Source: Hypanus sabinus (Eukaryota). From it: a stretch of 64,000 bases of DNA. The stretch spans positions 248,001 to 312,000 of the forward strand of contig NW_026781175.1 of NCBI RefSeq assembly GCF_030144855.1. Reading direction: 5' to 3'. This document shows, piece by piece, positions 1-64,000 of this stretch (position 1 is its first letter; each line of letters begins with the position of its first letter). Position numbers and translations under genes: made by a program. Under the pieces are notes generated by a model, which was not told the origin of the DNA, did no database searches, and worked only from the letters and a program-made list of their open reading frames with translations.

Positions 1-132
1 CTTACACAGAGGGCGGAGTTCAGACCTTCCCACTGGTTGTGATGAAAGAAAAGGGAGAGATCCACACAGAAACCCGGACAGAAAGGTTAACGCAGACTGT
101 TTGTTTTCCTCTTTAGGGTTGCGACATTGACC

Positions 133-729
133 CCACTCCCGCCTCTTCCCGCTGTCAGACCCGTCCTGAGCCGGTGAGAGTCAGTGTGACCCGGACTGCG
201 GCAGTCCCGCTCTACCCCGGCTCACCCGGCCCTGTCCAACTGTAATGAGTGACCACTCCCGCCTCCTCCCGCTGTCAGACCCGTCCTGAGCCGGTGAGAG
301 TTAGTGTGACCCGGACTGCGGCCGTCCCGCTCTACCCCGGCTCACCCGGCCCTGTCCATCTGTAATGAGTGACCACTCCCACCCCCTCCCGCTGTCAGAC
401 CCGTCCTGAGCCGGTGAGAGTTAGTGTGACCCGGACTGCGGCAGCCCCGCTCCACCCCGGCTCACCCGTCCCTGTCCATCTGTAATGAGTGACCACTCCC
501 GCCCCCTCCCGCTGTCAGACCCGTCCTGAGCCGGTGAGAGTTAGTGTGACCCGGACTGCGGCAGTCCCGCTCTACCCCGGCTCACCCGGCCCTGTCCATC
601 TGTAATGAGTGACCACTCCCACCCCCTCCCGCTGTCAGACCCATCCTGAGCCGGTGAGAGTTAGTGTGACCCGGACTGCGGCAGTCCTGCTCTACCCCGG
701 CTCACCCGGTCCTGTCCATCTGTAATGAG
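133..729. repeat. GC-rich minisatellite, 5 x 120 bp
   Basis: CCACTCCC...TGTAATGAG unit starts at 133, 253, 373, 493 and 613 with only a few substitutions. Confidence 0.97.
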
Positions 730-890
730 CGGCGGACACATCACAGCCGAGTGGCCTCGGGAGCAGCAGCTCAGACTCAACTCTCCGTACAAGGTGAGCA
801 CACCGGTGCAGGACCATTGTCGGTCACCCGGGAAGTCAGACTGTGATTTCCCGGGATCACACTGAACGCCGGCCGGTTACAGCATCAGAG
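725..890 (+). pseudogene. Putative first coding exon of an NLR-locus gene (MSGGHITAEWPREQQLRLNSPYK...), with one in-frame TGA
   Basis: ATG at 725. Donors AAG|GTGAGC (~793) and GAG|GTAAGT (890/891). The frame is open except for one TGA near 863 and ends in phase 1, matching the 2003-2062 exon. Confidence 0.4.
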
Positions 891-1169
891 GTAAGTGTTG
901 TCTATGATTCTGCCCAACTATTCAGGATTTAGAGCGATGCTCGGATTTGGTCAAGATCGGGAGTGAATTTAGTGGGAGAAGAGAGTCCTGACACGTTCAT
1001 GTTAACGAGTGAATTACTGTCCAAATGGATTAAGAGAAACGAAATCTTTGCCGTCAACCAAAATTACTCTCCTGGGTGATTTCTACTGAATGTGAGCAGA
1101 AAGCATTTTTCACCCCGGTAGTGACATATGAAACATCCCACGGGGCAGTGACCCGTCACAGATCTCTCT

Positions 1170-1290
1170 GAAACAAGAGTAATCAGCAGATGCTGGAAAT
1201 CCGAGCAACACACACAAAATGCTGAAGGAACTCTGCAGGCCAGGCAGCGTCTATGGAGAAAAGAACAGTCGACCTTCGAGACCCCAGCTA
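1170..1290 (-). mobile_element. Penelope-like pLTR fragment
   Basis: CAGATGCTGGAAAT...ACACAAAATGCTG..GGAACTC..CAGGCCAGGCAGC motif shared with the other PLE ends in the window. Confidence 0.75.
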
Positions 1291-1379
1291 ATGGAGTTTA
1301 CATTGCGTCATTGGTTCTGTCACTCTTCCCTGCACCACAAAGAGTTAAACTTTCGTCACGCTTGAATGACAGTGTTTTC

Positions 1380-1785
1380 ACTGGAACACTGGAATTTAGA
1401 AGGATGAGAGGGGATCTGATTGAAACATATGTGATTAAGGGATTGGACACGCTAGAGGCAGGAAACATGTTCCCGAGGCCACAAGAGGCCACAGTTTAAG
1501 GGGTAGGATGGTAGGCTATTTAGAACAGGGTTGAGGAAAAACTTTTTCACCCAGAGAGTTATGGATCTACGGAATGCTCTGCCTCAGAAGCCAATAGAGG
1601 CCAATTCTCTGGGTGTTTTCAAGAAAGAGTTAGATAGAGCTCTTAAAGACAGCGGAGTCGAGGGATATGGGGAGAGGGCAGGAACGGGTTACTGATTGCA
1701 GGTGGTCAGCCATGATCACATTGAATGGCGCTGCTGGCTCGAAGGGCCGAACGGCCTACTCCTGCACCTATTGTCTATTGTCCAT
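1380..1785 (+). mobile_element. CR1 LINE 3' fragment
   Basis: LEFRRMRGDLIETY, the ORF2 C-terminal motif, followed by a CR1-type 3' UTR ending in short ATTGTCT repeats. Confidence 0.88.
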
Positions 1786-2002
1786 TGTCTATAAAACTGC
1801 TCCTTCTGGCACCGACAAACATTCCACTCTCAAAATCAATGAGATCACATTTCATCTCCATGGAGATGTTTGTTGGAGACAGAACGTACCTTGTACAAAA
1901 GAACAGGATAGGGAGAGAACCGCTGATAAGGCTGTATGTTTAGTTAATGATTATCATCAGGAGCTGACTGAATATTAACCAGGGTGTGTTCATTACTTAC
2001 AG

Positions 2003-2062
2003 AACCCGTAACACAACCTCACTGGGACAGGGTGGTAACAGAACCTGGAGCCGCGGTACAAG
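2003..2062 (+). other. 60-nt symmetric (phase 1-1) exon, (E)PVTQPHWDRVVTEPGAAVQ(G)
   Basis: TTACTTACAG acceptor and AAG|GTAAGA donor, open in phase 1. Homologous to the small exons at ~5050-5109, 11639-11697 and 13454-13510. Confidence 0.55.
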
Positions 2063-2699
2063 GTAAGAAGCTCTATATATTGAAATATAAACATCACAAA
2101 AACTGTTAGCCACTTTTATGAACACGAATGGGGTTGATAACGTATTGTGTTGATCGATATTAGAACTGTACCGAATTGCTTTTAAATGAATTAATAATTC
2201 CTTTCGTCTAATTGAATGCATCGACTTCCTGTGCATATCCCGGGGGAAACCGGTATAGTTGGCGGTGTTATCGGAAACGCCGCACTTTCAACCGAGCTCC
2301 GAATCATCAGCAAAGGCTCGGGAGGTGTGAGCTTCCCGCATCTCGGAACTGTCCCCGGGCTACGGCTTGCAACAGCAGGAAGCTGATCCGTCCACACTCG
2401 GGGCTTTACCGATCCCCGACCGAGGATTCGCTTTGCTTATTCCGTCACTGGCGGGATCGACACTATCTGTCTACCATTTACGATATTTCGGTAGGTAGCT
2501 GCAGGGAGAGGGCGAAATTATGAGAACTACCCACTCTGCAGTTTATAGCAGGTGGTGGGGGCTGGGAGGGGTGTAAAGATGTGATGGTCCATTATATAGT
2601 CGGTTGATGAGACCTGTTGTGGATCACCAACTGCAGTGCTGTTTCCCTTCTGTCAGAAGTGTGTCGGTAGGTGGGAGATCAAAAGAAGGTTTGACAGAG

Positions 2700-3015
2700 A
2701 GACACACACAAAATGGTGGTGGAACGCAGCAGGCCTGGCAGCATCTATAGTGAGAAGCACTGTCGACGTTTCGGGCCAAGACCTTTCGTCAGGACTAACT
2801 GAAAGGAAAGATAGTAAGAGATTTGAAAGTAGGAGGGGGAGGGGAAAACGCGAAATGATAGGAGAAGACCAGAGGGCGTGGGGTGAAGCTGAGAGCCGGA
2901 AAGGTGCTTAGCTAAAGGGATACAGAGCTAGAGAAGGAAAAGGATCATGGGACGGGAGGCCAAAGGAGAAAGAAAGGGGAGCACCAGAGGGAGATGGAGA
3001 ACAGGCAGAGTAATG

Positions 3016-3054
<39 letters not shown>

Positions 3055-3106
3055 GAGGGGAAATTAAAAAAAATATATATCAGATTGTACTGAAAGCAGG
3101 CACCGC
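2700..3106 (-). mobile_element. Penelope-like element 3' end/pLTR with (GA)n tract, running into an assembly gap
   Basis: Nearly collinear with 57448-57840, which continues into GIY-YIG coding sequence. Confidence 0.85.
2761..2796 (-). ncRNA. Minimal hammerhead ribozyme motif of PLE pLTR
   Basis: Minus strand reads AGUC-CUGACGA-A-AGGUCUUGGCCC-GAAA-CGUC/GACA. It has the CUGANGA and GAAA cores, a GUC cleavage triplet and a GUC:GAC helix I. Confidence 0.7.
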
Positions 3107-3295
3107 NNNNNNNNNNNNNNNNNNNNNNNNNNNNNNNNNNNNNNNNNNNNNNNNNNNNNNNNNNNNNNNNNNNNNNNNNNNNNNNNNNNNNNNNNNNNNN
3201 NNNNNNNNNNNNNNNNNNNNNNNNNNNNNNNNNNNNNNNNNNNNNNNNNNNNNNNNNNNNNNNNNNNNNNNNNNNNNNNNNNNNNNNNNNNNNNN
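3107..3295. other. Assembly gap
   Basis: Run of N. Confidence 1.
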
Positions 3296-3639
3296 TTGGA
3301 ATGGCCTCCGTAATATTCAGCAGAAGCAGATTATTACAATTAATACTGTAATCTGTGCACTGTAATGGTCTTTGAAGGACAAGTGAGTGAGATGCTACAG
3401 GTGAGAAGCAGGATTAAGGTGCTGAGATCACAGACCAGATCGGTCACAGTAAATTCAGCATGTGAATTTGATTAAATCTCCCATCAACATCCTTTGGCTG
3501 ACAAAACACATCTAGCAAATTTAATGCTAAAGGGATTCTTCATCATTCAGTAAAGGGAAACAGCTCAGCTATTTGTAAAGTATGAGTAACAGCGAGGAAA
3601 CACAGTGACAGGAGGAAAGTAACAGACACATTAATCATA

Positions 3640-5345
3640 ATTTTATCTGATCGATCGTTACTTATTCCTAATGTGAACACTAATTTCAAGGTGAAATATA
3701 TTCTTATCTTGCTGTACTCATTAGGGTGTGGTTATTTCCAGTTTGTAATCTCGACACAGTTGCTGCCTTGCACGTTATTGTAATGGCCCCATTGTCGACA
3801 AATATTGAAGTTTGCTTTATCAAAGGGCTGACTCTGAGATCAGTGGTGCTCCAGACATTTGGGGCACAGTTAAATCTGGCGAAAGGGACTGTTCGGTGTT
3901 CAAAATCATAACTTTTCACCAGAGTTGACAGCGCCCGTCCTGCAGCTGTGCTTTTCCTATAAAATCACGGGGACCTTTGCCCTCGCCTATCGCTACGTTT
4001 ATAGTCTGAAAAATAATTGCTCCCCAAATATACAACAAATTAATGCCAAGAGAAAATCTGCAGATGCTGGAAATTCAAGCAACAAACACAAAATGCTGGA
4101 GTAACTCAGTAGGCCAAACTGTACAGAAAAGAGTACAGACGATGCTTCAGCAAGACCGGACAAAAAAAGAGATGATAGGTCAGAGCTAGAAGGAGGGGGA
4201 GGGGAGTGAGGAAGAGGCAGAAAATGATAGGTGAAACTGGAAGGCTGAGGGATGAAGTAAAGTGCTGGGAAATTGATTGGTGAGAGATGCAGGGCTGGAG
4301 AAGTGGGAATCTGATAGGAGAGGACGGAAGGCCTTGGAAAAGGAACAGTGGGGAGAAGCACCCAATGGAGGCGATGGACAGGCAAGGAGATAAAGCCAGA
4401 GAAGGAAAGGGGGATGGGGAATGGTGAGGGGAGGGGTGCTATTACCTGAAGTTTGAGAAATCGATATTCATGCTATCAGTTTAGAGGCTACCCAGACGGA
4501 ATATAAGGTGTTTCTTCTCCAGTCTGAGTGTTTCCTCATCATGGCAACTGAGGAGGCCATATATTGACATGTCAGAATGTGCATGGGAAGTAGAATTAAA
4601 ATGTCCGGCCACTGGGAGATACCGTTTTTTCTGGCGGATGGAGTGTAGGTGTTCTGGAAAGCAGTGCTGCCAAAAGGTCTCGGCCCAAAATGTCGACTGT
4701 TCTCCATAGATGCTGCCTGGCCCGCTGAGTTCCTCCAGCATTCTGAGCGTGTTGCAATGAATTAGTGTGTTGACACCAACTGAACGGAGCCGGGATGCGG
4801 GTCGCGGTTGCTCCCTGGCGCAGATCGAGTTGTGGACAGATACTGGATGCAATCTGTGTCACCGTGCACTGAGGCACAATAGGAAGCCTGGACCGAACAG
4901 CACAATATAATTATTTGCTTGAATCAGCTTTTTGTGTCATATAATGCGCTGTGGATCAGGGTGTGGAATTACATGCTGAATGATGTGAAGCCCAGGTTTA
5001 TATGTGTGTTATCAACTGAATCTTGCTCACGGTGTGTTCACTTTCTGTTTGCACCCACTAAGTTCAGGGACTCGGATTCGCTGGAACAGAAAGAGAAGCT
5101 CAGCACCAAGTACACACAGAGACCGTACTGGGTGGGGAACGTTGTGGTGTTTCAATACGTCCCTCGTCAGGAGAGGATTTCCAGTGTTTATCCTGTTCAA
5201 TATCGTCTTTAAAACTGTGTGGCATTAGGGACATGGAAGCATTTTTTTTCTGTGTGTGTGTTTTTAAGGAAAACAGACATGCATCTGGCAGTGATACTTA
5301 AAATAAAGTTTCCTGTACTAAGTTTCAGTGGGTGTTGATACAAAT
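3640..5345 (+). repeat. Duplicated module A, copy 1 (TATA-like region plus small exon), interrupted by a PLE
   Basis: Shares GGCACAGTTAAATCTGG, CAGAGTTGACAGCGCCC, GGATGCGGG and TTATCAACTGAA..TGCTCA.GGTGTGTTCAC with 10870-12660 and 12660-14390. Confidence 0.85.
4046..4757 (-). mobile_element. Penelope-like element with GIY-YIG C-terminal remnant and inverted pLTR termini
   Basis: Minus-strand ORF contains HLHSIRQKKRYLPVAGHFNSTSHAHSDMSIYGLLSCHDEETLRLEKKHLIFRLGSL. The termini are inverted copies of the pLTR. Confidence 0.9.
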
Positions 5346-6055
5346 ATCAAAGTCTGGCAGTTTAGTATGTACCTCCTGTACTTAATAAAGTAGCTGCTGA
5401 GTGTATGTTTGTGGTCTTGGACATGGCATCAAAGTTTACGGGGAGAAGGCCAGGAACTGGGATTCAGACACAGATTGAACAGAAAGGATCAGCTATAATT
5501 GAAAGGTGGAGCAGACTTGATTGGCCAGATGTCCCAATTATGATCCTATGTCTTAAGCTCTTATGGTCTTCTGCTGCTGTAACCCGTTCGCTGCCAAGTT
5601 CAAAATGTTCAGTGATCAGTGATGCTTTTCTGCACACTGCTGTTGCAGTCTGTGCTGATTATAGTTACTGTGCCCCCCACCCCCCGGTAGCTTGAATCAG
5701 TCTGGCCACTCTCCTCTGGACTCTCTCATTAACAAGGTGTTTTCCCGTATAGTACTGCCACTCATTGGATGTTTGTTTGTTTGTATTTCGCACCATTGTC
5801 TGTAAATCTAGACAGTTGTGCGTGACAATCCAAGAGAGATTCATACTACTCCGGCTGGAAACAACAATCATTCCACTGTCAAAGTCACTGAGATCACATT
5901 TTTCTCGAATCTGATGTTTGTTCTGAACAACATCTTGACATCTTGACCATCTCTGCATGTTTTCATTAAAGTAACTGAGCTGGTGCCACGTGATTTGTTG
6001 ATCAGCATTAACGAGCTGGTGTACAGGTGCACTTCAAAAAATTACCACAGAGTTT
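5345..6055 (-). mobile_element. Tc1/mariner non-autonomous remnant with a nested CR1 3' fragment (~5415-5562)
   Basis: Minus-strand peptide EKCDLSDFDSGMIV...KHLVNERVQRRVARLIQA matches the Tc1 transposase N-terminus. TIR-like GTAC.TAATAAAGT.GC..CTGAGTGTA. Confidence 0.85.
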
Positions 6056-6479
6056 ATTTCCGAATTAGTCAACCCACTCACCCTCATCCCGGGTATTATC
6101 AAGAATGAGACTAGATCTATGTATTCATTCCCCTGTTTCCCACAACTGGATGGCATAGACAAGACCGTGAGCTGAACATTGTCGTGATGACAAGGGTGGG
6201 TTAATCTTAAGGGAACATACCATCCTGAAATCTATGCATACTGATCGCGAAGTGCAAACACATTTGAACTTGGCACAGTATCGCACTTCCCTGTCACAGA
6301 CGGGATATTGAGGCTGAAAAGAGCAGCAAAAACTATTTTATCGGCGACACATGGGCATCATGGAAATGGTAATGTGCAGCACACAGAAACTTAATTCACC
6401 TCGTCAGGGGAATTGTACTGTGAGGCGATCAGGCTCAAGTGCTTTACAATTCAGAATTAACGTTGATCACTGAAGCCGT

Positions 6480-6660
6480 AGAGATGTGCTGTAGATCTGT
6501 TGTTTCAGTAGACAAATTGGAGTGGATCCAGGGCACTGTTCATACAGGAGCTGATATGCTTCAACACCAGCCCCTCAAAACACTTCACTGTGGATCTAAG
6601 TGCCACTGGGCGATAGTCATTGAGGAATTTAACCACACTCTTCTTGGGTACCGGTATGGT
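6480..6660 (-). mobile_element. Rex1/Babar LINE RT fragment
   Basis: Minus strand translates LNDYRPVAL...[11 protein letters not shown]...LDPLQF. Confidence 0.8.
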
Positions 6661-7870
6661 TTAAGTTTCAGTTCAGAGATACAAGGAGTTAGTCACCGCT
6701 GGGTTGCAGGAGGAGAGTAACTTGGTGACTGTCGGCAGAAGGAAGCGAAATGAGCAGCCAGTGCAGACAAGGCCCGTGACGTGCCCCTCTGTAATACTTA
6801 GAGTATACACCGAGCGAGAGGGATGACCTATCAGCTGGAAGCGCAACCTCTGGGTCTCTGGCTCAGAAGAGAACAGAAGTGAAGAGGTCAACAGTGGTAT
6901 AAAGATTCCATAGTCAGAGGAATAGAGAGGAGATTCTGGATGTATGTTGCCTCCCAGGTGACAGGGTCAGGGATGTCTCAGATCGGGTCCATGGCATTCT
7001 ATAGTGGGTGGGTGAGCAGCCAGATGTCTTGGTGCATACTGGCACCAATGACATGTGTAGGAAAAATGAAGGGGTTCCTGGGAGATAATATAGGAAGCTA
7101 GATAGAAAGCTGAGAAAACAGGACCTACAATGTAGTAATCTCTGTATTGCCTGCTGTGCCACGTGCCAGAGAGGTCAAGATTAAAATGATTTGGCAGTGG
7201 CTGGGGAACTGGTGCAGGAGGCAGAGGTTCAAAATATGGACGATTGGGATCTCGTCTGGGCAAGTTATGATCTGTACAAAAGGGATGAGTTACACCAGAA
7301 TCCAGGGAACCAATATCCTTGTGGGCAGGTTTTCCAAAAGGCAGTGTACAGTGATACTGCTAGAAAGGCGAGGCTGATGATAGGGCAACACTACAGTCAA
7401 TGGGATGAGCTGCAACGTACAAGGCAGACAAAATGGGCAAGGGAGAGTACAAGACTGATGGTGTTACAGTTGAAGGCGAGCAGTATACGGAATAATAGAT
7501 GAATGCAGCAAAGTTACAGATTGGCATGTATTATATTGTGGGTGTCACTGAATCGTGGCTGAAAGAATATTACAGCTGGGAGTTTAACATCCAATGATAC
7601 ACACTGTATCGAAAGGACAGACAGGTCGGCAGAAAGGGTGGCGTGATTCTTGGTGGAAATGAAAACAAATCATCAGAAAGAGGTGACATAGGGTAGGAAG
7701 GTTTTGAATCATTGTGGGTAGAGCGAGGAAACTGCAAGGGTATAAAGACCCTGATGGGGATTATATACATGTCCGACACAGTAGTAATGACATTCTCTAA
7801 AAATTCCAACGGTAGATAGAAAATGTGTGTCAGAAGGGCAATGTTACGATAGCCCTGGATATTTTAACAT
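6660..7870 (+). mobile_element. CR1 LINE ORF1 / ORF2-endonuclease fragment
   Basis: Degenerate ORF1 esterase region (CCLPG.RV.DVS, VHTGTND, NWCRRQRF) and endonuclease motifs (VTESWL, ESLWVE). Confidence 0.85.
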
Positions 7871-7879
7871 GGTAAATTC

Positions 7880-8555
7880 GGGTCGTTATGGTCTTCTATT
7901 GCCCCACTTATCACGATAGCATTTCTAGAGATTCCATCAGTTCAATATTGTCCACAAGACTGCCTGTATTTACGGATGCGTAATTTTTTAAAAAAAATTC
8001 GGTGTAATTTAGTGAGCAAAGACGGTGTATATCTGGCAGTGATAATTAAAATAATTAAATCCTGTAGTAAATCTCACTGGCAGTTTTTGAACTTATGGAC
8101 GTCTACACTGAGTGGGCAATTCTTATTTACTTCCTATACCTAATGATGAGGCTCTGAGTGTATGTTCGGAGTTTACCGCGGCTGTACCCCGTCCAAATCT
8201 GATGTTCGGCGTTCAGTGACGCTCTTCTGCACACCTGCTTTTGGAGCGCATGGCTATTTTAAGTTACTGTCAGCTTCCTGTCGGATTTAATCCGTCTGGT
8301 CAATCTCCTTGATCTCTCCCATGAGCAAGACGTTTTCACCCTCAGAACTCTGCTCCTGCTCACTGGATTTTCATTCGTTTTGTGTTCGCTGTAACCGAGC
8401 GAATTCTGCGTGAAAATCCAAGGAGATGATCAATTTCCGTAATGCTCATGCTACGCTGTCTGGCACCAGATATCATTCCACGTGAAGGTCACTGATAGCA
8501 CATTTACTCCAGGTTTGGATGTTTCGCCTGAACAACAACTGAACCCCTTGACCAT
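7880..8555 (+). repeat. Partial module A copy (downstream part) with Tc1 remnant at 8104-8555
   Basis: Collinear with 5170-5950 and 13555-13830. Confidence 0.75.
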
Positions 8556-8868
8556 NNNNNNNNNNNNNNNNNNNNNNNNNNNNNNNNNNNNNNNNNNNNN
8601 NNNNNNNNNNNNNNNNNNNNNNNNNNNNNNNNNNNNNNNNNNNNNNNNNNNNNNNNNNNNNNNNNNNNNNNNNNNNNNNNNNNNNNNNNNNNNNNNNNNN
8701 NNNNNNNNNNNNNNNNNNNNNNNNNNNNNNNNNNNNNNNNNNNNNNNNNNNNNNNNNNNNNNNNNNNNNNNNNNNNNNNNNNNNNNNNNNNNNNNNNNNN
8801 NNNNNNNNNNNNNNNNNNNNNNNNNNNNNNNNNNNNNNNNNNNNNNNNNNNNNNNNNNNNNNNNNNNN
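8556..8868. other. Assembly gap
   Basis: Run of N. Confidence 1.
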
Positions 8869-9139
8869 TTGTTTCAGTGAAGATGGATTAGAAGCTGGAA
8901 AAAGGAATTAGTGGGAATATTGGAAACTGGGCCATGTTAGATTTTATGCATATTATTCACGATTGAATATGATACATTACTGTGCTTCATTATAATACTT
9001 TATTTGATATCTTATTTTATATCATTAGCTACCTTGCCTTCATATTTCACCTTTTATAGCTTATTCTTTTTTTAATTTCCTTCTTTTGATTATTAAAAAC
9101 TCCCCGATTCTCCAGCTTGAACTATTTTTTCTATCTGGG

Positions 9140-10060
9140 GATGACATCTTAAATCAGGATGTAAATAGTCCAACAAAGCAGGAGCTGCACTGAACCTGAT
9201 GTTGGGTAATTATGCTAGCTAGATCCCCGACCATTTGGTTGGTGAATGGTTAGGGCAGAACTCCCTAAGTTTAAGTCAGCTATAGAGAATTAAAGTGTAG
9301 ACTTTGCTGGAAAGTAAGAATTGGATGACGGTAAATTTACTAATTATCTAAGCACAAACTATAGAGAGTTAATGGGAGGACATCTGTTTCTGACAAGTCC
9401 ACATCTGACATGTGGAGGATGATGTCTAAAGTCCCTCTGCATGGGGTATAGGACGGGTATATTCCTGTATGAAGAGATGAAGAGATTGGCAGCGTCAGAG
9501 AACCTTAAATGTGGAGAGAAGTGATGAATTTAGTCAATCAAGAAAAGGAAAAGTATGCAAAGCTCAGGAAGGTCGAATCAAACAGAGCCCCCGAGGATGT
9601 GTGTGAGGACTTTAATGAGTAAGTTACATCAGTATTTACCAAGGAGAAAGACACGGAGGATAGGGAGATCAGTGAGGAGAGTACTAGTATGCTCGGGCAT
9701 TTTGAAACAAAGAAGGAGACAGTTTTGGGTCTGTTAAAGTGCATTAAGGCATATAAGACTCTAGGGCCTGACGGGATATACCCCAAGTTACATGGAAAGG
9801 CCATTGAAGAGATTGCTGTGGCATTGATCAATATCCCTGTGTACTGCCTAGCCACCAGCAGGCTCCTAGAGAACTGGCAAGTACGTTATGTTGATCCGTC
9901 ATTCAAGACGTGATCCAGGGAATAATCCTGATGAACATTGAAACTGCCGAGATACAGTCGGCTATGAACTAAGTGCTGATAAATGGGACCAGTGTAGACA
10001 GTGAGTGTATGGTCAGAACAGGTATGGCCGGCCAAAGGCCTGTTTCCGTGCTGTGTGATC
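9140..10060 (+). mobile_element. Degenerate CR1 ORF2 fragments plus 3' tail
   Basis: KTLGPDGIYPKL...EEIAVAL...ENWQ motif, and GGCCAAAGGCCTGTTTCCGTGCTGT tail. Confidence 0.82.
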
Positions 10061-10589
10061 CACCACTCCGGACATGGGAAATTAACGATGGTGGCACCGC
10101 AAGGCATTGATTTCAAAACTCCACACCCCTCTCCAACCTGAAATAAACCTAACTGCACCCCTTTGTCACCACTGTGAGTATCAGTTTCAGTCAAGGTAGC
10201 AAAGAGATTGGACACGTCAGCTAAACAACTGGCAACCGATGAAGTTTCTGTGTCTTCTTCCATTAATGTTGCTGCCTTCCAGCAAAGTTAACCCTCGCAC
10301 TGTGTCAGAATCAGTGATTAAATCCGGCCCGAAACACTGTGCTTTCATCATTGCACATTGTAACTTGAACCATCTCACTGAGGGTCTAAAGGAGACACAA
10401 CCCCTGCCCTCTGCACATGTGATCACATCTCCCCTGCGTCTGACATTTCAAATACCCTCAGAATGGTTTTCTGATTCAGTCTGAAGGTTATGGTACATTC
10501 AGCTCGTTCTCAGAGCTTACAAACCCTGTCTTCCCGCTGCCTCTTCCACCTCTTTCCTCCACCTCCAGGGAAGCTGCATTTCCGTAAGA

Positions 10590-10770
10590 CCATAAGACCT
10601 CCTTCCAATCAGGCACTGATTCATCCGTGCTGGAATCTTTCCTGTAACACCGCGGGCTCGTAGCCTGCTAAGCAGCCTCGAGTGTGGCAACTTGTCACAG
10701 GCCTTTCGAAAATCCAAGTACCCAACATCAACGTATTCACCTCTCTCTCACCCACCTGTTATTTCCTCAA
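10590..10770 (-). mobile_element. CR1 RT fragment
   Basis: DFRKACDKLPHSRLLSRLRARGVTGK on the minus strand. Confidence 0.82.
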
Positions 10771-10869
10771 TATCCGAATATCTTACTACTAATTCAATAT
10801 GCCAGCAAAAACATCCGACAAATAAGAGACCCCGTGATTTTAATCTTTCGAGTTCTTCCATCACTCACT

Positions 10870-12660
10870 GATGAAAAACGGTTGACGTATGTGTAAAGTA
10901 AATGCGATGTCAGGCAAAATCACCAGCGGGAAATGTTCTAAATTTCATATGATGGCGCTGTGATCCTGCAATTTGTTTCCAGTAAGTGAACAATAAACTG
11001 AAGGAGAAGGGCATTCATATCGTGCTGTCGACTTTGAACGGTAGTTATCTCTGGGAGATAGCAATCTCGGCACAGCCGCTCCCCACTTGCCCATTACCCT
11101 AATGGTACAACAGCGCACAGCTGTTAAGGATAACTTTTAAATTAGCCAACTTAAAATCAGAGCAGGTCCAGGTTACGGGAGCACAGTTAAATCTGGAGAA
11201 AGGGAATGTCCGCTGATCAAAAGAGGATATTATTCAAAATGCATAATATTCCATCAGAGTGGAGAGCGCCCTCCCTTCTGAGGTCTCTCTGCAATAAACC
11301 CACAGCGATCTTTGCCCTGAGCTGTTGCTGGAGTTTATAATCTGACAATAAACTGGTCCCGAGGTGAATAATAAATCAAAGCGACGGCACCAACAGAACG
11401 GAACCAGGATGCGGGTTATGATTCCTCTCTGGAGGTGGTAAAATGTCGCGCACTGAAGTACTAATTCTGATTCGGACCACAAGTTAGAAAGACTCATTGA
11501 AGCAAGGTGAGTTTTTGTGTGGTTTAACACAAGCGTTGTGGAACAGGGTGTGGCGTTACATGCTGAATAGGGCGACGTTCAGGTTTATGAGCGTGTTATC
11601 AACTGAACATTGCTCAGGGTGTGTTCACTTACTGTTAGTGTCCATAAAATTCAGATGCTCGGATTCCCAGAAACCAGACCCGGGTGTTCTACATCAGGTA
11701 GGAACATGGACTGTATTCGGCGGTGTTATAGAGCTTTAATAAGTCCACTTGTAAAGGCAATATTTCTAATGTTTCTACCATATAAAAAATGGAGGGTTAT
11801 GGGGTAGTGTGGGTTTAGTACTTTTTTAAGGATTACATGAGTCGGCAAAACGTGGAGGGCTGAAGGGCCTGTACTTTGCTGTAGTGGTGGTGTTCTTTTG
11901 TTCTATCAATATTATCATTGAAATCGCGCGGCTTTACGGATGTGGGTGCTCGATTATTCTGTATATGTTGTATTTCATAAGGATGACGAGGTACATCCGG
12001 CAGTGATATTTATATTAACAGATATTGTGGTAATTCTCACTGGCTGTAGATAAAAATAGCAAATTTTACACTCATTGGGCACTTTACTATGAACGCCCTG
12101 CACCTAATAATGTGACCGCTGAGTGCATGTCAGGGGCGCTTCCGCTGCGATTGCCCGTCCGCTTCAACACTGACCACTGCGCTGTATTCGCTGGCATTCG
12201 ACTAAGACGGGGAGTTGGTTGCATTCGCTGTTATTTAGGAGGTGAGGAGATTTTTTTTCCACTGGTCGTTAGATCCTTTGAGTTGAGCCCTTGCCGGGGA
12301 CATTGAATATCACGTGGAGTCTAGAGAGGAATGTGGAGAACACCTTTGCTACTGTAGGGGGAGCTGAAACAAGTGAAGATAGATTAGGTTATTTTTCTGA
12401 GCTGGAACTAGTCTCTTTGAAATTCTCTTCCACAAAGGAAAAGAGAAGCAGAGCTTTCTTTCAATGTGTTTAATTCCGCCGAACACAGATTCTGGACAGA
12501 CAAGGGAGTGAAGAGTTGCAGACGGTCGCAGGGATGTGTCACTGAGATCACAGTCCTGCTATGTCCTGCTGAGAATGGCGGAAAAGGACTAACGGGCCGA
12601 ATGCCCTGTTACTAATTCAACATACCAGCAGCACATTCTGAGAGATCAGAGACAAAGTGA
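10870..12660 (+). repeat. Duplicated module A, copy 2
   Basis: Tandem with copy 3 (period ~1.8 kb). Donor CAAG|GTGAGT at ~11507, small exon ending CAG|GTAGGA at 11697. Confidence 0.9.
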
Positions 12661-13981
12661 ATTAAGTTTTTCGTGTTTCTCCATCGATCTCAGACGTGGA
12701 ACAGTAGATGTATTTGTAAAATAAGGGCAATGCCTGCCAAATAAGCCAGCGGGATATGGTCATAATTTCATCTGATTCTACGTTGACATGGTAACGTGTT
12801 TCCAGTAAGTGAGCAATAAACTGAAGGGGAAGGGCGTTCTTATCTCGCTGTTGACTTTGACCGGTTGTTATCTCCGGGAGATGGTTATCTCGGCACCGTT
12901 GTTCCACAATCGGCCCGTTACTGTAATGGGCCAACTGCAGACAACTGTTAAAAATAGCGCTTTATAAACAGGCTGACCTTCAAGTCAGCTCCAGGCAGCC
13001 GGGACACACTTAGGGAATGCCAGAGTTCAAAAGGAAAAAAAATATAAATGACTCCAAATGCATAATGTTTTAAAAGAGTTGACAGCGCCCTTCCTTCTGC
13101 TGACTCTGTGCAATAAACCCACAACGATCTTTGCCCTGAGCTGCAGCTGAGTTTTATAAACCGACAATAAACTGGTCACAAGGAGAACAGTGAATCAAAG
13201 GGACGGCAGCAACAGAACCGAACCAGGATGCGGGCTGTGCTCCCACCCTGGAGTAGATCAAATTTTCCAGAGAAAGGTCGCGCACTGAAGTCGTACTTTT
13301 GGCTCGAACCACGTGTTAGATACGAGTTTTTGCGTTTTTCACTTCAAGCGTTGTGGAACAAGGTGTGGCGTTACTTGCTGAATAGACTGAAGCTCAGGTT
13401 TATGAGCGTATTATCAACTGAACATTGCTCAGGGTGTGTTCACTTACTGTTAGGGACATAAATCCAGATTCTCGGATTCGCTGGAAACAGACTCAGGAGT
13501 CCAGCACCGGGTAAGAACAGGGACTGTACTGGGCTGTGTTATGGTGTTTCAATAAGCCCACTTGTCACGGCAGTACTTCTAGTATTTTTACCATATCAAT
13601 GTTGTCTTTAGAATCGTGCGGTTTTACAGATCTGTGTGCTTTATTATTCTCTTAGGAAAAATGAGGTAGATCTGGCAGTGATATTTATATTAACAATATT
13701 GTAGTAATTCCCAGTGGCCGTAGATAAAAATAACAAATCCTACCCTCAGTGGGCACTTTCCTAACAACCTCCTAGACCTAATAATGTGGCCACTGCGTGC
13801 ATGCCCTGTACCTTCAGCTGCTGTTACCCATTGACCACGTTCGTTGCCTTAGTAGACTTAGCGGTAACATATTTTTATCCTCGGGTACTGGATAAATGGG
13901 TGAATTTGCCTATATTCGCTGGTAATACATAAATACAGGAGGTTGATTTGTATTCGCTGCTACTTTGATGAAGAAGAGGAG

Positions 13982-14018
<37 letters not shown>

Positions 14019-14390
14019 CCGGTCTTGAGATAAATGAATTGAGCCTTTGCTGGGGACACTGAACATCACGCGGAGTCTAGACAGAAATGTGGGGAACATG
14101 TTTGCTGCTCTTAATGAATCAGATGAAGATAAATGAGGTTATTGTTATGAGGTGGTAATAGTGTGTCTTTCGAATTCTCCTCCTCAAAGGAAAAAGGAGC
14201 AGCTTTTTTTTCCCGATGTTGTTATTTCAGCAGAACACAGACTATTGACAGGCAAGTGAGTGACGCGTTCCAGACGTTCGCAGGGACGTGCCACTGAGAT
14301 CACAGTCCCCTGTGATCATAGAGAATGGCGGGACAGGATTGAGAGGACGAATGTCCTATTATTAATTCAACATACCAACAGTACACTCTG
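12660..14390 (+). repeat. Duplicated module A, copy 3, containing (TA)n at 13985-14014
   Basis: Collinear with copy 2 throughout. Small exon ends CGG|GTAAGA at 13510. Confidence 0.9.
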
Positions 14391-14396
14391 ACAAAA

Positions 14397-14935
14397 AAGA
14401 TTGGGGGACCGCTTCGTACAGCACCTACGCTCCGTCCGCCACAACACAGGACCTCCCGGTTGCCACCCACTTCAACTCTGCCCCTCATTCCCATCTAGAT
14501 ATGTCCATACATGGCCTCCTCTACTGCCATGATGAGGCCAAACTCAGGTTGGAGGAGCAACACCTCATCTACCGTGGGGAGCCTCCAGCCTGGTGAACAT
14601 TGAATTCTCCAATTTCCGGTAATTCCCTCCCCGTCCCCCTCCCCCTATCCCAGGTCCCTCTCTGCCTCTCTCCCCTTTCAACTTTCTGCTTCTTCATCTC
14701 TACAGTTCTTTCATGCTTATCACCTCTCCCCTTTATCTCTCCTCTGATTGGTTTTCCACCTGGCGCCTCTAGACCCTACCCCCTCCCCTATATCTATTAC
14801 TGGGCTTCGGCCCTCTCTTCCCCCCCCCCATTCCTGATGAAGGTTCTTGGCCCGAAACTTTGGCTACTCTTTTCTCATGGATGCTCCCTGGCCTGCTGAG
14901 TTTTTTTTTTTTCCAGCGCTGTGTACGTCTTTCTG
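14397..14935 (+). mobile_element. Penelope-like element 3' portion (GIY-YIG tail plus pLTR with degenerate hammerhead at 14831-14865)
   Basis: LGDRFVQHLRSVRHN.QDLPVATHFNS...LRLEEQHLIYR. CTGATGA-A-GGTTCTTGGCCC-GAAAC. Confidence 0.9.
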
Positions 14936-15173
14936 ACTCATTGTCTCCTTCTGTGTTATTCAGTGGTGGAGCTTTCCTGCACCGGGACCAAAATTTAAAC
15001 AAGTCGACGTTCAACAATCATCAATCATAATCAGACTGGACACAGGTATGATTATAATTAGTCATTATTATCGTTTTAATTAAACCGATCTACATGATGT
15101 ACATTAATTGAAATGAAGGAATTTATTCAGGCGCGCAGAAATTTTTCATCAAACCTGGTCATTGATACGAGTG

Positions 15174-16408
15174 TGTCACGAGTGGACATGGAATGGACCC
15201 AAATGCAGGACGCAGGCACTGAAGTACTAGGGGTAGGACAGAATGGGGATGTCATGGCATGCAAGGGGTAATGCGGGCGGGGCTGGATCCCGGAGGTCAG
15301 GCGAGGCAGGAGAATCCCAGAGATCAGGCGAGGCAGGAGGATCCCAGAGTTCAGGCGAGGCAGGAGGATCCCAGAGTTCAGGCGAAGCAGGAGGATCCCA
15401 GAGTTCAGGCGAGGCAGGAGGATCCCAGAGTTCAGGCGAGGCAGGAGGATCCCAGAGTTCAGGCGAGGCAGGAGGATCCCAGAGTTCAGGCGAGGCAGGA
15501 GGATCCCAGAGTTTGTGGCAGGAGGATCCCAGAGTTCAGGCGAGGCAGGAGGATCCCAGAGTTCTGGCGAGGCAGGAGGATCCCAGAGTTCAGGCGAGGC
15601 AGGAGGATCCCAAAGTTTGTGGCAGGAGAGCCCCATGGGGCACACACATAACTCCTGGCCAGGGCCGCCTCAAAGGCAGGAACACGGAGGCCCGGGCAAG
15701 ACGCTGAAAACCTGGGCAGGTGCGGGCACAACCTGTAGGGGACAATGGGTGGAAAGGGTCGGAGTCCTCAGGACGGGCCGCGTCCTGGGCAGGACCTCCT
15801 CCCAGGTGGAGACACGGAGGCCTGGGCAAGGCGCGGACACCTGGGCAGGTGCGGGGCACAACTCATCTGGTGAGGGTTAGGAAGGGGACCGAGTCCCCCC
15901 GCTGGGCAATGGCAGACGGCCTGGCTCCCCCGACGGAGGAAAGGAACAGGAAGGGACAGAACCACCTGAGGGGTAACGGCGACGGCCTGGCTTACCCGAC
16001 GGAGGCAAGGAAACAGAAGGAAGCTGGGTCCAGGGTGAGCAGCAGGACAACTGGGATACACCGGTAAATAGGGAGAAGCAAGCAGACAGTACGACAGTGC
16101 GGGCAAGGCGAAACAAGCGGAACAGCGGGACCAGCGCCTACGAGAGAAGCAGAGGAAGAAGACAAACCAGACAGAACAGGTACAGAGCCGTTTGCAGAGC
16201 AGGATTCAGTGCAAATGAGCACCACAACTAGGCTCAGTCCCCTAGCTCCTTATAAACACCTGCCCCCTAATAGGGAACTGGTGTACCCCCTTAAGCCAAG
16301 ATGATCCAATGGCTCCGGGTGACAGGAGGGCTGGCTGCAAGGTCCGGAGTCCAGAGTCCGCGGACCGGAGCAAGACCCGGAAGGCGGGCTCCGGACCGGA
16401 CCCCAACA
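15174..16408 (-). mobile_element. Gypsy-like solo LTR with internal 27-bp tandem array
   Basis: TGT...ACA termini. Minus strand has TTTATAA (TATA-like) and ends TGCATTTGGGTCC...GTGACA, like the LTR end at 24687-24721. Flanks AGTG/GGTG form an imperfect 4-bp TSD. Confidence 0.72.
15292..15630. repeat. 27-bp minisatellite (GAGTTCAGGCGAGGCAGGAGGATCCCA), ~12 copies
   Basis: Directly visible, with two shorter 23-bp variant units. Confidence 0.97.
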
Positions 16409-16589
16409 GGTGTAAATACCGGCATGATATTTATTTATAGATTCAACTCCGTAAACAGATGTCTTCATCTCCTGCTTTAACATAAAATACCAGTGTATTT
16501 GGGATTACCTCCGCAGTGCACTGGTAAAAATAAATGCAGGATCGCCAATTAAGGACACACATTAGGAAAATTCAATTTAGAAGACATTA

Positions 16590-16905
16590 TCACCACATTG
16601 TACAGCTGCACCATTACCTCTCGCTCTGAAACTCAATCTCACGATTGATGAAGGCCAGTACACCGTATGCCTTCTTAACCACAGAGACAGCCTGCGTAGT
16701 TGCTTTGAGTGTCGTATGGACTCGGACCCCAAGATCCCTCTAATCCTCCAAACTGCCAAGCGTCTTACCGTTAATACCACATTCTGCTATCATATTTGAC
16801 CTACCAAAATGCATCCTATCAGTGTCCAGCTGTAAACTCTGACAACCCACCGCACTATCCACAAAACCCAGAACCTTTGTGTCATCAGCAAATTTACGAA
16901 CCGGA
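16590..16905 (-). mobile_element. CR1 RT fragment
   Basis: RKFADDTKVLGFVDSAVGCQSLQLD on the minus strand. Confidence 0.85.
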
Positions 16906-17454
16906 TCCGAACACAGTGGCAAAACAGACTGGAGTTATAGATCAATCCAGCAGTTCCAGGGCATGGGCCTGACACCGGGACTGGTCGAATCGCTGTGCTC
17001 ACCATGCAAAGCTTCACCTGAGTGAAAGGAACAGGTTCTCCTTAATCAGGTGGTAGTGAGAGACAGGAATGTGACAGCCATCTTGTGAGTGATGTGACAG
17101 TCCAGGGAATAGTCAGGGTCTGTTTCACCACCATACAGACCCTGATGTAGAAGATGCTTCCAACTTATCATATGAAATCTGGCACCAGATGATTGGAGCA
17201 AGAGTTGCAGGATTGAGCGATTATGAATACAGTTCCACTTTTGGAAGGGTAATTGCCCGCAAAGTTTTGGGGCTGTTGCGCAGTGGAGATATGGGAAGCT
17301 TCCTATAGTCTATTTTCTATGGCCAAGTTAGAGAATACTTCCAACGGTTGGAGTGGTTCATTTTCGATACATAAGTCATAGTTACAGATTTAAGCTTTGC
17401 TATAACGTTTTAATGCACTGATGACCACGAAGTTCTGCGGATGCGGGAAACCCA

Positions 17455-17590
17455 GAGAACCACAAACACAAAAATGATGGAGGAACTCAGTTGGTCAGGC
17501 AGCATCCATGGAAGTGAATAAACAGTCTACGTTTTGGGTAGATACCCTTCATCAGAACTGGTTGATGAAGGTCAGTTCATCGACCACTTT
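17455..17590 (-). mobile_element. PLE pLTR fragment with degenerate hammerhead core
   Basis: Minus strand reads CTGATGA-A-GGGTATCTACCC-AAAACGTAGAC (GAAA core altered). Confidence 0.7.
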
Positions 17591-17699
17591 GTAAGGTCCA
17601 TTCACACGGCCGTACATTTACTCCCAGCAGACAGGCAGAGAAAAAAGAGCACAGCGCCAGCGGTAAGGACCAAGAAGGCATGGTCAAGGGAGTCGGAGG

Positions 17700-18500
17700 T
17701 TCACTTTCAGGACTGACGAGTTGCACTGTAACCAATCACGGGAGGGCAGCATAAATAGGAGCAGTTTTTCAGTCAGGCCCGGAATCAAGATTTTAAAAAA
17801 CAGAGCTTTGTTGCTGTTTTTCGGAGCTGGGTTGTGAGCAATCATCGAGAGGGGTACATTAGAAAGGGCAAATAAAATCGCACAGGCGCAGTGGCCGTTC
17901 TTTATAAAGCGCGAGTGGTTTTGGCTCATCAGGCTTAGGCAAGATCAGACTTGGGCGAGGTAAAGTACCTATTAAGTTCCACTCTTTTTGTTCCTACTTG
18001 TTCATTCCTCGCCTATTAGTGTTCGGTGGTGTAGCCCGTATGGCTCCGGGGCAGTATGTGTGCAGTATGTGGGACACTGGAATTCTGGGAGAACTCCAGG
18101 TTCCCAGATAAATAAATCTGCACTAGCAGCAGCTCCTGTTTGAACGTATTAAGGACAATGACCTTCGACCCATACAGGATAACGAGGACGTGACAGGGGC
18201 TGTGGCGAGGTAGTCACGCCTAGGTTGCAGGAGGCAGGTACTTTGCAGCACTCGGTGGAGTTGTGGAAGTTAGTAATGTTTGTCAAATGATGCAGTACAG
18301 TATTGACCGGTTATAGCAGAGAAACGGCAGGTGGACTTTAATGTGGCAAAGTGCGAGGAGTTGCACATTGAGAAGCCAAATATAAGAGGAAGGTTCAAGA
18401 CCGTAAGGCACAAGACCCTGAGGAGAATTGATATTGAGGGATTTAGGGTACAAGGGCATATTTCCGTGAAAGAAGCAACACATGTAGATGGATCGTAAAA
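17700..18500 (+). mobile_element. CR1 5' UTR/ORF1 start (CCAAT and TATA-like boxes) joined to a short RT fragment
   Basis: AACCAATCA at ~17729 and CATAAATAG at ~17750. A degenerate Cys-rich ORF1 start at ~18040, then AEKRQVDFNVAKCEELH. Confidence 0.6.
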
Positions 18501-18879
18501 GCTTTGCTCCAGAATTTCCACACAATTAAAAGAGTTTATTACAGTTTTTATTTTTATTTTTGCACTACCTATATAATTTAACGATTTAATGTGTATATTT
18601 TTGTAATTCATAATTGTTAAAATCTACTGTTATGAATTAGGTTCTACTGCTACCGCAAAGGCAAGGAATTTCATGATATATGCCGGTGCTATTAAACCTG
18701 ATTCAGATATTGATATGGGAGACCCAGTTACCTGTTCACAGTTACCGTGGATCGTAATGCGAGATTGAAACCTTTTCTATTTATTTGCATTCCTCAGAAA
18801 TGACAACAGTTCAGTTAAGTTTCCTTTTGATGTTCCAAAGCAGAAGCCCAGTCTGCCTAATATTTCCACACAATTAGAA

Positions 18880-19380
18880 TGGGCAATTTGTTTATTCTCA
18901 TCATGTACTGAGATACAGTGAAAATCTTGCCTGACATACCATCCACACAGAACAATACGTTGCACCAGTACATTGAGCTGATATACGACAAAATAATAAC
19001 TGTAACAAAGCATTATGACTGCTGAGAAAGTGCAGTGCAGATGGACATATGGTGCAGGGTCACGTCGAGTTACATTGTGAGGCCAATTCCATTTTATCAT
19101 TCATTTGGCTTATAACCACAGACAGGAAGCCGTCCTTGAGCTGGGTATTACGCGCTTTAAGGCTTTTTTATCTCTCTCCGATGGGGGACCGGGTTTTGCA
19201 GCAAGAATGCCCAGGTTGTGAGGATCTTTGAGTACATGACATGCTTTTCAGAGGGAGGGGAAGTGTAGGAAGAGTCCATGGAGTGGAGGCTTGTTTCTCT
19301 GATGTTCTCTGCAGTTCCTTGCAGTCATGGGCAGAGGAGTAGACATACGAAGGCGTGCAGTATCGACAAGGATAAGTTCC
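18880..19380 (-). mobile_element. Rex1/Babar-type LINE 3' end (duplicated at ~35880-36400)
   Basis: Minus-strand P.HPGHS....SPIG and LKDSF motifs in both copies. Confidence 0.6.
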
Positions 19381-19444
19381 ATGGCCTTCACCCTGCCCTG
19401 TGTAGCTGGAATCTGGACTTACTGTGAGATCGCCGGCAGGTTTT

Positions 19445-20105
19445 AAGTGTGGGCTCTCTCTCTGACCCTCAGCACACATACCCTCCAGGGTCTTCTCCTT
19501 AGACCCCTCCTTTACTCTCTGTGCACCCATGACTGTGTTTCCACCCACAGCTCCAAACAGCTAATCAGATTTACTGACGATAGTACACTGATTGGCCTAA
19601 TCTCAGATAACAATAAGACAACCTACAGGGAAGAAGTCATTCACCCTGACACACTGGTGTCAATAAAACAAACTCTCCCTTAATGTAGCAAAAGCAAAGG
19701 CGCTGGTTGTGGACTGAAGGAGGAACGGACAGAGGGAAGCCCAGTTGATATCAATGGATCTGGAGTTGAGAGGGTGTACAGATTTAAGTTCCTTCATACA
19801 TCACCGAGGATCTCACGTCGCCTGTACATACCGGCTGCGTGGAGAAAAAGGCACAGCAGAGCCCATTTCACCTCAAGCCACTGGAGACCAGAGTCACCCC
19901 AACCAGAAACTATCCCAGCTACTACCATCCGGGAAATGGTACCGCTGCAAAAAAGCCAGGACCAACAGCTTCTTCCACCAGGCCATCGGACTGATTAATT
20001 CATGCTGGCAAAATAGTATTATGATATTGCACATTGCATATTCAGACGGAAAAGTAAATATTTTTACTCAGGTATATAAAGGATGTAAGTAATAAAGTCA
20101 AGTCA
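19445..20105 (+). mobile_element. Rex1/Babar LINE RT and 3' fragment
   Basis: PLLYSLCTHDCVSTHSSKQLIRFTDDSTLIGLISDN..TYREEV and HPNQKLSQLLPSGKWYR. Confidence 0.88.
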
Positions 20106-20127
20106 ATTCCCTGCCTATCTAGGATAA

Positions 20128-20500
20128 TCTGTATCCCACCAGCTGAATGATATATATCAACTATCTTATTCTATCTCTGTCCAGCCTGTATCCCACCACC
20201 TCAATGATATATATCAACCATCTTGTTCAAACTCTGTCCAGCCTGTACCTCACCACTTCAATGGTATGTATCAACCATCTTGTTCAATCTCTGTCCTGTC
20301 TGTATCCCATCACCTCAATGATATTTATCAACCATCTTGTTCAGTCTCTGTCCAGCCTGCATCCCACCATCTCAATGATATATATCAAATATCTTGATCA
20401 TCCACTGTCCAGCCTGGTTCCCAACTCCTCAATGATATATATCAACCACCTTGTAGATACTCTGTCCACTTGTATCCCACCAATTTATACATCAACAATT
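20128..20500. repeat. 57-bp minisatellite, ~6.5 copies
   Basis: Unit CTGTATCCCACCACCTCAATGATATATATCAACCATCTTGTTCAATCTCTGTCCAGC. Confidence 0.95.
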
Positions 20501-21609
20501 TATCTTCTACCGTTGTCTTCATTGTGATGTATTTTGCCTTACTGAGTTATTTCTGAAATCAGTGTTTGTTACCTGGGTCTACCAGAGGATTTATTAAATG
20601 AGGCACATGGTAGTGTAAAGACAGCCATTACGATTTTAGCTTCGAATTTACCAAGTGTCCGCCGTGATAATCTTTATCGGAAGGGGGCTTGGAAGCAGAA
20701 ATAATGGATTGATAGTGGGATGGGGAGGATGTTATGTGTATTAACTGCTCATCCCTGTACTGGATTGAAGAGAAAACTAATGAATATTGACATTATATTT
20801 GTGCAACTTTGTTCAGGCCATCACAAGTATCTTGTAATCAGTTAATAGTTGTGCATCGTATAAAGTGAAAAGTGAAAATGCTATATCCGTTCAGCAGATC
20901 GGGCAGCATCTTGGACAGTCCCAGTTCCGACACTGGATCTTCTACAGTTTCTTCTTTCCACAGATCCAATCTGATGTACCGAGTTTCCGGCACTTTAATT
21001 TCAATTTGATATTAAACTTGTTTTATTCCTGTTAGCCTACAGGAAATGCGATGGTCAATAGTGCTGTGCATGATCTCAGTTAACAATAGGATAATGATAA
21101 ATTGTGTTCAGTTTAGCTGGTGGAGACAATGTGAAATGTGAAACATGCCTGCATTTGCCCCGCCCCAGGTTTTCCAGCCCAACATCTGACTCAGTCAGAA
21201 GATCATCAGGTTCCCGTTCTGCCACAGGTTGATGTCGGAGTGTTGGTGTCTGAACTCTGAATGGCCGAGACACCTCAGCATATTACTGGCAACAAGGAGT
21301 CCTGGGCGAGTTGCTGTTTGAGTTGTAATCCTGGGCAACACTGGGCATATAGACCTGTCAGTATTTGGGATTTGACCCAGGACAGTACTTCCACAGATGG
21401 AAGATGAATGTTCCTCTTTTCACAATGAATCAAAATTTTTGGGGTGCTGGGCTTTGGTTTTGGGGAAGTCCCTGATTAAACCACGCACAGTGAGATGTAG
21501 GGATTGCGTACGAGGATTCCAGGTTCAGAGAGTGACAGATTCAGCTGTGTGACTCTGTGTGGTTGGATCCTGGGATATCGCAGTGTTAGATCCAAGTTCA
21601 ATAGACTCG

Positions 21610-24250
21610 GGGATAAACTGCCTGTGGTTATGATGTGTGAGTGAGTATTTCTGTTCTGGATTCAGATGTTTGTTTCTGGAGTCCCTTTGGAAGCAATAAC
21701 TGCTATACTGAGGAGTGGATGAGTTACCATCCCATCCCTCACAGAGAGAGGCTGTGAGTAAACGGGCTGTTCCGTGTTTGCAACAGAAATAGACCCGTGA
21801 GTTTGGTGTTCAAACTGTGGTTGGAAATCCCCCCTTACTGCCACCTGCCTGTCACTCGGTGGAAAGCAGGCAGAAGCTCAAGATGCTCAAAATCTTCACA
21901 AAAACTGAAAATAGTTGACACCACTCTGAGGAACGGCTTTGAATCCAAATCGCGAACTTCGTCCTCTTGAAATGAACCTGTGCACAGGCGCTTGTTTAGT
22001 GATACTTAGCGGAACAGTGAAGGAACCACAGTTTCCCCCTGTGAATTATCCTGGTACCACTTTGCCTGTTGTTCCGGGAAATGTGTTCAGTGCAACTGCT
22101 GCTCACATGGTTTACAAAAGTAATCTCAGGAGTGAGAGGGGTTATATCGGACAAGCATTTGATGACTGGGCCTGTACTCTATGGATTTCAGAAGTATAGA
22201 GGTGGACGGGATCTTAATTAAACCCACAGAATGCTGATCAGCATGGTGACAGTGGACATGGAGAGGATGTTTGCATCAGAAGGAGAGCCTGTTATCTGAG
22301 AGGACAGCCGCAAAATAAAGAAGTTTCCCTTTAAATCTGAGATAAGAGAAACTTCTTCAGCCAAAGAGTGTTCGACATGTGGAGTTTGTTGCAACAGATG
22401 GTGATTGAGGCTGTCATTTGGTATGTTTATAGCAATATATTATTATTCACTAGAGTAGAAATCATGTTTTATTAGCCAGAACTACTATACGATTAAATTA
22501 AATACAACACGAGGCATGGTTAAAAGAGCCATTACAATTTTAGATTAATTATTTCGAAATGGCTGCCGTGTTACCCTTTGTCCAAATGTAATTCATAGCG
22601 CGTGATGTTGAGTTTGTTATTTCCTTTTTCAGTTACTTTTGTTGAGCCACTTCCTCCTTTTCCATGGTAACAAACCACTAGCAGTGCAAGAAATGTTACA
22701 TAATTTCCTCGCTCTGTGTTCACTTCCACGCAGCGTAGAGACAGTAACCTCGGGAGCAAATGCAACAGAATGATAGTGGGATTAAACGGTGCTGTCAGCA
22801 TAGGCTGTATGGAATGAACTGAGAATATAGAAATATAGAAAATCTGCAGCATAATACATAGGCCCTTCGGTCAACTGTGCTGTGCGAAACGTGTACTTAC
22901 TTCAGAAATTTCCTGGGGATACTCATAGCTCCCTACTTTTCTAAGAACCATGTACATATCCAAGATGCTCTTAAAAGGCCCTACTCTATCCACCTCCATC
23001 ACTGCCGGCGGCAGTCCCGTCCACATACTCACCACTGTCTGGGTAAAAGAGAAGACATACCCCTGACATCACCTGGGTACCTAATTCCAAGCACCTTAAA
23101 ACTGTGCCCTCTCGTGTTAGCCATTTCAGCCCCGGGAAAAAGCGTCTGACTATCCACACGATCAATGTTCATATCATCTTATACACGTCTATGAGATCAC
23201 CTCTCATCCTCCGTCGCTCCAAGGGGAAAAGGCAAAGTTATCTCAACTTTTCTCAGAAGGCATGCTCCCAAATCCGGGAAACATCCTTGTAAATCTCTTC
23301 TGCTCACTTTCTATAGTTCCTACTTCCGTCGGGTAGTGAGGTAACCAGAACCGAGCACAATACTCCAAGTTGTGTCTGACCAGGGTCGTATATAGCTGCA
23401 ACATTAGCACTCAGCTCCTGAACTCAGTCCCTCTGTTGATGAAGGCCAATGCACCGTATGCTTTCTGAATCACGTAGTCAACCTACGCAGTAGTTTTGTG
23501 TGTCCTATGTACTCGGACCCCAAGATCACTTAGATCCTCCACACTGCCAAGAGTCTGACAATTAATACTATATGCCACCATCATTGATGAACTAGCAAAA
23601 TGAACCACCTCACACTTTTCTGGATTGAACTCCATCTGCCACTTCTCAGCCCAGTTTTACACCTGATCGATGTCCCGCTGTAACCTCGATAGCCCTCCAC
23701 ACTATCCACAATACCCCCAACCTAAGTGTCATCAGCAAATTAACTAACCCATCCCTCCACTTACTCATCCAGGTCATCTCTAAAAATTGCTAAGGAAAGG
23801 GTGCCAGATCCCTGAGGCACAGTACTGGTCAGCGACCTCAATGCCGACTACAACAACAACTCTTTGCCTTCTGTGGACAAGCTAGTTCTGGATCCACAAA
23901 GCAAGATCTCCTTGGACGGCTGCGTCTTTACATTCTCAATAAGCCTTGCATGGGGTACCTTATCAAACGCCTTGCTGAAATCCATATACAATCCATGTAC
24001 TGCTCTAGCTTCATCAATGTATTCAGTCACATCATTAAAAATCAATGAGGCTCGTAAGGCACGACCCGACTTTGACAAACCCATGTCGATTATATCTAAT
24101 CATATTATTCATCTCCAAATGTTCAGAAATCCTGCCTCTCAGGATCTTCTCCACAAATTTACCAACACTGATGTAAATTTCATTGGTGTATAATTTCCTG
24201 GGTTATCTCTACTCCCTTTCTTGAATAAGGGAACAACATCTGCAACCTTC
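21610..24250 (+). repeat. Local segmental duplication (module B), copy 1, including a minus-strand CR1 at ~22830-24250
   Basis: Collinear with 28010-30640. Confidence 0.92.
22830..24250 (-). mobile_element. CR1 LINE RT plus 3' end
   Basis: YMDFSKAFDKVPHARLIE on the minus strand, with CR1 3' UTR at the low-coordinate end. Confidence 0.92.
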
Positions 24251-24329
24251 CGTTCAGTTAAAATGGTTCAGCACAGCCAAGTAGGGCCAAAAGGCCTGTT
24301 TCGGTGCTGTATAGTTCTATGCTTCTATG

Positions 24330-24721
24330 GCAGTCAATTTAGAGTCTAGTCCGAGTTAAGTCCGAGTCAAATCCAAGCCAAGTCCGAGTCAAGTCCAAGC
24401 CAAGTCCGAGCCCAAGTCGAGAGCTCAGTTTCAGGTCAATTCAACAGCCAAGTCCAATTCTAGTCCGAGTCAAGACCAAGACAGGTCCGAGCCAAGACCC
24501 TGCCAAGACATGAGTCCCGAGTGATGACTTGAGTTCCCTGTCAAATTCTAGTCCGAAGTCCAAGTTCAGGTTTCCGGTTTGTCACTCTTCGTCTAACTTC
24601 GTGCTATCACTTTGTCCTCTCTCCTCGGCTTCCCTAGAACTCTTAATAAACATAATGAAGTTCCTAGTATTTCAGTATCTGTGTCTTGCATTTGGGTCCG
24701 CTTCCATCGCCTCCGTATGAC
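24330..24721 (+). mobile_element. Gypsy-like LTR 3' part with degenerate 11-bp (AAGTCCGAGTC) repeats
   Basis: AATAAA at ~24645 and terminal TGCATTTGGGTCC...ATGACA. Confidence 0.62.
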
Positions 24722-24960
24722 ACTAACATGAGAGGACACAGCTTTACGGTGCTGGGAAGTAAGTACGGAGGAGATATCAGGAGTAATATTTTTACGCAGA
24801 GAGTGGTGAGTGCATGGAATGGGCTGCGGCGACAGTGGTGTAGGCAGATAATATAGGGCCTTTGAAGAGACACTAGAATAGGGAAATGGGGCTTAGAAAA
24901 TGGAGGGCTATGGGTAACCCCAGGTAATTTCCAAAGGAAGAAGAGGATCGGCACAGAATT
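24722..24960 (+). mobile_element. CR1 3' fragment
   Basis: FFTQRVVSAWNGL motif and 3' UTR. Confidence 0.8.
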
Positions 24961-27900
24961 GTCATGCAGGGAGGTTTGCTAGTGTTATTGCGGAGGGTTT
25001 AAACTAGATTTGCAGGCGCATGGGAACCAGAGTGCTAGAGTAGGTAGTGGAACGGGGGTAAAAATAAATGATGTTGGTAGTTCATGCAGAGTCACAAAGA
25101 GTAAGGTTGAGTGTGCTGGTAATAATCTTCTAAGGTGTGTATATTTCAAAGCGAGGAGTATTGTGGGAAAGGCAGATGAGCTGAGGGCCATGATTGACAT
25201 GTGGAATTATGACATCATAGCCATTACTGAAACTTGGCTGAAGGAGGGGCAGGACTGGCAGCTCAATGTTCCAGGGTTCCGATGTTTCAGACGTGATAGA
25301 GGCTGATGGATGAAGGGTGGTGGGGGGAGTGGCTTTGGTAGTCAGAGAAAATATTACGGCAGTGCTTCGATAGGACAGATTAGAGGGTTTGTCTACTGGG
25401 GCCATATGGGTGGAGCTGAGAAACAAGAAATTTATGACCACATTAATAGGGTTGTATTATAGACCACCCAATAGTCAGCGAGAATTGGAGGAGCAAATCT
25501 GCAGAGAGATAACAGACAACTGCAGGAAACAAAAAGTTATGATTGCAGGGGATTTTAACTTTCCACACATTGCTTGGGACTCCTATACTCTTAAAGGTCT
25601 AGATGGGTTAGAGTTTGTGAAATATGTTCAGGAAAGCTTTCTAAATCAACATATAGATGCACCAACTTGGTAGGATTCAATATTAGATCTCCTATTAGGA
25701 ATGAGTTATGGCAGGTGATGGAAGTATGTGTAGGGGAACAGTTTGGTTCCAGCGATCATAACGTCAGTAGTTTCAACTTGATCATGGATAAAGATAGATC
25801 TGGTCTTCGGATTGAAGTTCTAAACTGGTAAAAGGCCAAATTTGAAGAAATGAGAAAGGATCTAAAAAGCGTAGATTGGGACATGTTTTTCTCTGGCAAG
25901 GATACGATTAGTAAGTGGGCTGCCTTCAAAGGAGGAATTTTGAGAGTGCAGAGTTTGGTACGTTCCGGTCAGGGTTAAAGGCAAAATGAATCAGAATAAG
26001 GAATCTTGGTTCTTGAGGGATATTGGAACTCTGATGAAGAAGAGGAGAGAGATGTATAACATGTTTTGGCAAAAGGGAGGATATAAGGTGCTTGAGGAGT
26101 ATAAAAAGTGTAAGAAATACTTAAGAAAGAAATCCGGAGGGGTAACAGAAGAGATGAGGCTGTTTTGGCAGTCAGGATGATGGATAATACTAAGACCTTC
26201 TAGAGGTATGTTAAAAGCAAAAGGAAAGTAAGGGATACAATTGGTCCTCTTGTAGATCAGAGTGGTCGGCTATGTATGGAACCAAAAGAAATGGGAGAGA
26301 TATTAAATGGTTTTTATTTGTATCTGCATTTACTAAGGAAACTGGAATGGAGTCTATGGAAACAAGGCAAACAAGTAGGGAAGTCGTGGAACTTATAAAG
26401 TTTAAAGAGGAGACGGTGTTTGCTGTCTTGAGGCAAATCAGAGTAGATAAATCCACAGGACCTGACAGGGTAATCCCTCGGACCTTGAAGGAGACTAGTG
26501 TTGAAATTGCAGGGACCCTGGCAAAAATATTTAAAATGTCGATATCCACGGGTCAGGTGCCAGAGGATTGGAGGATAGCTCATGTAGTTCCGTTGTTTAA
26601 AAAAGGGTCAAAAAGTAAGCCGGGAAATTATAGGCCGTTGAGTTGGACCTCGGTAGTAGGCGAATTAACGGAAGGAATACTAAGAGATAGGGATAGACAG
26701 GGACTTATTAGAAGAAAGTCAGCATGGGTTTGTGGGTGGTAGGTCATGTTTAACCAATCTATTAGAATTATTCAAGGAAATTACCAGTAAAGTGGATGAA
26801 GGAAAGGCAGTGGATGTTGTATACATGGACTTCTGTAAGGCCTTTGACAATGTTCGTCATGGGAGGTTATTTAGGAAGATTCAGTCGCTAGGTATACCTT
26901 GGGTGGTAGTAAATTGGATTAGACATTGGCTCAATGAAAGAAGCCAATGAGTGGTAGTGGAGGATTGCTACTCTGAGTGGAGGCCTGTGACTAGTGGTGT
27001 GCCACAGGGATCAGTACTGGGTCCATTGTTATTTACTATCTGTGTCAATGACCTGGAAGATAATGTGCTAAAATGGATCAGCAAATTTACTGATGATACA
27101 AAGATTGGGGGTGTAGTGGGCACTGAGGAAGGTTTTCAAAGCTTGCAGAGGGATTTGGAGCAGTTGGAAGAATGGGCTGAGCAATGGCAGATGGGTTTTA
27201 ATGCGGACAAATGTGAGGTTTTGCACTTCGGAAGGTCAAACCAAGGTAGAATATACAAGGTAAATGTTAGGACACAGAGGAGTGCAATAGGACAGAGGAA
27301 TCTGGGAGTACGGATACATAATTCCCTAAAAGTGGCTTCACAAGGAGATAGGGCTGTAAAGAAAGCTTTTGGTACATTGGCCTTTATAAATCAAAGTATT
27401 GAGTATAAGATTTGCAATGTAATGGTGAGGTTGTATAAGGCATTGGTGAAACCGAATTTGGAGTATCTTGTGCAGTTTTGGCCATCTAATTACAGGAAGG
27501 ATATGAATAAGATTGAAAGAGTGCAGAGAATGTTTACAAGGATGTTGCCGGGACTTGAGAAACTGAGTTGCAGAGTAAGTTTGAATAGGTTAGGACTCCA
27601 TTCTCTGGAGCGTAGAAGAATGAGGGGTGATTTGATAGAGGTATATAAAATTATGATGGGTATAGATAAAATGAATGTGAGCAGGCTTTTTCCACTGAGG
27701 CCCGGAGAGAGAAAAACAGAGGTCATGTGTTCAGGGTGAAGGGAGAAAAGTTTAAAGGGAACATTAGGAGGGGCTTCTTCACGCAGAGAGTGGTGGGAGT
27801 GTGGAATGAGCTGCCAGATGAAGTGGTGAATGTGGGCTCAGTCTTGACATTTAAGAAAAACTTGAACAGGTATATGGATGAGAAGGGTTTAGAAGGATAT

Positions 27901-28003
27901 GGCCCAGCTGCAGATGAGTGGGACTATGCAGAAAAGTGTTTCGTCACAGCCAAGAAGGGCCAAAAGGCCTGTTTCTCTGCTGTAATGTTCTATGGTTCGA
28001 TGG
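24960..28003 (+). mobile_element. CR1 LINE, near-complete but disabled ORF2 (APE endonuclease plus RT)
   Basis: ITETWL, GDFNFP, NYRPLS, DFCKAFD, GVPQGSVLGPLLF, FTDDTK and RRRMRGDLIEVYK motifs. Several stops and frameshifts. Tail TTCTATGGTTCGATG. Confidence 0.97.
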
Positions 28004-28009
28004 TTAGCC

Positions 28010-30640
28010 TGGGATATCACAGTTTTAGATCCAAGTACGAAGGACCCGGGGAACAAGCTGCGCATGTTTATGAGGTGTTGAGCCAGTATTTATTTTATAA
28101 GCTCAGACACAATATGACTGCTATATTGAGGAGAGGATGAGTTACCATTCCATCCTTCAGATAGAGGCTGTGAGTAAATGGGCGGTTCCGTGTTTACTAC
28201 AGTAGAAATAGACCCGTGAGTTTGGTGTTCAAACTGAGTGTGGAAATCCCCCCTCAATGTTATCTGTCTCTCCGTCGGTGGAAAACAGATAGAAACACAA
28301 GATGCTGGAAATCTTCAATAAAAAGGGGAATAGTTGAAGCGATTCTGACGTACGGTTGAGAACCCAAATCGACAACTTTGTTCCTCTGGATATGAACCTG
28401 TGCACAGGCGCTTGTTTTGTGATATTTAGTGGAACAGTAAAGAAACTACAGTTTTCCCCTGTGAATTATCCTGGTACCACGTTCCCTGTTATACTGGTAA
28501 ATGTGTTCAGTACAACTGTTGCTCACATGGTTCACAAGAGTAATCTTAGGAATGAGTGGGTTTATGTATGACAAGCATTTGATGACTCTGGGCCTGTACG
28601 TGGATTTCAGAAGTATAGAAGTGGACGGGATCTTATTAAAAACTACCGAATACTGAACAGCATGATGACAGTGGACATGGAGAGGATGTGTGCATCAGAA
28701 GGAGTGTCTGTGATCTGCGAGGACAGCCTCAGAATCAAGAAGTTTCCCTTAAAACCTGAAATGAGAGACACTTCGTCAACCAGAGAGTGGCCGACCTGTG
28801 GAGTTTGTTGCAACGAAGGCGGTTGAGGCTGTCATTTGGTATATTTATAGCAATATATTATTGATCACTAGAGTAGGTATCATGTTTTGTTAGCCAGAAC
28901 TACTGGACGATTAATTCAATTTCGCACGAGGCATGGTTAAAAGCAGCCTTTACAAGTTTAGATTCATCATTTCAAAATAGCTGTCGTGTTAATCTTTGTC
29001 ACAATGTAACTCATAGCGTCTGATGTTGAGTTTGTTATTTCCCTTTTCAGTTGCCTTTGTTGAGCCACTTCCTCCGTTTCCATGGTAAAAAACCACTAGA
29101 ACTGCAAGAGGTGTTGCACAATTACATCGCTGTGCGTTCACTTCCTCTCAGCGTAGAGACAGTGGCCTCAGGAGCAAAGGCAACAGTATGATAGAGGGAG
29201 GGAAGGATGCTGTGAGCATTGGCTGTATGGAATGAACTGAGAATATGGAAACATTGAAAACCTGCAACATAATACACAAACTCTTCGGGCAACTGTGTTT
29301 TCCGAAAAATTTACTTACTTCCGAAATTTCCTATGTTTACCCATAGCCCTTTATTTTTCTAAGCTCCATGTACCTATTCAAAAGTCTATCAAAACACCCT
29401 ACCTCATCCACCTCCACCACCGTCACCAGGAACCCTATCCACGCGAGTGCGTAAATGAAAAAAAAACCTACCCTTGACATCACCTCTTTATCTACTTCCA
29501 ACGACCTTAGAACTGTGCCCTCTCGTGCTAGCCATTTCAGCCCTAAGAAAAAACTTCTGACTATCCACACGATCAATACCTCTCATCATCTTATACACCT
29601 CTACTAGGTCACTTTTCATCCTCTATCTCCCCAAGTAGAAAAGGCCAAGTTCACTCAACCAATTGTCAGAAGGCATGCTCCCCAATCCAGAAAAATCATT
29701 GTAAATCTCTTCTGCACACTTCCTTCATGTAGAGTGGTGATCTGAATTGAGCACAGTACTCCGAGTTGAGTCTGACCAGGGTCTTATATAGCTGTAACAT
29801 TACCTTTCGGCGCCTAAAATTAATTCCACGATTGATGAATCCCTATGCACCGTATGCCTTCTGAACCTACGCATCAGCTTCGAGTGTCCTATGGAGTAAC
29901 CCCAAGATCCCCCTGATCCTCTACACTGTCAAAACCCTTATCATTAATACTATACTCCGCCATCATATTTGACCTAGCAAAATGAAACACATCTGACTTA
30001 TCTGGGTTGAACTTCTCCGCCCAGTTTTGCATCCTACCGATGTCCCGCTGTAACCTCCACAGCCCTCCACACTATCCACAATACCCCCAAACTAGGTTTC
30101 CGCAGCAAATTTACTAAACCTTGCCTCCTCTTCCTTATCCACGTCATTTATAAAGATTACGAAGAGAACAGGTGCCAGTACGGATCACTGAGGCACACCA
30201 CTGGTCACCGTCCTCCATGCAGAATACGACCCGTCTACATCCACGCTTTGTTGTCTGTGGACAAGTCAATGCTGGATCGGCAAAGCACGGTCTCCTTGGA
30301 TCCCATGCCTCCTTTCTTCATCAGTAAGCCTGGCATGGGGTACCTTATCAAATGCCTTGCTGACATCCATATACAATACATGTACTGCTCTACCTTCATC
30401 AAAGTGTTTAGTCACATCCTTAAAAAAATTCAATGAGTCTCGACAGGCACGACCTGCCTTTGACTTCCCATGCCGATTATTCTTAACCATTTTATGCCTC
30501 TCCAAATGTTCATAAATCCAGCCTCTCAATAGCTTCTCCATCAATTTACCAATCACTGAAGTAATTCTCAATGGTCTATAGTTTCCTGGGCTACCTCTGC
30601 TCCCTTTTTTGAATAAGAGAGCACCAACCTCAAACCTCCA
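28010..30640 (+). repeat. Module B segmental duplication, copy 2, including a minus-strand CR1 at ~29240-30640
   Basis: Collinear with 21610-24250. YMDVSKAFDKVPHARL on the minus strand. Confidence 0.92.
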
Positions 30641-30799
30641 ATCAGTTTATATCTGCGCATTAAAATAAATTAAAAAAAATGCTGTTGCAGGAAATTTAAA
30701 GTAACAAAGAGAGAACACTGGAAGCATTCAGCAGATCTGTAGCATCTCGGACAGCCCCTGTTCTGAAACTGGGTTTTCCGCCATTTCTCCTGTCACAGA

Positions 30800-31115
30800 T
30801 GTACTTTGTGTCATGGTCCGGTCCGTGAGGTCCACATTCCAGTTCCCAGACCTTATCGATCCATATACATCGATAAGGATCTATCGATCCTTACTCCAGG
30901 TTTTCCGGTTTTAGGCACGCTCTTTCTGATGATTGGCGGCAGTTCCACCGGGCGGTATTTGTTCGGTTCTGAAGGTGTAGAGTACTTTGGTACAGGGATG
31001 ATGCCGGCTGATTTGAATCCTGGATGAGTGAAGTCGTTAGTGAGCTGAGGTGTGCTTTGCCGGAGTACTTGGACTGGGATGTTTTCTGGCCCGGCAGGCT
31101 TACGGGGTTCTCTCA
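30800..31115 (-). mobile_element. Rex1/Babar RT fragment
   Basis: PRKPAGPENIP.QVLR...FKSAGIIPVPK...NKYRPVEL. Confidence 0.8.
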
Positions 31116-31119
31116 ACAA

Positions 31120-31680
31120 AATAGAGGTGAGGCCGAATTTGGAGTACTGTGTACAGTTCTGTTCACCGAATTATCTTAAAGATGTCAACAAATAGACAGA
31201 GTACAGGAAGATTTACTAGAATGTTACCTGGGTTTCAGCACCTAAGTTACAGGGAAATGTTGAACAAGTTACATCTTTATTCTTTGGAGCGTAGAAGGTT
31301 AAGGGGGGAACTTGGTAGAGGTATTTAAATTATGAGGGGGATAGATAGAGTTGACGAGGATAGGTTTTTACATTGATAGTAGGGGAGATTCAAACAATAA
31401 GGCATGAGTTAAGCGTTAGGGGGCATGTTTAAGGGTAACACGACGGGGAATTTCTTTACTCAGAGAGTGGTGGCTGTTTGGAACGAGCTTCCAGTAGAAG
31501 TGGTAGAGGCAGGTTCGGTAATGTCATTTAAAGTAAAATTGGATAGGTATACGGAGAGGAAAGGAGTGGAGGGTTATGGGCTGAGTGCGGGTAGGTGGGA
31601 CTAGGTGAGATTAAGAGTTCGGCACGGATTAGAAGGGTCGAGATGGCCTGTTTCCTTGCTGTAATTTTTATATGATTATC
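31120..31680 (+). mobile_element. CR1 3' end
   Basis: VRPNLEYCVQF, SLERRRLRG and FFTQRVV motifs. Confidence 0.9.
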
Positions 31681-32829
31681 TGCTGTTGTTAAAATGTGTA
31701 GCTGCTCTCCTCGGAGGGGGTAGCTTCCGTGACTTGCTCGTGTTGCGTGCCTTGAACCGCTGTTTAGAGCGTCAGGGAGGGGGACGTCAATGGTACAGAC
31801 AAAGGTAGTTTTCCTAAGTCTGTAATGCCCTTGATGCCCATCCAAATATGCCAAGGGTTTTTTCTCCAGGGTTGGGAAATTCAAAGCCAAAGTACACAGA
31901 TACAAAAGAGCAGGAAGATCGGAGAGACCTGCGAGGTGATCTCAATACACAGACCTAGTGAGTACTTGGAATGAGCTGTTCAGTGATTGCATCGTTGGTT
32001 ATCTCCCTCGGTGTCAGTATCCTCACTGTGTTTGGAAAATCCCACTCACTCAATGAGCAACTGGAAATTAAAGAAATAGTCAAGTTGTTGGAGACCTGAA
32101 ATCAAATCAGGAAATGTTTGAAGCCATTCCGACACAGATTCTTGGAGTTGAAGCATTAAAATTGTTTTTTTCTCTCTCCCCGCAGATACTCTTTGTCTCT
32201 TGAGTGTTTCTTGTATTTGCAGGTTGTTTAGAATATTACGTTACAATTATTTAATTCTCTTGGGAAATGGACTTCTGTCGGACGTTCAATTTAAATTCAT
32301 TCTCTTACAGCACCGAAACAGGGCTGTCAGCCCATCCAGTCTGTGCCATTCTCTGCCTAGACCCATCCACGTGCACCCAGATCATAGCCCTCAATACCTC
32401 TCTCAACCAGGTACCCAAACAGAATTCTCTTAAATGTTGCAATTGAACTTGCATCCGCATTCGTGCCAGCCTCTGAGTGAAGTAGTTCCTCCTCAGATTC
32501 CCCGAAAATATTTCACTTTTTACCTGAAACCCATGACCCCACCCAACCTGAGTGGCAAAAGCCTAAATTCATTCACCCTTGTTTGTATATCTCTACATCA
32601 TAGTTTGTATCCGTCTGGCAGGGGTTCGCAGTCTGTGATCCACAGAAGCCACGCTTAATGGTAGGGGTTTATGGCATAAAATTTTTGGTACGTCTGCTAG
32701 TATCATAATCCCTTGTGTCACGGAGTCAATTTCTAACTTTTTCAATCTACCCCTGTAACTCAGTTTCTTAAATGCCAGCAACATCCGTGTCTGCCAGGGT
32801 TCCTGCAGTGTCTACACTAGCCTGCCAAG

Positions 32830-34065
32830 ATCTATTTGGTGTAAGCTGGTCCATCTCTGACACGTCCGTCCCCTTTCCTGATCTCTCCATCTCTGGAGCC
32901 AGGTTGTGAACCAACATCTTTTAATAAAATTACTGATTTGCATGATAAGCTCGACCATACCTCTTCCCGACCTATCACTTGTAAAATGCTCTACCCTTTT
33001 CTCAGTTTCATTGCTTCTGCTGCATCTGTTCCCAGTATGTGGCTGTCCTCCCCCCACTATTGATGCTGTCCTCACTCATATTTACCGTACACCGTGCTCA
33101 CCCCATCTTCCTACCACCGTAATAATGATAAGAGTCCCTCTTGTCCTTACCTACCACCCCTTTAGCCTCTGCAACTTCCGCCATCTCCAAAGAGATCTTA
33201 CGACTAAACATATTTTTATCTTCCGCGCCCACCCACCCTCTTCTTTCAACAGGGATCACTTCCTCCGCAACTCCATTGTTCATTCATCCCTCCTCACTTA
33301 TCTCTCTCCAGCCACTTCTCCCTGCAAGTGGCCTAAGTGCTACAACTACCCGTACACCTGCTCCCTCAACTCCATTCAGAAACAAAACAGTCCTTCCAGG
33401 AGAACTTCACCTGCGAATCTGCTGGGGTCATCTATTTTGTCGTGTGCTCCCGATGCGGCGTCATTGACATTCTTGAAATCCACCATAAATTGGGAGACCG
33501 TTTTGTCGTGCATCTCTGCATTATCTGCCACAAGGCAGACTTCCCAGTGGCCAAAAATTTTAATTGTGATTCCCATTCTAACGTCTCGATTTATGACCTC
33601 CTCTTGTGCCAAAATGAGACCGCCCTCAGGGTGGAGGAGCAACAACTTATATTCCATCTGGGTACCCACCAACCTGATTGTATGAATATTGGATGTTCTT
33701 TCCTGTAAACAAATCCCCCACTTCTCTATTCCCCACAGAACTTTCATTTCTCCTCATCAGCCTGTAATTTCCCCGGGTTCCTCCTTCCCTTTCCCCTGCT
33801 GACAACTCTCAGATTCTTTCATCTCCAGCCCTTAACCTGCTCATCACTTGACTTCACCAATCACCTTCCACATTCCCTCTTTCTCCATCCCGACCTTTTC
33901 ATTCAGATCAGTACCCCTCCTCCTCAGTAATGAAAATTGCTCGTGGTCCAAAATGTGGACAGTTTCCTCTTTTCCATAGGTACTGCTTGTTGTGCTGAAT
34001 TCCTCCAGCATTCTGTGTGAGTTGCTTTAGATTTCCGGCGTTTGCAAGCTTTCTACTGTTTAAGT
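32830..34065 (+). mobile_element. Penelope-like element: RT C-terminus/linker, GIY-YIG endonuclease and pLTR (degenerate)
   Basis: RVPLVLTYHP and FTCESAGVIYFVVCSRCG...LGDRFVVHL...PVAKNFN...LRVEEQQLIFHLGT. Confidence 0.92.
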
Positions 34066-34159
34066 ATGATAAATACCGTAGCAATTATTTCGGCTTTGTT
34101 GAGATTGTACCTGGAATATGGTGTAAAATCCCGCTCCCCATACTAACACGGGTTATACA

Positions 34160-34445
34160 GACCAAATAACAAACTGCCGGAGGAACTCAGAGGGTCGGGC
34201 AGCATCTGTGGAGGGAAATGGACCGTCAACATTTCGGGCCGAGACCCTCCCTCTAGACTGAGTGTGGACAGGAAATAGTTAGAGAAAACAGGTGAGGGGT
34301 GGGGATGGGGCAAGAGCTGGGGAGTGAGAGGTGGATCCAGGTGAGGGGGAGGTGTGAAAGTGGAAATAGTGACAGGGGTGGGAGTTGAGCGGTTGTGGCA
34401 ACACGGGGCTTCAGAAGACAGAAACTAATTCCATAGAAGATCAAT
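34160..34445 (-). mobile_element. PLE pLTR fragment
   Basis: GGAGGAACTCAG..GGTCGGGCAGCATC and TTTCGGGCCGAGACCCT. Confidence 0.75.
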
Positions 34446-34899
34446 AAAGAGGTTAGAGAGTATTTCTCTCAGAGATTCACCAGACTGATTCCTGGAGGAC
34501 GATGAAGGTCGTTGATCGATTTCGCATAAAACAGAGGCAGGAAGATGTGTGGAGACCGAAGGGATCGAGGAAATGATGATCGTGCAGGAACATGTGGCTG
34601 AGATGGGACAGCCGCCATCTTGTTGATGATTTGAGGGGCTGAATGGTCACTTCCTGTTGTTCCTCATTTGATGTTTCTGTTTTCCTGTCCTGAGACGTAC
34701 AGTAGGAACGTTAATAGAAATTTGTGTTTGTAAATATAGAAGTGATTTGAATGAAATTAACACAATTCCGGTTTGGATCTGAATTGTGTATGGGACCGGA
34801 TGGTAACCAAACCCGTTACTCTGAGAACTGGAAGGTGGAGCTAAGGGGACGGCGAAGGTACTGAGGGAAATATCAAGCTGGTGTAAATGTGAAATAACG

Positions 34900-35210
34900 T
34901 GTAAAATGCGGCAGGTAGGTCGGGCACCGTGTGACACCGGTTCAAATGGGAGAACCTTCTCCCGTCACGTGATCCAGTTTCTCGCTGGCATTTCAAACGT
35001 AGGTCTGCAACATCTGCGGGATTTCGATTCCGACGCCCCGCCCCCGCTCTCACAGTCCCCGGATGGGCGGTGGTTTTATTTCCTTTCTGCGTTGAAGCAG
35101 TTCGTCGGCGGGGAGCCAGGGGCCGGACAAATTGATCAAGGTCGCATCGGTGAGTATTGACGCCGGTCACTAGGGGTGAACGCCACCGACAATTTCCCAT
35201 CGGTGAGTAT
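34900..35210 (+). promoter_or_regulatory. CpG-rich putative promoter / first exon with duplicated donor
   Basis: Palindrome GGGAGAA-CC-TTCTCCC (34948-34963), E-box TCACGTGA, IRF-like TTTCGATTCC and TTTTATTTCCTTTC. Two CATCG|GTGAGT donors at 35150 and 35203. Confidence 0.5.
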
Positions 35211-36704
35211 TGAGGCTGATCCCGAGGGAGAAGACTTGCTATTGTTCAGAGAGTCCCGTTAACATCCTCGATCTGGCGTCCTCGTCCCCTTCCTGTACAC
35301 AACCTCTCCGGGTGTGTCCGGGTTGTGGGACCTTCACACCGAACAGTCTGAGATGAGCCGCCGCTCAGCCCCTGGTGTTCTGGTCCCAGGAGCGGGATGA
35401 GGTGATGGTGCCAACACTAAACCCATCCATTCAGTTGCCGCTGGGAAACTTTATCTCCATCACCCGGCCCGGTATCGGATCCAAACTTCACCTGGATCGA
35501 TGCCTGGTGTCGATAATTGTTTTACATATTTCCATCACACTGGAAGCGGCCGTTCGGCCCGTTGTGTTCTTGCAGACAGAGGGTTAAACAGAGTAATCGC
35601 ACCCTCGGGAGACTCCTCCACGTGTATGAGTAGTTCCATCTTTCCCCGTTCAGACAGGACAGTCCTCTCGGGGGACTGGGAAGTTTATTTCCATCTTCTT
35701 TCCATTGCTACAACTTGCCGACATGCAGCTTATGGTTCCTGATATATGACCCTATTAATGCGAGAATTAAGTCTTTTTCATTTATCTGGGTTTCTCGGAA
35801 ATGTGTACACTCACTCCGGAATTTCCAAAGGAGCAACCCAGGCTGTCGAATATTCCCACACGATTCAAATGGGGAATCAGTGTTTGTACATCTATAGAGG
35901 TACAGTGAAAATCTTGTCTTCAGTACCATCCACACAGATCAATACATTGCAACAGTACATACAGTTGATATAATCTAAAAGAATAACATAGTGTAGCAAA
36001 TAATTCTGGTTTCAGAGAAAGTGCGGAGCAGGTTGATATGTGATACAAGGTCACATCTTGCTAGTCTGTGAGGTCAGGATCCATCTCATCACACTGGGGA
36101 ATATTCAGTTTGCTTCTAACAGCAGAACGGAAACTGTCCTTGAGCCTGATGGTATGTTTCTGCTTTATTTTATCTTCGACTCGATGGGGTGGGGGTGGTG
36201 ATGAGAAGTGAGAATGTTCAGGGTTGTGAGGATCTTTCATTATGTTGTTTGCTTTACTGAGGCAGTGGGAAGTGTAGACAAAGTCCATGGAGGGGATTTT
36301 GGTTTCTATGATGTATTCAGCTGTGTCCACAGTTCTCCGCTATTTCATGCAGTTAAAGGAAGAGCAGTAGCTGGATAAAGATGTGAATTATCGGGGTGGG
36401 AGACGTTCTGCGGAGCTTTGATAAAGCGTACAGAGTGGAACAGGACATATACCAAATTTCTTATTGTTTATTCAGGTTTTGTTTTATTGGAATCTGCTAC
36501 CTAATAGTGTGTACTATAAAGTCAGTATCTGTGTATTACAGGACGACCATCAGAAAGTGCATTTCATTCCTTCTCCCACGGGGTTCCATCTGGTCATCTC
36601 CTGCCCATCTTGTTCAACCTCCGTCCAGTCTGTATCCCATTGCCGCAATGATATATTTCAGCAATCTTTCTTCTAAACTTTGTCTTCATTGTGAAGTTTT
36701 GTTT

Positions 36705-36843
36705 NNNNNNNNNNNNNNNNNNNNNNNNNNNNNNNNNNNNNNNNNNNNNNNNNNNNNNNNNNNNNNNNNNNNNNNNNNNNNNNNNNNNNNNNNNNNNNNN
36801 NNNNNNNNNNNNNNNNNNNNNNNNNNNNNNNNNNNNNNNNNNN
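36705..36843. other. Assembly gap
   Basis: Run of N. Confidence 1.
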
Positions 36844-36849
36844 ACCAAA

Positions 36850-37860
36850 AGTTTAATTGAATACAGCACGTGGCAGGGAAAAAAGAAACAGCCACTACAC
36901 TTTTATTTTCCTCGTTACAAAGTGGCTGCACTGTTAATCCTTGTCATAGCATTTGATGTTGAGTTTGTTATTTCCTTTTTCGGTTAAATTTGTTGAGCCA
37001 TTTCCTCCGTTTCCAGGATAACAGTCCGTCAGAGCTGCAACAAATCACGAGAACTGCAAGAGGTGTTGCACATTTTTATCGCTTTGTTGTCACCGCCTCT
37101 CAGGCTAGACACAGTGACCTCGGGAGCAAATGTAACAGAATGATAGTGGGAGGAAAGGATGCTGTGAATAGTGACTGTATGGAATGTATTTCACCAGGCT
37201 CAGAATGAACAGAACTAACAAATTGGTTGGAGTGGGTAGCATTTACATTTTAACGTGTTTCTGATATTTTGTAATCATTTGCCATCTGTACATTAAAATG
37301 AAGAGAGTGAATAAAACTGCAGTTGCAGGAAATTTAAAGTAAGAAGACAAAAATACTAGAAAAGTCGAGCAGATCGATAGCATCTTGAACAGTCCCTGTT
37401 TAGATATTTGATCTTCCACCGTTTCTCCTTTCACAGATGTAACCTGATATACTGAGTTCCCAGCAGTTTACAATTTGTTCCTGCTACACTGAACCGAAAC
37501 GTGCCAGACAGCTGTGCGGGGCAAGATCCCACATTACAATGACATTATGATCAAGTCTGCTCAGTTTAGTTGCTAGATATATGCTGAAGTGTATCCTCTC
37601 ACGAACTACAGACCGGGGAACCAGCCTGATCACCGGCCCCGGCAAAGGGTCATTAAGTTCCAGTTCCACCTTCGACTGTGAATCAGAAATGTCTGGCACA
37701 CCACAGTAAATCGCCGGCATCAGAGCGTCTGAGTATGGATGATAATATTGGGCCGGTGACTGAGGATATGGAACTGGCAGTATGCGGGATTTAGTCCAAG
37801 TTGGTAATTCCACAGCTGGAATGGAATTTCCTCAGTGTGCAGTGACGCTGAAGTCTCGGG
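36850..37860 (+). repeat. Module B partial copy lacking the CR1 insertion
   Basis: Matches 22500-22820 and 28900-29235, then 20860-21430. Confidence 0.8.
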
Positions 37861-37879
37861 CGGTTAGGCATTGGTTATG

Positions 37880-38450
37880 GGGAAATGGCCGTCTGCGCCA
37901 CCTAAAAGGATATCATATCTGACAAGTATTCTGGAGATTATTGATGAGCTAAATATGAGGATAGATGAAAAAGGGCAGTGATGTTGCTCATCTGAACTTT
38001 GGAAAAGTTTGTAATAAGATCCTGCATGGCAGCTGATAAGGAAGGTTAAGTCACGTGGGATTCACGGGGAGTTAGCGAGGTGCATTCACTCCAATTACAG
38101 GATGTAGAGGGTCATGAGTGAAGATGGTGTTAGCGAATGGAGGCCAGTGACAAGTGGGATGTGCAGATCCATGTCGAGACCTCTGGAGTTCATTATTCAT
38201 GTCATTGGTTTGTATATGAATGTACTTGGCACGGTTAGAAAGTTTGATACTAAATTCCGGACTCTGGATGATATTGCAACAGGTTCAATGAATTTCAAAG
38301 ACATCTTGGATAGCGATGAAAATGGTCTGAAAAATGATGAATGGTTTTCAACTTGAACAAGTGAGAGTTGGTGCATTTTTGACAGTCAGGCCAGGGTGGG
38401 ACTCGTGTCGTGAATGGGAGGGTACTGAGCGTTGTGGACAGATTGAGAAA
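37880..38450 (+). mobile_element. Old CR1 RT fragment
   Basis: SEWRPVTSG and degenerate DKILHG motifs. Confidence 0.75.
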
Positions 38451-38699
38451 CAAAAAAAAATCATTATTACGCAACACAGAATACAATGCGGATGGAGAAC
38501 AGTTACATAACTCCTATACAAAGGCTCAGCTCTGATACAGGTTCATCCACCTGAAATACTCACATACTGTCTGTCTTGTTGAATAATTCCAGCAGTTTTG
38601 TTTTATTTTTGTTAAAGATGTTTCGCCAACTTGCTGCTTTGTAAGCATGGAGTGTCTATATTTTGGTTAACAAGGTGAAGTGTAACAATCTGGTAATAG

Positions 38700-41600
38700 C
38701 CAGATAAATTGAGATCCTGAAGTGTGTGTTTCGGGATCTAGGCAGAAGGCTGAAGAACGGGACCTCAAGGGAGGCATTCTCAGGACTGCTGCCAGTACTA
38801 CGTGATAGTGGTGGTATGAATTGGAGGAGCTGGCAGTGGAATGCGTGGCTGAGGAGTTGGTGCAGGGGGCATAGTTTTAGATTTTTGGAACATTGGGATC
38901 TCTTCTGGGGAAGGTGGGACCTGTACAGGTTGGATGGGTCGCACCTGAACTCGAGGGGGATCAATATTCTTGCTGATAGGTTTGCTAGCATGGCTCGAGA
39001 GGGTTTAAAATAATTTGCAAGGGGGATGTGACCCGGAACGATAGAGCAGTGAAAGAAGTGCATGGAGTAAAGCCAGATCTAACAAATAGACTGGCATTGA
39101 TGAAAGAGAAGCAGAATAAAGGGTGTAAAGGTAGTAATGCAGAAGGACTAAAGTGTGTGTACTTCCATGCAAGAAGCATCAGGAACAAAGTCGATGAACT
39201 GAGAGCTTGGATACGAACATGGAATTATGATGTAGGGGCCATTACGGAGACTTGGCTGGCACCAGGGCAGGAATGGATTCTCAATATTCTTGGATTTCAG
39301 TGCTTTAAAAGGGTTTGGGGGGGGGGGAAGGGCAGGAGGGGTGGCATTACTGGTCAGGGATACTATTACAGCTGCAGAAGGGTGGGTAATGTAGCAGGAT
39401 CCTCTTTTGAGTCAGTATGGGTGGAAGTCAGGAACAGGAAGGGAGCAGTTACTCTAGTGGGGGTATTCTATAGTCCCCCTGGTAGCAGCAGAGATACCGA
39501 GGAGCAGATTGGGAGGCAGATTTTGGAAAGGTGCAAAAATAACATGGTTGTTATCATGGGTGACATTAACTTCCCTAATATTGATTGGCAGTTGATTAGT
39601 TCCAAGGGTTTAGATGGGGCAGAGTTTGTTAAGTGTGTCCAGGATGAATTCCTGTCTCAGTATGTTGACAGGCCGAATGGGGGGAATGCCATACTAGATC
39701 TAGTATTGGGTAACTAACCGGGTCAGCACACAGATCTATCAGAGGGTGAGCATCTGGTTGACAGTGATCACCGCTCTCTGACCTTTAGCATTATCATGGA
39801 AAAGGATAGAATCAGAGAGGGCAGGAGAACTTTTAATTGGGGAAGGGCAAATTATGAGGGATTAAGTCTAGAACTTGTGGGTGTGAATTGGGATGTTGTT
39901 TTTGCAGGGAAATGTACTATGGACATGTGGTCGATGTTTAGGGATATCTTGCAGGATGTTAGGGATAAATTTGTCCCTGTGAGGAAGATAAAGAATGGGA
40001 GGGTGAAGGAACCATGGGTGACAAGTGAAGTAGAAAATCTAGTCAGGTGCAAGAAGGCAGCATATACGAGGTTTAGGAAGCAAGGACAAGATGTTCCTCT
40101 TGAGGAATATAGGGTAGCAAGAAAGGAGCTTAAGAAGGGGCTGAGAAGATTAAGAAAGGGGCATGAGAAGGCTTTGGCGAGTAGGATAAAGGAAAACCCC
40201 AAGGAATTCTTCAGGTATGTGAAGAAGAAAAGGATGGCAGGAGTGAAGGTAGGACTGATTAGAGATAAAGGTGGGAAGATGTGCCTGGAGGCTGTGAAAG
40301 TAAGCGAGGTCCTCAATGAATACTTCTCTTCGGTATTCACCACTGAGAGGGTACTTAATGAAGGAGAGGAAAATATGAGTGAGTTTGATGTTCTGGAGCA
40401 TAATAATATTAAGGGAGAGAAGGTGATGGAGTTGTTAAAATACATTAGGACAGATAAGTCCCCTGAGCCTGACGGAATATTCCTCAGGCTGTTCCACGAG
40501 GCAAGGGAAGAGATTGCTGAACCCCTGCTAGAATCCTTATGTCCTCGTTGTCCACGGGAATGGTACCGGAGGATTGGAGGGAGGCGAATGTTTTCCCCTT
40601 TTTCAAAAAACGTAGTAGGGATAGTCCAGGTAATTATAGACCAGTGAGCCTTACGTCTGTGGTGGGAAAGCTGTTGGAAAAGATTCTTACAGATAGGATC
40701 TGTTGGCATTCAGAGAATCATGTTCTGATCAGGGACAGTCAGCATGGCTCTGTGAAGGGCAGATCGTGCCTACCAAGCCTGATAGAGTTCTCTGAGGAGG
40801 TGACCAGGCATATAGATGAGGGTAGTGCAGTGGATGTGATCTACATGGATTTTAGTAAGGCATTTGACAAGGTTCCACACGGTAGGCTTATTCAGAAAGT
40901 CAGAAGTCATGGGATCCAGAGAAGTTTGGCCAGGTGGATTCATAATTGGCTTGCCGGCAGAAGGCAGAGGGTCGTGGTGGAGGGAGTACATTCAGATTGG
41001 AGGGTTGTGACTTGTGGTGTCCCACAAGGATTTGTTCTGGATCCTCTATTTTTTGTGATTTTTATTAGCGACCTGGATGTGGGGGTAGAAGGGTGGGTTG
41101 GCAAGTATGCAGACGACACAAAAGTTGGCGGTGTAGTAGATAGTGTAGAGGATTGTAGAAGATTGCAGAGAGACATTGATAGGATGCAGAAGTGGGCTGA
41201 GAAGTGGCAGATGGAGTTCAACCCGGAGAAGTGTGAGGTGGTAGACTTTGGAAGGACAAACTCCAAGACAGAGTATAAATTAAATAGCACGATACATGGT
41301 GGCATGGAGGAGCAGAGGGATCTGGGGGTACATGTTCACAGATCCCTGAAAGTTGCCTCACAGGTAGATAGGGTAGTTAAGAAAGCTTATGGGGTGTCAG
41401 CTTTTATAAGTCGAGCGATAGTTTTTAAGAGACGTGATGTAATGATGCAGCTCTATAAAACTGTAGTTAGGCCACACTTGGAGTACAGTGTCCAGTTCTG
41501 GTCTCCTCAGTATAGGAAGGATGTGGAAGCATTGGAATGGGTACAGAGGAGATTTACCAGGATGCTGCCTGGTTTAGAGAGTATGGATTATGATCAGAGA

Positions 41601-42005
41601 TTAAGGGAGCTAGGGCTTTACTCTTCGGAGAGAAGGAGGATAAGAGGAGACATGATAGAGGTGTACAAGATGTTCAGAGGAATAGACAGAGTGGACAGCC
41701 AGCGCCTCTTCCCCAGGGCACCACTGCTCAGTACAAGAGGACATGGTTTTAAGGGAAGGGGAGGGATGTCAAAGGGGGAAATTAGAGGAAGGGTTTCCAC
41801 TCAGAAAGTGGTTGGTGCGTGGAATGCACAACCTGAGACAGTGGTTGAAGCAGGTACAGAAGTGAAGTTTAAGAGACTACTAGACAAGTATATGAAGGAA
41901 TATAAGGTGAGGAATTTAATATGGGAGGCAGGGTTTGAGGGTCGGTACAACATTGTGTGCGGAAGGGCGTGTACTGTGCTTTACTATTCTAAGTTCTATG
42001 TTCTA
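38700..42005 (+). mobile_element. CR1 LINE: ORF1 esterase C-terminus plus near-complete ORF2 with few lesions (RT open for ~470 aa)
   Basis: LYRLDGSHLNSRG (ORF1), ITETWL, GDINFP, NYRPVSLTSVVGK, DFSKAFDKVPH, GVPQG and YADDTK. Tail TTCTATGTTCT. Confidence 0.98.
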
Positions 42006-42029
42006 ATATTTGGGAAATTAAAATCTCAC

Positions 42030-43460
42030 ACTTAATAATAACAACCCTGTTATTATTTCTTCTTTCCAGAATCCATCTCCCTATCTGCTCCTCGATGTCC
42101 CTGTTACCATTGGGTGGTCTATAAAAACACCCAGCAGAGTTGTTGGCCCCTTCCTGTTTATAAATTACACCCACCCCTCCGAGACTCAGTAGACAACCCC
42201 TCCATGACTTCCTCTTTCTCTGCATCCGTAACACTACATCTGATCAGCAGTAACTTGGTCTCTCCTCTTCTGCCTCCCTCCCTGTCATTTGAAACGTCTA
42301 AAGCCTGGCACTCTAAGTAAGTATTCCTGCCGCTGAGCCATTCAAGTCTCTGTAATGGCCGCAACATCATAGTACCAAGTGCTACTCCACGCTCTAATTT
42401 CATCCTCTTTGTTCATAATATCCCTTGCATTAAAGTAGATACATTTGAAACCATCGGTCTGAGCGCATCCCATCTCTATCGCCTGCCTATCTTCTCTCTC
42501 ACACTATTTACAAGCTTTCTTTATTTGTGAGCCAACCTCCGCTTCCTCCGTCTCTTCAGCTGTCTTCCCAATCCCCAGCAATTCTACTTTAAACTGTCCG
42601 CAATAGCCTGAGCAAATCTCCATGCCAAGATCTTGGTCCCCTTAGGATTCAAGTGCAACCAGTCTTTTGTAGAGGTCAGACCTGCCCCAAAAAAGGTCCC
42701 AATGATGCAGAAATCTGAATCTACTAGACCTCCTCCAATCCCTCCATTTATCCTCCGCTTCATTCTATTCCTAATCTCACTGTCACGAGAATACAAACTT
42801 TGAAGTCCTGCTTCTCAACTTCCTTCCTAACTACCTGCAGTCTGTTTTCAGGACTTTCTCCCTTTACTTACCTCCGTAGCTGTTCTCCTTCCCACTTAAG
42901 GGTATCGTGGACGCGATCAAAAAGATCCCGGACCCTGGCACCTGGGAGGAAAACTATCGTTCGTGTTTCTTTCTTGGTAGGCCGCCCCTCCAATAGTACT
43001 AAAACATGAGTACTTATTGTTAGGGAGGACAGCCACAGGGGTACCCCCTAGTATCTGATTCTTGCCCTTCCCTCTCCTGACTATTAATCACTTACCTCAC
43101 GAGGTCTCGGTGTCAGTACTTGCTTATTGCTCTTATCTATCCCCACTTCACTCTCCCTGACCAGAAGAACGTCATCGAACTGCATCTCCAGATCTGTAAC
43201 GTGCTCCCTAAGGAGCTGCAGCTCGACGCACCTCGTGCAGATGTGGCTGTCTGGAAATTAGGAAGTCTGAGGAACATCCCACCGCTGACACCCCAGCACA
43301 GAACATACATATTTCCTGTATCTATTCTTCACAAATAACTGACCTAGCCTCGACCTATTATCGCCGGTCCAGTTGAGGAAAAACTATTCTGTCTGCATCT
43401 ACTACTTCGCCCGCTCCTATGACGCCCGCTCTATAAAGCAGTCTCCTTTTTAAACACTTC
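42030..43460 (-). mobile_element. CR1 5' portion (5' UTR, ORF1, start of ORF2)
   Basis: Minus-strand LHLNPKGTKILA and FYRPPNGNRDIEEQIGR motifs. Confidence 0.88.
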
Positions 43461-43612
43461 CCGTTGTCCCTATACAGAATTCTCTTAAAGCTTGAAATCG
43501 ATTTGTCATGCACCACCTTTATGTTCCCCTTAAACCGTTTACCATTCACCATTAAGCCATGACTTCAGGTTGTAATCCCAACCTACCTCAGTGGAAGAAG
43601 CTTACTTGCATT

Positions 43613-43781
43613 TCTAATGCCCTTCCCTTGGACAACATCGGTGGCGTGCAGAGGGGAGACTTGCAGCTTGGGCAACTGCCGGTCTTATATTAAAAATACC
43701 TTGCCCAGGCTTGCGCCCTGGAAACTTTCCAAGGCGCAAATCCATGGTCTATCGAGACTAACGGAGGCCTACACTACACAC
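43613..43781 (+). mobile_element. Short retroposon (SINE or LINE 3' tail) nested in a CR1 fragment
   Basis: ~170-bp insert ending CCATGGTCTATCGAGACTAACGGAGGCC(TACAC)n, which splits a minus-strand CR1 3' sequence. Confidence 0.5.
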
Positions 43782-43799
43782 TGCAGATAATTTTGTAAA

Positions 43800-44922
43800 C
43801 TGCATTGCAGCAAGGCATTTGATAAAGTGCCCCATGCAAGGCTTATTGAGTAAGTAAGGAGGCATGGGTTCAAAGGGGACTTTGCTTTGTGCATCCAGAA
43901 CTGGCATGCAACAGAAGACAAAGAGTGGTTGTAGACGGTTCATATTCTGCATGGAGGTCGGTAACCAGTGATGAGCCTGAATGATCTGTTCTGGGACCTT
44001 CACTCTTCGTGATTTTTATAAATGACCGGGATTAGGAAGTGGAGGAATGGATTAGTAAATTTGCTGATGACACAAAGTTTGGAGGTGTTGTGGATGATGT
44101 GCAGGGCTGTCAAAGGACAGAGCGGGACATTGGTAGGATGCAAAACTGGGCTGAGAAGTTCATTCTGGCAGGTCAAATATGATGGCAAAATATAGTATTA
44201 ATGGTAAGATTTTTGGCAATGTGGAGGATCAGAGGGATCTTGGGGTCCTAGTCCATAGGACGCTCAAAGCAGCTGTGTAGGTTGACTCTGTGTTTAAGAA
44301 AGCGTGTGGTGTATTGGTCTTCATCAATCGTGGAATTGAATTTAGGAGCCCAGAGGTAATGTTGCAGTTACATAGGACCCTGGTCAGACCCAACTTGGAG
44401 TACGGTGCTCAGTTTTGGTATACTCACTACACGAAGGCCGTGGAAGCCATAGAAATGGTGCAGAGGAGATTTCCAAGAATGTTTTCTGGATTGGAGGGCA
44501 TGCTTTATGAGAATATGCTGAGTGAACTCGGCCTTTTCTTCTTGGAGCGACGGATGTTGAGAGGTGACCTGATAGAGGTGTATAAGATGATGAGAGGCAT
44601 TGATCTTGTGAATAGTCAGAGACTTTTTTCCCCAAGGCTGAAATTGTTGCCAGAAGATGTCAGAGATTTTAGATACTGGGGATTAGGTACAGAGGAGATG
44701 TCAGGGGTAAATTTTAAACTCAGAGAGTAGTGAGTGCGTGGAACGGGCTGCCGGCATAGGTGGTGGAGATGGATACGTTAGGGTCTTTTGGATAGGTACA
44801 TAGAGCTTTGAAAAATAGAAGGCAATGAATAGGTCTGTTAATTTCTTTAAGGTAGGGACATGTTCGGCGCAACTTTGTGGGCAGAAAGGCCTCTATTATA
44901 CCGTAGGTTTTCTGTGTTTCTA
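43800..44922 (+). mobile_element. CR1 RT plus 3' end
   Basis: KAFDKVPHA, KFADDTK and LVRPNLEYGAQFW motifs. Confidence 0.92.
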
Positions 44923-45663
44923 TCAAAACTATCAAACGTCTACATTCCAATCAATGAAGTCCTAATGTAATCGGTCTCTCCATATAATTCAGTTTTCTAG
45001 TCTTTACACTAACTTTGTATATTTTCTTCGGCCTCTTTCCATCGTACTTTTATCTTTCCTCGGGTAGCTGACTGAAATTGCATGCAATACTCCAAATTAG
45101 CCCTCACCAATGTCAACAATAAATACCATCTCCTCTTTCAGTCCTATCTACCTCTGACGCCAGTTCCAATGAATGCTCATATCCTGAGCGAAGTCTGGAA
45201 GAACGCAGCGGGTTGCTGTTTATATTTGATGTTTTCGATGAATTCAAGCACAGAATCGATTTTGCAGACAGTTGGAGAGATACAAATCCTCAGCACCAGT
45301 GGCCAGATCCCGAGTGGTGGTGTGAGGCGTCGCACATTGTGTACAGTTTAATCCAGGGCAAGCTGCTCCCAGGGTGTTCAGTGCTGGTGACTTCCCGTCC
45401 CACTGCGTTACATTTATTGGAGAAGGCAGAGAGGAGTTCCCAGTTCCTCTCCGGGTTTCTCATAGAGCTTTTCAAGGGAGATACTACTGTCAGGAGTGTC
45501 GTGTACTTATTTCGTGCCTCTCCATCCAAGAGTTTTTAACTGTGTTCGCACAATTCTTGATTCCACCTACTGGGGACTTGCTAAAACTCCTCACTGATAC
45601 CCACAGTACAATAATGGATGATTTGATAATTTTCTCATTTTTGTTGCAGGTCTCTCCTCCGAA

Positions 45664-46037
45664 ATGACATCTCAGGCCCTGGAGGAGTTTCTGGGTCCAT
45701 TTACGTATCAAAGAATCTGCCAGGTGATTGACTGGATGAAGAAGGATGTAAAACGCCAGACTGAAAAAACAGAGAGTGAAGCTGGTAAAAGGAGCCTCCT
45801 GAAAACTTTGCACTACCTGTTTGAGTCTGAGAATCGTGGGCTGGCTAAGGTCGCAGTGCGATCTGTGGAGACACTTTCCTTCAGTGGAATGTCTTTGACC
45901 CCGATTGAATGTGTAGTCTTGTCACAAGTCATCGGGCTTTCTGATACAATAAAATGTCTCGACCTGGATCGCTGCGACATTCAGCATGAAAGTCTCCAAT
46001 GGTTTGGACACGGGCTGCACAAGTGCCAGGAGTTGAG
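45664..46037 (+). CDS. Open 3' part of the NACHT exon (HD2 / first LRR)
   Basis: MTSQALEEFLGPF...LHYLFESENRGL...LDLDRCDIQ...KCQEL, then donor AG|GTAGTG in phase 2. Confidence 0.7.
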
Positions 46038-46407
46038 GTAGTGATTAAATTGTCTCTCCCTGATTATTGTAAAATTGTACTGTTTTTCTTTTGTAAAATA
46101 GCCTACACGGAACTACCTCCTGCTCTTTTCTGCACCCCAGCTACCATGTTGCCTCAGGGCTTGGGTAGCAAGAAATGAGTAGAGAGCCCTTGACACTATT
46201 GTTGACCGCTTGTTCTTCATCTACGTCCACCACACATCCATCTCCAGCCCGCACTGTGAGGGATGGTGCTCCATCCTACCCAATATTGATATCCCTTGAA
46301 CAGTCCACAACAGAGCAGTTCGGTGGGAGGAGGAGAATAATTGTCTGTCAAATGTTAGAATCCATGAAGTGTACCTTCTGACTTCTAAACACTTTGCCTG
46401 ATTTTAG

Positions 46408-46494
46408 CCTGGTAGGTAATAAGCTGGGAGACTCGGGAGTGAAATTGGTGTCTGCAGCTCTGAGGAACCCGGAGTGTAAAATACAGAAACTGTG
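46408..46494 (+). CDS. NLR LRR exon (87 nt)
   Basis: TTTTAG|...|GTAAGT. Encodes [29 protein letters not shown]. Confidence 0.9.
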
Positions 46495-46650
46495 GTAAGT
46501 ACCAGACTGTGGGAGATCGTGTTTACAGTCACTGAGTGTCTGACACTGAACATCAATGTAATCAGTAACTGTGTTAATAATAAACACTGGGGATTTGTAT
46601 CATCTCCGATCTCTTTGTGTACTTCACAACCATTATTTCTTGGCTGGAGA

Positions 46651-46870
46651 AACACGCACAGCACGCTGGAGGAACTCAGTAGGTCGGGCAACATCCATGG
46701 AAAAGAACAGTCAACTTTTCAGGCCGATACCATTCGTCAGGACTGGCGAAGGGTTTGCATCCGAAACGTTAAATGCTCTTTTCCACTGATGCTGCCCGAC
46801 CTGCTGAGTTCCTCCAGCGTGTTGTGCGTGTTGCTTTGACCACAGCATCTGCAGGGTATTTTGTGTTTCC
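46651..46870. mobile_element. Palindromic PLE-derived mini-element with hammerhead-like cores on both strands and ~16-bp TSD
   Basis: ~90-bp inverted arms at 46651-46740 and 46743-46832. Flanked by ATTTCTTGGCTGGAGA and ATTTTCTGGCTGGAGA. Confidence 0.85.
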
Positions 46871-46879
46871 GATTTTCTG

Positions 46880-47000
46880 GCTGGAGATTGCCCGTCTCAA
46901 AGATTCTGCTGCCGGGGATCTCGCCTCGGCTTCCTCTTTATTTAAATCGCAGACGGTGCTGATTTGACTAAAAGATATACTGGGAGATTCCGCAATTTTT
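46880..47000 (+). pseudogene. Dead LRR exon remnant
   Basis: LEIARLKDSAAGDLASASSLFKSQTVLI*LKDILGDS. No AG acceptor, one stop, truncated by CR1. Confidence 0.8.
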
Positions 47001-47004
47001 ATGG

Positions 47005-50000
47005 GGAGGGCGATCAACCAGATGTTTCGTTACATATTGGTACAAATGAAATAGGAAGGAAAGAAAAGAGGTCCTGAAAAGAGAATTTAGAGAGCTGGGT
47101 CGAATGCTGAGAAGCAGGACCTCCAGTGTAGCAACTTATGCATTGCTACCTATGCCATGCGCCAGTGAGGTTAGAAACAGGATTATTTGGCAGATTGATG
47201 CACGGCTGAGAACCGGTTGCAGTTGGCAGGCCTTCAGGTTCTTCGACCATTGGGATATCTTCTGTTGCAGTTATGACCTTTTCTAAAGTGACGGGCTGCA
47301 CCTGAACCAGAGAGAGACTAGATTTCTCGCAGATAGGTTTATAACAGCTGTTAGAACTGGTTTAAACAAAATCGGAGTGAAGAGACACAGATGGTTAAAA
47401 AATACAAAACATGCAGTCAGACTGTCAGGAAAGGCAGGCATAGGATAGGACAAAATTGCAGCCAGTAGGGTGAGTGCCGTCGCATTAATTATTCAGAATA
47501 AAAAAGGTAGTAAAGACAGTATTCAAGGTACTATATCCCAATGCATGGAGTACAAGAAACAAATTGAATCCTATGTTACATTACTACAGATTGTCAGGTG
47601 CATTACTGAATCGTGGCTGAAGGATGGTAGTAGTTGGAGCTGGATGTCAGAGAAAACACATAATATCAGAGGGAGAGGAAAATTCTGCGTGGCTCTGCTT
47701 GTAAAAAGTAGCATCAAAACATTAAAAACTTGTGACATAGTATCGGATGATGTTGAATCTTTGTGGGTTGAGTTATGAGAATGTAAGGATAAAAAGGCAG
47801 TTATATACGGTCCTCCCTACAGTGGCTGGAAAGTAGATCAGAGATTACAACAGGAGGTAGAAAATGCGTGTCAAATGTGCAATGGTATGATCGTCATGTG
47901 AGATTGTAACATGTAGCTTGATTGGGAAAATCAGCTTGGTAATATATCTCAAGAGAGTGAGTTTGTTGAATGACTTTTTAGAAAATCAGCTAGGAGATCA
48001 GCTGCACTGGATAGGGTGTAATGAAATGATCTGGAGGCGTTTAGGGAGCTTAAGGTAGAAGGACCTTTAGGAACTAGTGATCACAATATGAGGGCACGAC
48101 TTCAGGATTGAAGGACTGTTTTCGAACTGAAAAGCGGAGAAATTACTTTAGTCAGAAGTTAGTAAATCTGTGGAATTTGTTGTCATGAGCGGCAGTGAAC
48201 GCCATGCTATTGGGTGCACTAAATGCTGAGAGGGATAGGTCCTGGATTATCTACGACATCAAATGGTATGGAGTAAAAGCAGGGGGTGGAGATGACTGGA
48301 GGAAGTGGTTCAGCCCATGATTGAATGGAGGAGTAGACTGGATAGGCCCAATGGTCTATTTCTGATCCTAAATCTTATGGTCTTATTGTCTTATACACAT
48401 GTGTATCCCAAAGGTAAAGAAATACTCAAATGGCAAAATTGTACAACGGTGGCTGACAAGGAAAGGATAAGGTAATGTAAACATGAAAGAGAGCATACAA
48501 TAAAGTAAATGGTGGGAAGATAGAGGATTGGGAAACCCTACAGAAAACAACTAAAAGAACAATTAGAAAGGAAAAGATGAAATATGAAATCATTCTACAA
48601 ACAATATCAAACTGGATAGTAAAGGCCTTTTTCAAGTATGTTAAAACTAAAAGATAGATCAGAGATAGGGCCGGTAGAACATGAGGCAGCAGAAGGAATA
48701 ACGGGGGACAAGGAGATAGCAGATGACCTAAATGAGTATATTGCATCACTCCTCACTGTGGAAGATTATGTAATGTGTGAAGGAACAGAAGTGGGTGCAA
48801 TTACTATTACAAGGTGCACAAAAAGCTGAAAGACTTAAAAGTAAATAGGTCACCCGGCCCAGATGAACTGCACCCTAGGTTTCTGAAAGAAGAAGCACTC
48901 GAGATTCGGGCGGCACCAGAAAAGATCTTTCAAAAATCAATTGAGGAGATTACACGTAGTACACGTAGTACACGTCGGGGGTGAATTGCGTGTTGTATAT
49001 TTGAACTTCGAAGAGGCCTTTAACAAGGTGCCATACTTGAGGCTACTTTACAAGTTAAGAGCTCATGTTATTACAGGAATGTTACTAACATGGTTAGAGC
49101 TTTGACTGTCTGGTAGAAGGTAGTGAGTGGGAATAAAATGACCCATGTCTGGTTGGCTTCCAGTGACTGGTGGTGTTCCGCAAGTGTCGGTTTTGGGACC
49201 ACTTCTTTTTATGCTGTATATAAAAGACAGATGATGAAATGGATTATTTTGTTTCCAAGTTTTCAGTTATGCAAAGATCAGTGGAACGGCGGGTAGTATT
49301 GATGAAACAGAAAGAATGCAGAAGTACTTAGATAGATAAAGAGAATGGGCAATATAGTGGCAGATGAAATAAAATGTTGCAAAATGTATGGACGCGCTCT
49401 TTGATAGTAGAAATAAATGCACGGACTATTATCTAAACGAGGACAAAAACCCAAAAATCTGAGACGCAAAGAGTCTTGCGAGAGCATATGCAGAACGTCC
49501 TAATAGTTGATTTGCAGGTTGAGATGTTGATGAGGAAGGCAAATGCAATGTTAGCATTCATCTCAAGAGGTCTAGCGTTCAACAGTGGGGATTTGATACT
49601 CAGGCTTTATAAGGCACCCGTGAGGTCTCACCTTGAGTATTGTGTACAATTCAGGGCCCCTCATCTGAGAAAAGATGTGCTAGTATTGGAAGAGGTCCAG
49701 AGGAAGTTCGCAAGGATGATTACTGGAATGAAAGGATTATCATACGAGGAACTTTTGACTGCTGTGGGTCTGTACTCGCTGATATTCAGAAGGATGAGGG
49801 AGTGTCTCATTGAAACTTTTGAAATGCCTCAAAAGAATAGATGTGTGAAGAATGTTTCTCATGACGGGTGACGGGTGAGTCTAGGACAAGAGGGAACAAC
49901 CTCAAAAAAGAGATGCTGAGGAATTTCTTTAGCCAATGGGTGCAGAATTTTTTCCCACTTGACAGCTGTGCAGACCAGTCGTTGGGTAGAGATTGATGGG

Positions 50001-52040
50001 TTCTTGATTGTAAATGGCATCAAAGGTTACGGGGAGAAAGCAGGGAACTGGGCTTGAGGAAGAGAGGAATAAAAGGATCACCTATACTTTAATGGCGAAA
50101 CAGACTCGTTGGGTCAGATGGTTTTATTCTGCTCCGAAGTCTTATGGTCTTAGGTCTTCAGTCTTATGATCTTAAGATGCTGAATCCCTGCGGGTTGAAT
50201 TAAGATACTGCAAGAGTAAAATGACCATGATGGTAATTATATACAGGACGCCCAACAACAGCTGGACTGTGGACCACAGATCACGGCAGGAAATAGAAAA
50301 GGCGTGTAAAAAGGACATTGTTATGGTTTTCCTGGGAGATTTCAAAATGCAGGTCGATTGGCAAAATCAATTTGGTAATGGATCTTAAGAGAATAAGTTT
50401 TTTGAATATTTATGAGATGGCTTTTTAGAGCAGTTTATCGTTGAGCCTTCTAGGGGATCAGCTATACTGGATTGGGCGTTCTGTAATGATACGGAGGAAA
50501 TTAGGAAGCTTGTATGTCATAAAAAAAACAAATGGTAAAATAGTACAGCTATGGCTGACAAGGGAAGTCAAAGCTAACGTAAAAACAAAAGAGATGGCAT
50601 ACAACAAATCAAAAAGATACCGGTAAGAGAAAGCGTTGGGAAGTCTTTAAAAAACTACGGAGAGCAGGTAAAAGAATCATTAAGTGGAAAACGGTGAGAT
50701 TTGTAAGGAAGCAAGCAAACAATATCAAATTGGATAGCAAACGCTTTTTCAAGTATGTAACACTAAAACAGAGATGTCAATTTATATATGACCGATAGAC
50801 AATGAGGCCAAAGAAACAATATCGGCGGATAAGGAGATGGCTGATGAACTTAAACAGTATCTTACATCAGTATTCACCGTGGAAGACACGAACAGTGTGC
50901 TGATGTTGAAGGGTGTGAGGGATGAGAAGTAAATGCAGTTATTATTACAAAGGAGAAGGTCCTGAGAAAGCTGGACGCCCTAAGGATACATGTCACTTGG
51001 ATCGGATGAACTGCACCCTACTGTTCTGAAAGAGGTAGCGACAGAGGTTTTTGAGACGTTAGTGATGATTTTTCAGAAGGCACTGTACTCTGGCATGGTG
51101 CCACAGGACGTTCGAAAAATGCAAATATCTCTCCACTCTTTAAGAAAAGAAGAAAGCTGCAGGAAGAAAGCATAAACCATTTATGGAACACACTACCGTC
51201 AGTGGTTGGGAAGATATTTTAGTCATTTGTTAAGGATAACGTTATCAATTATTTGGTGAGACAGGAAAAGAAGGGAGAAAGTCAGCGTTGTTTCCTTCAG
51301 CGAAACTCCTGCCTGGGAAACCTGTTAGAATTCACTGAGAAGACTGCAAGGAGGATAGATGAAAGAAATGCATTGAATGCTGCAGATTTGTCAGTGTACC
51401 GCACATGAGACAGCTTACAAATTTAACTGCCTTTGGTATTGCAAGATAATTACTGGCATGGTTAGAGCATTGGCTGATTGGTTGGAGGCAGCTAGTGGGA
51501 ATGAAAAGATCCTTTTCTGGTTGGCTGAAAGTGACTAGTAGTTTTGCACAGAGCTCTGGATTGGGACCGCATCGTTTATGTTGGAAATCAATTACTTAGA
51601 TGATGGAGTCAGTGGCTTTATTGGCGTTTTGCAGATGATACGATGATTGGTGTTGAGGAAACAGATAGGCTTCAGGAAGAATAGACAGCTTAGGCGAATG
51701 GGCAAGAAAGAGGCAAGGGAAACACAATGTTGCAAAATGCATGGTCATGCACATTGTTAGTAGAAATTAATATGAAGACAATTTTCTAATCGGGGAGAAG
51801 AACATAAATTCTGAGTACAAAGATGCCAGAACACATTAAATTTTAACGTGTAGGTAGAGTCAATGATGAGAAAGGCAAATGCAATGTAGCATTTATTTCA
51901 AGACATCTAGAATACAAGAACAAGGATATGGTGCTGGGGCTTGACAACGCACTGGTGAGGCTTCGCCTTGATTATTGTGAGCACATTTGGGCTCCTCAGC
52001 TAAGGAAATATGTGCTGACATTGGAGAGGGTTCAGAGAAC
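47005..52040 (+). mobile_element. Cluster of degenerate CR1 fragments in an NLR intron
   Basis: ORF1 (FRFFDHWDIF), endonuclease (ITESWL, ESLWVEL), RT (GSDELHPTVLKE, HLEYCVQF) and several 3' tails. Confidence 0.9.
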
Positions 52041-53700
52041 ATCCTGGGTGATTGGGGTTTTTAATGATGGATGCCGCTTTTTTGAGGCATCTCCTCGAAG
52101 ATGTCTTGGATATTACGGAGGCTATTGCCCATAATGGAGTTAACTAGATTCACAAATACCAGCAATGTATTTTGAACTTGTGCAGTAGCCACAGCCAATA
52201 TAACATATTCCCATCACATAATGTACCAGTTGGTGATGCGGACAGTTAGAATGATATCCACAGTACATCACTAGGAATTTGCGAGTATTTCTCGAAATGC
52301 TCCAAATCGCCTAACACTCACAATGAAAAATAGCCTTTTATAACTGGCTTTCCTTATAACTGCATCGACGTGCGGCCAAAAGGTAGGTCTTCAACGATAT
52401 TAACACCCAGTAACGAAGTAGCTCACTCTCTCCACTTCTGTTCTTTCTGTGAGGATTGGTTCGATTTCCCTTGACTTACCCTTCCTGTCGTCATAAGCAT
52501 CTGTCTGGTCTTACTGATGTTGAGTGCAAGACTATTGCAACATCCTTGAACTATATGTTGTATCTAACTCCCGCACGCCTTTTTGCGACAATCTGAGTTT
52601 AAGCCAACTACGGTTGTATCATCAACAAATGTATAAATGGCAGTTAAGCTGTTCTTAGCCAGAGGTTCATGGGTGTAAAGAGAGAACAGTGGACTAACCA
52701 CACATCCCTGAGCTGCGCCAGTGTTGAATGTCAGTGAGATGGAAATGTTATTTCCAATCGGCACCGATGGTCTGGTCAGGAAGTCGAAGATCCTCATCAG
52801 GGAGCGGTCCAGAAACTTTGGTCCTGTAGCATTTCTAACTGAATTGTAGGAATGATAGAGTCAAATATTGAGATGTAGTGAATGAACCTAAGGGTTCGCA
52901 TTATCGAGGCTCCAAGGCAGCACTGAGAGCCATTACGGTCGACTCTGCCATAGACCTATTGTGGCGATGTGCAATTTGAGTGTGTGCAAGTCCTTGCTGA
53001 GCCAGGAGTTCATTCCAGCCATAACCAATCTGTCACAGCATTTTATCACAGCAGATGTGAGTGCTACTGGGCGATAGTCATTATGGCAGCTCACCGTGTT
53101 CTTGGTCACTGGTAAACGTGTTGGCCTTTTGAAGCAGGCGGCTACTTCCAGATGTACTAATGAGAGAGTGGAAATGTGTATAAACACCCGAGCCAGCTGG
53201 CGGGCACAAGTTTTCACATCGTCACCAAGTATTCCATCGGGCCTTTCACCCTCCAGGTAGACAACCTTTTGTCGACCTCCGAGACAGAGATCAAAAGGTC
53301 ACCGGATGCTGTAATTTTACTCTCCCTTTCAAAGCATGCGTGGCCGGCAGGCATTACTGCCATTCGTGGTAATGCTTCGCTTTGTAGGAAGTATTGGCAT
53401 GCAATCTCTGCCAGAGATGACGTGCATTTAATGTCACTGTCCACCGTGCTTCGAATTCTTCCGCAGATCTTGAAGTAGCCCTCCGAATGTCACACTTGGT
53501 ATTCTTGTTCAGCCCAAGGTCGCCTGATTTAAATGCCACAGACCTATCCCTCAGCAGACTTCAAAACTCTTGGTTCATCCATTGCTTTTGATTCGTGTAT
53601 ACTCATACTGATACAAGCAGATTTTAATGAAGTCTGTGACAGCAGTGATGTATTCGTTCAGACTCAATGTTGAATCACTGAATACAGTTCAGTCCACTGG
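52040..53700 (-). mobile_element. Rex1/Babar LINE (degenerate)
   Basis: [35 protein letters not shown] and FVDDTTVVGL. Confidence 0.9.
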
Positions 53701-53762
53701 AAGAATAAGCTCTGGCGACCTGTCTCTCTGTGTCCTTCACCCTCACTCTCTCTCATCTCCAG

Positions 53763-53933
53763 GCTGGAGAAAGTTGATCTCACAGCTTCTGGTGTCGAGG
53801 ATCTCGTATCCGCTCTCAATATAAACAAATCACTGACGGGACTGAACCTGAGTGACAATAACCTGGGAGATTCGGGAGTGAAACTATTGATTGCAGCTTT
53901 GTGGAAACCCAAGTGTAATATAAAGAAACTGTG
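53763..53933 (+). CDS. NLR LRR exon (171 nt)
   Basis: CTCCAG|...|GTAAGT. Encodes [57 protein letters not shown]. Confidence 0.92.
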
Positions 53934-54076
53934 GTAAGTACCAGATTGTGGGAGATTGCGTTTACTGTCACTGGATGTCTGACACTGAGCATTATTTGTG
54001 TTACCGATAAACACTGGGGATTTGTACCGTCTCCTGTCTCTCTGTGTCCTTTACCCTCACTCTCTCTCATCTCCAG

Positions 54077-54247
54077 GCTGAGGTATATCGGTCTCACAGA
54101 TTCTGGTGCCGAGGATCTTATGCCCGCTCTCAGTACAAACCCATCACTGACGGAGCTGTACCTGAGTGATAATAAAATTGGAGATTCAGGAGTGAATCTG
54201 GTGTCTGAGGCTCTGAGGAACCCGGAGTGTAAAATACAGAAACTGTG
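54077..54247 (+). CDS. NLR LRR exon (171 nt)
   Basis: CTCCAG|...|GTAAGT. Encodes [57 protein letters not shown]. Confidence 0.93.
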
Positions 54248-54402
54248 GTAAGTACCAGACTGTGGGAGATTGTGTTTACAGTCACTGGGTGTCTGAAACT
54301 GAACATTAATGTGATCAGTAATTGTGTTACTGATAAACTCTGGGGATTTGTACCGTCTCCTTTCTCTCTGTGTCCTTCACCCTCACTCTCTCTCATCTCC
54401 AG

Positions 54403-54570
54403 GCTGAGGGGTGTCGATCTCACAGATTCTGGTGCCAATGGTCTCATCTCCGCTCTCAGTACAATTGGATCACTCACGGAGCTGGACCTGAGTTACAACT
54501 CGCTCACAGACCAATTTGTCTCCGCTCTCCACCACTTCATCCTGACTCATCCGAGGCTGATGCTGATATG
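54403..54570 (+). CDS. NLR LRR exon (168 nt)
   Basis: CTCCAG|...|GTAAGT. Encodes LRGVDLTDSGANGLISALSTIGSLTELDLSYNSLTDQFVSALHHFILTHPRLMLIW. Confidence 0.92.
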
Positions 54571-54731
54571 GTAAGTGTGCTAATGCTCAATGTGATAAAA
54601 TACCAGCGGATCCGCGGGTTTTCTGGTGATATTTGTCTGTCAGTGTTGTGGAAACAATAAACCCCAGTCACCTGTTACTGATACTGTTGTGTAATTTGGT
54701 TATTTCATCTTTATTCCTCTAACTGTTTCAG

Positions 54732-54819
54732 GCTGCGGTGCAATCGTTTCAGTGAAATCAGGAAGAAGGAAATGAAATCGCTGGGAGAATCCAAATATGG
54801 ACTACAAGTGGACATCTGA
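54732..54819 (+). CDS. NLR terminal coding exon
   Basis: TTTCAG| acceptor. Encodes LRCNRFSEIRKKEMKSLGESKYGLQVDI*. Confidence 0.88.
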
Positions 54820-54924
54820 ATTCCTGAACATTCCCGCCCGTGGGATGGGGATATTTTGGCTGATTCCCGCACTCCGCTTAATTGATCACTCTCCCCTTTA
54901 ATTCCCAACGATTATAAGAGATGT

Positions 54925-55445
54925 TAAATCCAATTCTCATCCCAATATGTCAATCCACAGTTTCCTTGATGAGGCCTCAACTAGGTTTGAGGAACAACAC
55001 CTGGGTAGGATCCAAACTGCTGGATAGAACATCGATTTAACAAGCACCAGCCACATCCCCTTCACCAATCCCTGTCCCCTTTTTCCTCTCTCATCTTACT
55101 TCCTGGCTTGCCCATCACCTTTCTAGGGCGTCCGTTCCCGTTTTATTTCTTCCATCACATTCTGTCCTCTCCTATTGGGTTCCCCATTCTCTAGCCTACA
55201 TCTCTTTCACCTAACAACGCAGATCTTTATTTTACTCACCTCTCCCCCTGTTTTAACTATAACCATGTGTTTCTCCCTCCCTTTTCCCCACCTTCCAACT
55301 CTGACCCCATTGTTTCCCTGTCCTGATGAAGTGTCTCGGCCTGAAACGTCGGCTGTACTCTTTACCACAGATGCTGCCTGTGCTTGACTTTTGTGTTCCT
55401 CCACTATTCTGTGTGCATTTCCAGAATCAGCGGATTTACTTTTGC
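54925..55445 (+). mobile_element. PLE 3' end/pLTR just downstream of the NLR stop
   Basis: GIY-YIG tail remnant (EEQHL), pyrimidine-rich UTR and pLTR. Confidence 0.82.
55320..55354 (+). ncRNA. Minimal hammerhead ribozyme motif (PLE pLTR)
   Basis: GUC-CUGAUGA-A-GUGUCUCGGCCU-GAAA-CGUC/GGC. The core is intact and helix II is weakened. Confidence 0.6.
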
Positions 55446-55869
55446 TTGTAACGGGCCCTGGCTCCTGCCTCGGTCTATGACATCAAAGGAGGTCCCACAA
55501 GCGTAATCCTGCTTGCTGTTCAGCGACACTTCTTCCTCTGAATGTCCGGATCCGAGTGCTCCCGAAATTAGGCCCTGAGGAATTATACAGACAGGAATGG
55601 GCCGGGGGTATGGCACAGCCTGGGACACCAGTGTCCTTGGATGGGATTATCCGCGGAGGGAATCTTATGCTCACTTTGGGCCAAGGACGGTATACTGAGC
55701 AATCTGGACGACATAATTATTTAAATTGACAAATACCTCGGTAGTGAGCTTGGGTCTACAGTGATACCGGACACGGTCCTGACGTGGAGAATGATGGTGA
55801 GAAAAAGAACTGGTTATTCAAACTGTCACTCGCTGTCGCCAGTCAGTTAATTGTGTGTGATTGTGATAG

Positions 55870-57070
55870 TATCATAAGAACATGGGAATAGGAGCAGGAG
55901 TAGACCAACTGGCCCAAAACTGTTCCGCCATTCGATAAGATTATGACTGATGTGGCTATGGCCTCACCCCCACCTATCTGCATTTTCCGCGTACCCTATC
56001 CATTCCCCAACTATGGAAAAATGTATCCAACCGTGCCTGAAATATATTGACTGATGTACCCTCCAATGCTTCATTGGGCAAATAGTTTCACAGATTCATG
56101 ACTCTCTGGAAAAAGCAGTTCCGCCTCATCTCCATCCTAAAACTACTCCCTGGAATCTTGAGGCTATATCCACTAGTTATGGTCTCACCTATCAGAGGGA
56201 ACAGTTTCGCCTTTATCTTATCTATCACTTCCATATAAGATCTCCTTTCATTCTTCTGAATACCAGCGAGTACAGTCCCAGGCAGCTCAAACTGTCCTCA
56301 TAGTCTAAACTCTTCATCTCTGGATCAACCTGGTGAACTTCCCCCGCACTGTCTCCAAAGCCAGTATATCCTTCTTCAATTAAGGAGACCAGAAAAGCGT
56401 GTAGTACTCCCGGTGCGGCCTCACCTGCACCGGTACCCTGCACAGCTGCAGCATAAACTACCCCTCCCCCGCCCCAGCTATTCAGCTTAAAGCTGAATAG
56501 TTATGGGAATGGCTACGATCATGGTCCCATCACGGTTCAAGTGAAGCCCGTCCTATTAGTACAGCTCCCACCTTTCCTAAACCTTTGACATGTTCCCGTG
56601 AATTCAGATTCACTTCTCCCAGACCAATCCTGGAGCCGGGCATTTAACTCACTAACCTTCTTGACCCTATGCCAATTTGCATCTGGCTCAGAGATTACCA
56701 CCATTTTGGTGCTTTTTTTTTGAAATTTAGTCCCTAGCAGCTCAAATTCTCTCAGCATACCTCTTACCTCGTTTTTCCTATGTCGTTGGCACTCACACGG
56801 ACCACGACAACGGGAGCTTTCCCCACCCACTGCAATTCCTCTGCAGGTTTGATAAGATGTCCCGAACCCGGGCACCAGGCCGGCAACATAACCTTCTGGA
56901 CTCTTTATCCTTGCGACCGAGAACTCTGTCAATTCCACTGACTATACCACCGCATTTCTCTTCTCTCCCACCTCCCCAACCCCCTTGAATAGCTCCTTGA
57001 ACTACGGTGCCACCGTTAGGTTGCTCATCCTTCCTACAGTCCCCGTAATCTACACAGGGAGCAAGAATCT
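55870..57070 (-). mobile_element. CR1 fragments (3' end at 55870-56450, ORF1 at 56510-57070)
   Basis: LGLYSLVFRRMKGDLI and ELNARLQDW motifs on the minus strand. Confidence 0.85.
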
Positions 57071-57075
57071 GAGAC

Positions 57076-57205
57076 CAACACGTACAAACAAGCTGGATGA
57101 ACTCAGTAGGTCGGGCAGCATTCGTTAACCGCTCCTGTCAACTGCTGAGTTCCTGAGTTCATCCAGCTTGTTTGTACGTGTTGATTTGACCACAACATCT
57201 GCATT
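57076..57205. mobile_element. Palindromic PLE-derived mini-element with perfect 31-bp inverted arms
   Basis: 57076-57106 is the exact reverse complement of 57153-57183. It has the same TTTGACCACA.CATCTGCA tail as 46651-46870. Confidence 0.88.
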
Positions 57206-57447
57206 TGATCGATCTGTGGCCATCTATTGCAAAAAAAAAATACACAACGAAAATCGCCAGCAATGATTCTGGGGATAGTGACTGTGTTCAGCTGGTTCAG
57301 GACCACTTACTGGTATTTTCTGTCTTCACAGTATTATACAATGATAATTACTCCATTTATCTGTCCTTATCTTTCTCGATGCAAACGAACATATTCAATT
57401 GCATCCTCACTTCTGTAAATTCCATTCCTGCTGGTTCTCCTGACTAA

Positions 57448-57786
57448 ACACAAACAAAAATTGTTGGTGGAACGCAGCAGGTCAGGCAGCATCTATAAGG
57501 AGAAGCATTGTCGACGTTTCGTCAGGACTAAGTGAAAGAAGAGATAGTAACAGATTTGAAAGTGGGAGGGGGAGAGGGAAATCCGAAATGATAGAAGACA
57601 GGAGAGGGAGGGATGGAAGCTGGAAAGTTGATTGGAATACGAGGCTAGAGAAGGGAGAGGATCACGGGACGGGAGGTCGAGGGAGAAAGAAAGGGGGAGG
57701 GGAGCCTAGAGAATGAGCAAGGAGTTATAGTGAGAGAGACAGAGGGAGAAAGAGAAAGAAAAGGGGAATTATTATTATTATTAGTA

Positions 57787-57819
<33 letters not shown>

Positions 57820-58285
57820 TGAGGGATGGGGTAAGAAGGAGAGGAGGGGCATTAACGGAAGTTAGAGAAGTCAATGTTCATGCCATCAGGTTGGAGGCTA
57901 CCAAATATAAAGAGTTCCTCCAACTTGAGTGTGGCTTCATCTTGACAGTGGAGGAAGCGATGGATAGACATATCTTAATGGGAATGTGACGTGGAATCAA
58001 AATGTGCGGCCATTGGGAGATCCTGCTTTCTCTGGCGGACAGAGCGTAGGTGTTCAGCGAAACGGTCTCCCAGACTGCGTTGGTTCTCGCCAATATAGAT
58101 AAGGCCGCATCGGGAGCACCGGACGCAGTATATCATCCCAGCCGGCTCAGGTGAAGTGTCGCCTCACCTGGAAGGACTGTCTGGGGCCCTGAATGGTGGT
58201 GAGGGACAAAGTGTAAGGTTGGAGGAACAACACCTTATATTCGGTCAGGGTGGGCTTGAATTACGAGCATCTGCAGATTTCCTTC
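57448..58285 (-). mobile_element. Penelope-like element 3' part (GIY-YIG plus pLTR) with (TTA)n/(TAA)n tract and short inverted segment
   Basis: Minus strand encodes IYCVRCSRCGLIYIGENQRSLGDRFAEHLRSVR. Confidence 0.92.
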
Positions 58286-58289
58286 TGAA

Positions 58290-60070
58290 TGGATTAAATC
58301 TCGGGCATGTTTTAGTCACCAGCAGAGGTCGCCGGAGACTCCAGTGTGCTGGCAAGGCGAAGTCTGCCAGGGACTCAGAGATGGAAAGCCACAGGAAACC
58401 CCTGTTGAAAAGAGGTTATTACGGACTGCAAGTAACTGAAGGTAACATTTAAGCACGAAATCAGGAGGGTCAAAAGGGGGCACGATGTTGCCTTAGCAGA
58501 TCCTCAGGGATGCTGCAGATATGTTAAGAGGAAAGGGATTGCAAGGGACAGACTTGGTCCTCTGGGAGATCTGAATGATAAACTGTGTGTGCAGCCAAAA
58601 GGATACATTTAGTGTCCATCTGTAGTTACTCAGGATATGGAGAGAACGTCTACAGAGGTAAGGTAAAACGACACCAACCTCATGGGCCATACACATTAGA
58701 GAGGAGTTGCTTGCTGCCTCGAGGTAAATTAGGGGGATCAATCTCCAGGACCTGACAAGGTGCACCCTCCGACCCTGCAGTAGGCAAATGCAGAAAATAT
58801 CGGGTGCTAGCAGAGTTATTAAATCATCCTTCGACCAGAGGATTGCAGGATAGCCGATGTTGCTCCTCTGTTTAAGAAAGGCTTTAAAACAAACAATGTA
58901 ATTACAGGCCGTTGAGCCTGTTATCATTGGTGGGGAAACTATTGTAAATTTATTGTAAGTGACCGGATGTATGAGTATTTGGATAGACATGGACTGATTA
59001 AGGAGTGTCAGCATGGCTTATTTTGTAGTAACTCATGTCCAATCACTGTTATAGAGTAGTTCGATGAAGGCAAGGCGGTAGATGTTGTCTACACGGGTTT
59101 TAGGAAAACATTTGACAATATCCCGCATAGGAAGTTGTAAAAGGAGGTTCAGTCACTCGGCATTCAATATGAGGCAGTAAAGTGGATGAGATATTTCCTT
59201 TGTTGGAGAGATCAGAGAGTGGTAGCCGATGGTTGTCTTTCTGACTGGAGGCCTATGTTAGCGGAGTGTCGCAGGGATCGCTGCTACGTCCTTTACTGTT
59301 TACATCTATATCAACGATCGGGATTATAATGCGGTGAACTGGATCAGCAGATTTGAGGATAACGCCAAGCTTGGAAGTGTGGGCGGCAGTGAGGAATACT
59401 GCAATGTCTGGACCACCTGTAAAAATGTCGACACGGATGAATGGGGTCTCAGAGGAAGTTTTCCGACATTGTCCTTCATCTATCAACGTACGGAGAACAG
59501 GAGATGGGATGTTACGTTGAAGTTGTGGTGCAGCCTAATATGAAGTGTTGATCGCAGTTCTGGCCAGCTACCTACAGGGAAGATGTAACTCAGCCGGAAA
59601 GAGAGCAGAGAAAGTTTACAGGAATCTGGCCGGCTCTGGATGACCTGAGTTATAGAGGAATATGGAATAGATTAAAATTGTATTCATTAGAATATAGAAG
59701 ATTGAGAGGAAATTTGATAGCGGTATACACAATTATGAGAGTTATAGATAGGGTAAATGAAAACTGGCTTTTTCCACTAATGTTGGTGGGACCACAACCG
59801 GAGGTGATGGGTTAAGGGTGAAAGTTGAAGAGATGAAGTGGACCATGATGTGAGACTTCCTCAGCCCGAGGGTCGTGAGAGTGTGGGACGAGTTGCCAGC
59901 ACAAATGTTGGATGCGAGCTCGATCTCATCGTTTGAGATAGTTTAGAAGATCGCTATATGGTGGATATGGTCTCGGTGCAGGTCGACGGGAGTAAGGCAG
60001 GTTAAATGGCTCGGCCGAAGGTCCTTTTTCTGTGCTGTACTATTCTCTGACACTTTAACTCTATGACTCT
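58290..60070 (+). mobile_element. Degenerate CR1 ORF2 plus 3' end
   Basis: NYRPLSL, GVSQGS and SRFEDNAK motifs, with CTATGACT tail. Confidence 0.88.
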
Positions 60071-60199
60071 GAGTGCTTGGTCGCTGATTCATAACAGTCC
60101 ACCCGATTGATTACTCAATAAATTCGAAATAAATTTCTGATGTTGAATTATTCACACTTAAATTCGCTAAGGATATTCGCGGATATACTTGTATACGGT

Positions 60200-60360
60200 T
60201 CGACGTCGTTTCAAACTGCCCCGCTTCCTGCCCCAAACGCTCCCTCTCACCGATCTGTGAAGAGGCCGGATGATTCATGTTCGAGGTCGTTTCAAACTGC
60301 CCCGCCTCCTGCCCCAAACGCTCCCTCTCACCGATCAGTGAAGACGCCGGATGAGTCATT
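60200..60360 (+). promoter_or_regulatory. Two ~80-bp direct repeats with ETS-, AP-1- and GC-box-like motifs
   Basis: TCG..GTCGTTTCAAACTGCCCCGC.TCCTGCCCCAAACGCTCCCTCTCACCGATC.GTGAAGA.GCCGGATGA.TCAT occurs twice. TGAGTCA is at ~60352. Confidence 0.55.
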
Positions 60361-60667
60361 GCTTTGGAACTGGTGGGTTGTTGTTTTGTGAGACTCGGAG
60401 CTCAGGAATGTTTCTGTTATCAGCTGTCTGGACCCGCACATTCTTCAGAACAGGGAGCGGCCTTTCGGACTGATATCAAATCCTACCGGTTCCGCCACTA
60501 ACTCTCATTCGGGCGTGAGCAACGTCACTTTAATATTGTGCTTTACTATTTCTGCTGCAGGGAAGAGCGATTGAATTTTTAACGTGATTTAAAGAAAACT
60601 GCCTGGGGTCCTTGAACCCACAAGGTTACGGTGACAACTGGTGCCTGTTTGCAGCGAGTTTCCCGCA

Positions 60668-60905
60668 TTTTACTTTTACTTCAGACTCTAATCATCTGCA
60701 GCTTTTAAATATATAAATTTAGTTTAATTTAAATTTAATCTAATTTAGTTTTATTTTTTAATTTAATTTTACTTTTACTTTAGACTCCAATCATCTGCAG
60801 CTTTTAAATATATAAATTTAATTTAAATTTAATGTAATTAAGTTTTATTTTTTAATTTAATTTTACTTCAGACTCCAATCATCTGCAGTTTTTAAATATA
60901 TATAA
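60668..60905. repeat. AT-rich ~90-100-bp tandem repeat, 2.4 copies
   Basis: AGACTC.AATCATCTGCAG.TTTTAAATATATA at 60683, 60782 and 60870. Confidence 0.9.
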
Positions 60906-63249
60906 ACTACAAATGCCGGGTCTGGAGCAGCTGAGTAAAAGGAAGGACTGAATAGGTTCAAAATTTATTCCTTTGAGCGAAGAAGATCGACAGGAGATCT
61001 GACAGAGGTAGACAAAATTATGTGGGGTAGAGAGAGGGTAAATGCCAGAAGTCGTTTTCGACTGAGGTTGGGTGGAGCTACAAGCAGAGGTCATGGTTTA
61101 AGGGTTGAAGATGAAACGTTTAAGAGGAACATGACAGGAAACATCTTCACTCAGAGAGTCGTGAGAGTGCGGAACAAGCTTCCAGCTACACGTGTTACAT
61201 GCGAGTTCGATTTCAACCATTAACGGACAGTTTCGATGGGAACCCCGGTATAGCTCGACTGGATTAGGTAGTTTAAATGGCTCAGCCGAAAGGCCTGTTT
61301 TGGTGTTGCTCTTTTCCATGTCTCCGTGATCGTAAATTCATAGCAAATACCACCAGTTGATTAAATACAGATCGGAAAACATTATCAGGTTTAATTATTC
61401 ACACCTTAATTCCCATAGAATATACTAACACCTAGGATATGGTATGAAGTTGTTACACAGTGACCCTACCCACTGCACCACAGACTCCCTCTCTCAGACC
61501 TTTCGTATCCATGGTAACACACTAAATGCTGGGGACGCACAGCAGAACCGGCAGCACCGATGCAACTGAGGTCGAGGTTTCGTACCGAGACCCTTCAGTG
61601 GGGCAGGAAAGGAAGGAAGGGGGGAAGACTTTAGATTATTGATTGATTCGGAAGATGCGGGCTGTTGCTTTGTGAAACTCGGAGCTCAGGTATGTTTGGA
61701 AGCAGGTGTATGGTCCCGCATTCCTCAGAAAAGGGAGCGGCCTTTCTGCTGAAATCGATTCCAACCAGTTCGACGATTCACTCTCATTCGGCTGTGAACG
61801 AAGTCAGTTTACTATTGTGTTTAACCAGTTCTGCTGCAGGGAGGAGTGATGGAATCTTCAGCGTAATTTAAAGGAAACCTGGGGTCTCGAAACCGCATCG
61901 AAAATGCCGGTGACATTTACAGCAGTCTTTGCAGAGAGGTTCCAGCATTTCATTTTTACCTCAGACTCGCATCATCTGCAGTGCAACTAAATATATAAAA
62001 ACATATTTTAGAACTTTTAAATAAAATAATAGATATGGAGGACCTGAGTTATGGGGACAGTTTGAATAGATTCGAAATTTATTCCTTTGAACGAAGAGGA
62101 TCGAGAGGAGGTCTGACAGAGGTAGACAAAATTATGAGGGGTATAGATATAGTAAATGCAAGCAGTCGTTTTCCACTGAGGTTGGGTGGAGCTACAAGCA
62201 GAGGTCATCGTTAAGGTTTGAAAAGTTTAAAAGGAACATGACGGGAAACATCTTGACTTAGTGGGTCGTGAAAGCGTGGAACGAGATGCCAGCTACACGT
62301 TACATTCGAGTTCTATCTCTGCCTCAGAGAGACTGCTTGGATGAAAGAGGTATGGAGGGATTTAACCCAGGTGGAGCTCGATGGGATTGGGCAGATTAAG
62401 AGGCGCAAACGAAAGGCCTGTTTTCGTGTTGTACTTTTCCATTTCTCTGTGATCACTAATTCATAGCAGAGGAAACGGGTTTATTAAAATAAAGATTCGA
62501 AATCATTAATTATTCACAGCTTAATTCCCGAAGAATATTCTAAAACCTGGGATATGATTTGAAGTTGTTTCACAGTGACCCTACCCACAGCCCCACACGC
62601 TCCACCTCGCAAATCTTTCGTAACCATGGTAACACACAGAATGCTGGGGAATCTGAGCAGGACCGGCATCATCTATGTCACTGAATAATCAGTCGAGGTT
62701 TCGAGCCGAGACCCTTCAGTGGAAAAGGAACGGGGGGGGGGGGTCGTCTGATCGTTGATTGATCTGGAAGATGCGGGTTGTTGTTCGGTGAAACTCGGAG
62801 CTCAGGTACTTGTAGAAGCAGATGCTTGGACCCGCATACTAGACAAAACAGGGAGCGGCCTTTCTGCTGAAATTAAATCCGACCTGTTTGACAGTTCACT
62901 CTCATTCAGGTGTAAAAACACAAACTTGTATGATATAGTTAATCATTCCTGCTGCAGGGAAGAGCGACGGAACCTTTGGTGAGACAGAAAATGCCTAGGA
63001 CCTCCAACTCGCAATGATACCAGTTAGAGTTCCCGTTCTGTTTGTTGCGAGTTTCCTGCATTTTACTTATTACCTCTGGCTTCCATCATCTGGTTGTTCT
63101 ACAAATATTTTCACAATTCCTTTAAATTAATCTGTCTGTGGCATCCCTAACTTGGACATTCTTAATAAAATAAACATTAACTTTGCTATGGAATATCCAC
63201 CGTTTCCAGTTACAGTTACCACTAACCTTCTCAAAGTTGTTAATATAAC

Positions 63250-64000
63250 CGAGAGGGTGAGGGGGATGAAAAGGAGGAGAGTGCTGTGTAGATTGAGCGT
63301 TTGGAGCAGGCGGAAGGGATGAGGCAGGATGGGGGTGTGGAAGCTGGAGAGGGTGAAGGGAGGTGGAGGTGGAGAGTTAGTGTCAGGGGCATAGAGAGAT
63401 GCAGAAAGAGAGCGGACAGAAGGGGGATTGGTAAAAGGAAAGGTCAGGTCGAAGGGGGATGGTGGGGAAGAGTGTGAGAGAAACAGAGTGTCAGCGATCG
63501 GGGTAGGGTGAGTGAGAGGGATAGATCATAGAGAGCTGGAGTGAAAGGAGGAGAAAGGGAATGAGAGAGGTAAGGCCGAGGGGTAGTGAGAGGCGAGTAG
63601 AGAGGGAGTGACAAAGGGAGTGAAAGTGGGGATGGAGGAGATGGGCGAGTAGGCTATGGTAAGAGAGCTTGGTTATGGATGGAGACGTATACACGAGTGG
63701 GCGAGCACGAATGGGTAAGCGACAGACACAGGGACCAAGCAGCGGTGAGTGCATGGGGACTCCAGCAGAGCAGGATGAGTGAGATAGGCGGTGAGGAGGG
63801 AGGCGTGGTCAGCAATGGAGTGAGGAGGAAAGGGTGGCAGACTGGGGCAGTGAGAAAGGGCGGGTATGTGAGAATGGCGTCAAGGGGAAAGAAGTGAGGC
63901 AGACGGGTTTGAGGCCCAAGAACTGAAGGTGTAGGTTTCGGAGGGTGTGAGCATGAGTAGGGGGAGATAAAGGAGGGGTGAGGGTGATGGGTGACACGAC
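63250..64000. other. Strongly purine(G/A)-biased tract, probably part of an unclassified minus-strand retroelement
   Basis: Abrupt compositional switch at ~63250. No recognisable protein motif. Confidence 0.4.

Follow-up and report, generated by a model that had tools for sequence, protein, structure and literature searches.

The locus analysed here in Hypanus sabinus raises the question of whether an NLR gene with a decayed NACHT can still encode an expressed protein made of its leucine-rich repeats (LRRs), as had been proposed from the sequence of the window (the whole 64-kb stretch of DNA analysed). An open reading frame starts with the ATG at 45664 and passes through six exons that sum to 1059 nt, encoding 352 aa plus a stop codon (54817-54819). 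The proposed exon lengths (374 + 87 + 171 + 171 + 168 + 88 nt) were borne out by direct reading of the sequence, with the phase kept throughout and AG..GT at all internal exon boundaries, as shown in Table 1. The translation is 100% identical to RefSeq XP_059816678.1 (P0236), matching at 352 of 352 residues over a recorded CDS span of 9156 nt (45664-54819), and a second RefSeq model of 438 aa, XP_059818677.1 (P0235), consists of the same 352-aa protein with an 86-aa N-terminal extension. The gene model is already public, and its origin and conservation appear to be undescribed; the annotation alone is weak support, because many truncated models of this NLR family exist. Nonsense-mediated decay is not expected, since the stop codon sits in the last exon, and no canonical poly(A) signal was found before 57813 in the window sequence searched downstream of the gene. 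Two near-identical copies of the locus are present, on unplaced scaffolds that measure 547 kb and 226 kb.

Table 1. Positions in the window of the exons of the 352-aa gene and of the sequence features around them.
Feature	Position	Strand	Description
5' exon	34906..35149	+	CpG-rich, promoter-like; GC box and CACGTG; ends ...ATCG, donor GTGAGT at 35150
First intron, 10.5 kb	35150..45649	+	Contains a LINE, further RT debris and the dead NACHT remnant
Dead NACHT/HD2 remnant	45210..45661	+	Pfam NACHT 2.6e-9; tblastn of P0009, P0017 and P0015; three-frame translation
Polypyrimidine tract and AG acceptor	45630..45649	+	From F-L-I-F-V-A-G codons of the ancestral large NACHT exon
First coding exon	45650..46037	+	374 nt coding from ATG 45664; HD2 tail (four helices) and first two LRRs
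Half-LRR exon, 87 nt	46408..46494	+	GT..AG joint 46037>46408 in two RNA-like runs
High-copy palindromic repeat	46648..46835	.	93-nt arms, 81% complementary; inserted directly upstream of the dead LRR exon
Decayed LRR exon, skipped	46880..47000	+	TG where the AG acceptor was; no GT donor
LRR exon, 171 nt	53763..53933	+	Identical to RefSeq P0236
LRR exon, 171 nt	54077..54247	+	Identical to RefSeq P0236
LRR exon, 168 nt	54403..54570	+	Identical to RefSeq P0236
Terminal coding exon, 88 nt	54732..54819	+	C-terminal peptide homologous to that of full-length relatives

The gene descends from the NLR family. Full-length elasmobranch NLRs share 61-69% identity with the product over all 352 aa (65-69% for the nearest), the tree nests the product within a stingray NLR clade, and immediately upstream of the gene is a NACHT remnant with the same orientation. 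The evident parent family is that of the elasmobranch NLRP3-like/NLRC3-like NLRs, such as H. sabinus XP_059816349.1 (1029 aa) and Mobula birostris XP_072131664.1, with which it has in common the C-terminal peptide and the phase-matched layout of the LRR exons (87/171/171/168/88 nt). Unlike them, the 352-aa product is devoid of the N-terminal domain, FISNA, NACHT, WHD and HD1, and its first coding exon opens at an acceptor inside what the intact NLRs keep as a single large exon. The NACHT NTPase, with Walker A (GxxGxGKT/S) and Walker B, is absent from the product, which starts after it, and the LRR domain is recognized by Pfam LRR_6 (1.5e-16). The AlphaFold model (pLDDT 91.3, pTM 0.87) displays 11 strand-helix units and a 65-aa helical HD2 cap; its best Foldseek matches, with TMq reaching 0.83, were RNH1 and the LRR of NLRP3, with the RNH1 complexes 3tsr, 4peq and 1a4y at the top (E about 1e-21, TMq 0.77-0.78) and the LRRs of NLRP9 and NOD2 matched as well, so the predicted fold can be assigned with confidence to the RI/NLRP3-LRR type. 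The cytosolic RNH1, built of RI-type LRRs only, belongs to the same architecture class, a horseshoe of alternating 28/29-residue (A/B-type) repeats, but the kinship is distant (27-31% identity by structural alignment versus 65-69% to NLR paralogs), and RNH1 has 15-16 repeats, whereas the 352-aa protein has 11 and the helical HD2 cap and is nested inside the NLR clade.

The NACHT lesions had been noted to lie entirely upstream of 45650, and Pfam, tblastn and three-frame translation all placed them there. The surviving parts correspond to residues ~452-527, 659-683 and 686-734 of the full-length relative P0009 (1029 aa). The stretch from Walker B to the TSRP motif occupies 45210-45437, with Walker B reading LLFIFDVFDEF versus LLFIFDGLDEF in relatives, about 131 aa are missing at a deletion junction at 45437/45438, and the frame shifts twice, near 45513-45518 and again near 45613-45650. 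Neither Walker A nor FISNA nor the N-terminal domain was found anywhere in the 64-kb window. At 45630-45649 the acceptor region reads TTTTCTCATTTTTGTTGCAG, and the next base is G. The possibility that it is a new intronic element was rejected, as in the ORF frame it encodes the HD2 motif F-L-I-F-V-A-G-L-S-S, and the homologous FLRFVAGLSS is contiguous coding sequence in the intact relatives P0005 and P0009.

The acceptor is used exactly where it had been foreseen, as XP_059818677.1 splices the 5' exon into position 45650, and an RNA-like contig described below begins at 45649. The 5' exon (CpG o/e 1.1, GC 0.57) is matched at 100% by aa 1-82 of P0235 (tblastn); its ORF is in frame and supplies the 86-aa extension, the junction reads GRI-G-LSSEMT, and the ATGs at 34946 and 35063, upstream in this exon, are out of frame. 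Within the first intron, the LINE at 39028-42035 retains endonuclease and reverse transcriptase (Pfam Exo_endo_phos 4.3e-9 and RVT_1 1.6e-32, respectively), and RT debris at about 43500-44900 shows very high repeat depth in the DNA runs. The junctions 35149>45650 and 46494>53763 are based on the RefSeq models and on contig ends.

Expression was assessed in sequencing runs presumed to be RNA (X1 and X2, from a close relative of H. sabinus) and in DNA runs (X4 and X5). In X1, a contig of 389 nt with a depth of 387.5 covers exactly 45649-46037 with 6 differences, and is about 50-100x deeper than the background, the non-exonic flanking contigs having depths of 2-9. It starts at 45649 because the spliced (...ATCG|GTC) and genomic (...GCAG|GTC) forms share a G there, and it carries S38C and R66G, the states of XP_072892589.1 from Hemitrygon akajei. 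The GT..AG joint 46037>46408, one of the junctions put forward for checking, was found in both RNA-like runs and not in X4 and X5, with a depth of 0 in X1 and X2 for the intron between. An RNA contig of the relative crosses the repeat/NACHT junction at 44931-45284, and the 5' truncation is therefore common to both species. The core of the original prediction, a NACHT-less, LRR-only product, is thus backed by the RefSeq identity, by the RNA-like contigs of the close relative and by the H. akajei ortholog. The best explanation, given a probability of about 0.6, is that the locus is a real NACHT-less, RI-like LRR gene derived from a 5'-truncated NLR, whose product would probably regulate paralogous NLRs in trans.

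The ortholog, XP_072892589.1 (P0130), has 352 aa, aligns without gaps and is 90.3% identical, and the P0236/P0130 pair forms a clade with 100/100 support, the sole clear cross-species pair in the tree. RefSeq names this protein 'ribonuclease inhibitor-like'. All ten splice sites are retained in both species, and not a single indel was observed over the 1059-nt CDS. The CDS span of 9073 nt in H. akajei versus 9156 nt in H. sabinus differs by a net 83 nt, and therefore the introns gained or lost sequence and the CDS did not; the adjacent NACHT remnant bears indels in relatives. The neutral yardstick (d = 4.5%) was taken from single-copy non-coding contigs (59/1315 differences). Exon 1 displays 2 amino acid changes in 125 against about 12.3 expected (P(<=2) = 3e-4 under neutrality, by simulation), and its 6 nucleotide differences divide into about 4 synonymous and 2 non-synonymous. 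As synonymous change stands at the neutral level, the amino acid deficit reflects protein constraint in the frame of the ORF, and the first coding exon is strongly constrained as protein. In the canonical LRR exons, on the other hand, amino acids change as fast as expected under neutrality or faster (32/227 aa versus 21.6 expected, P 0.015 at d = 4.5%), but these exons keep their frame and splice sites, and show no indel or stop; the NACHT part is clearly neutral or decayed. The model and the alignment show no excess of ortholog differences on the concave face formed by the beta-strands, which counts against the reading as a functional gene. Selection on an LRR-only decoy or RI-like protein had been suggested; purifying selection is shown for the first coding exon only, and because the LRR exons evolve at or above the neutral rate, the role of a decoy or RI-like regulator can only be inferred.

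The main rival, considered rather unlikely, is a transcribed unitary pseudogene, in which a surviving or captured promoter and a cryptic acceptor yield RNA but no functional protein, or in which the RNA alone matters, the ORF being open only because elasmobranch DNA evolves slowly. The divergence of the whole protein fits such a pseudogene, 34/352 aa differing from the ortholog when about 34 are expected neutrally at d = 4.5%, as does the probability of 0.14 of acquiring no stop from substitutions alone. Family-invariant residues were shed from the LRR exons in both lineages (in H. sabinus by K251N and D281G, in H. akajei by three losses of the PECKIQ Cys), the family has dozens of truncated RefSeq models that begin at conserved internal Met residues, and a poly(A) signal is not nearby. 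The constraint on exon 1, however, contradicts it, together with the indel-free CDS beside introns that changed by a net 83 nt and a NACHT remnant with indels, the ten conserved splice sites and the depth of the X1 exon contig. A point against the reading as a real gene is that the locus was chosen by its open H. sabinus ORF; with this allowed for, an intact H. akajei ORF with its splice sites has, by rough estimate, a probability of only ~0.04 under neutrality.

Far less probable is homogenisation, by which gene conversion from intact paralogs refreshes the 3' exons and the LRR-only product is not selected. The LRR exons and their introns do constitute a 314-bp tandem module, 82% alike, and in exon 4 of H. 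akajei D219A, A222V and Q265K reproduce the residues found in exon 3, suggesting that exons of the gene itself have undergone conversion with one another; conversion among the gene's own LRR exons is plausible from these sequence states. Recent homogenisation among paralogs, which had been offered as the alternative to selection, is unsupported gene-wide, as the P0236/P0130 lineage is the most divergent in the NLR family. The pair departs from the consensus of the family in 19-20% of the conserved columns, versus 1.5-13.6% for 30 other members; it shares 36 private substitutions and has a stem of its own in the tree, with 0.66 changes per site, a signature that paralog conversion would erase. 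Exon 1, the best-conserved part, reaches no more than 69% identity with its paralogs. Among the LRR exons, the one at 46880-47000 had been noted to lack its AG and predicted to be skipped; only 41% similarity to an LRR exon remains (E 0.13), and it is missing from both 352-aa orthologs. The palindromic repeat beside it reaches a depth of about 10^6 in the DNA runs and matched no Rfam family at the gathering score. An assembly or annotation artefact, that is, a chimeric or mis-assembled locus or an ab initio model to which no real gene corresponds, could be suspected from the unplaced scaffolds with their two copies and from three N gaps in the window (0 in exons), but is highly improbable given a second genus assembled and annotated independently with the same structure, DNA contigs under two other species labels that are collinear over 45437-46116, and RNA-like contigs that stop at exon ends.

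Under the favoured reading of a real NACHT-less gene, the N-terminal domain, FISNA and the Walker A region would have disappeared from an ancestral elasmobranch NLRP3-like NLR, after which the rest of the NACHT decayed. Transcription would begin at the CpG-rich 5' exon, the first intron with its transposon debris and dead NACHT would be spliced out into the AG at 45649, within the FVA|GLS codons, and five further exons would be joined after the first coding exon. The predicted product, of 352 aa, or of 438 aa if the ATG of the 5' exon is used, would comprise the four HD2-tail helices and eleven RI-type LRRs, with neither a nucleotide-binding nor an effector domain; such a protein could not oligomerise or signal alone, and most likely it therefore acts in trans. 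The conserved face of the HD2 tail and first LRR may dock onto full-length paralogs, at their NACHT or their LRR, or the protein may sequester the ligand or cofactor of these paralogs; by either route, paralog activation might be damped or tuned, by analogy with the effect of RNH1 on inflammasomes. The closest functional analogy is RNH1 itself, an LRR-only protein for which damping of inflammasome activation has been reported (PMC8922048). Pyrin-only and CARD-only proteins are likewise fragments of multidomain innate sensors that became stand-alone genes and modulate the full-length proteins (reviewed in PMC3775265), and they share this evolutionary logic, but they retain the N-terminal death-fold effector domain, whereas the 352-aa protein keeps the C-terminal sensor/autoinhibitory LRR and owes its origin to the exonisation of an internal acceptor rather than to a duplicated effector-domain exon. 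In human NLRP3, the LRR exons are modular and alternatively spliced, and can be dropped without breaking the frame because they are phase-matched (PMC6642158); the decayed LRR exon is similarly skipped in frame, although NLRP3 keeps its NACHT and varies only one LRR exon, whereas here the entire NACHT is spliced out constitutively.

The AG within the FVA|GLS codons may possibly, as a tentative extension, serve the whole batoid NLR family as a conserved alternative 3' splice site that keeps the frame. The exons upstream finish in phase 1 on a G, and joining to this site therefore always restores Gly-Leu-Ser. There seems to be a second gene that is spliced at this in-frame internal acceptor, as the H. 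akajei RefSeq model P0161 joins the family N-terminal domain (...ELSSHLK) directly to GLSSPMT, and 27 of the 229 family models retrieved start at the Met five codons downstream of the AG site. If so, intact NLR genes would also yield NACHT-less isoforms, with effector domain and LRR or with LRR only, and the locus studied here would be a case where the NACHT-less isoform became the sole product after decay of the NACHT.

Single-domain offshoots of innate sensors, such as the pyrin-only and CARD-only proteins, are established regulators, and to our knowledge the well-known ones all keep the signalling end. The opposite outcome is observed here, in that the sensing/autoinhibitory LRR end of an NLR survives alone, is expressed and has been kept by two genera of stingrays as a one-to-one ortholog, against a fast turnover elsewhere in the NLR family. 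The RefSeq names 'NLRP3-like' and 'ribonuclease inhibitor-like' in rays call for caution, as they conceal a NACHT-less gene class. The gene is a natural system in which to ask whether the LRR of an NLR, on its own, can regulate full-length NLRs in trans, and it indicates that half of a dying gene can be saved by a splice acceptor that lay concealed within coding sequence.

RefSeq already carries the gene model, with names that say little about it. The H. sabinus protein XP_059816678.1 (P0236) is identical to the proposed protein at 352 of 352 residues, and its CDS span on record, 9156 nt, corresponds to 45664-54819. The 1059-nt open reading frame of six segments put forward in the original prediction was recovered as listed in the table, encoding 352 aa and a stop codon with all segments in phase, and the splice sites said to be intact are so, with AG..GT at each internal boundary.

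Coding segments of the 352-aa reading frame in the window
Feature	Position	Strand	Basis
Coding segment 1, with ATG	45664-46037	+	sequence
Coding segment 2	46408-46494	+	sequence
Coding segment 3	53763-53933	+	sequence
Coding segment 4	54077-54247	+	sequence
Coding segment 5	54403-54570	+	sequence
Coding segment 6, stop 54817-54819	54732-54819	+	sequence

A second H. sabinus protein, XP_059818677.1 (P0235, 438 aa), consists of the 352-aa protein extended at its N-terminus by 86 residues, and since its locus is 23 nt shorter than the matching span of the window from the 5' exon to the stop, the H. sabinus assembly carries two near-identical copies. The two copies in GCA_030144855.1 are located on contigs of 546,960 and 226,111 bp, share an identical 352-aa CDS with differently annotated start codons, and probably represent either haplotigs left in the assembly or a very recent duplication. 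Both proteins are members of the 90% cluster of XP_072892589.1 (P0130) from Hemitrygon akajei, named 'ribonuclease inhibitor-like', which is also 352 aa long and aligns ungapped to the proposed protein with 90.3% identity; this ortholog and the self-match were retrieved by a word search with an alignment of a 352-aa relative and the exon pieces of the window, followed by listing of the cluster members. A length-limited word search with exon 1, the first coding exon, returned only short stingray and skate RefSeq models starting at the Met of the reading frame (60-69% identity), and an exhaustive search yielded just 115 relatives, all of them shark or ray NLRs and some exactly 352 aa in length. 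When exon 1 was searched against PDB sequences, nothing beyond a weak match to NLRX1 (E 0.009) emerged, and the literature search found no paper on ray NLRs, NLR-derived LRR-only genes or the present gene.

LRR_6 repeats were detected by Pfam in the 3' exons. The LRR exon at 46880-47000 has indeed lost its acceptor AG, as had been claimed, with TG at the expected place; it also lacks a GT donor, is hardly recognisable as an LRR, and adjoins a high-copy palindromic repeat at 46648-46835. This palindrome is near-perfect, with 93-nt arms that are 81% complementary and a 2-nt spacer, and exhibits a huge copy number in stingray DNA runs, being abundant in the RNA-like runs too. A 314-bp tandem module at 53719-54498 (2.4 copies, 82% matches) comprises LRR exons together with their introns, so that the polypyrimidine tracts and donors of the introns are repeated along with the exons. 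No AATAAA or ATTAAA was found in 54820-57812, the 3 kb past the stop, the first canonical signal being at 57813. The window contains three N gaps.

Among the sequencing runs found, the sampled words were present at 23% at most, and no run is recorded as RNA. Four runs from species other than H. sabinus were placed on 43000-48000. Two of them (X4 and X5) behave as DNA, with contigs crossing exon/intron borders, and two (X1 and X2) behave as RNA, with no coverage (depth 0) of the 46037-46408 intron. The predicted junction 46037>46408 was observed as a GT..AG joint in both X1 and X2 and is absent from X4 and X5; in the reads on 43000-48000 neither 35149>45650 nor 46494>53763 appeared as a joint, and the loose ends after 46495 represent a paralog mixture and are uninformative. 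In X1, one 389-nt contig with a depth of 387.5 spans exactly 45649-46037 with six differences, non-exonic contigs of the same run having depths of 2-9. A de Bruijn contig begins where two contexts converge, and as the spliced (...ATCG/GTC) and genomic (...GCAG/GTC) forms have the G at 45649 in common and differ at 45648, the observed start of the X1 contig is the predicted one. The differences in this contig include S38C and R66G, the exon 1 residues that separate P0130 from the window, which points to H. akajei or a very close relative as the source of X1. Another X1 contig crosses the repeat/NACHT junction (44931-45284); that species therefore has the 5' truncation as well.

The acceptor predicted at 45650 is exactly the one used by the RefSeq model P0235, on which the junction 35149>45650 is based and which removes a 10.5-kb intron holding the dead NACHT along with a LINE and other repeat debris. 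The first 82 residues of P0235 match 34906-35151 with 100% identity, and the 5' exon ends at 35149 in ...GGTCGCATCG followed by GTGAGT, its last G forming with the GT at 45650-45651 the Gly of GRI-G-LSSEMT. The 5' exon is CpG-rich (o/e 1.1, GC 0.57), with a GC box and two other ATGs, both out of frame. None of the family proteins retrieved is significantly related to the 86-aa extension, which is also missing from the H. akajei model and was therefore not counted as a domain; as that model lacks it, the conserved product is the 352-aa reading frame. The donor motif CATCGGTGAGTATTGA occurs twice in 35140-35215, 54 nt apart (~35145-35160 and ~35199-35214), and the two copies may be alternative donors; only the first fits the 438-aa model, as the second adds an in-frame TGA. 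The LINE, at 39028-42035 (+), contains long open frames (229, 283 and 498 aa) and encodes reverse transcriptase (RVT_1 1.6e-32) and endonuclease (Exo_endo_phos 4.3e-9) domains, and more reverse transcriptase fragments lie at 26951-27739 and ~43800-44900. Further upstream, 16309-16383 (+) matches the very start of P0009 (MAPCCRRAGCKARSQ...), a full-length NLR of H. sabinus, with 80% identity across 25 aa, and could be a common family 5' exon or a repeat annotated as coding. No Rfam family, the hammerhead included, reached its gathering score in 34000-56000.

The main rival to a functional LRR-only gene is a transcribed pseudogene. Divergence from the window in the single-copy, non-coding X4 contigs is ~4.5% (59/1315), and neutral change at this level was simulated on the CDS and its amino-acid changes compared with the differences from the ortholog. 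Exon 1 (125 aa) exhibits 2 amino-acid changes against 12.3 expected (P 3e-4), with about four of its six nucleotide differences synonymous, which is the neutral level; exon 1 is under protein-level constraint in the reading frame of the ORF. The LRR exons (227 aa) display 32 changes against 21.6 expected (P 0.015); family-invariant residues are replaced in both species, the beta-strand face shows no concentration of differences, and intragenic conversion is suggested by some H. akajei changes, which reproduce the state of the neighbouring exon. The 1059-nt CDS contains no indels, the CDS spans of the two species differing by a net 83 nt of intron, and the NACHT remnant has indels in relatives. 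The neutral chance of an intact H. akajei reading frame with its splice sites, a rough estimate that allows for choice of the locus by its open H. sabinus frame, is ~0.04, which is suggestive but not decisive against neutrality. Homogenisation of the LRR exons by paralogs, the alternative considered in the original prediction, is disfavoured, as it would not produce the private-substitution and divergent-stem pattern observed: P0236 and P0130 form a 100/100 clade in the family tree on a stem of their own (0.66 changes per site, with tips of 0.07 and 0.09), deviate from the family consensus in 19-20% of the conserved columns (1.5-13.6% for others), and have 36 private substitutions in common, 23 of them in exon 1.

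Mapping of the full-length relatives P0009, P0017 and P0015 onto the whole window placed the NACHT damage wholly upstream of 45650, as anticipated. Pfam recognised the back half of the domain at 45213-45536 (2.6e-9); only residues ~452-527, 659-683 and 686-734 of the relatives survive, at 45210-45661, with a 131-aa deletion at 45437/45438 and two changes of frame, and no Walker A, FISNA or N-terminal domain was found by this mapping anywhere in the 64-kb window. The acceptor described as strong-looking is present as TTTTCTCATTTTTGTTGCAG ending at 45649 and followed by G. Read in the ORF's frame, the tract preceding 45650 gives F-L-I-F-V-A-G-L-S-S-E-M, and intact relatives read ...FEVFLRFVAGLSSPMT... 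uninterrupted at the matching position; because these HD2-motif codons are contiguous in them, the AG at 45649 falls within what was the large NACHT exon of the ancestor, and the start Met is a conserved internal residue. The notion that the acceptor is a coincidence of Phe/Leu-rich coding sequence and the frame open by chance was rejected, since the RNA-like contig has 45649 and 46037 as its exact ends and splicing into 45650 is found in the RefSeq model of 438 aa.

Among the 229 family proteins retrieved, 27 begin at the Met of this reading frame and others at a few recurrent internal Mets; truncated models are thus common, and annotation alone proves little. In the H. akajei model P0161 (588 aa), a family N-terminal domain that is 51% identical to residues 146-266 of P0009 and ends in ...ELSSHLK runs directly into GLSSPMT, so that this different gene, in frame at the FVA/GLS acceptor, appears from its sequence to encode an 'effector domain + LRR' protein without NACHT. 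As the join falls at the same internal acceptor in a different gene, it raises the possibility that the acceptor within the NACHT exon is a family-wide alternative splice site; a genomic deletion at the P0161 locus, rather than splicing, is a possible origin of the ELSSHLK-GLSSPMT join.

The original prediction of a NACHT-less, LRR-only product is supported by the RefSeq identity, the splicing at 45650, the RNA-like contigs and the H. akajei ortholog. The AlphaFold2 model (38-sequence alignment; pLDDT 91.3, pTM 0.87) shows eleven LRR units, each a strand and a helix, capped by the four helices of the HD2 tail (residues 3-65); Foldseek matched it best to ribonuclease inhibitor complexes and to the LRRs of NLRP3, NLRP9 and NOD2. 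Without an NTPase and without an effector domain, the 352-aa protein would be unable to assemble or signal as an NLR. In NLRs, the LRRs bend back onto the NACHT and engage in LRR-LRR contacts, on which ground the protein would act in trans, its targets being full-length paralogs or else the ligand or cofactor of these. Such trans-action would agree with the constraint falling on the HD2-tail/first-LRR segment. Analogies are offered by RNH1, an LRR-only dampener of inflammasomes (PMC8922048), and by the pyrin-only and CARD-only regulators (PMC3775265). The gene fits best among the single-domain derivatives of innate-immune sensors, where retention of the LRR end is unusual.
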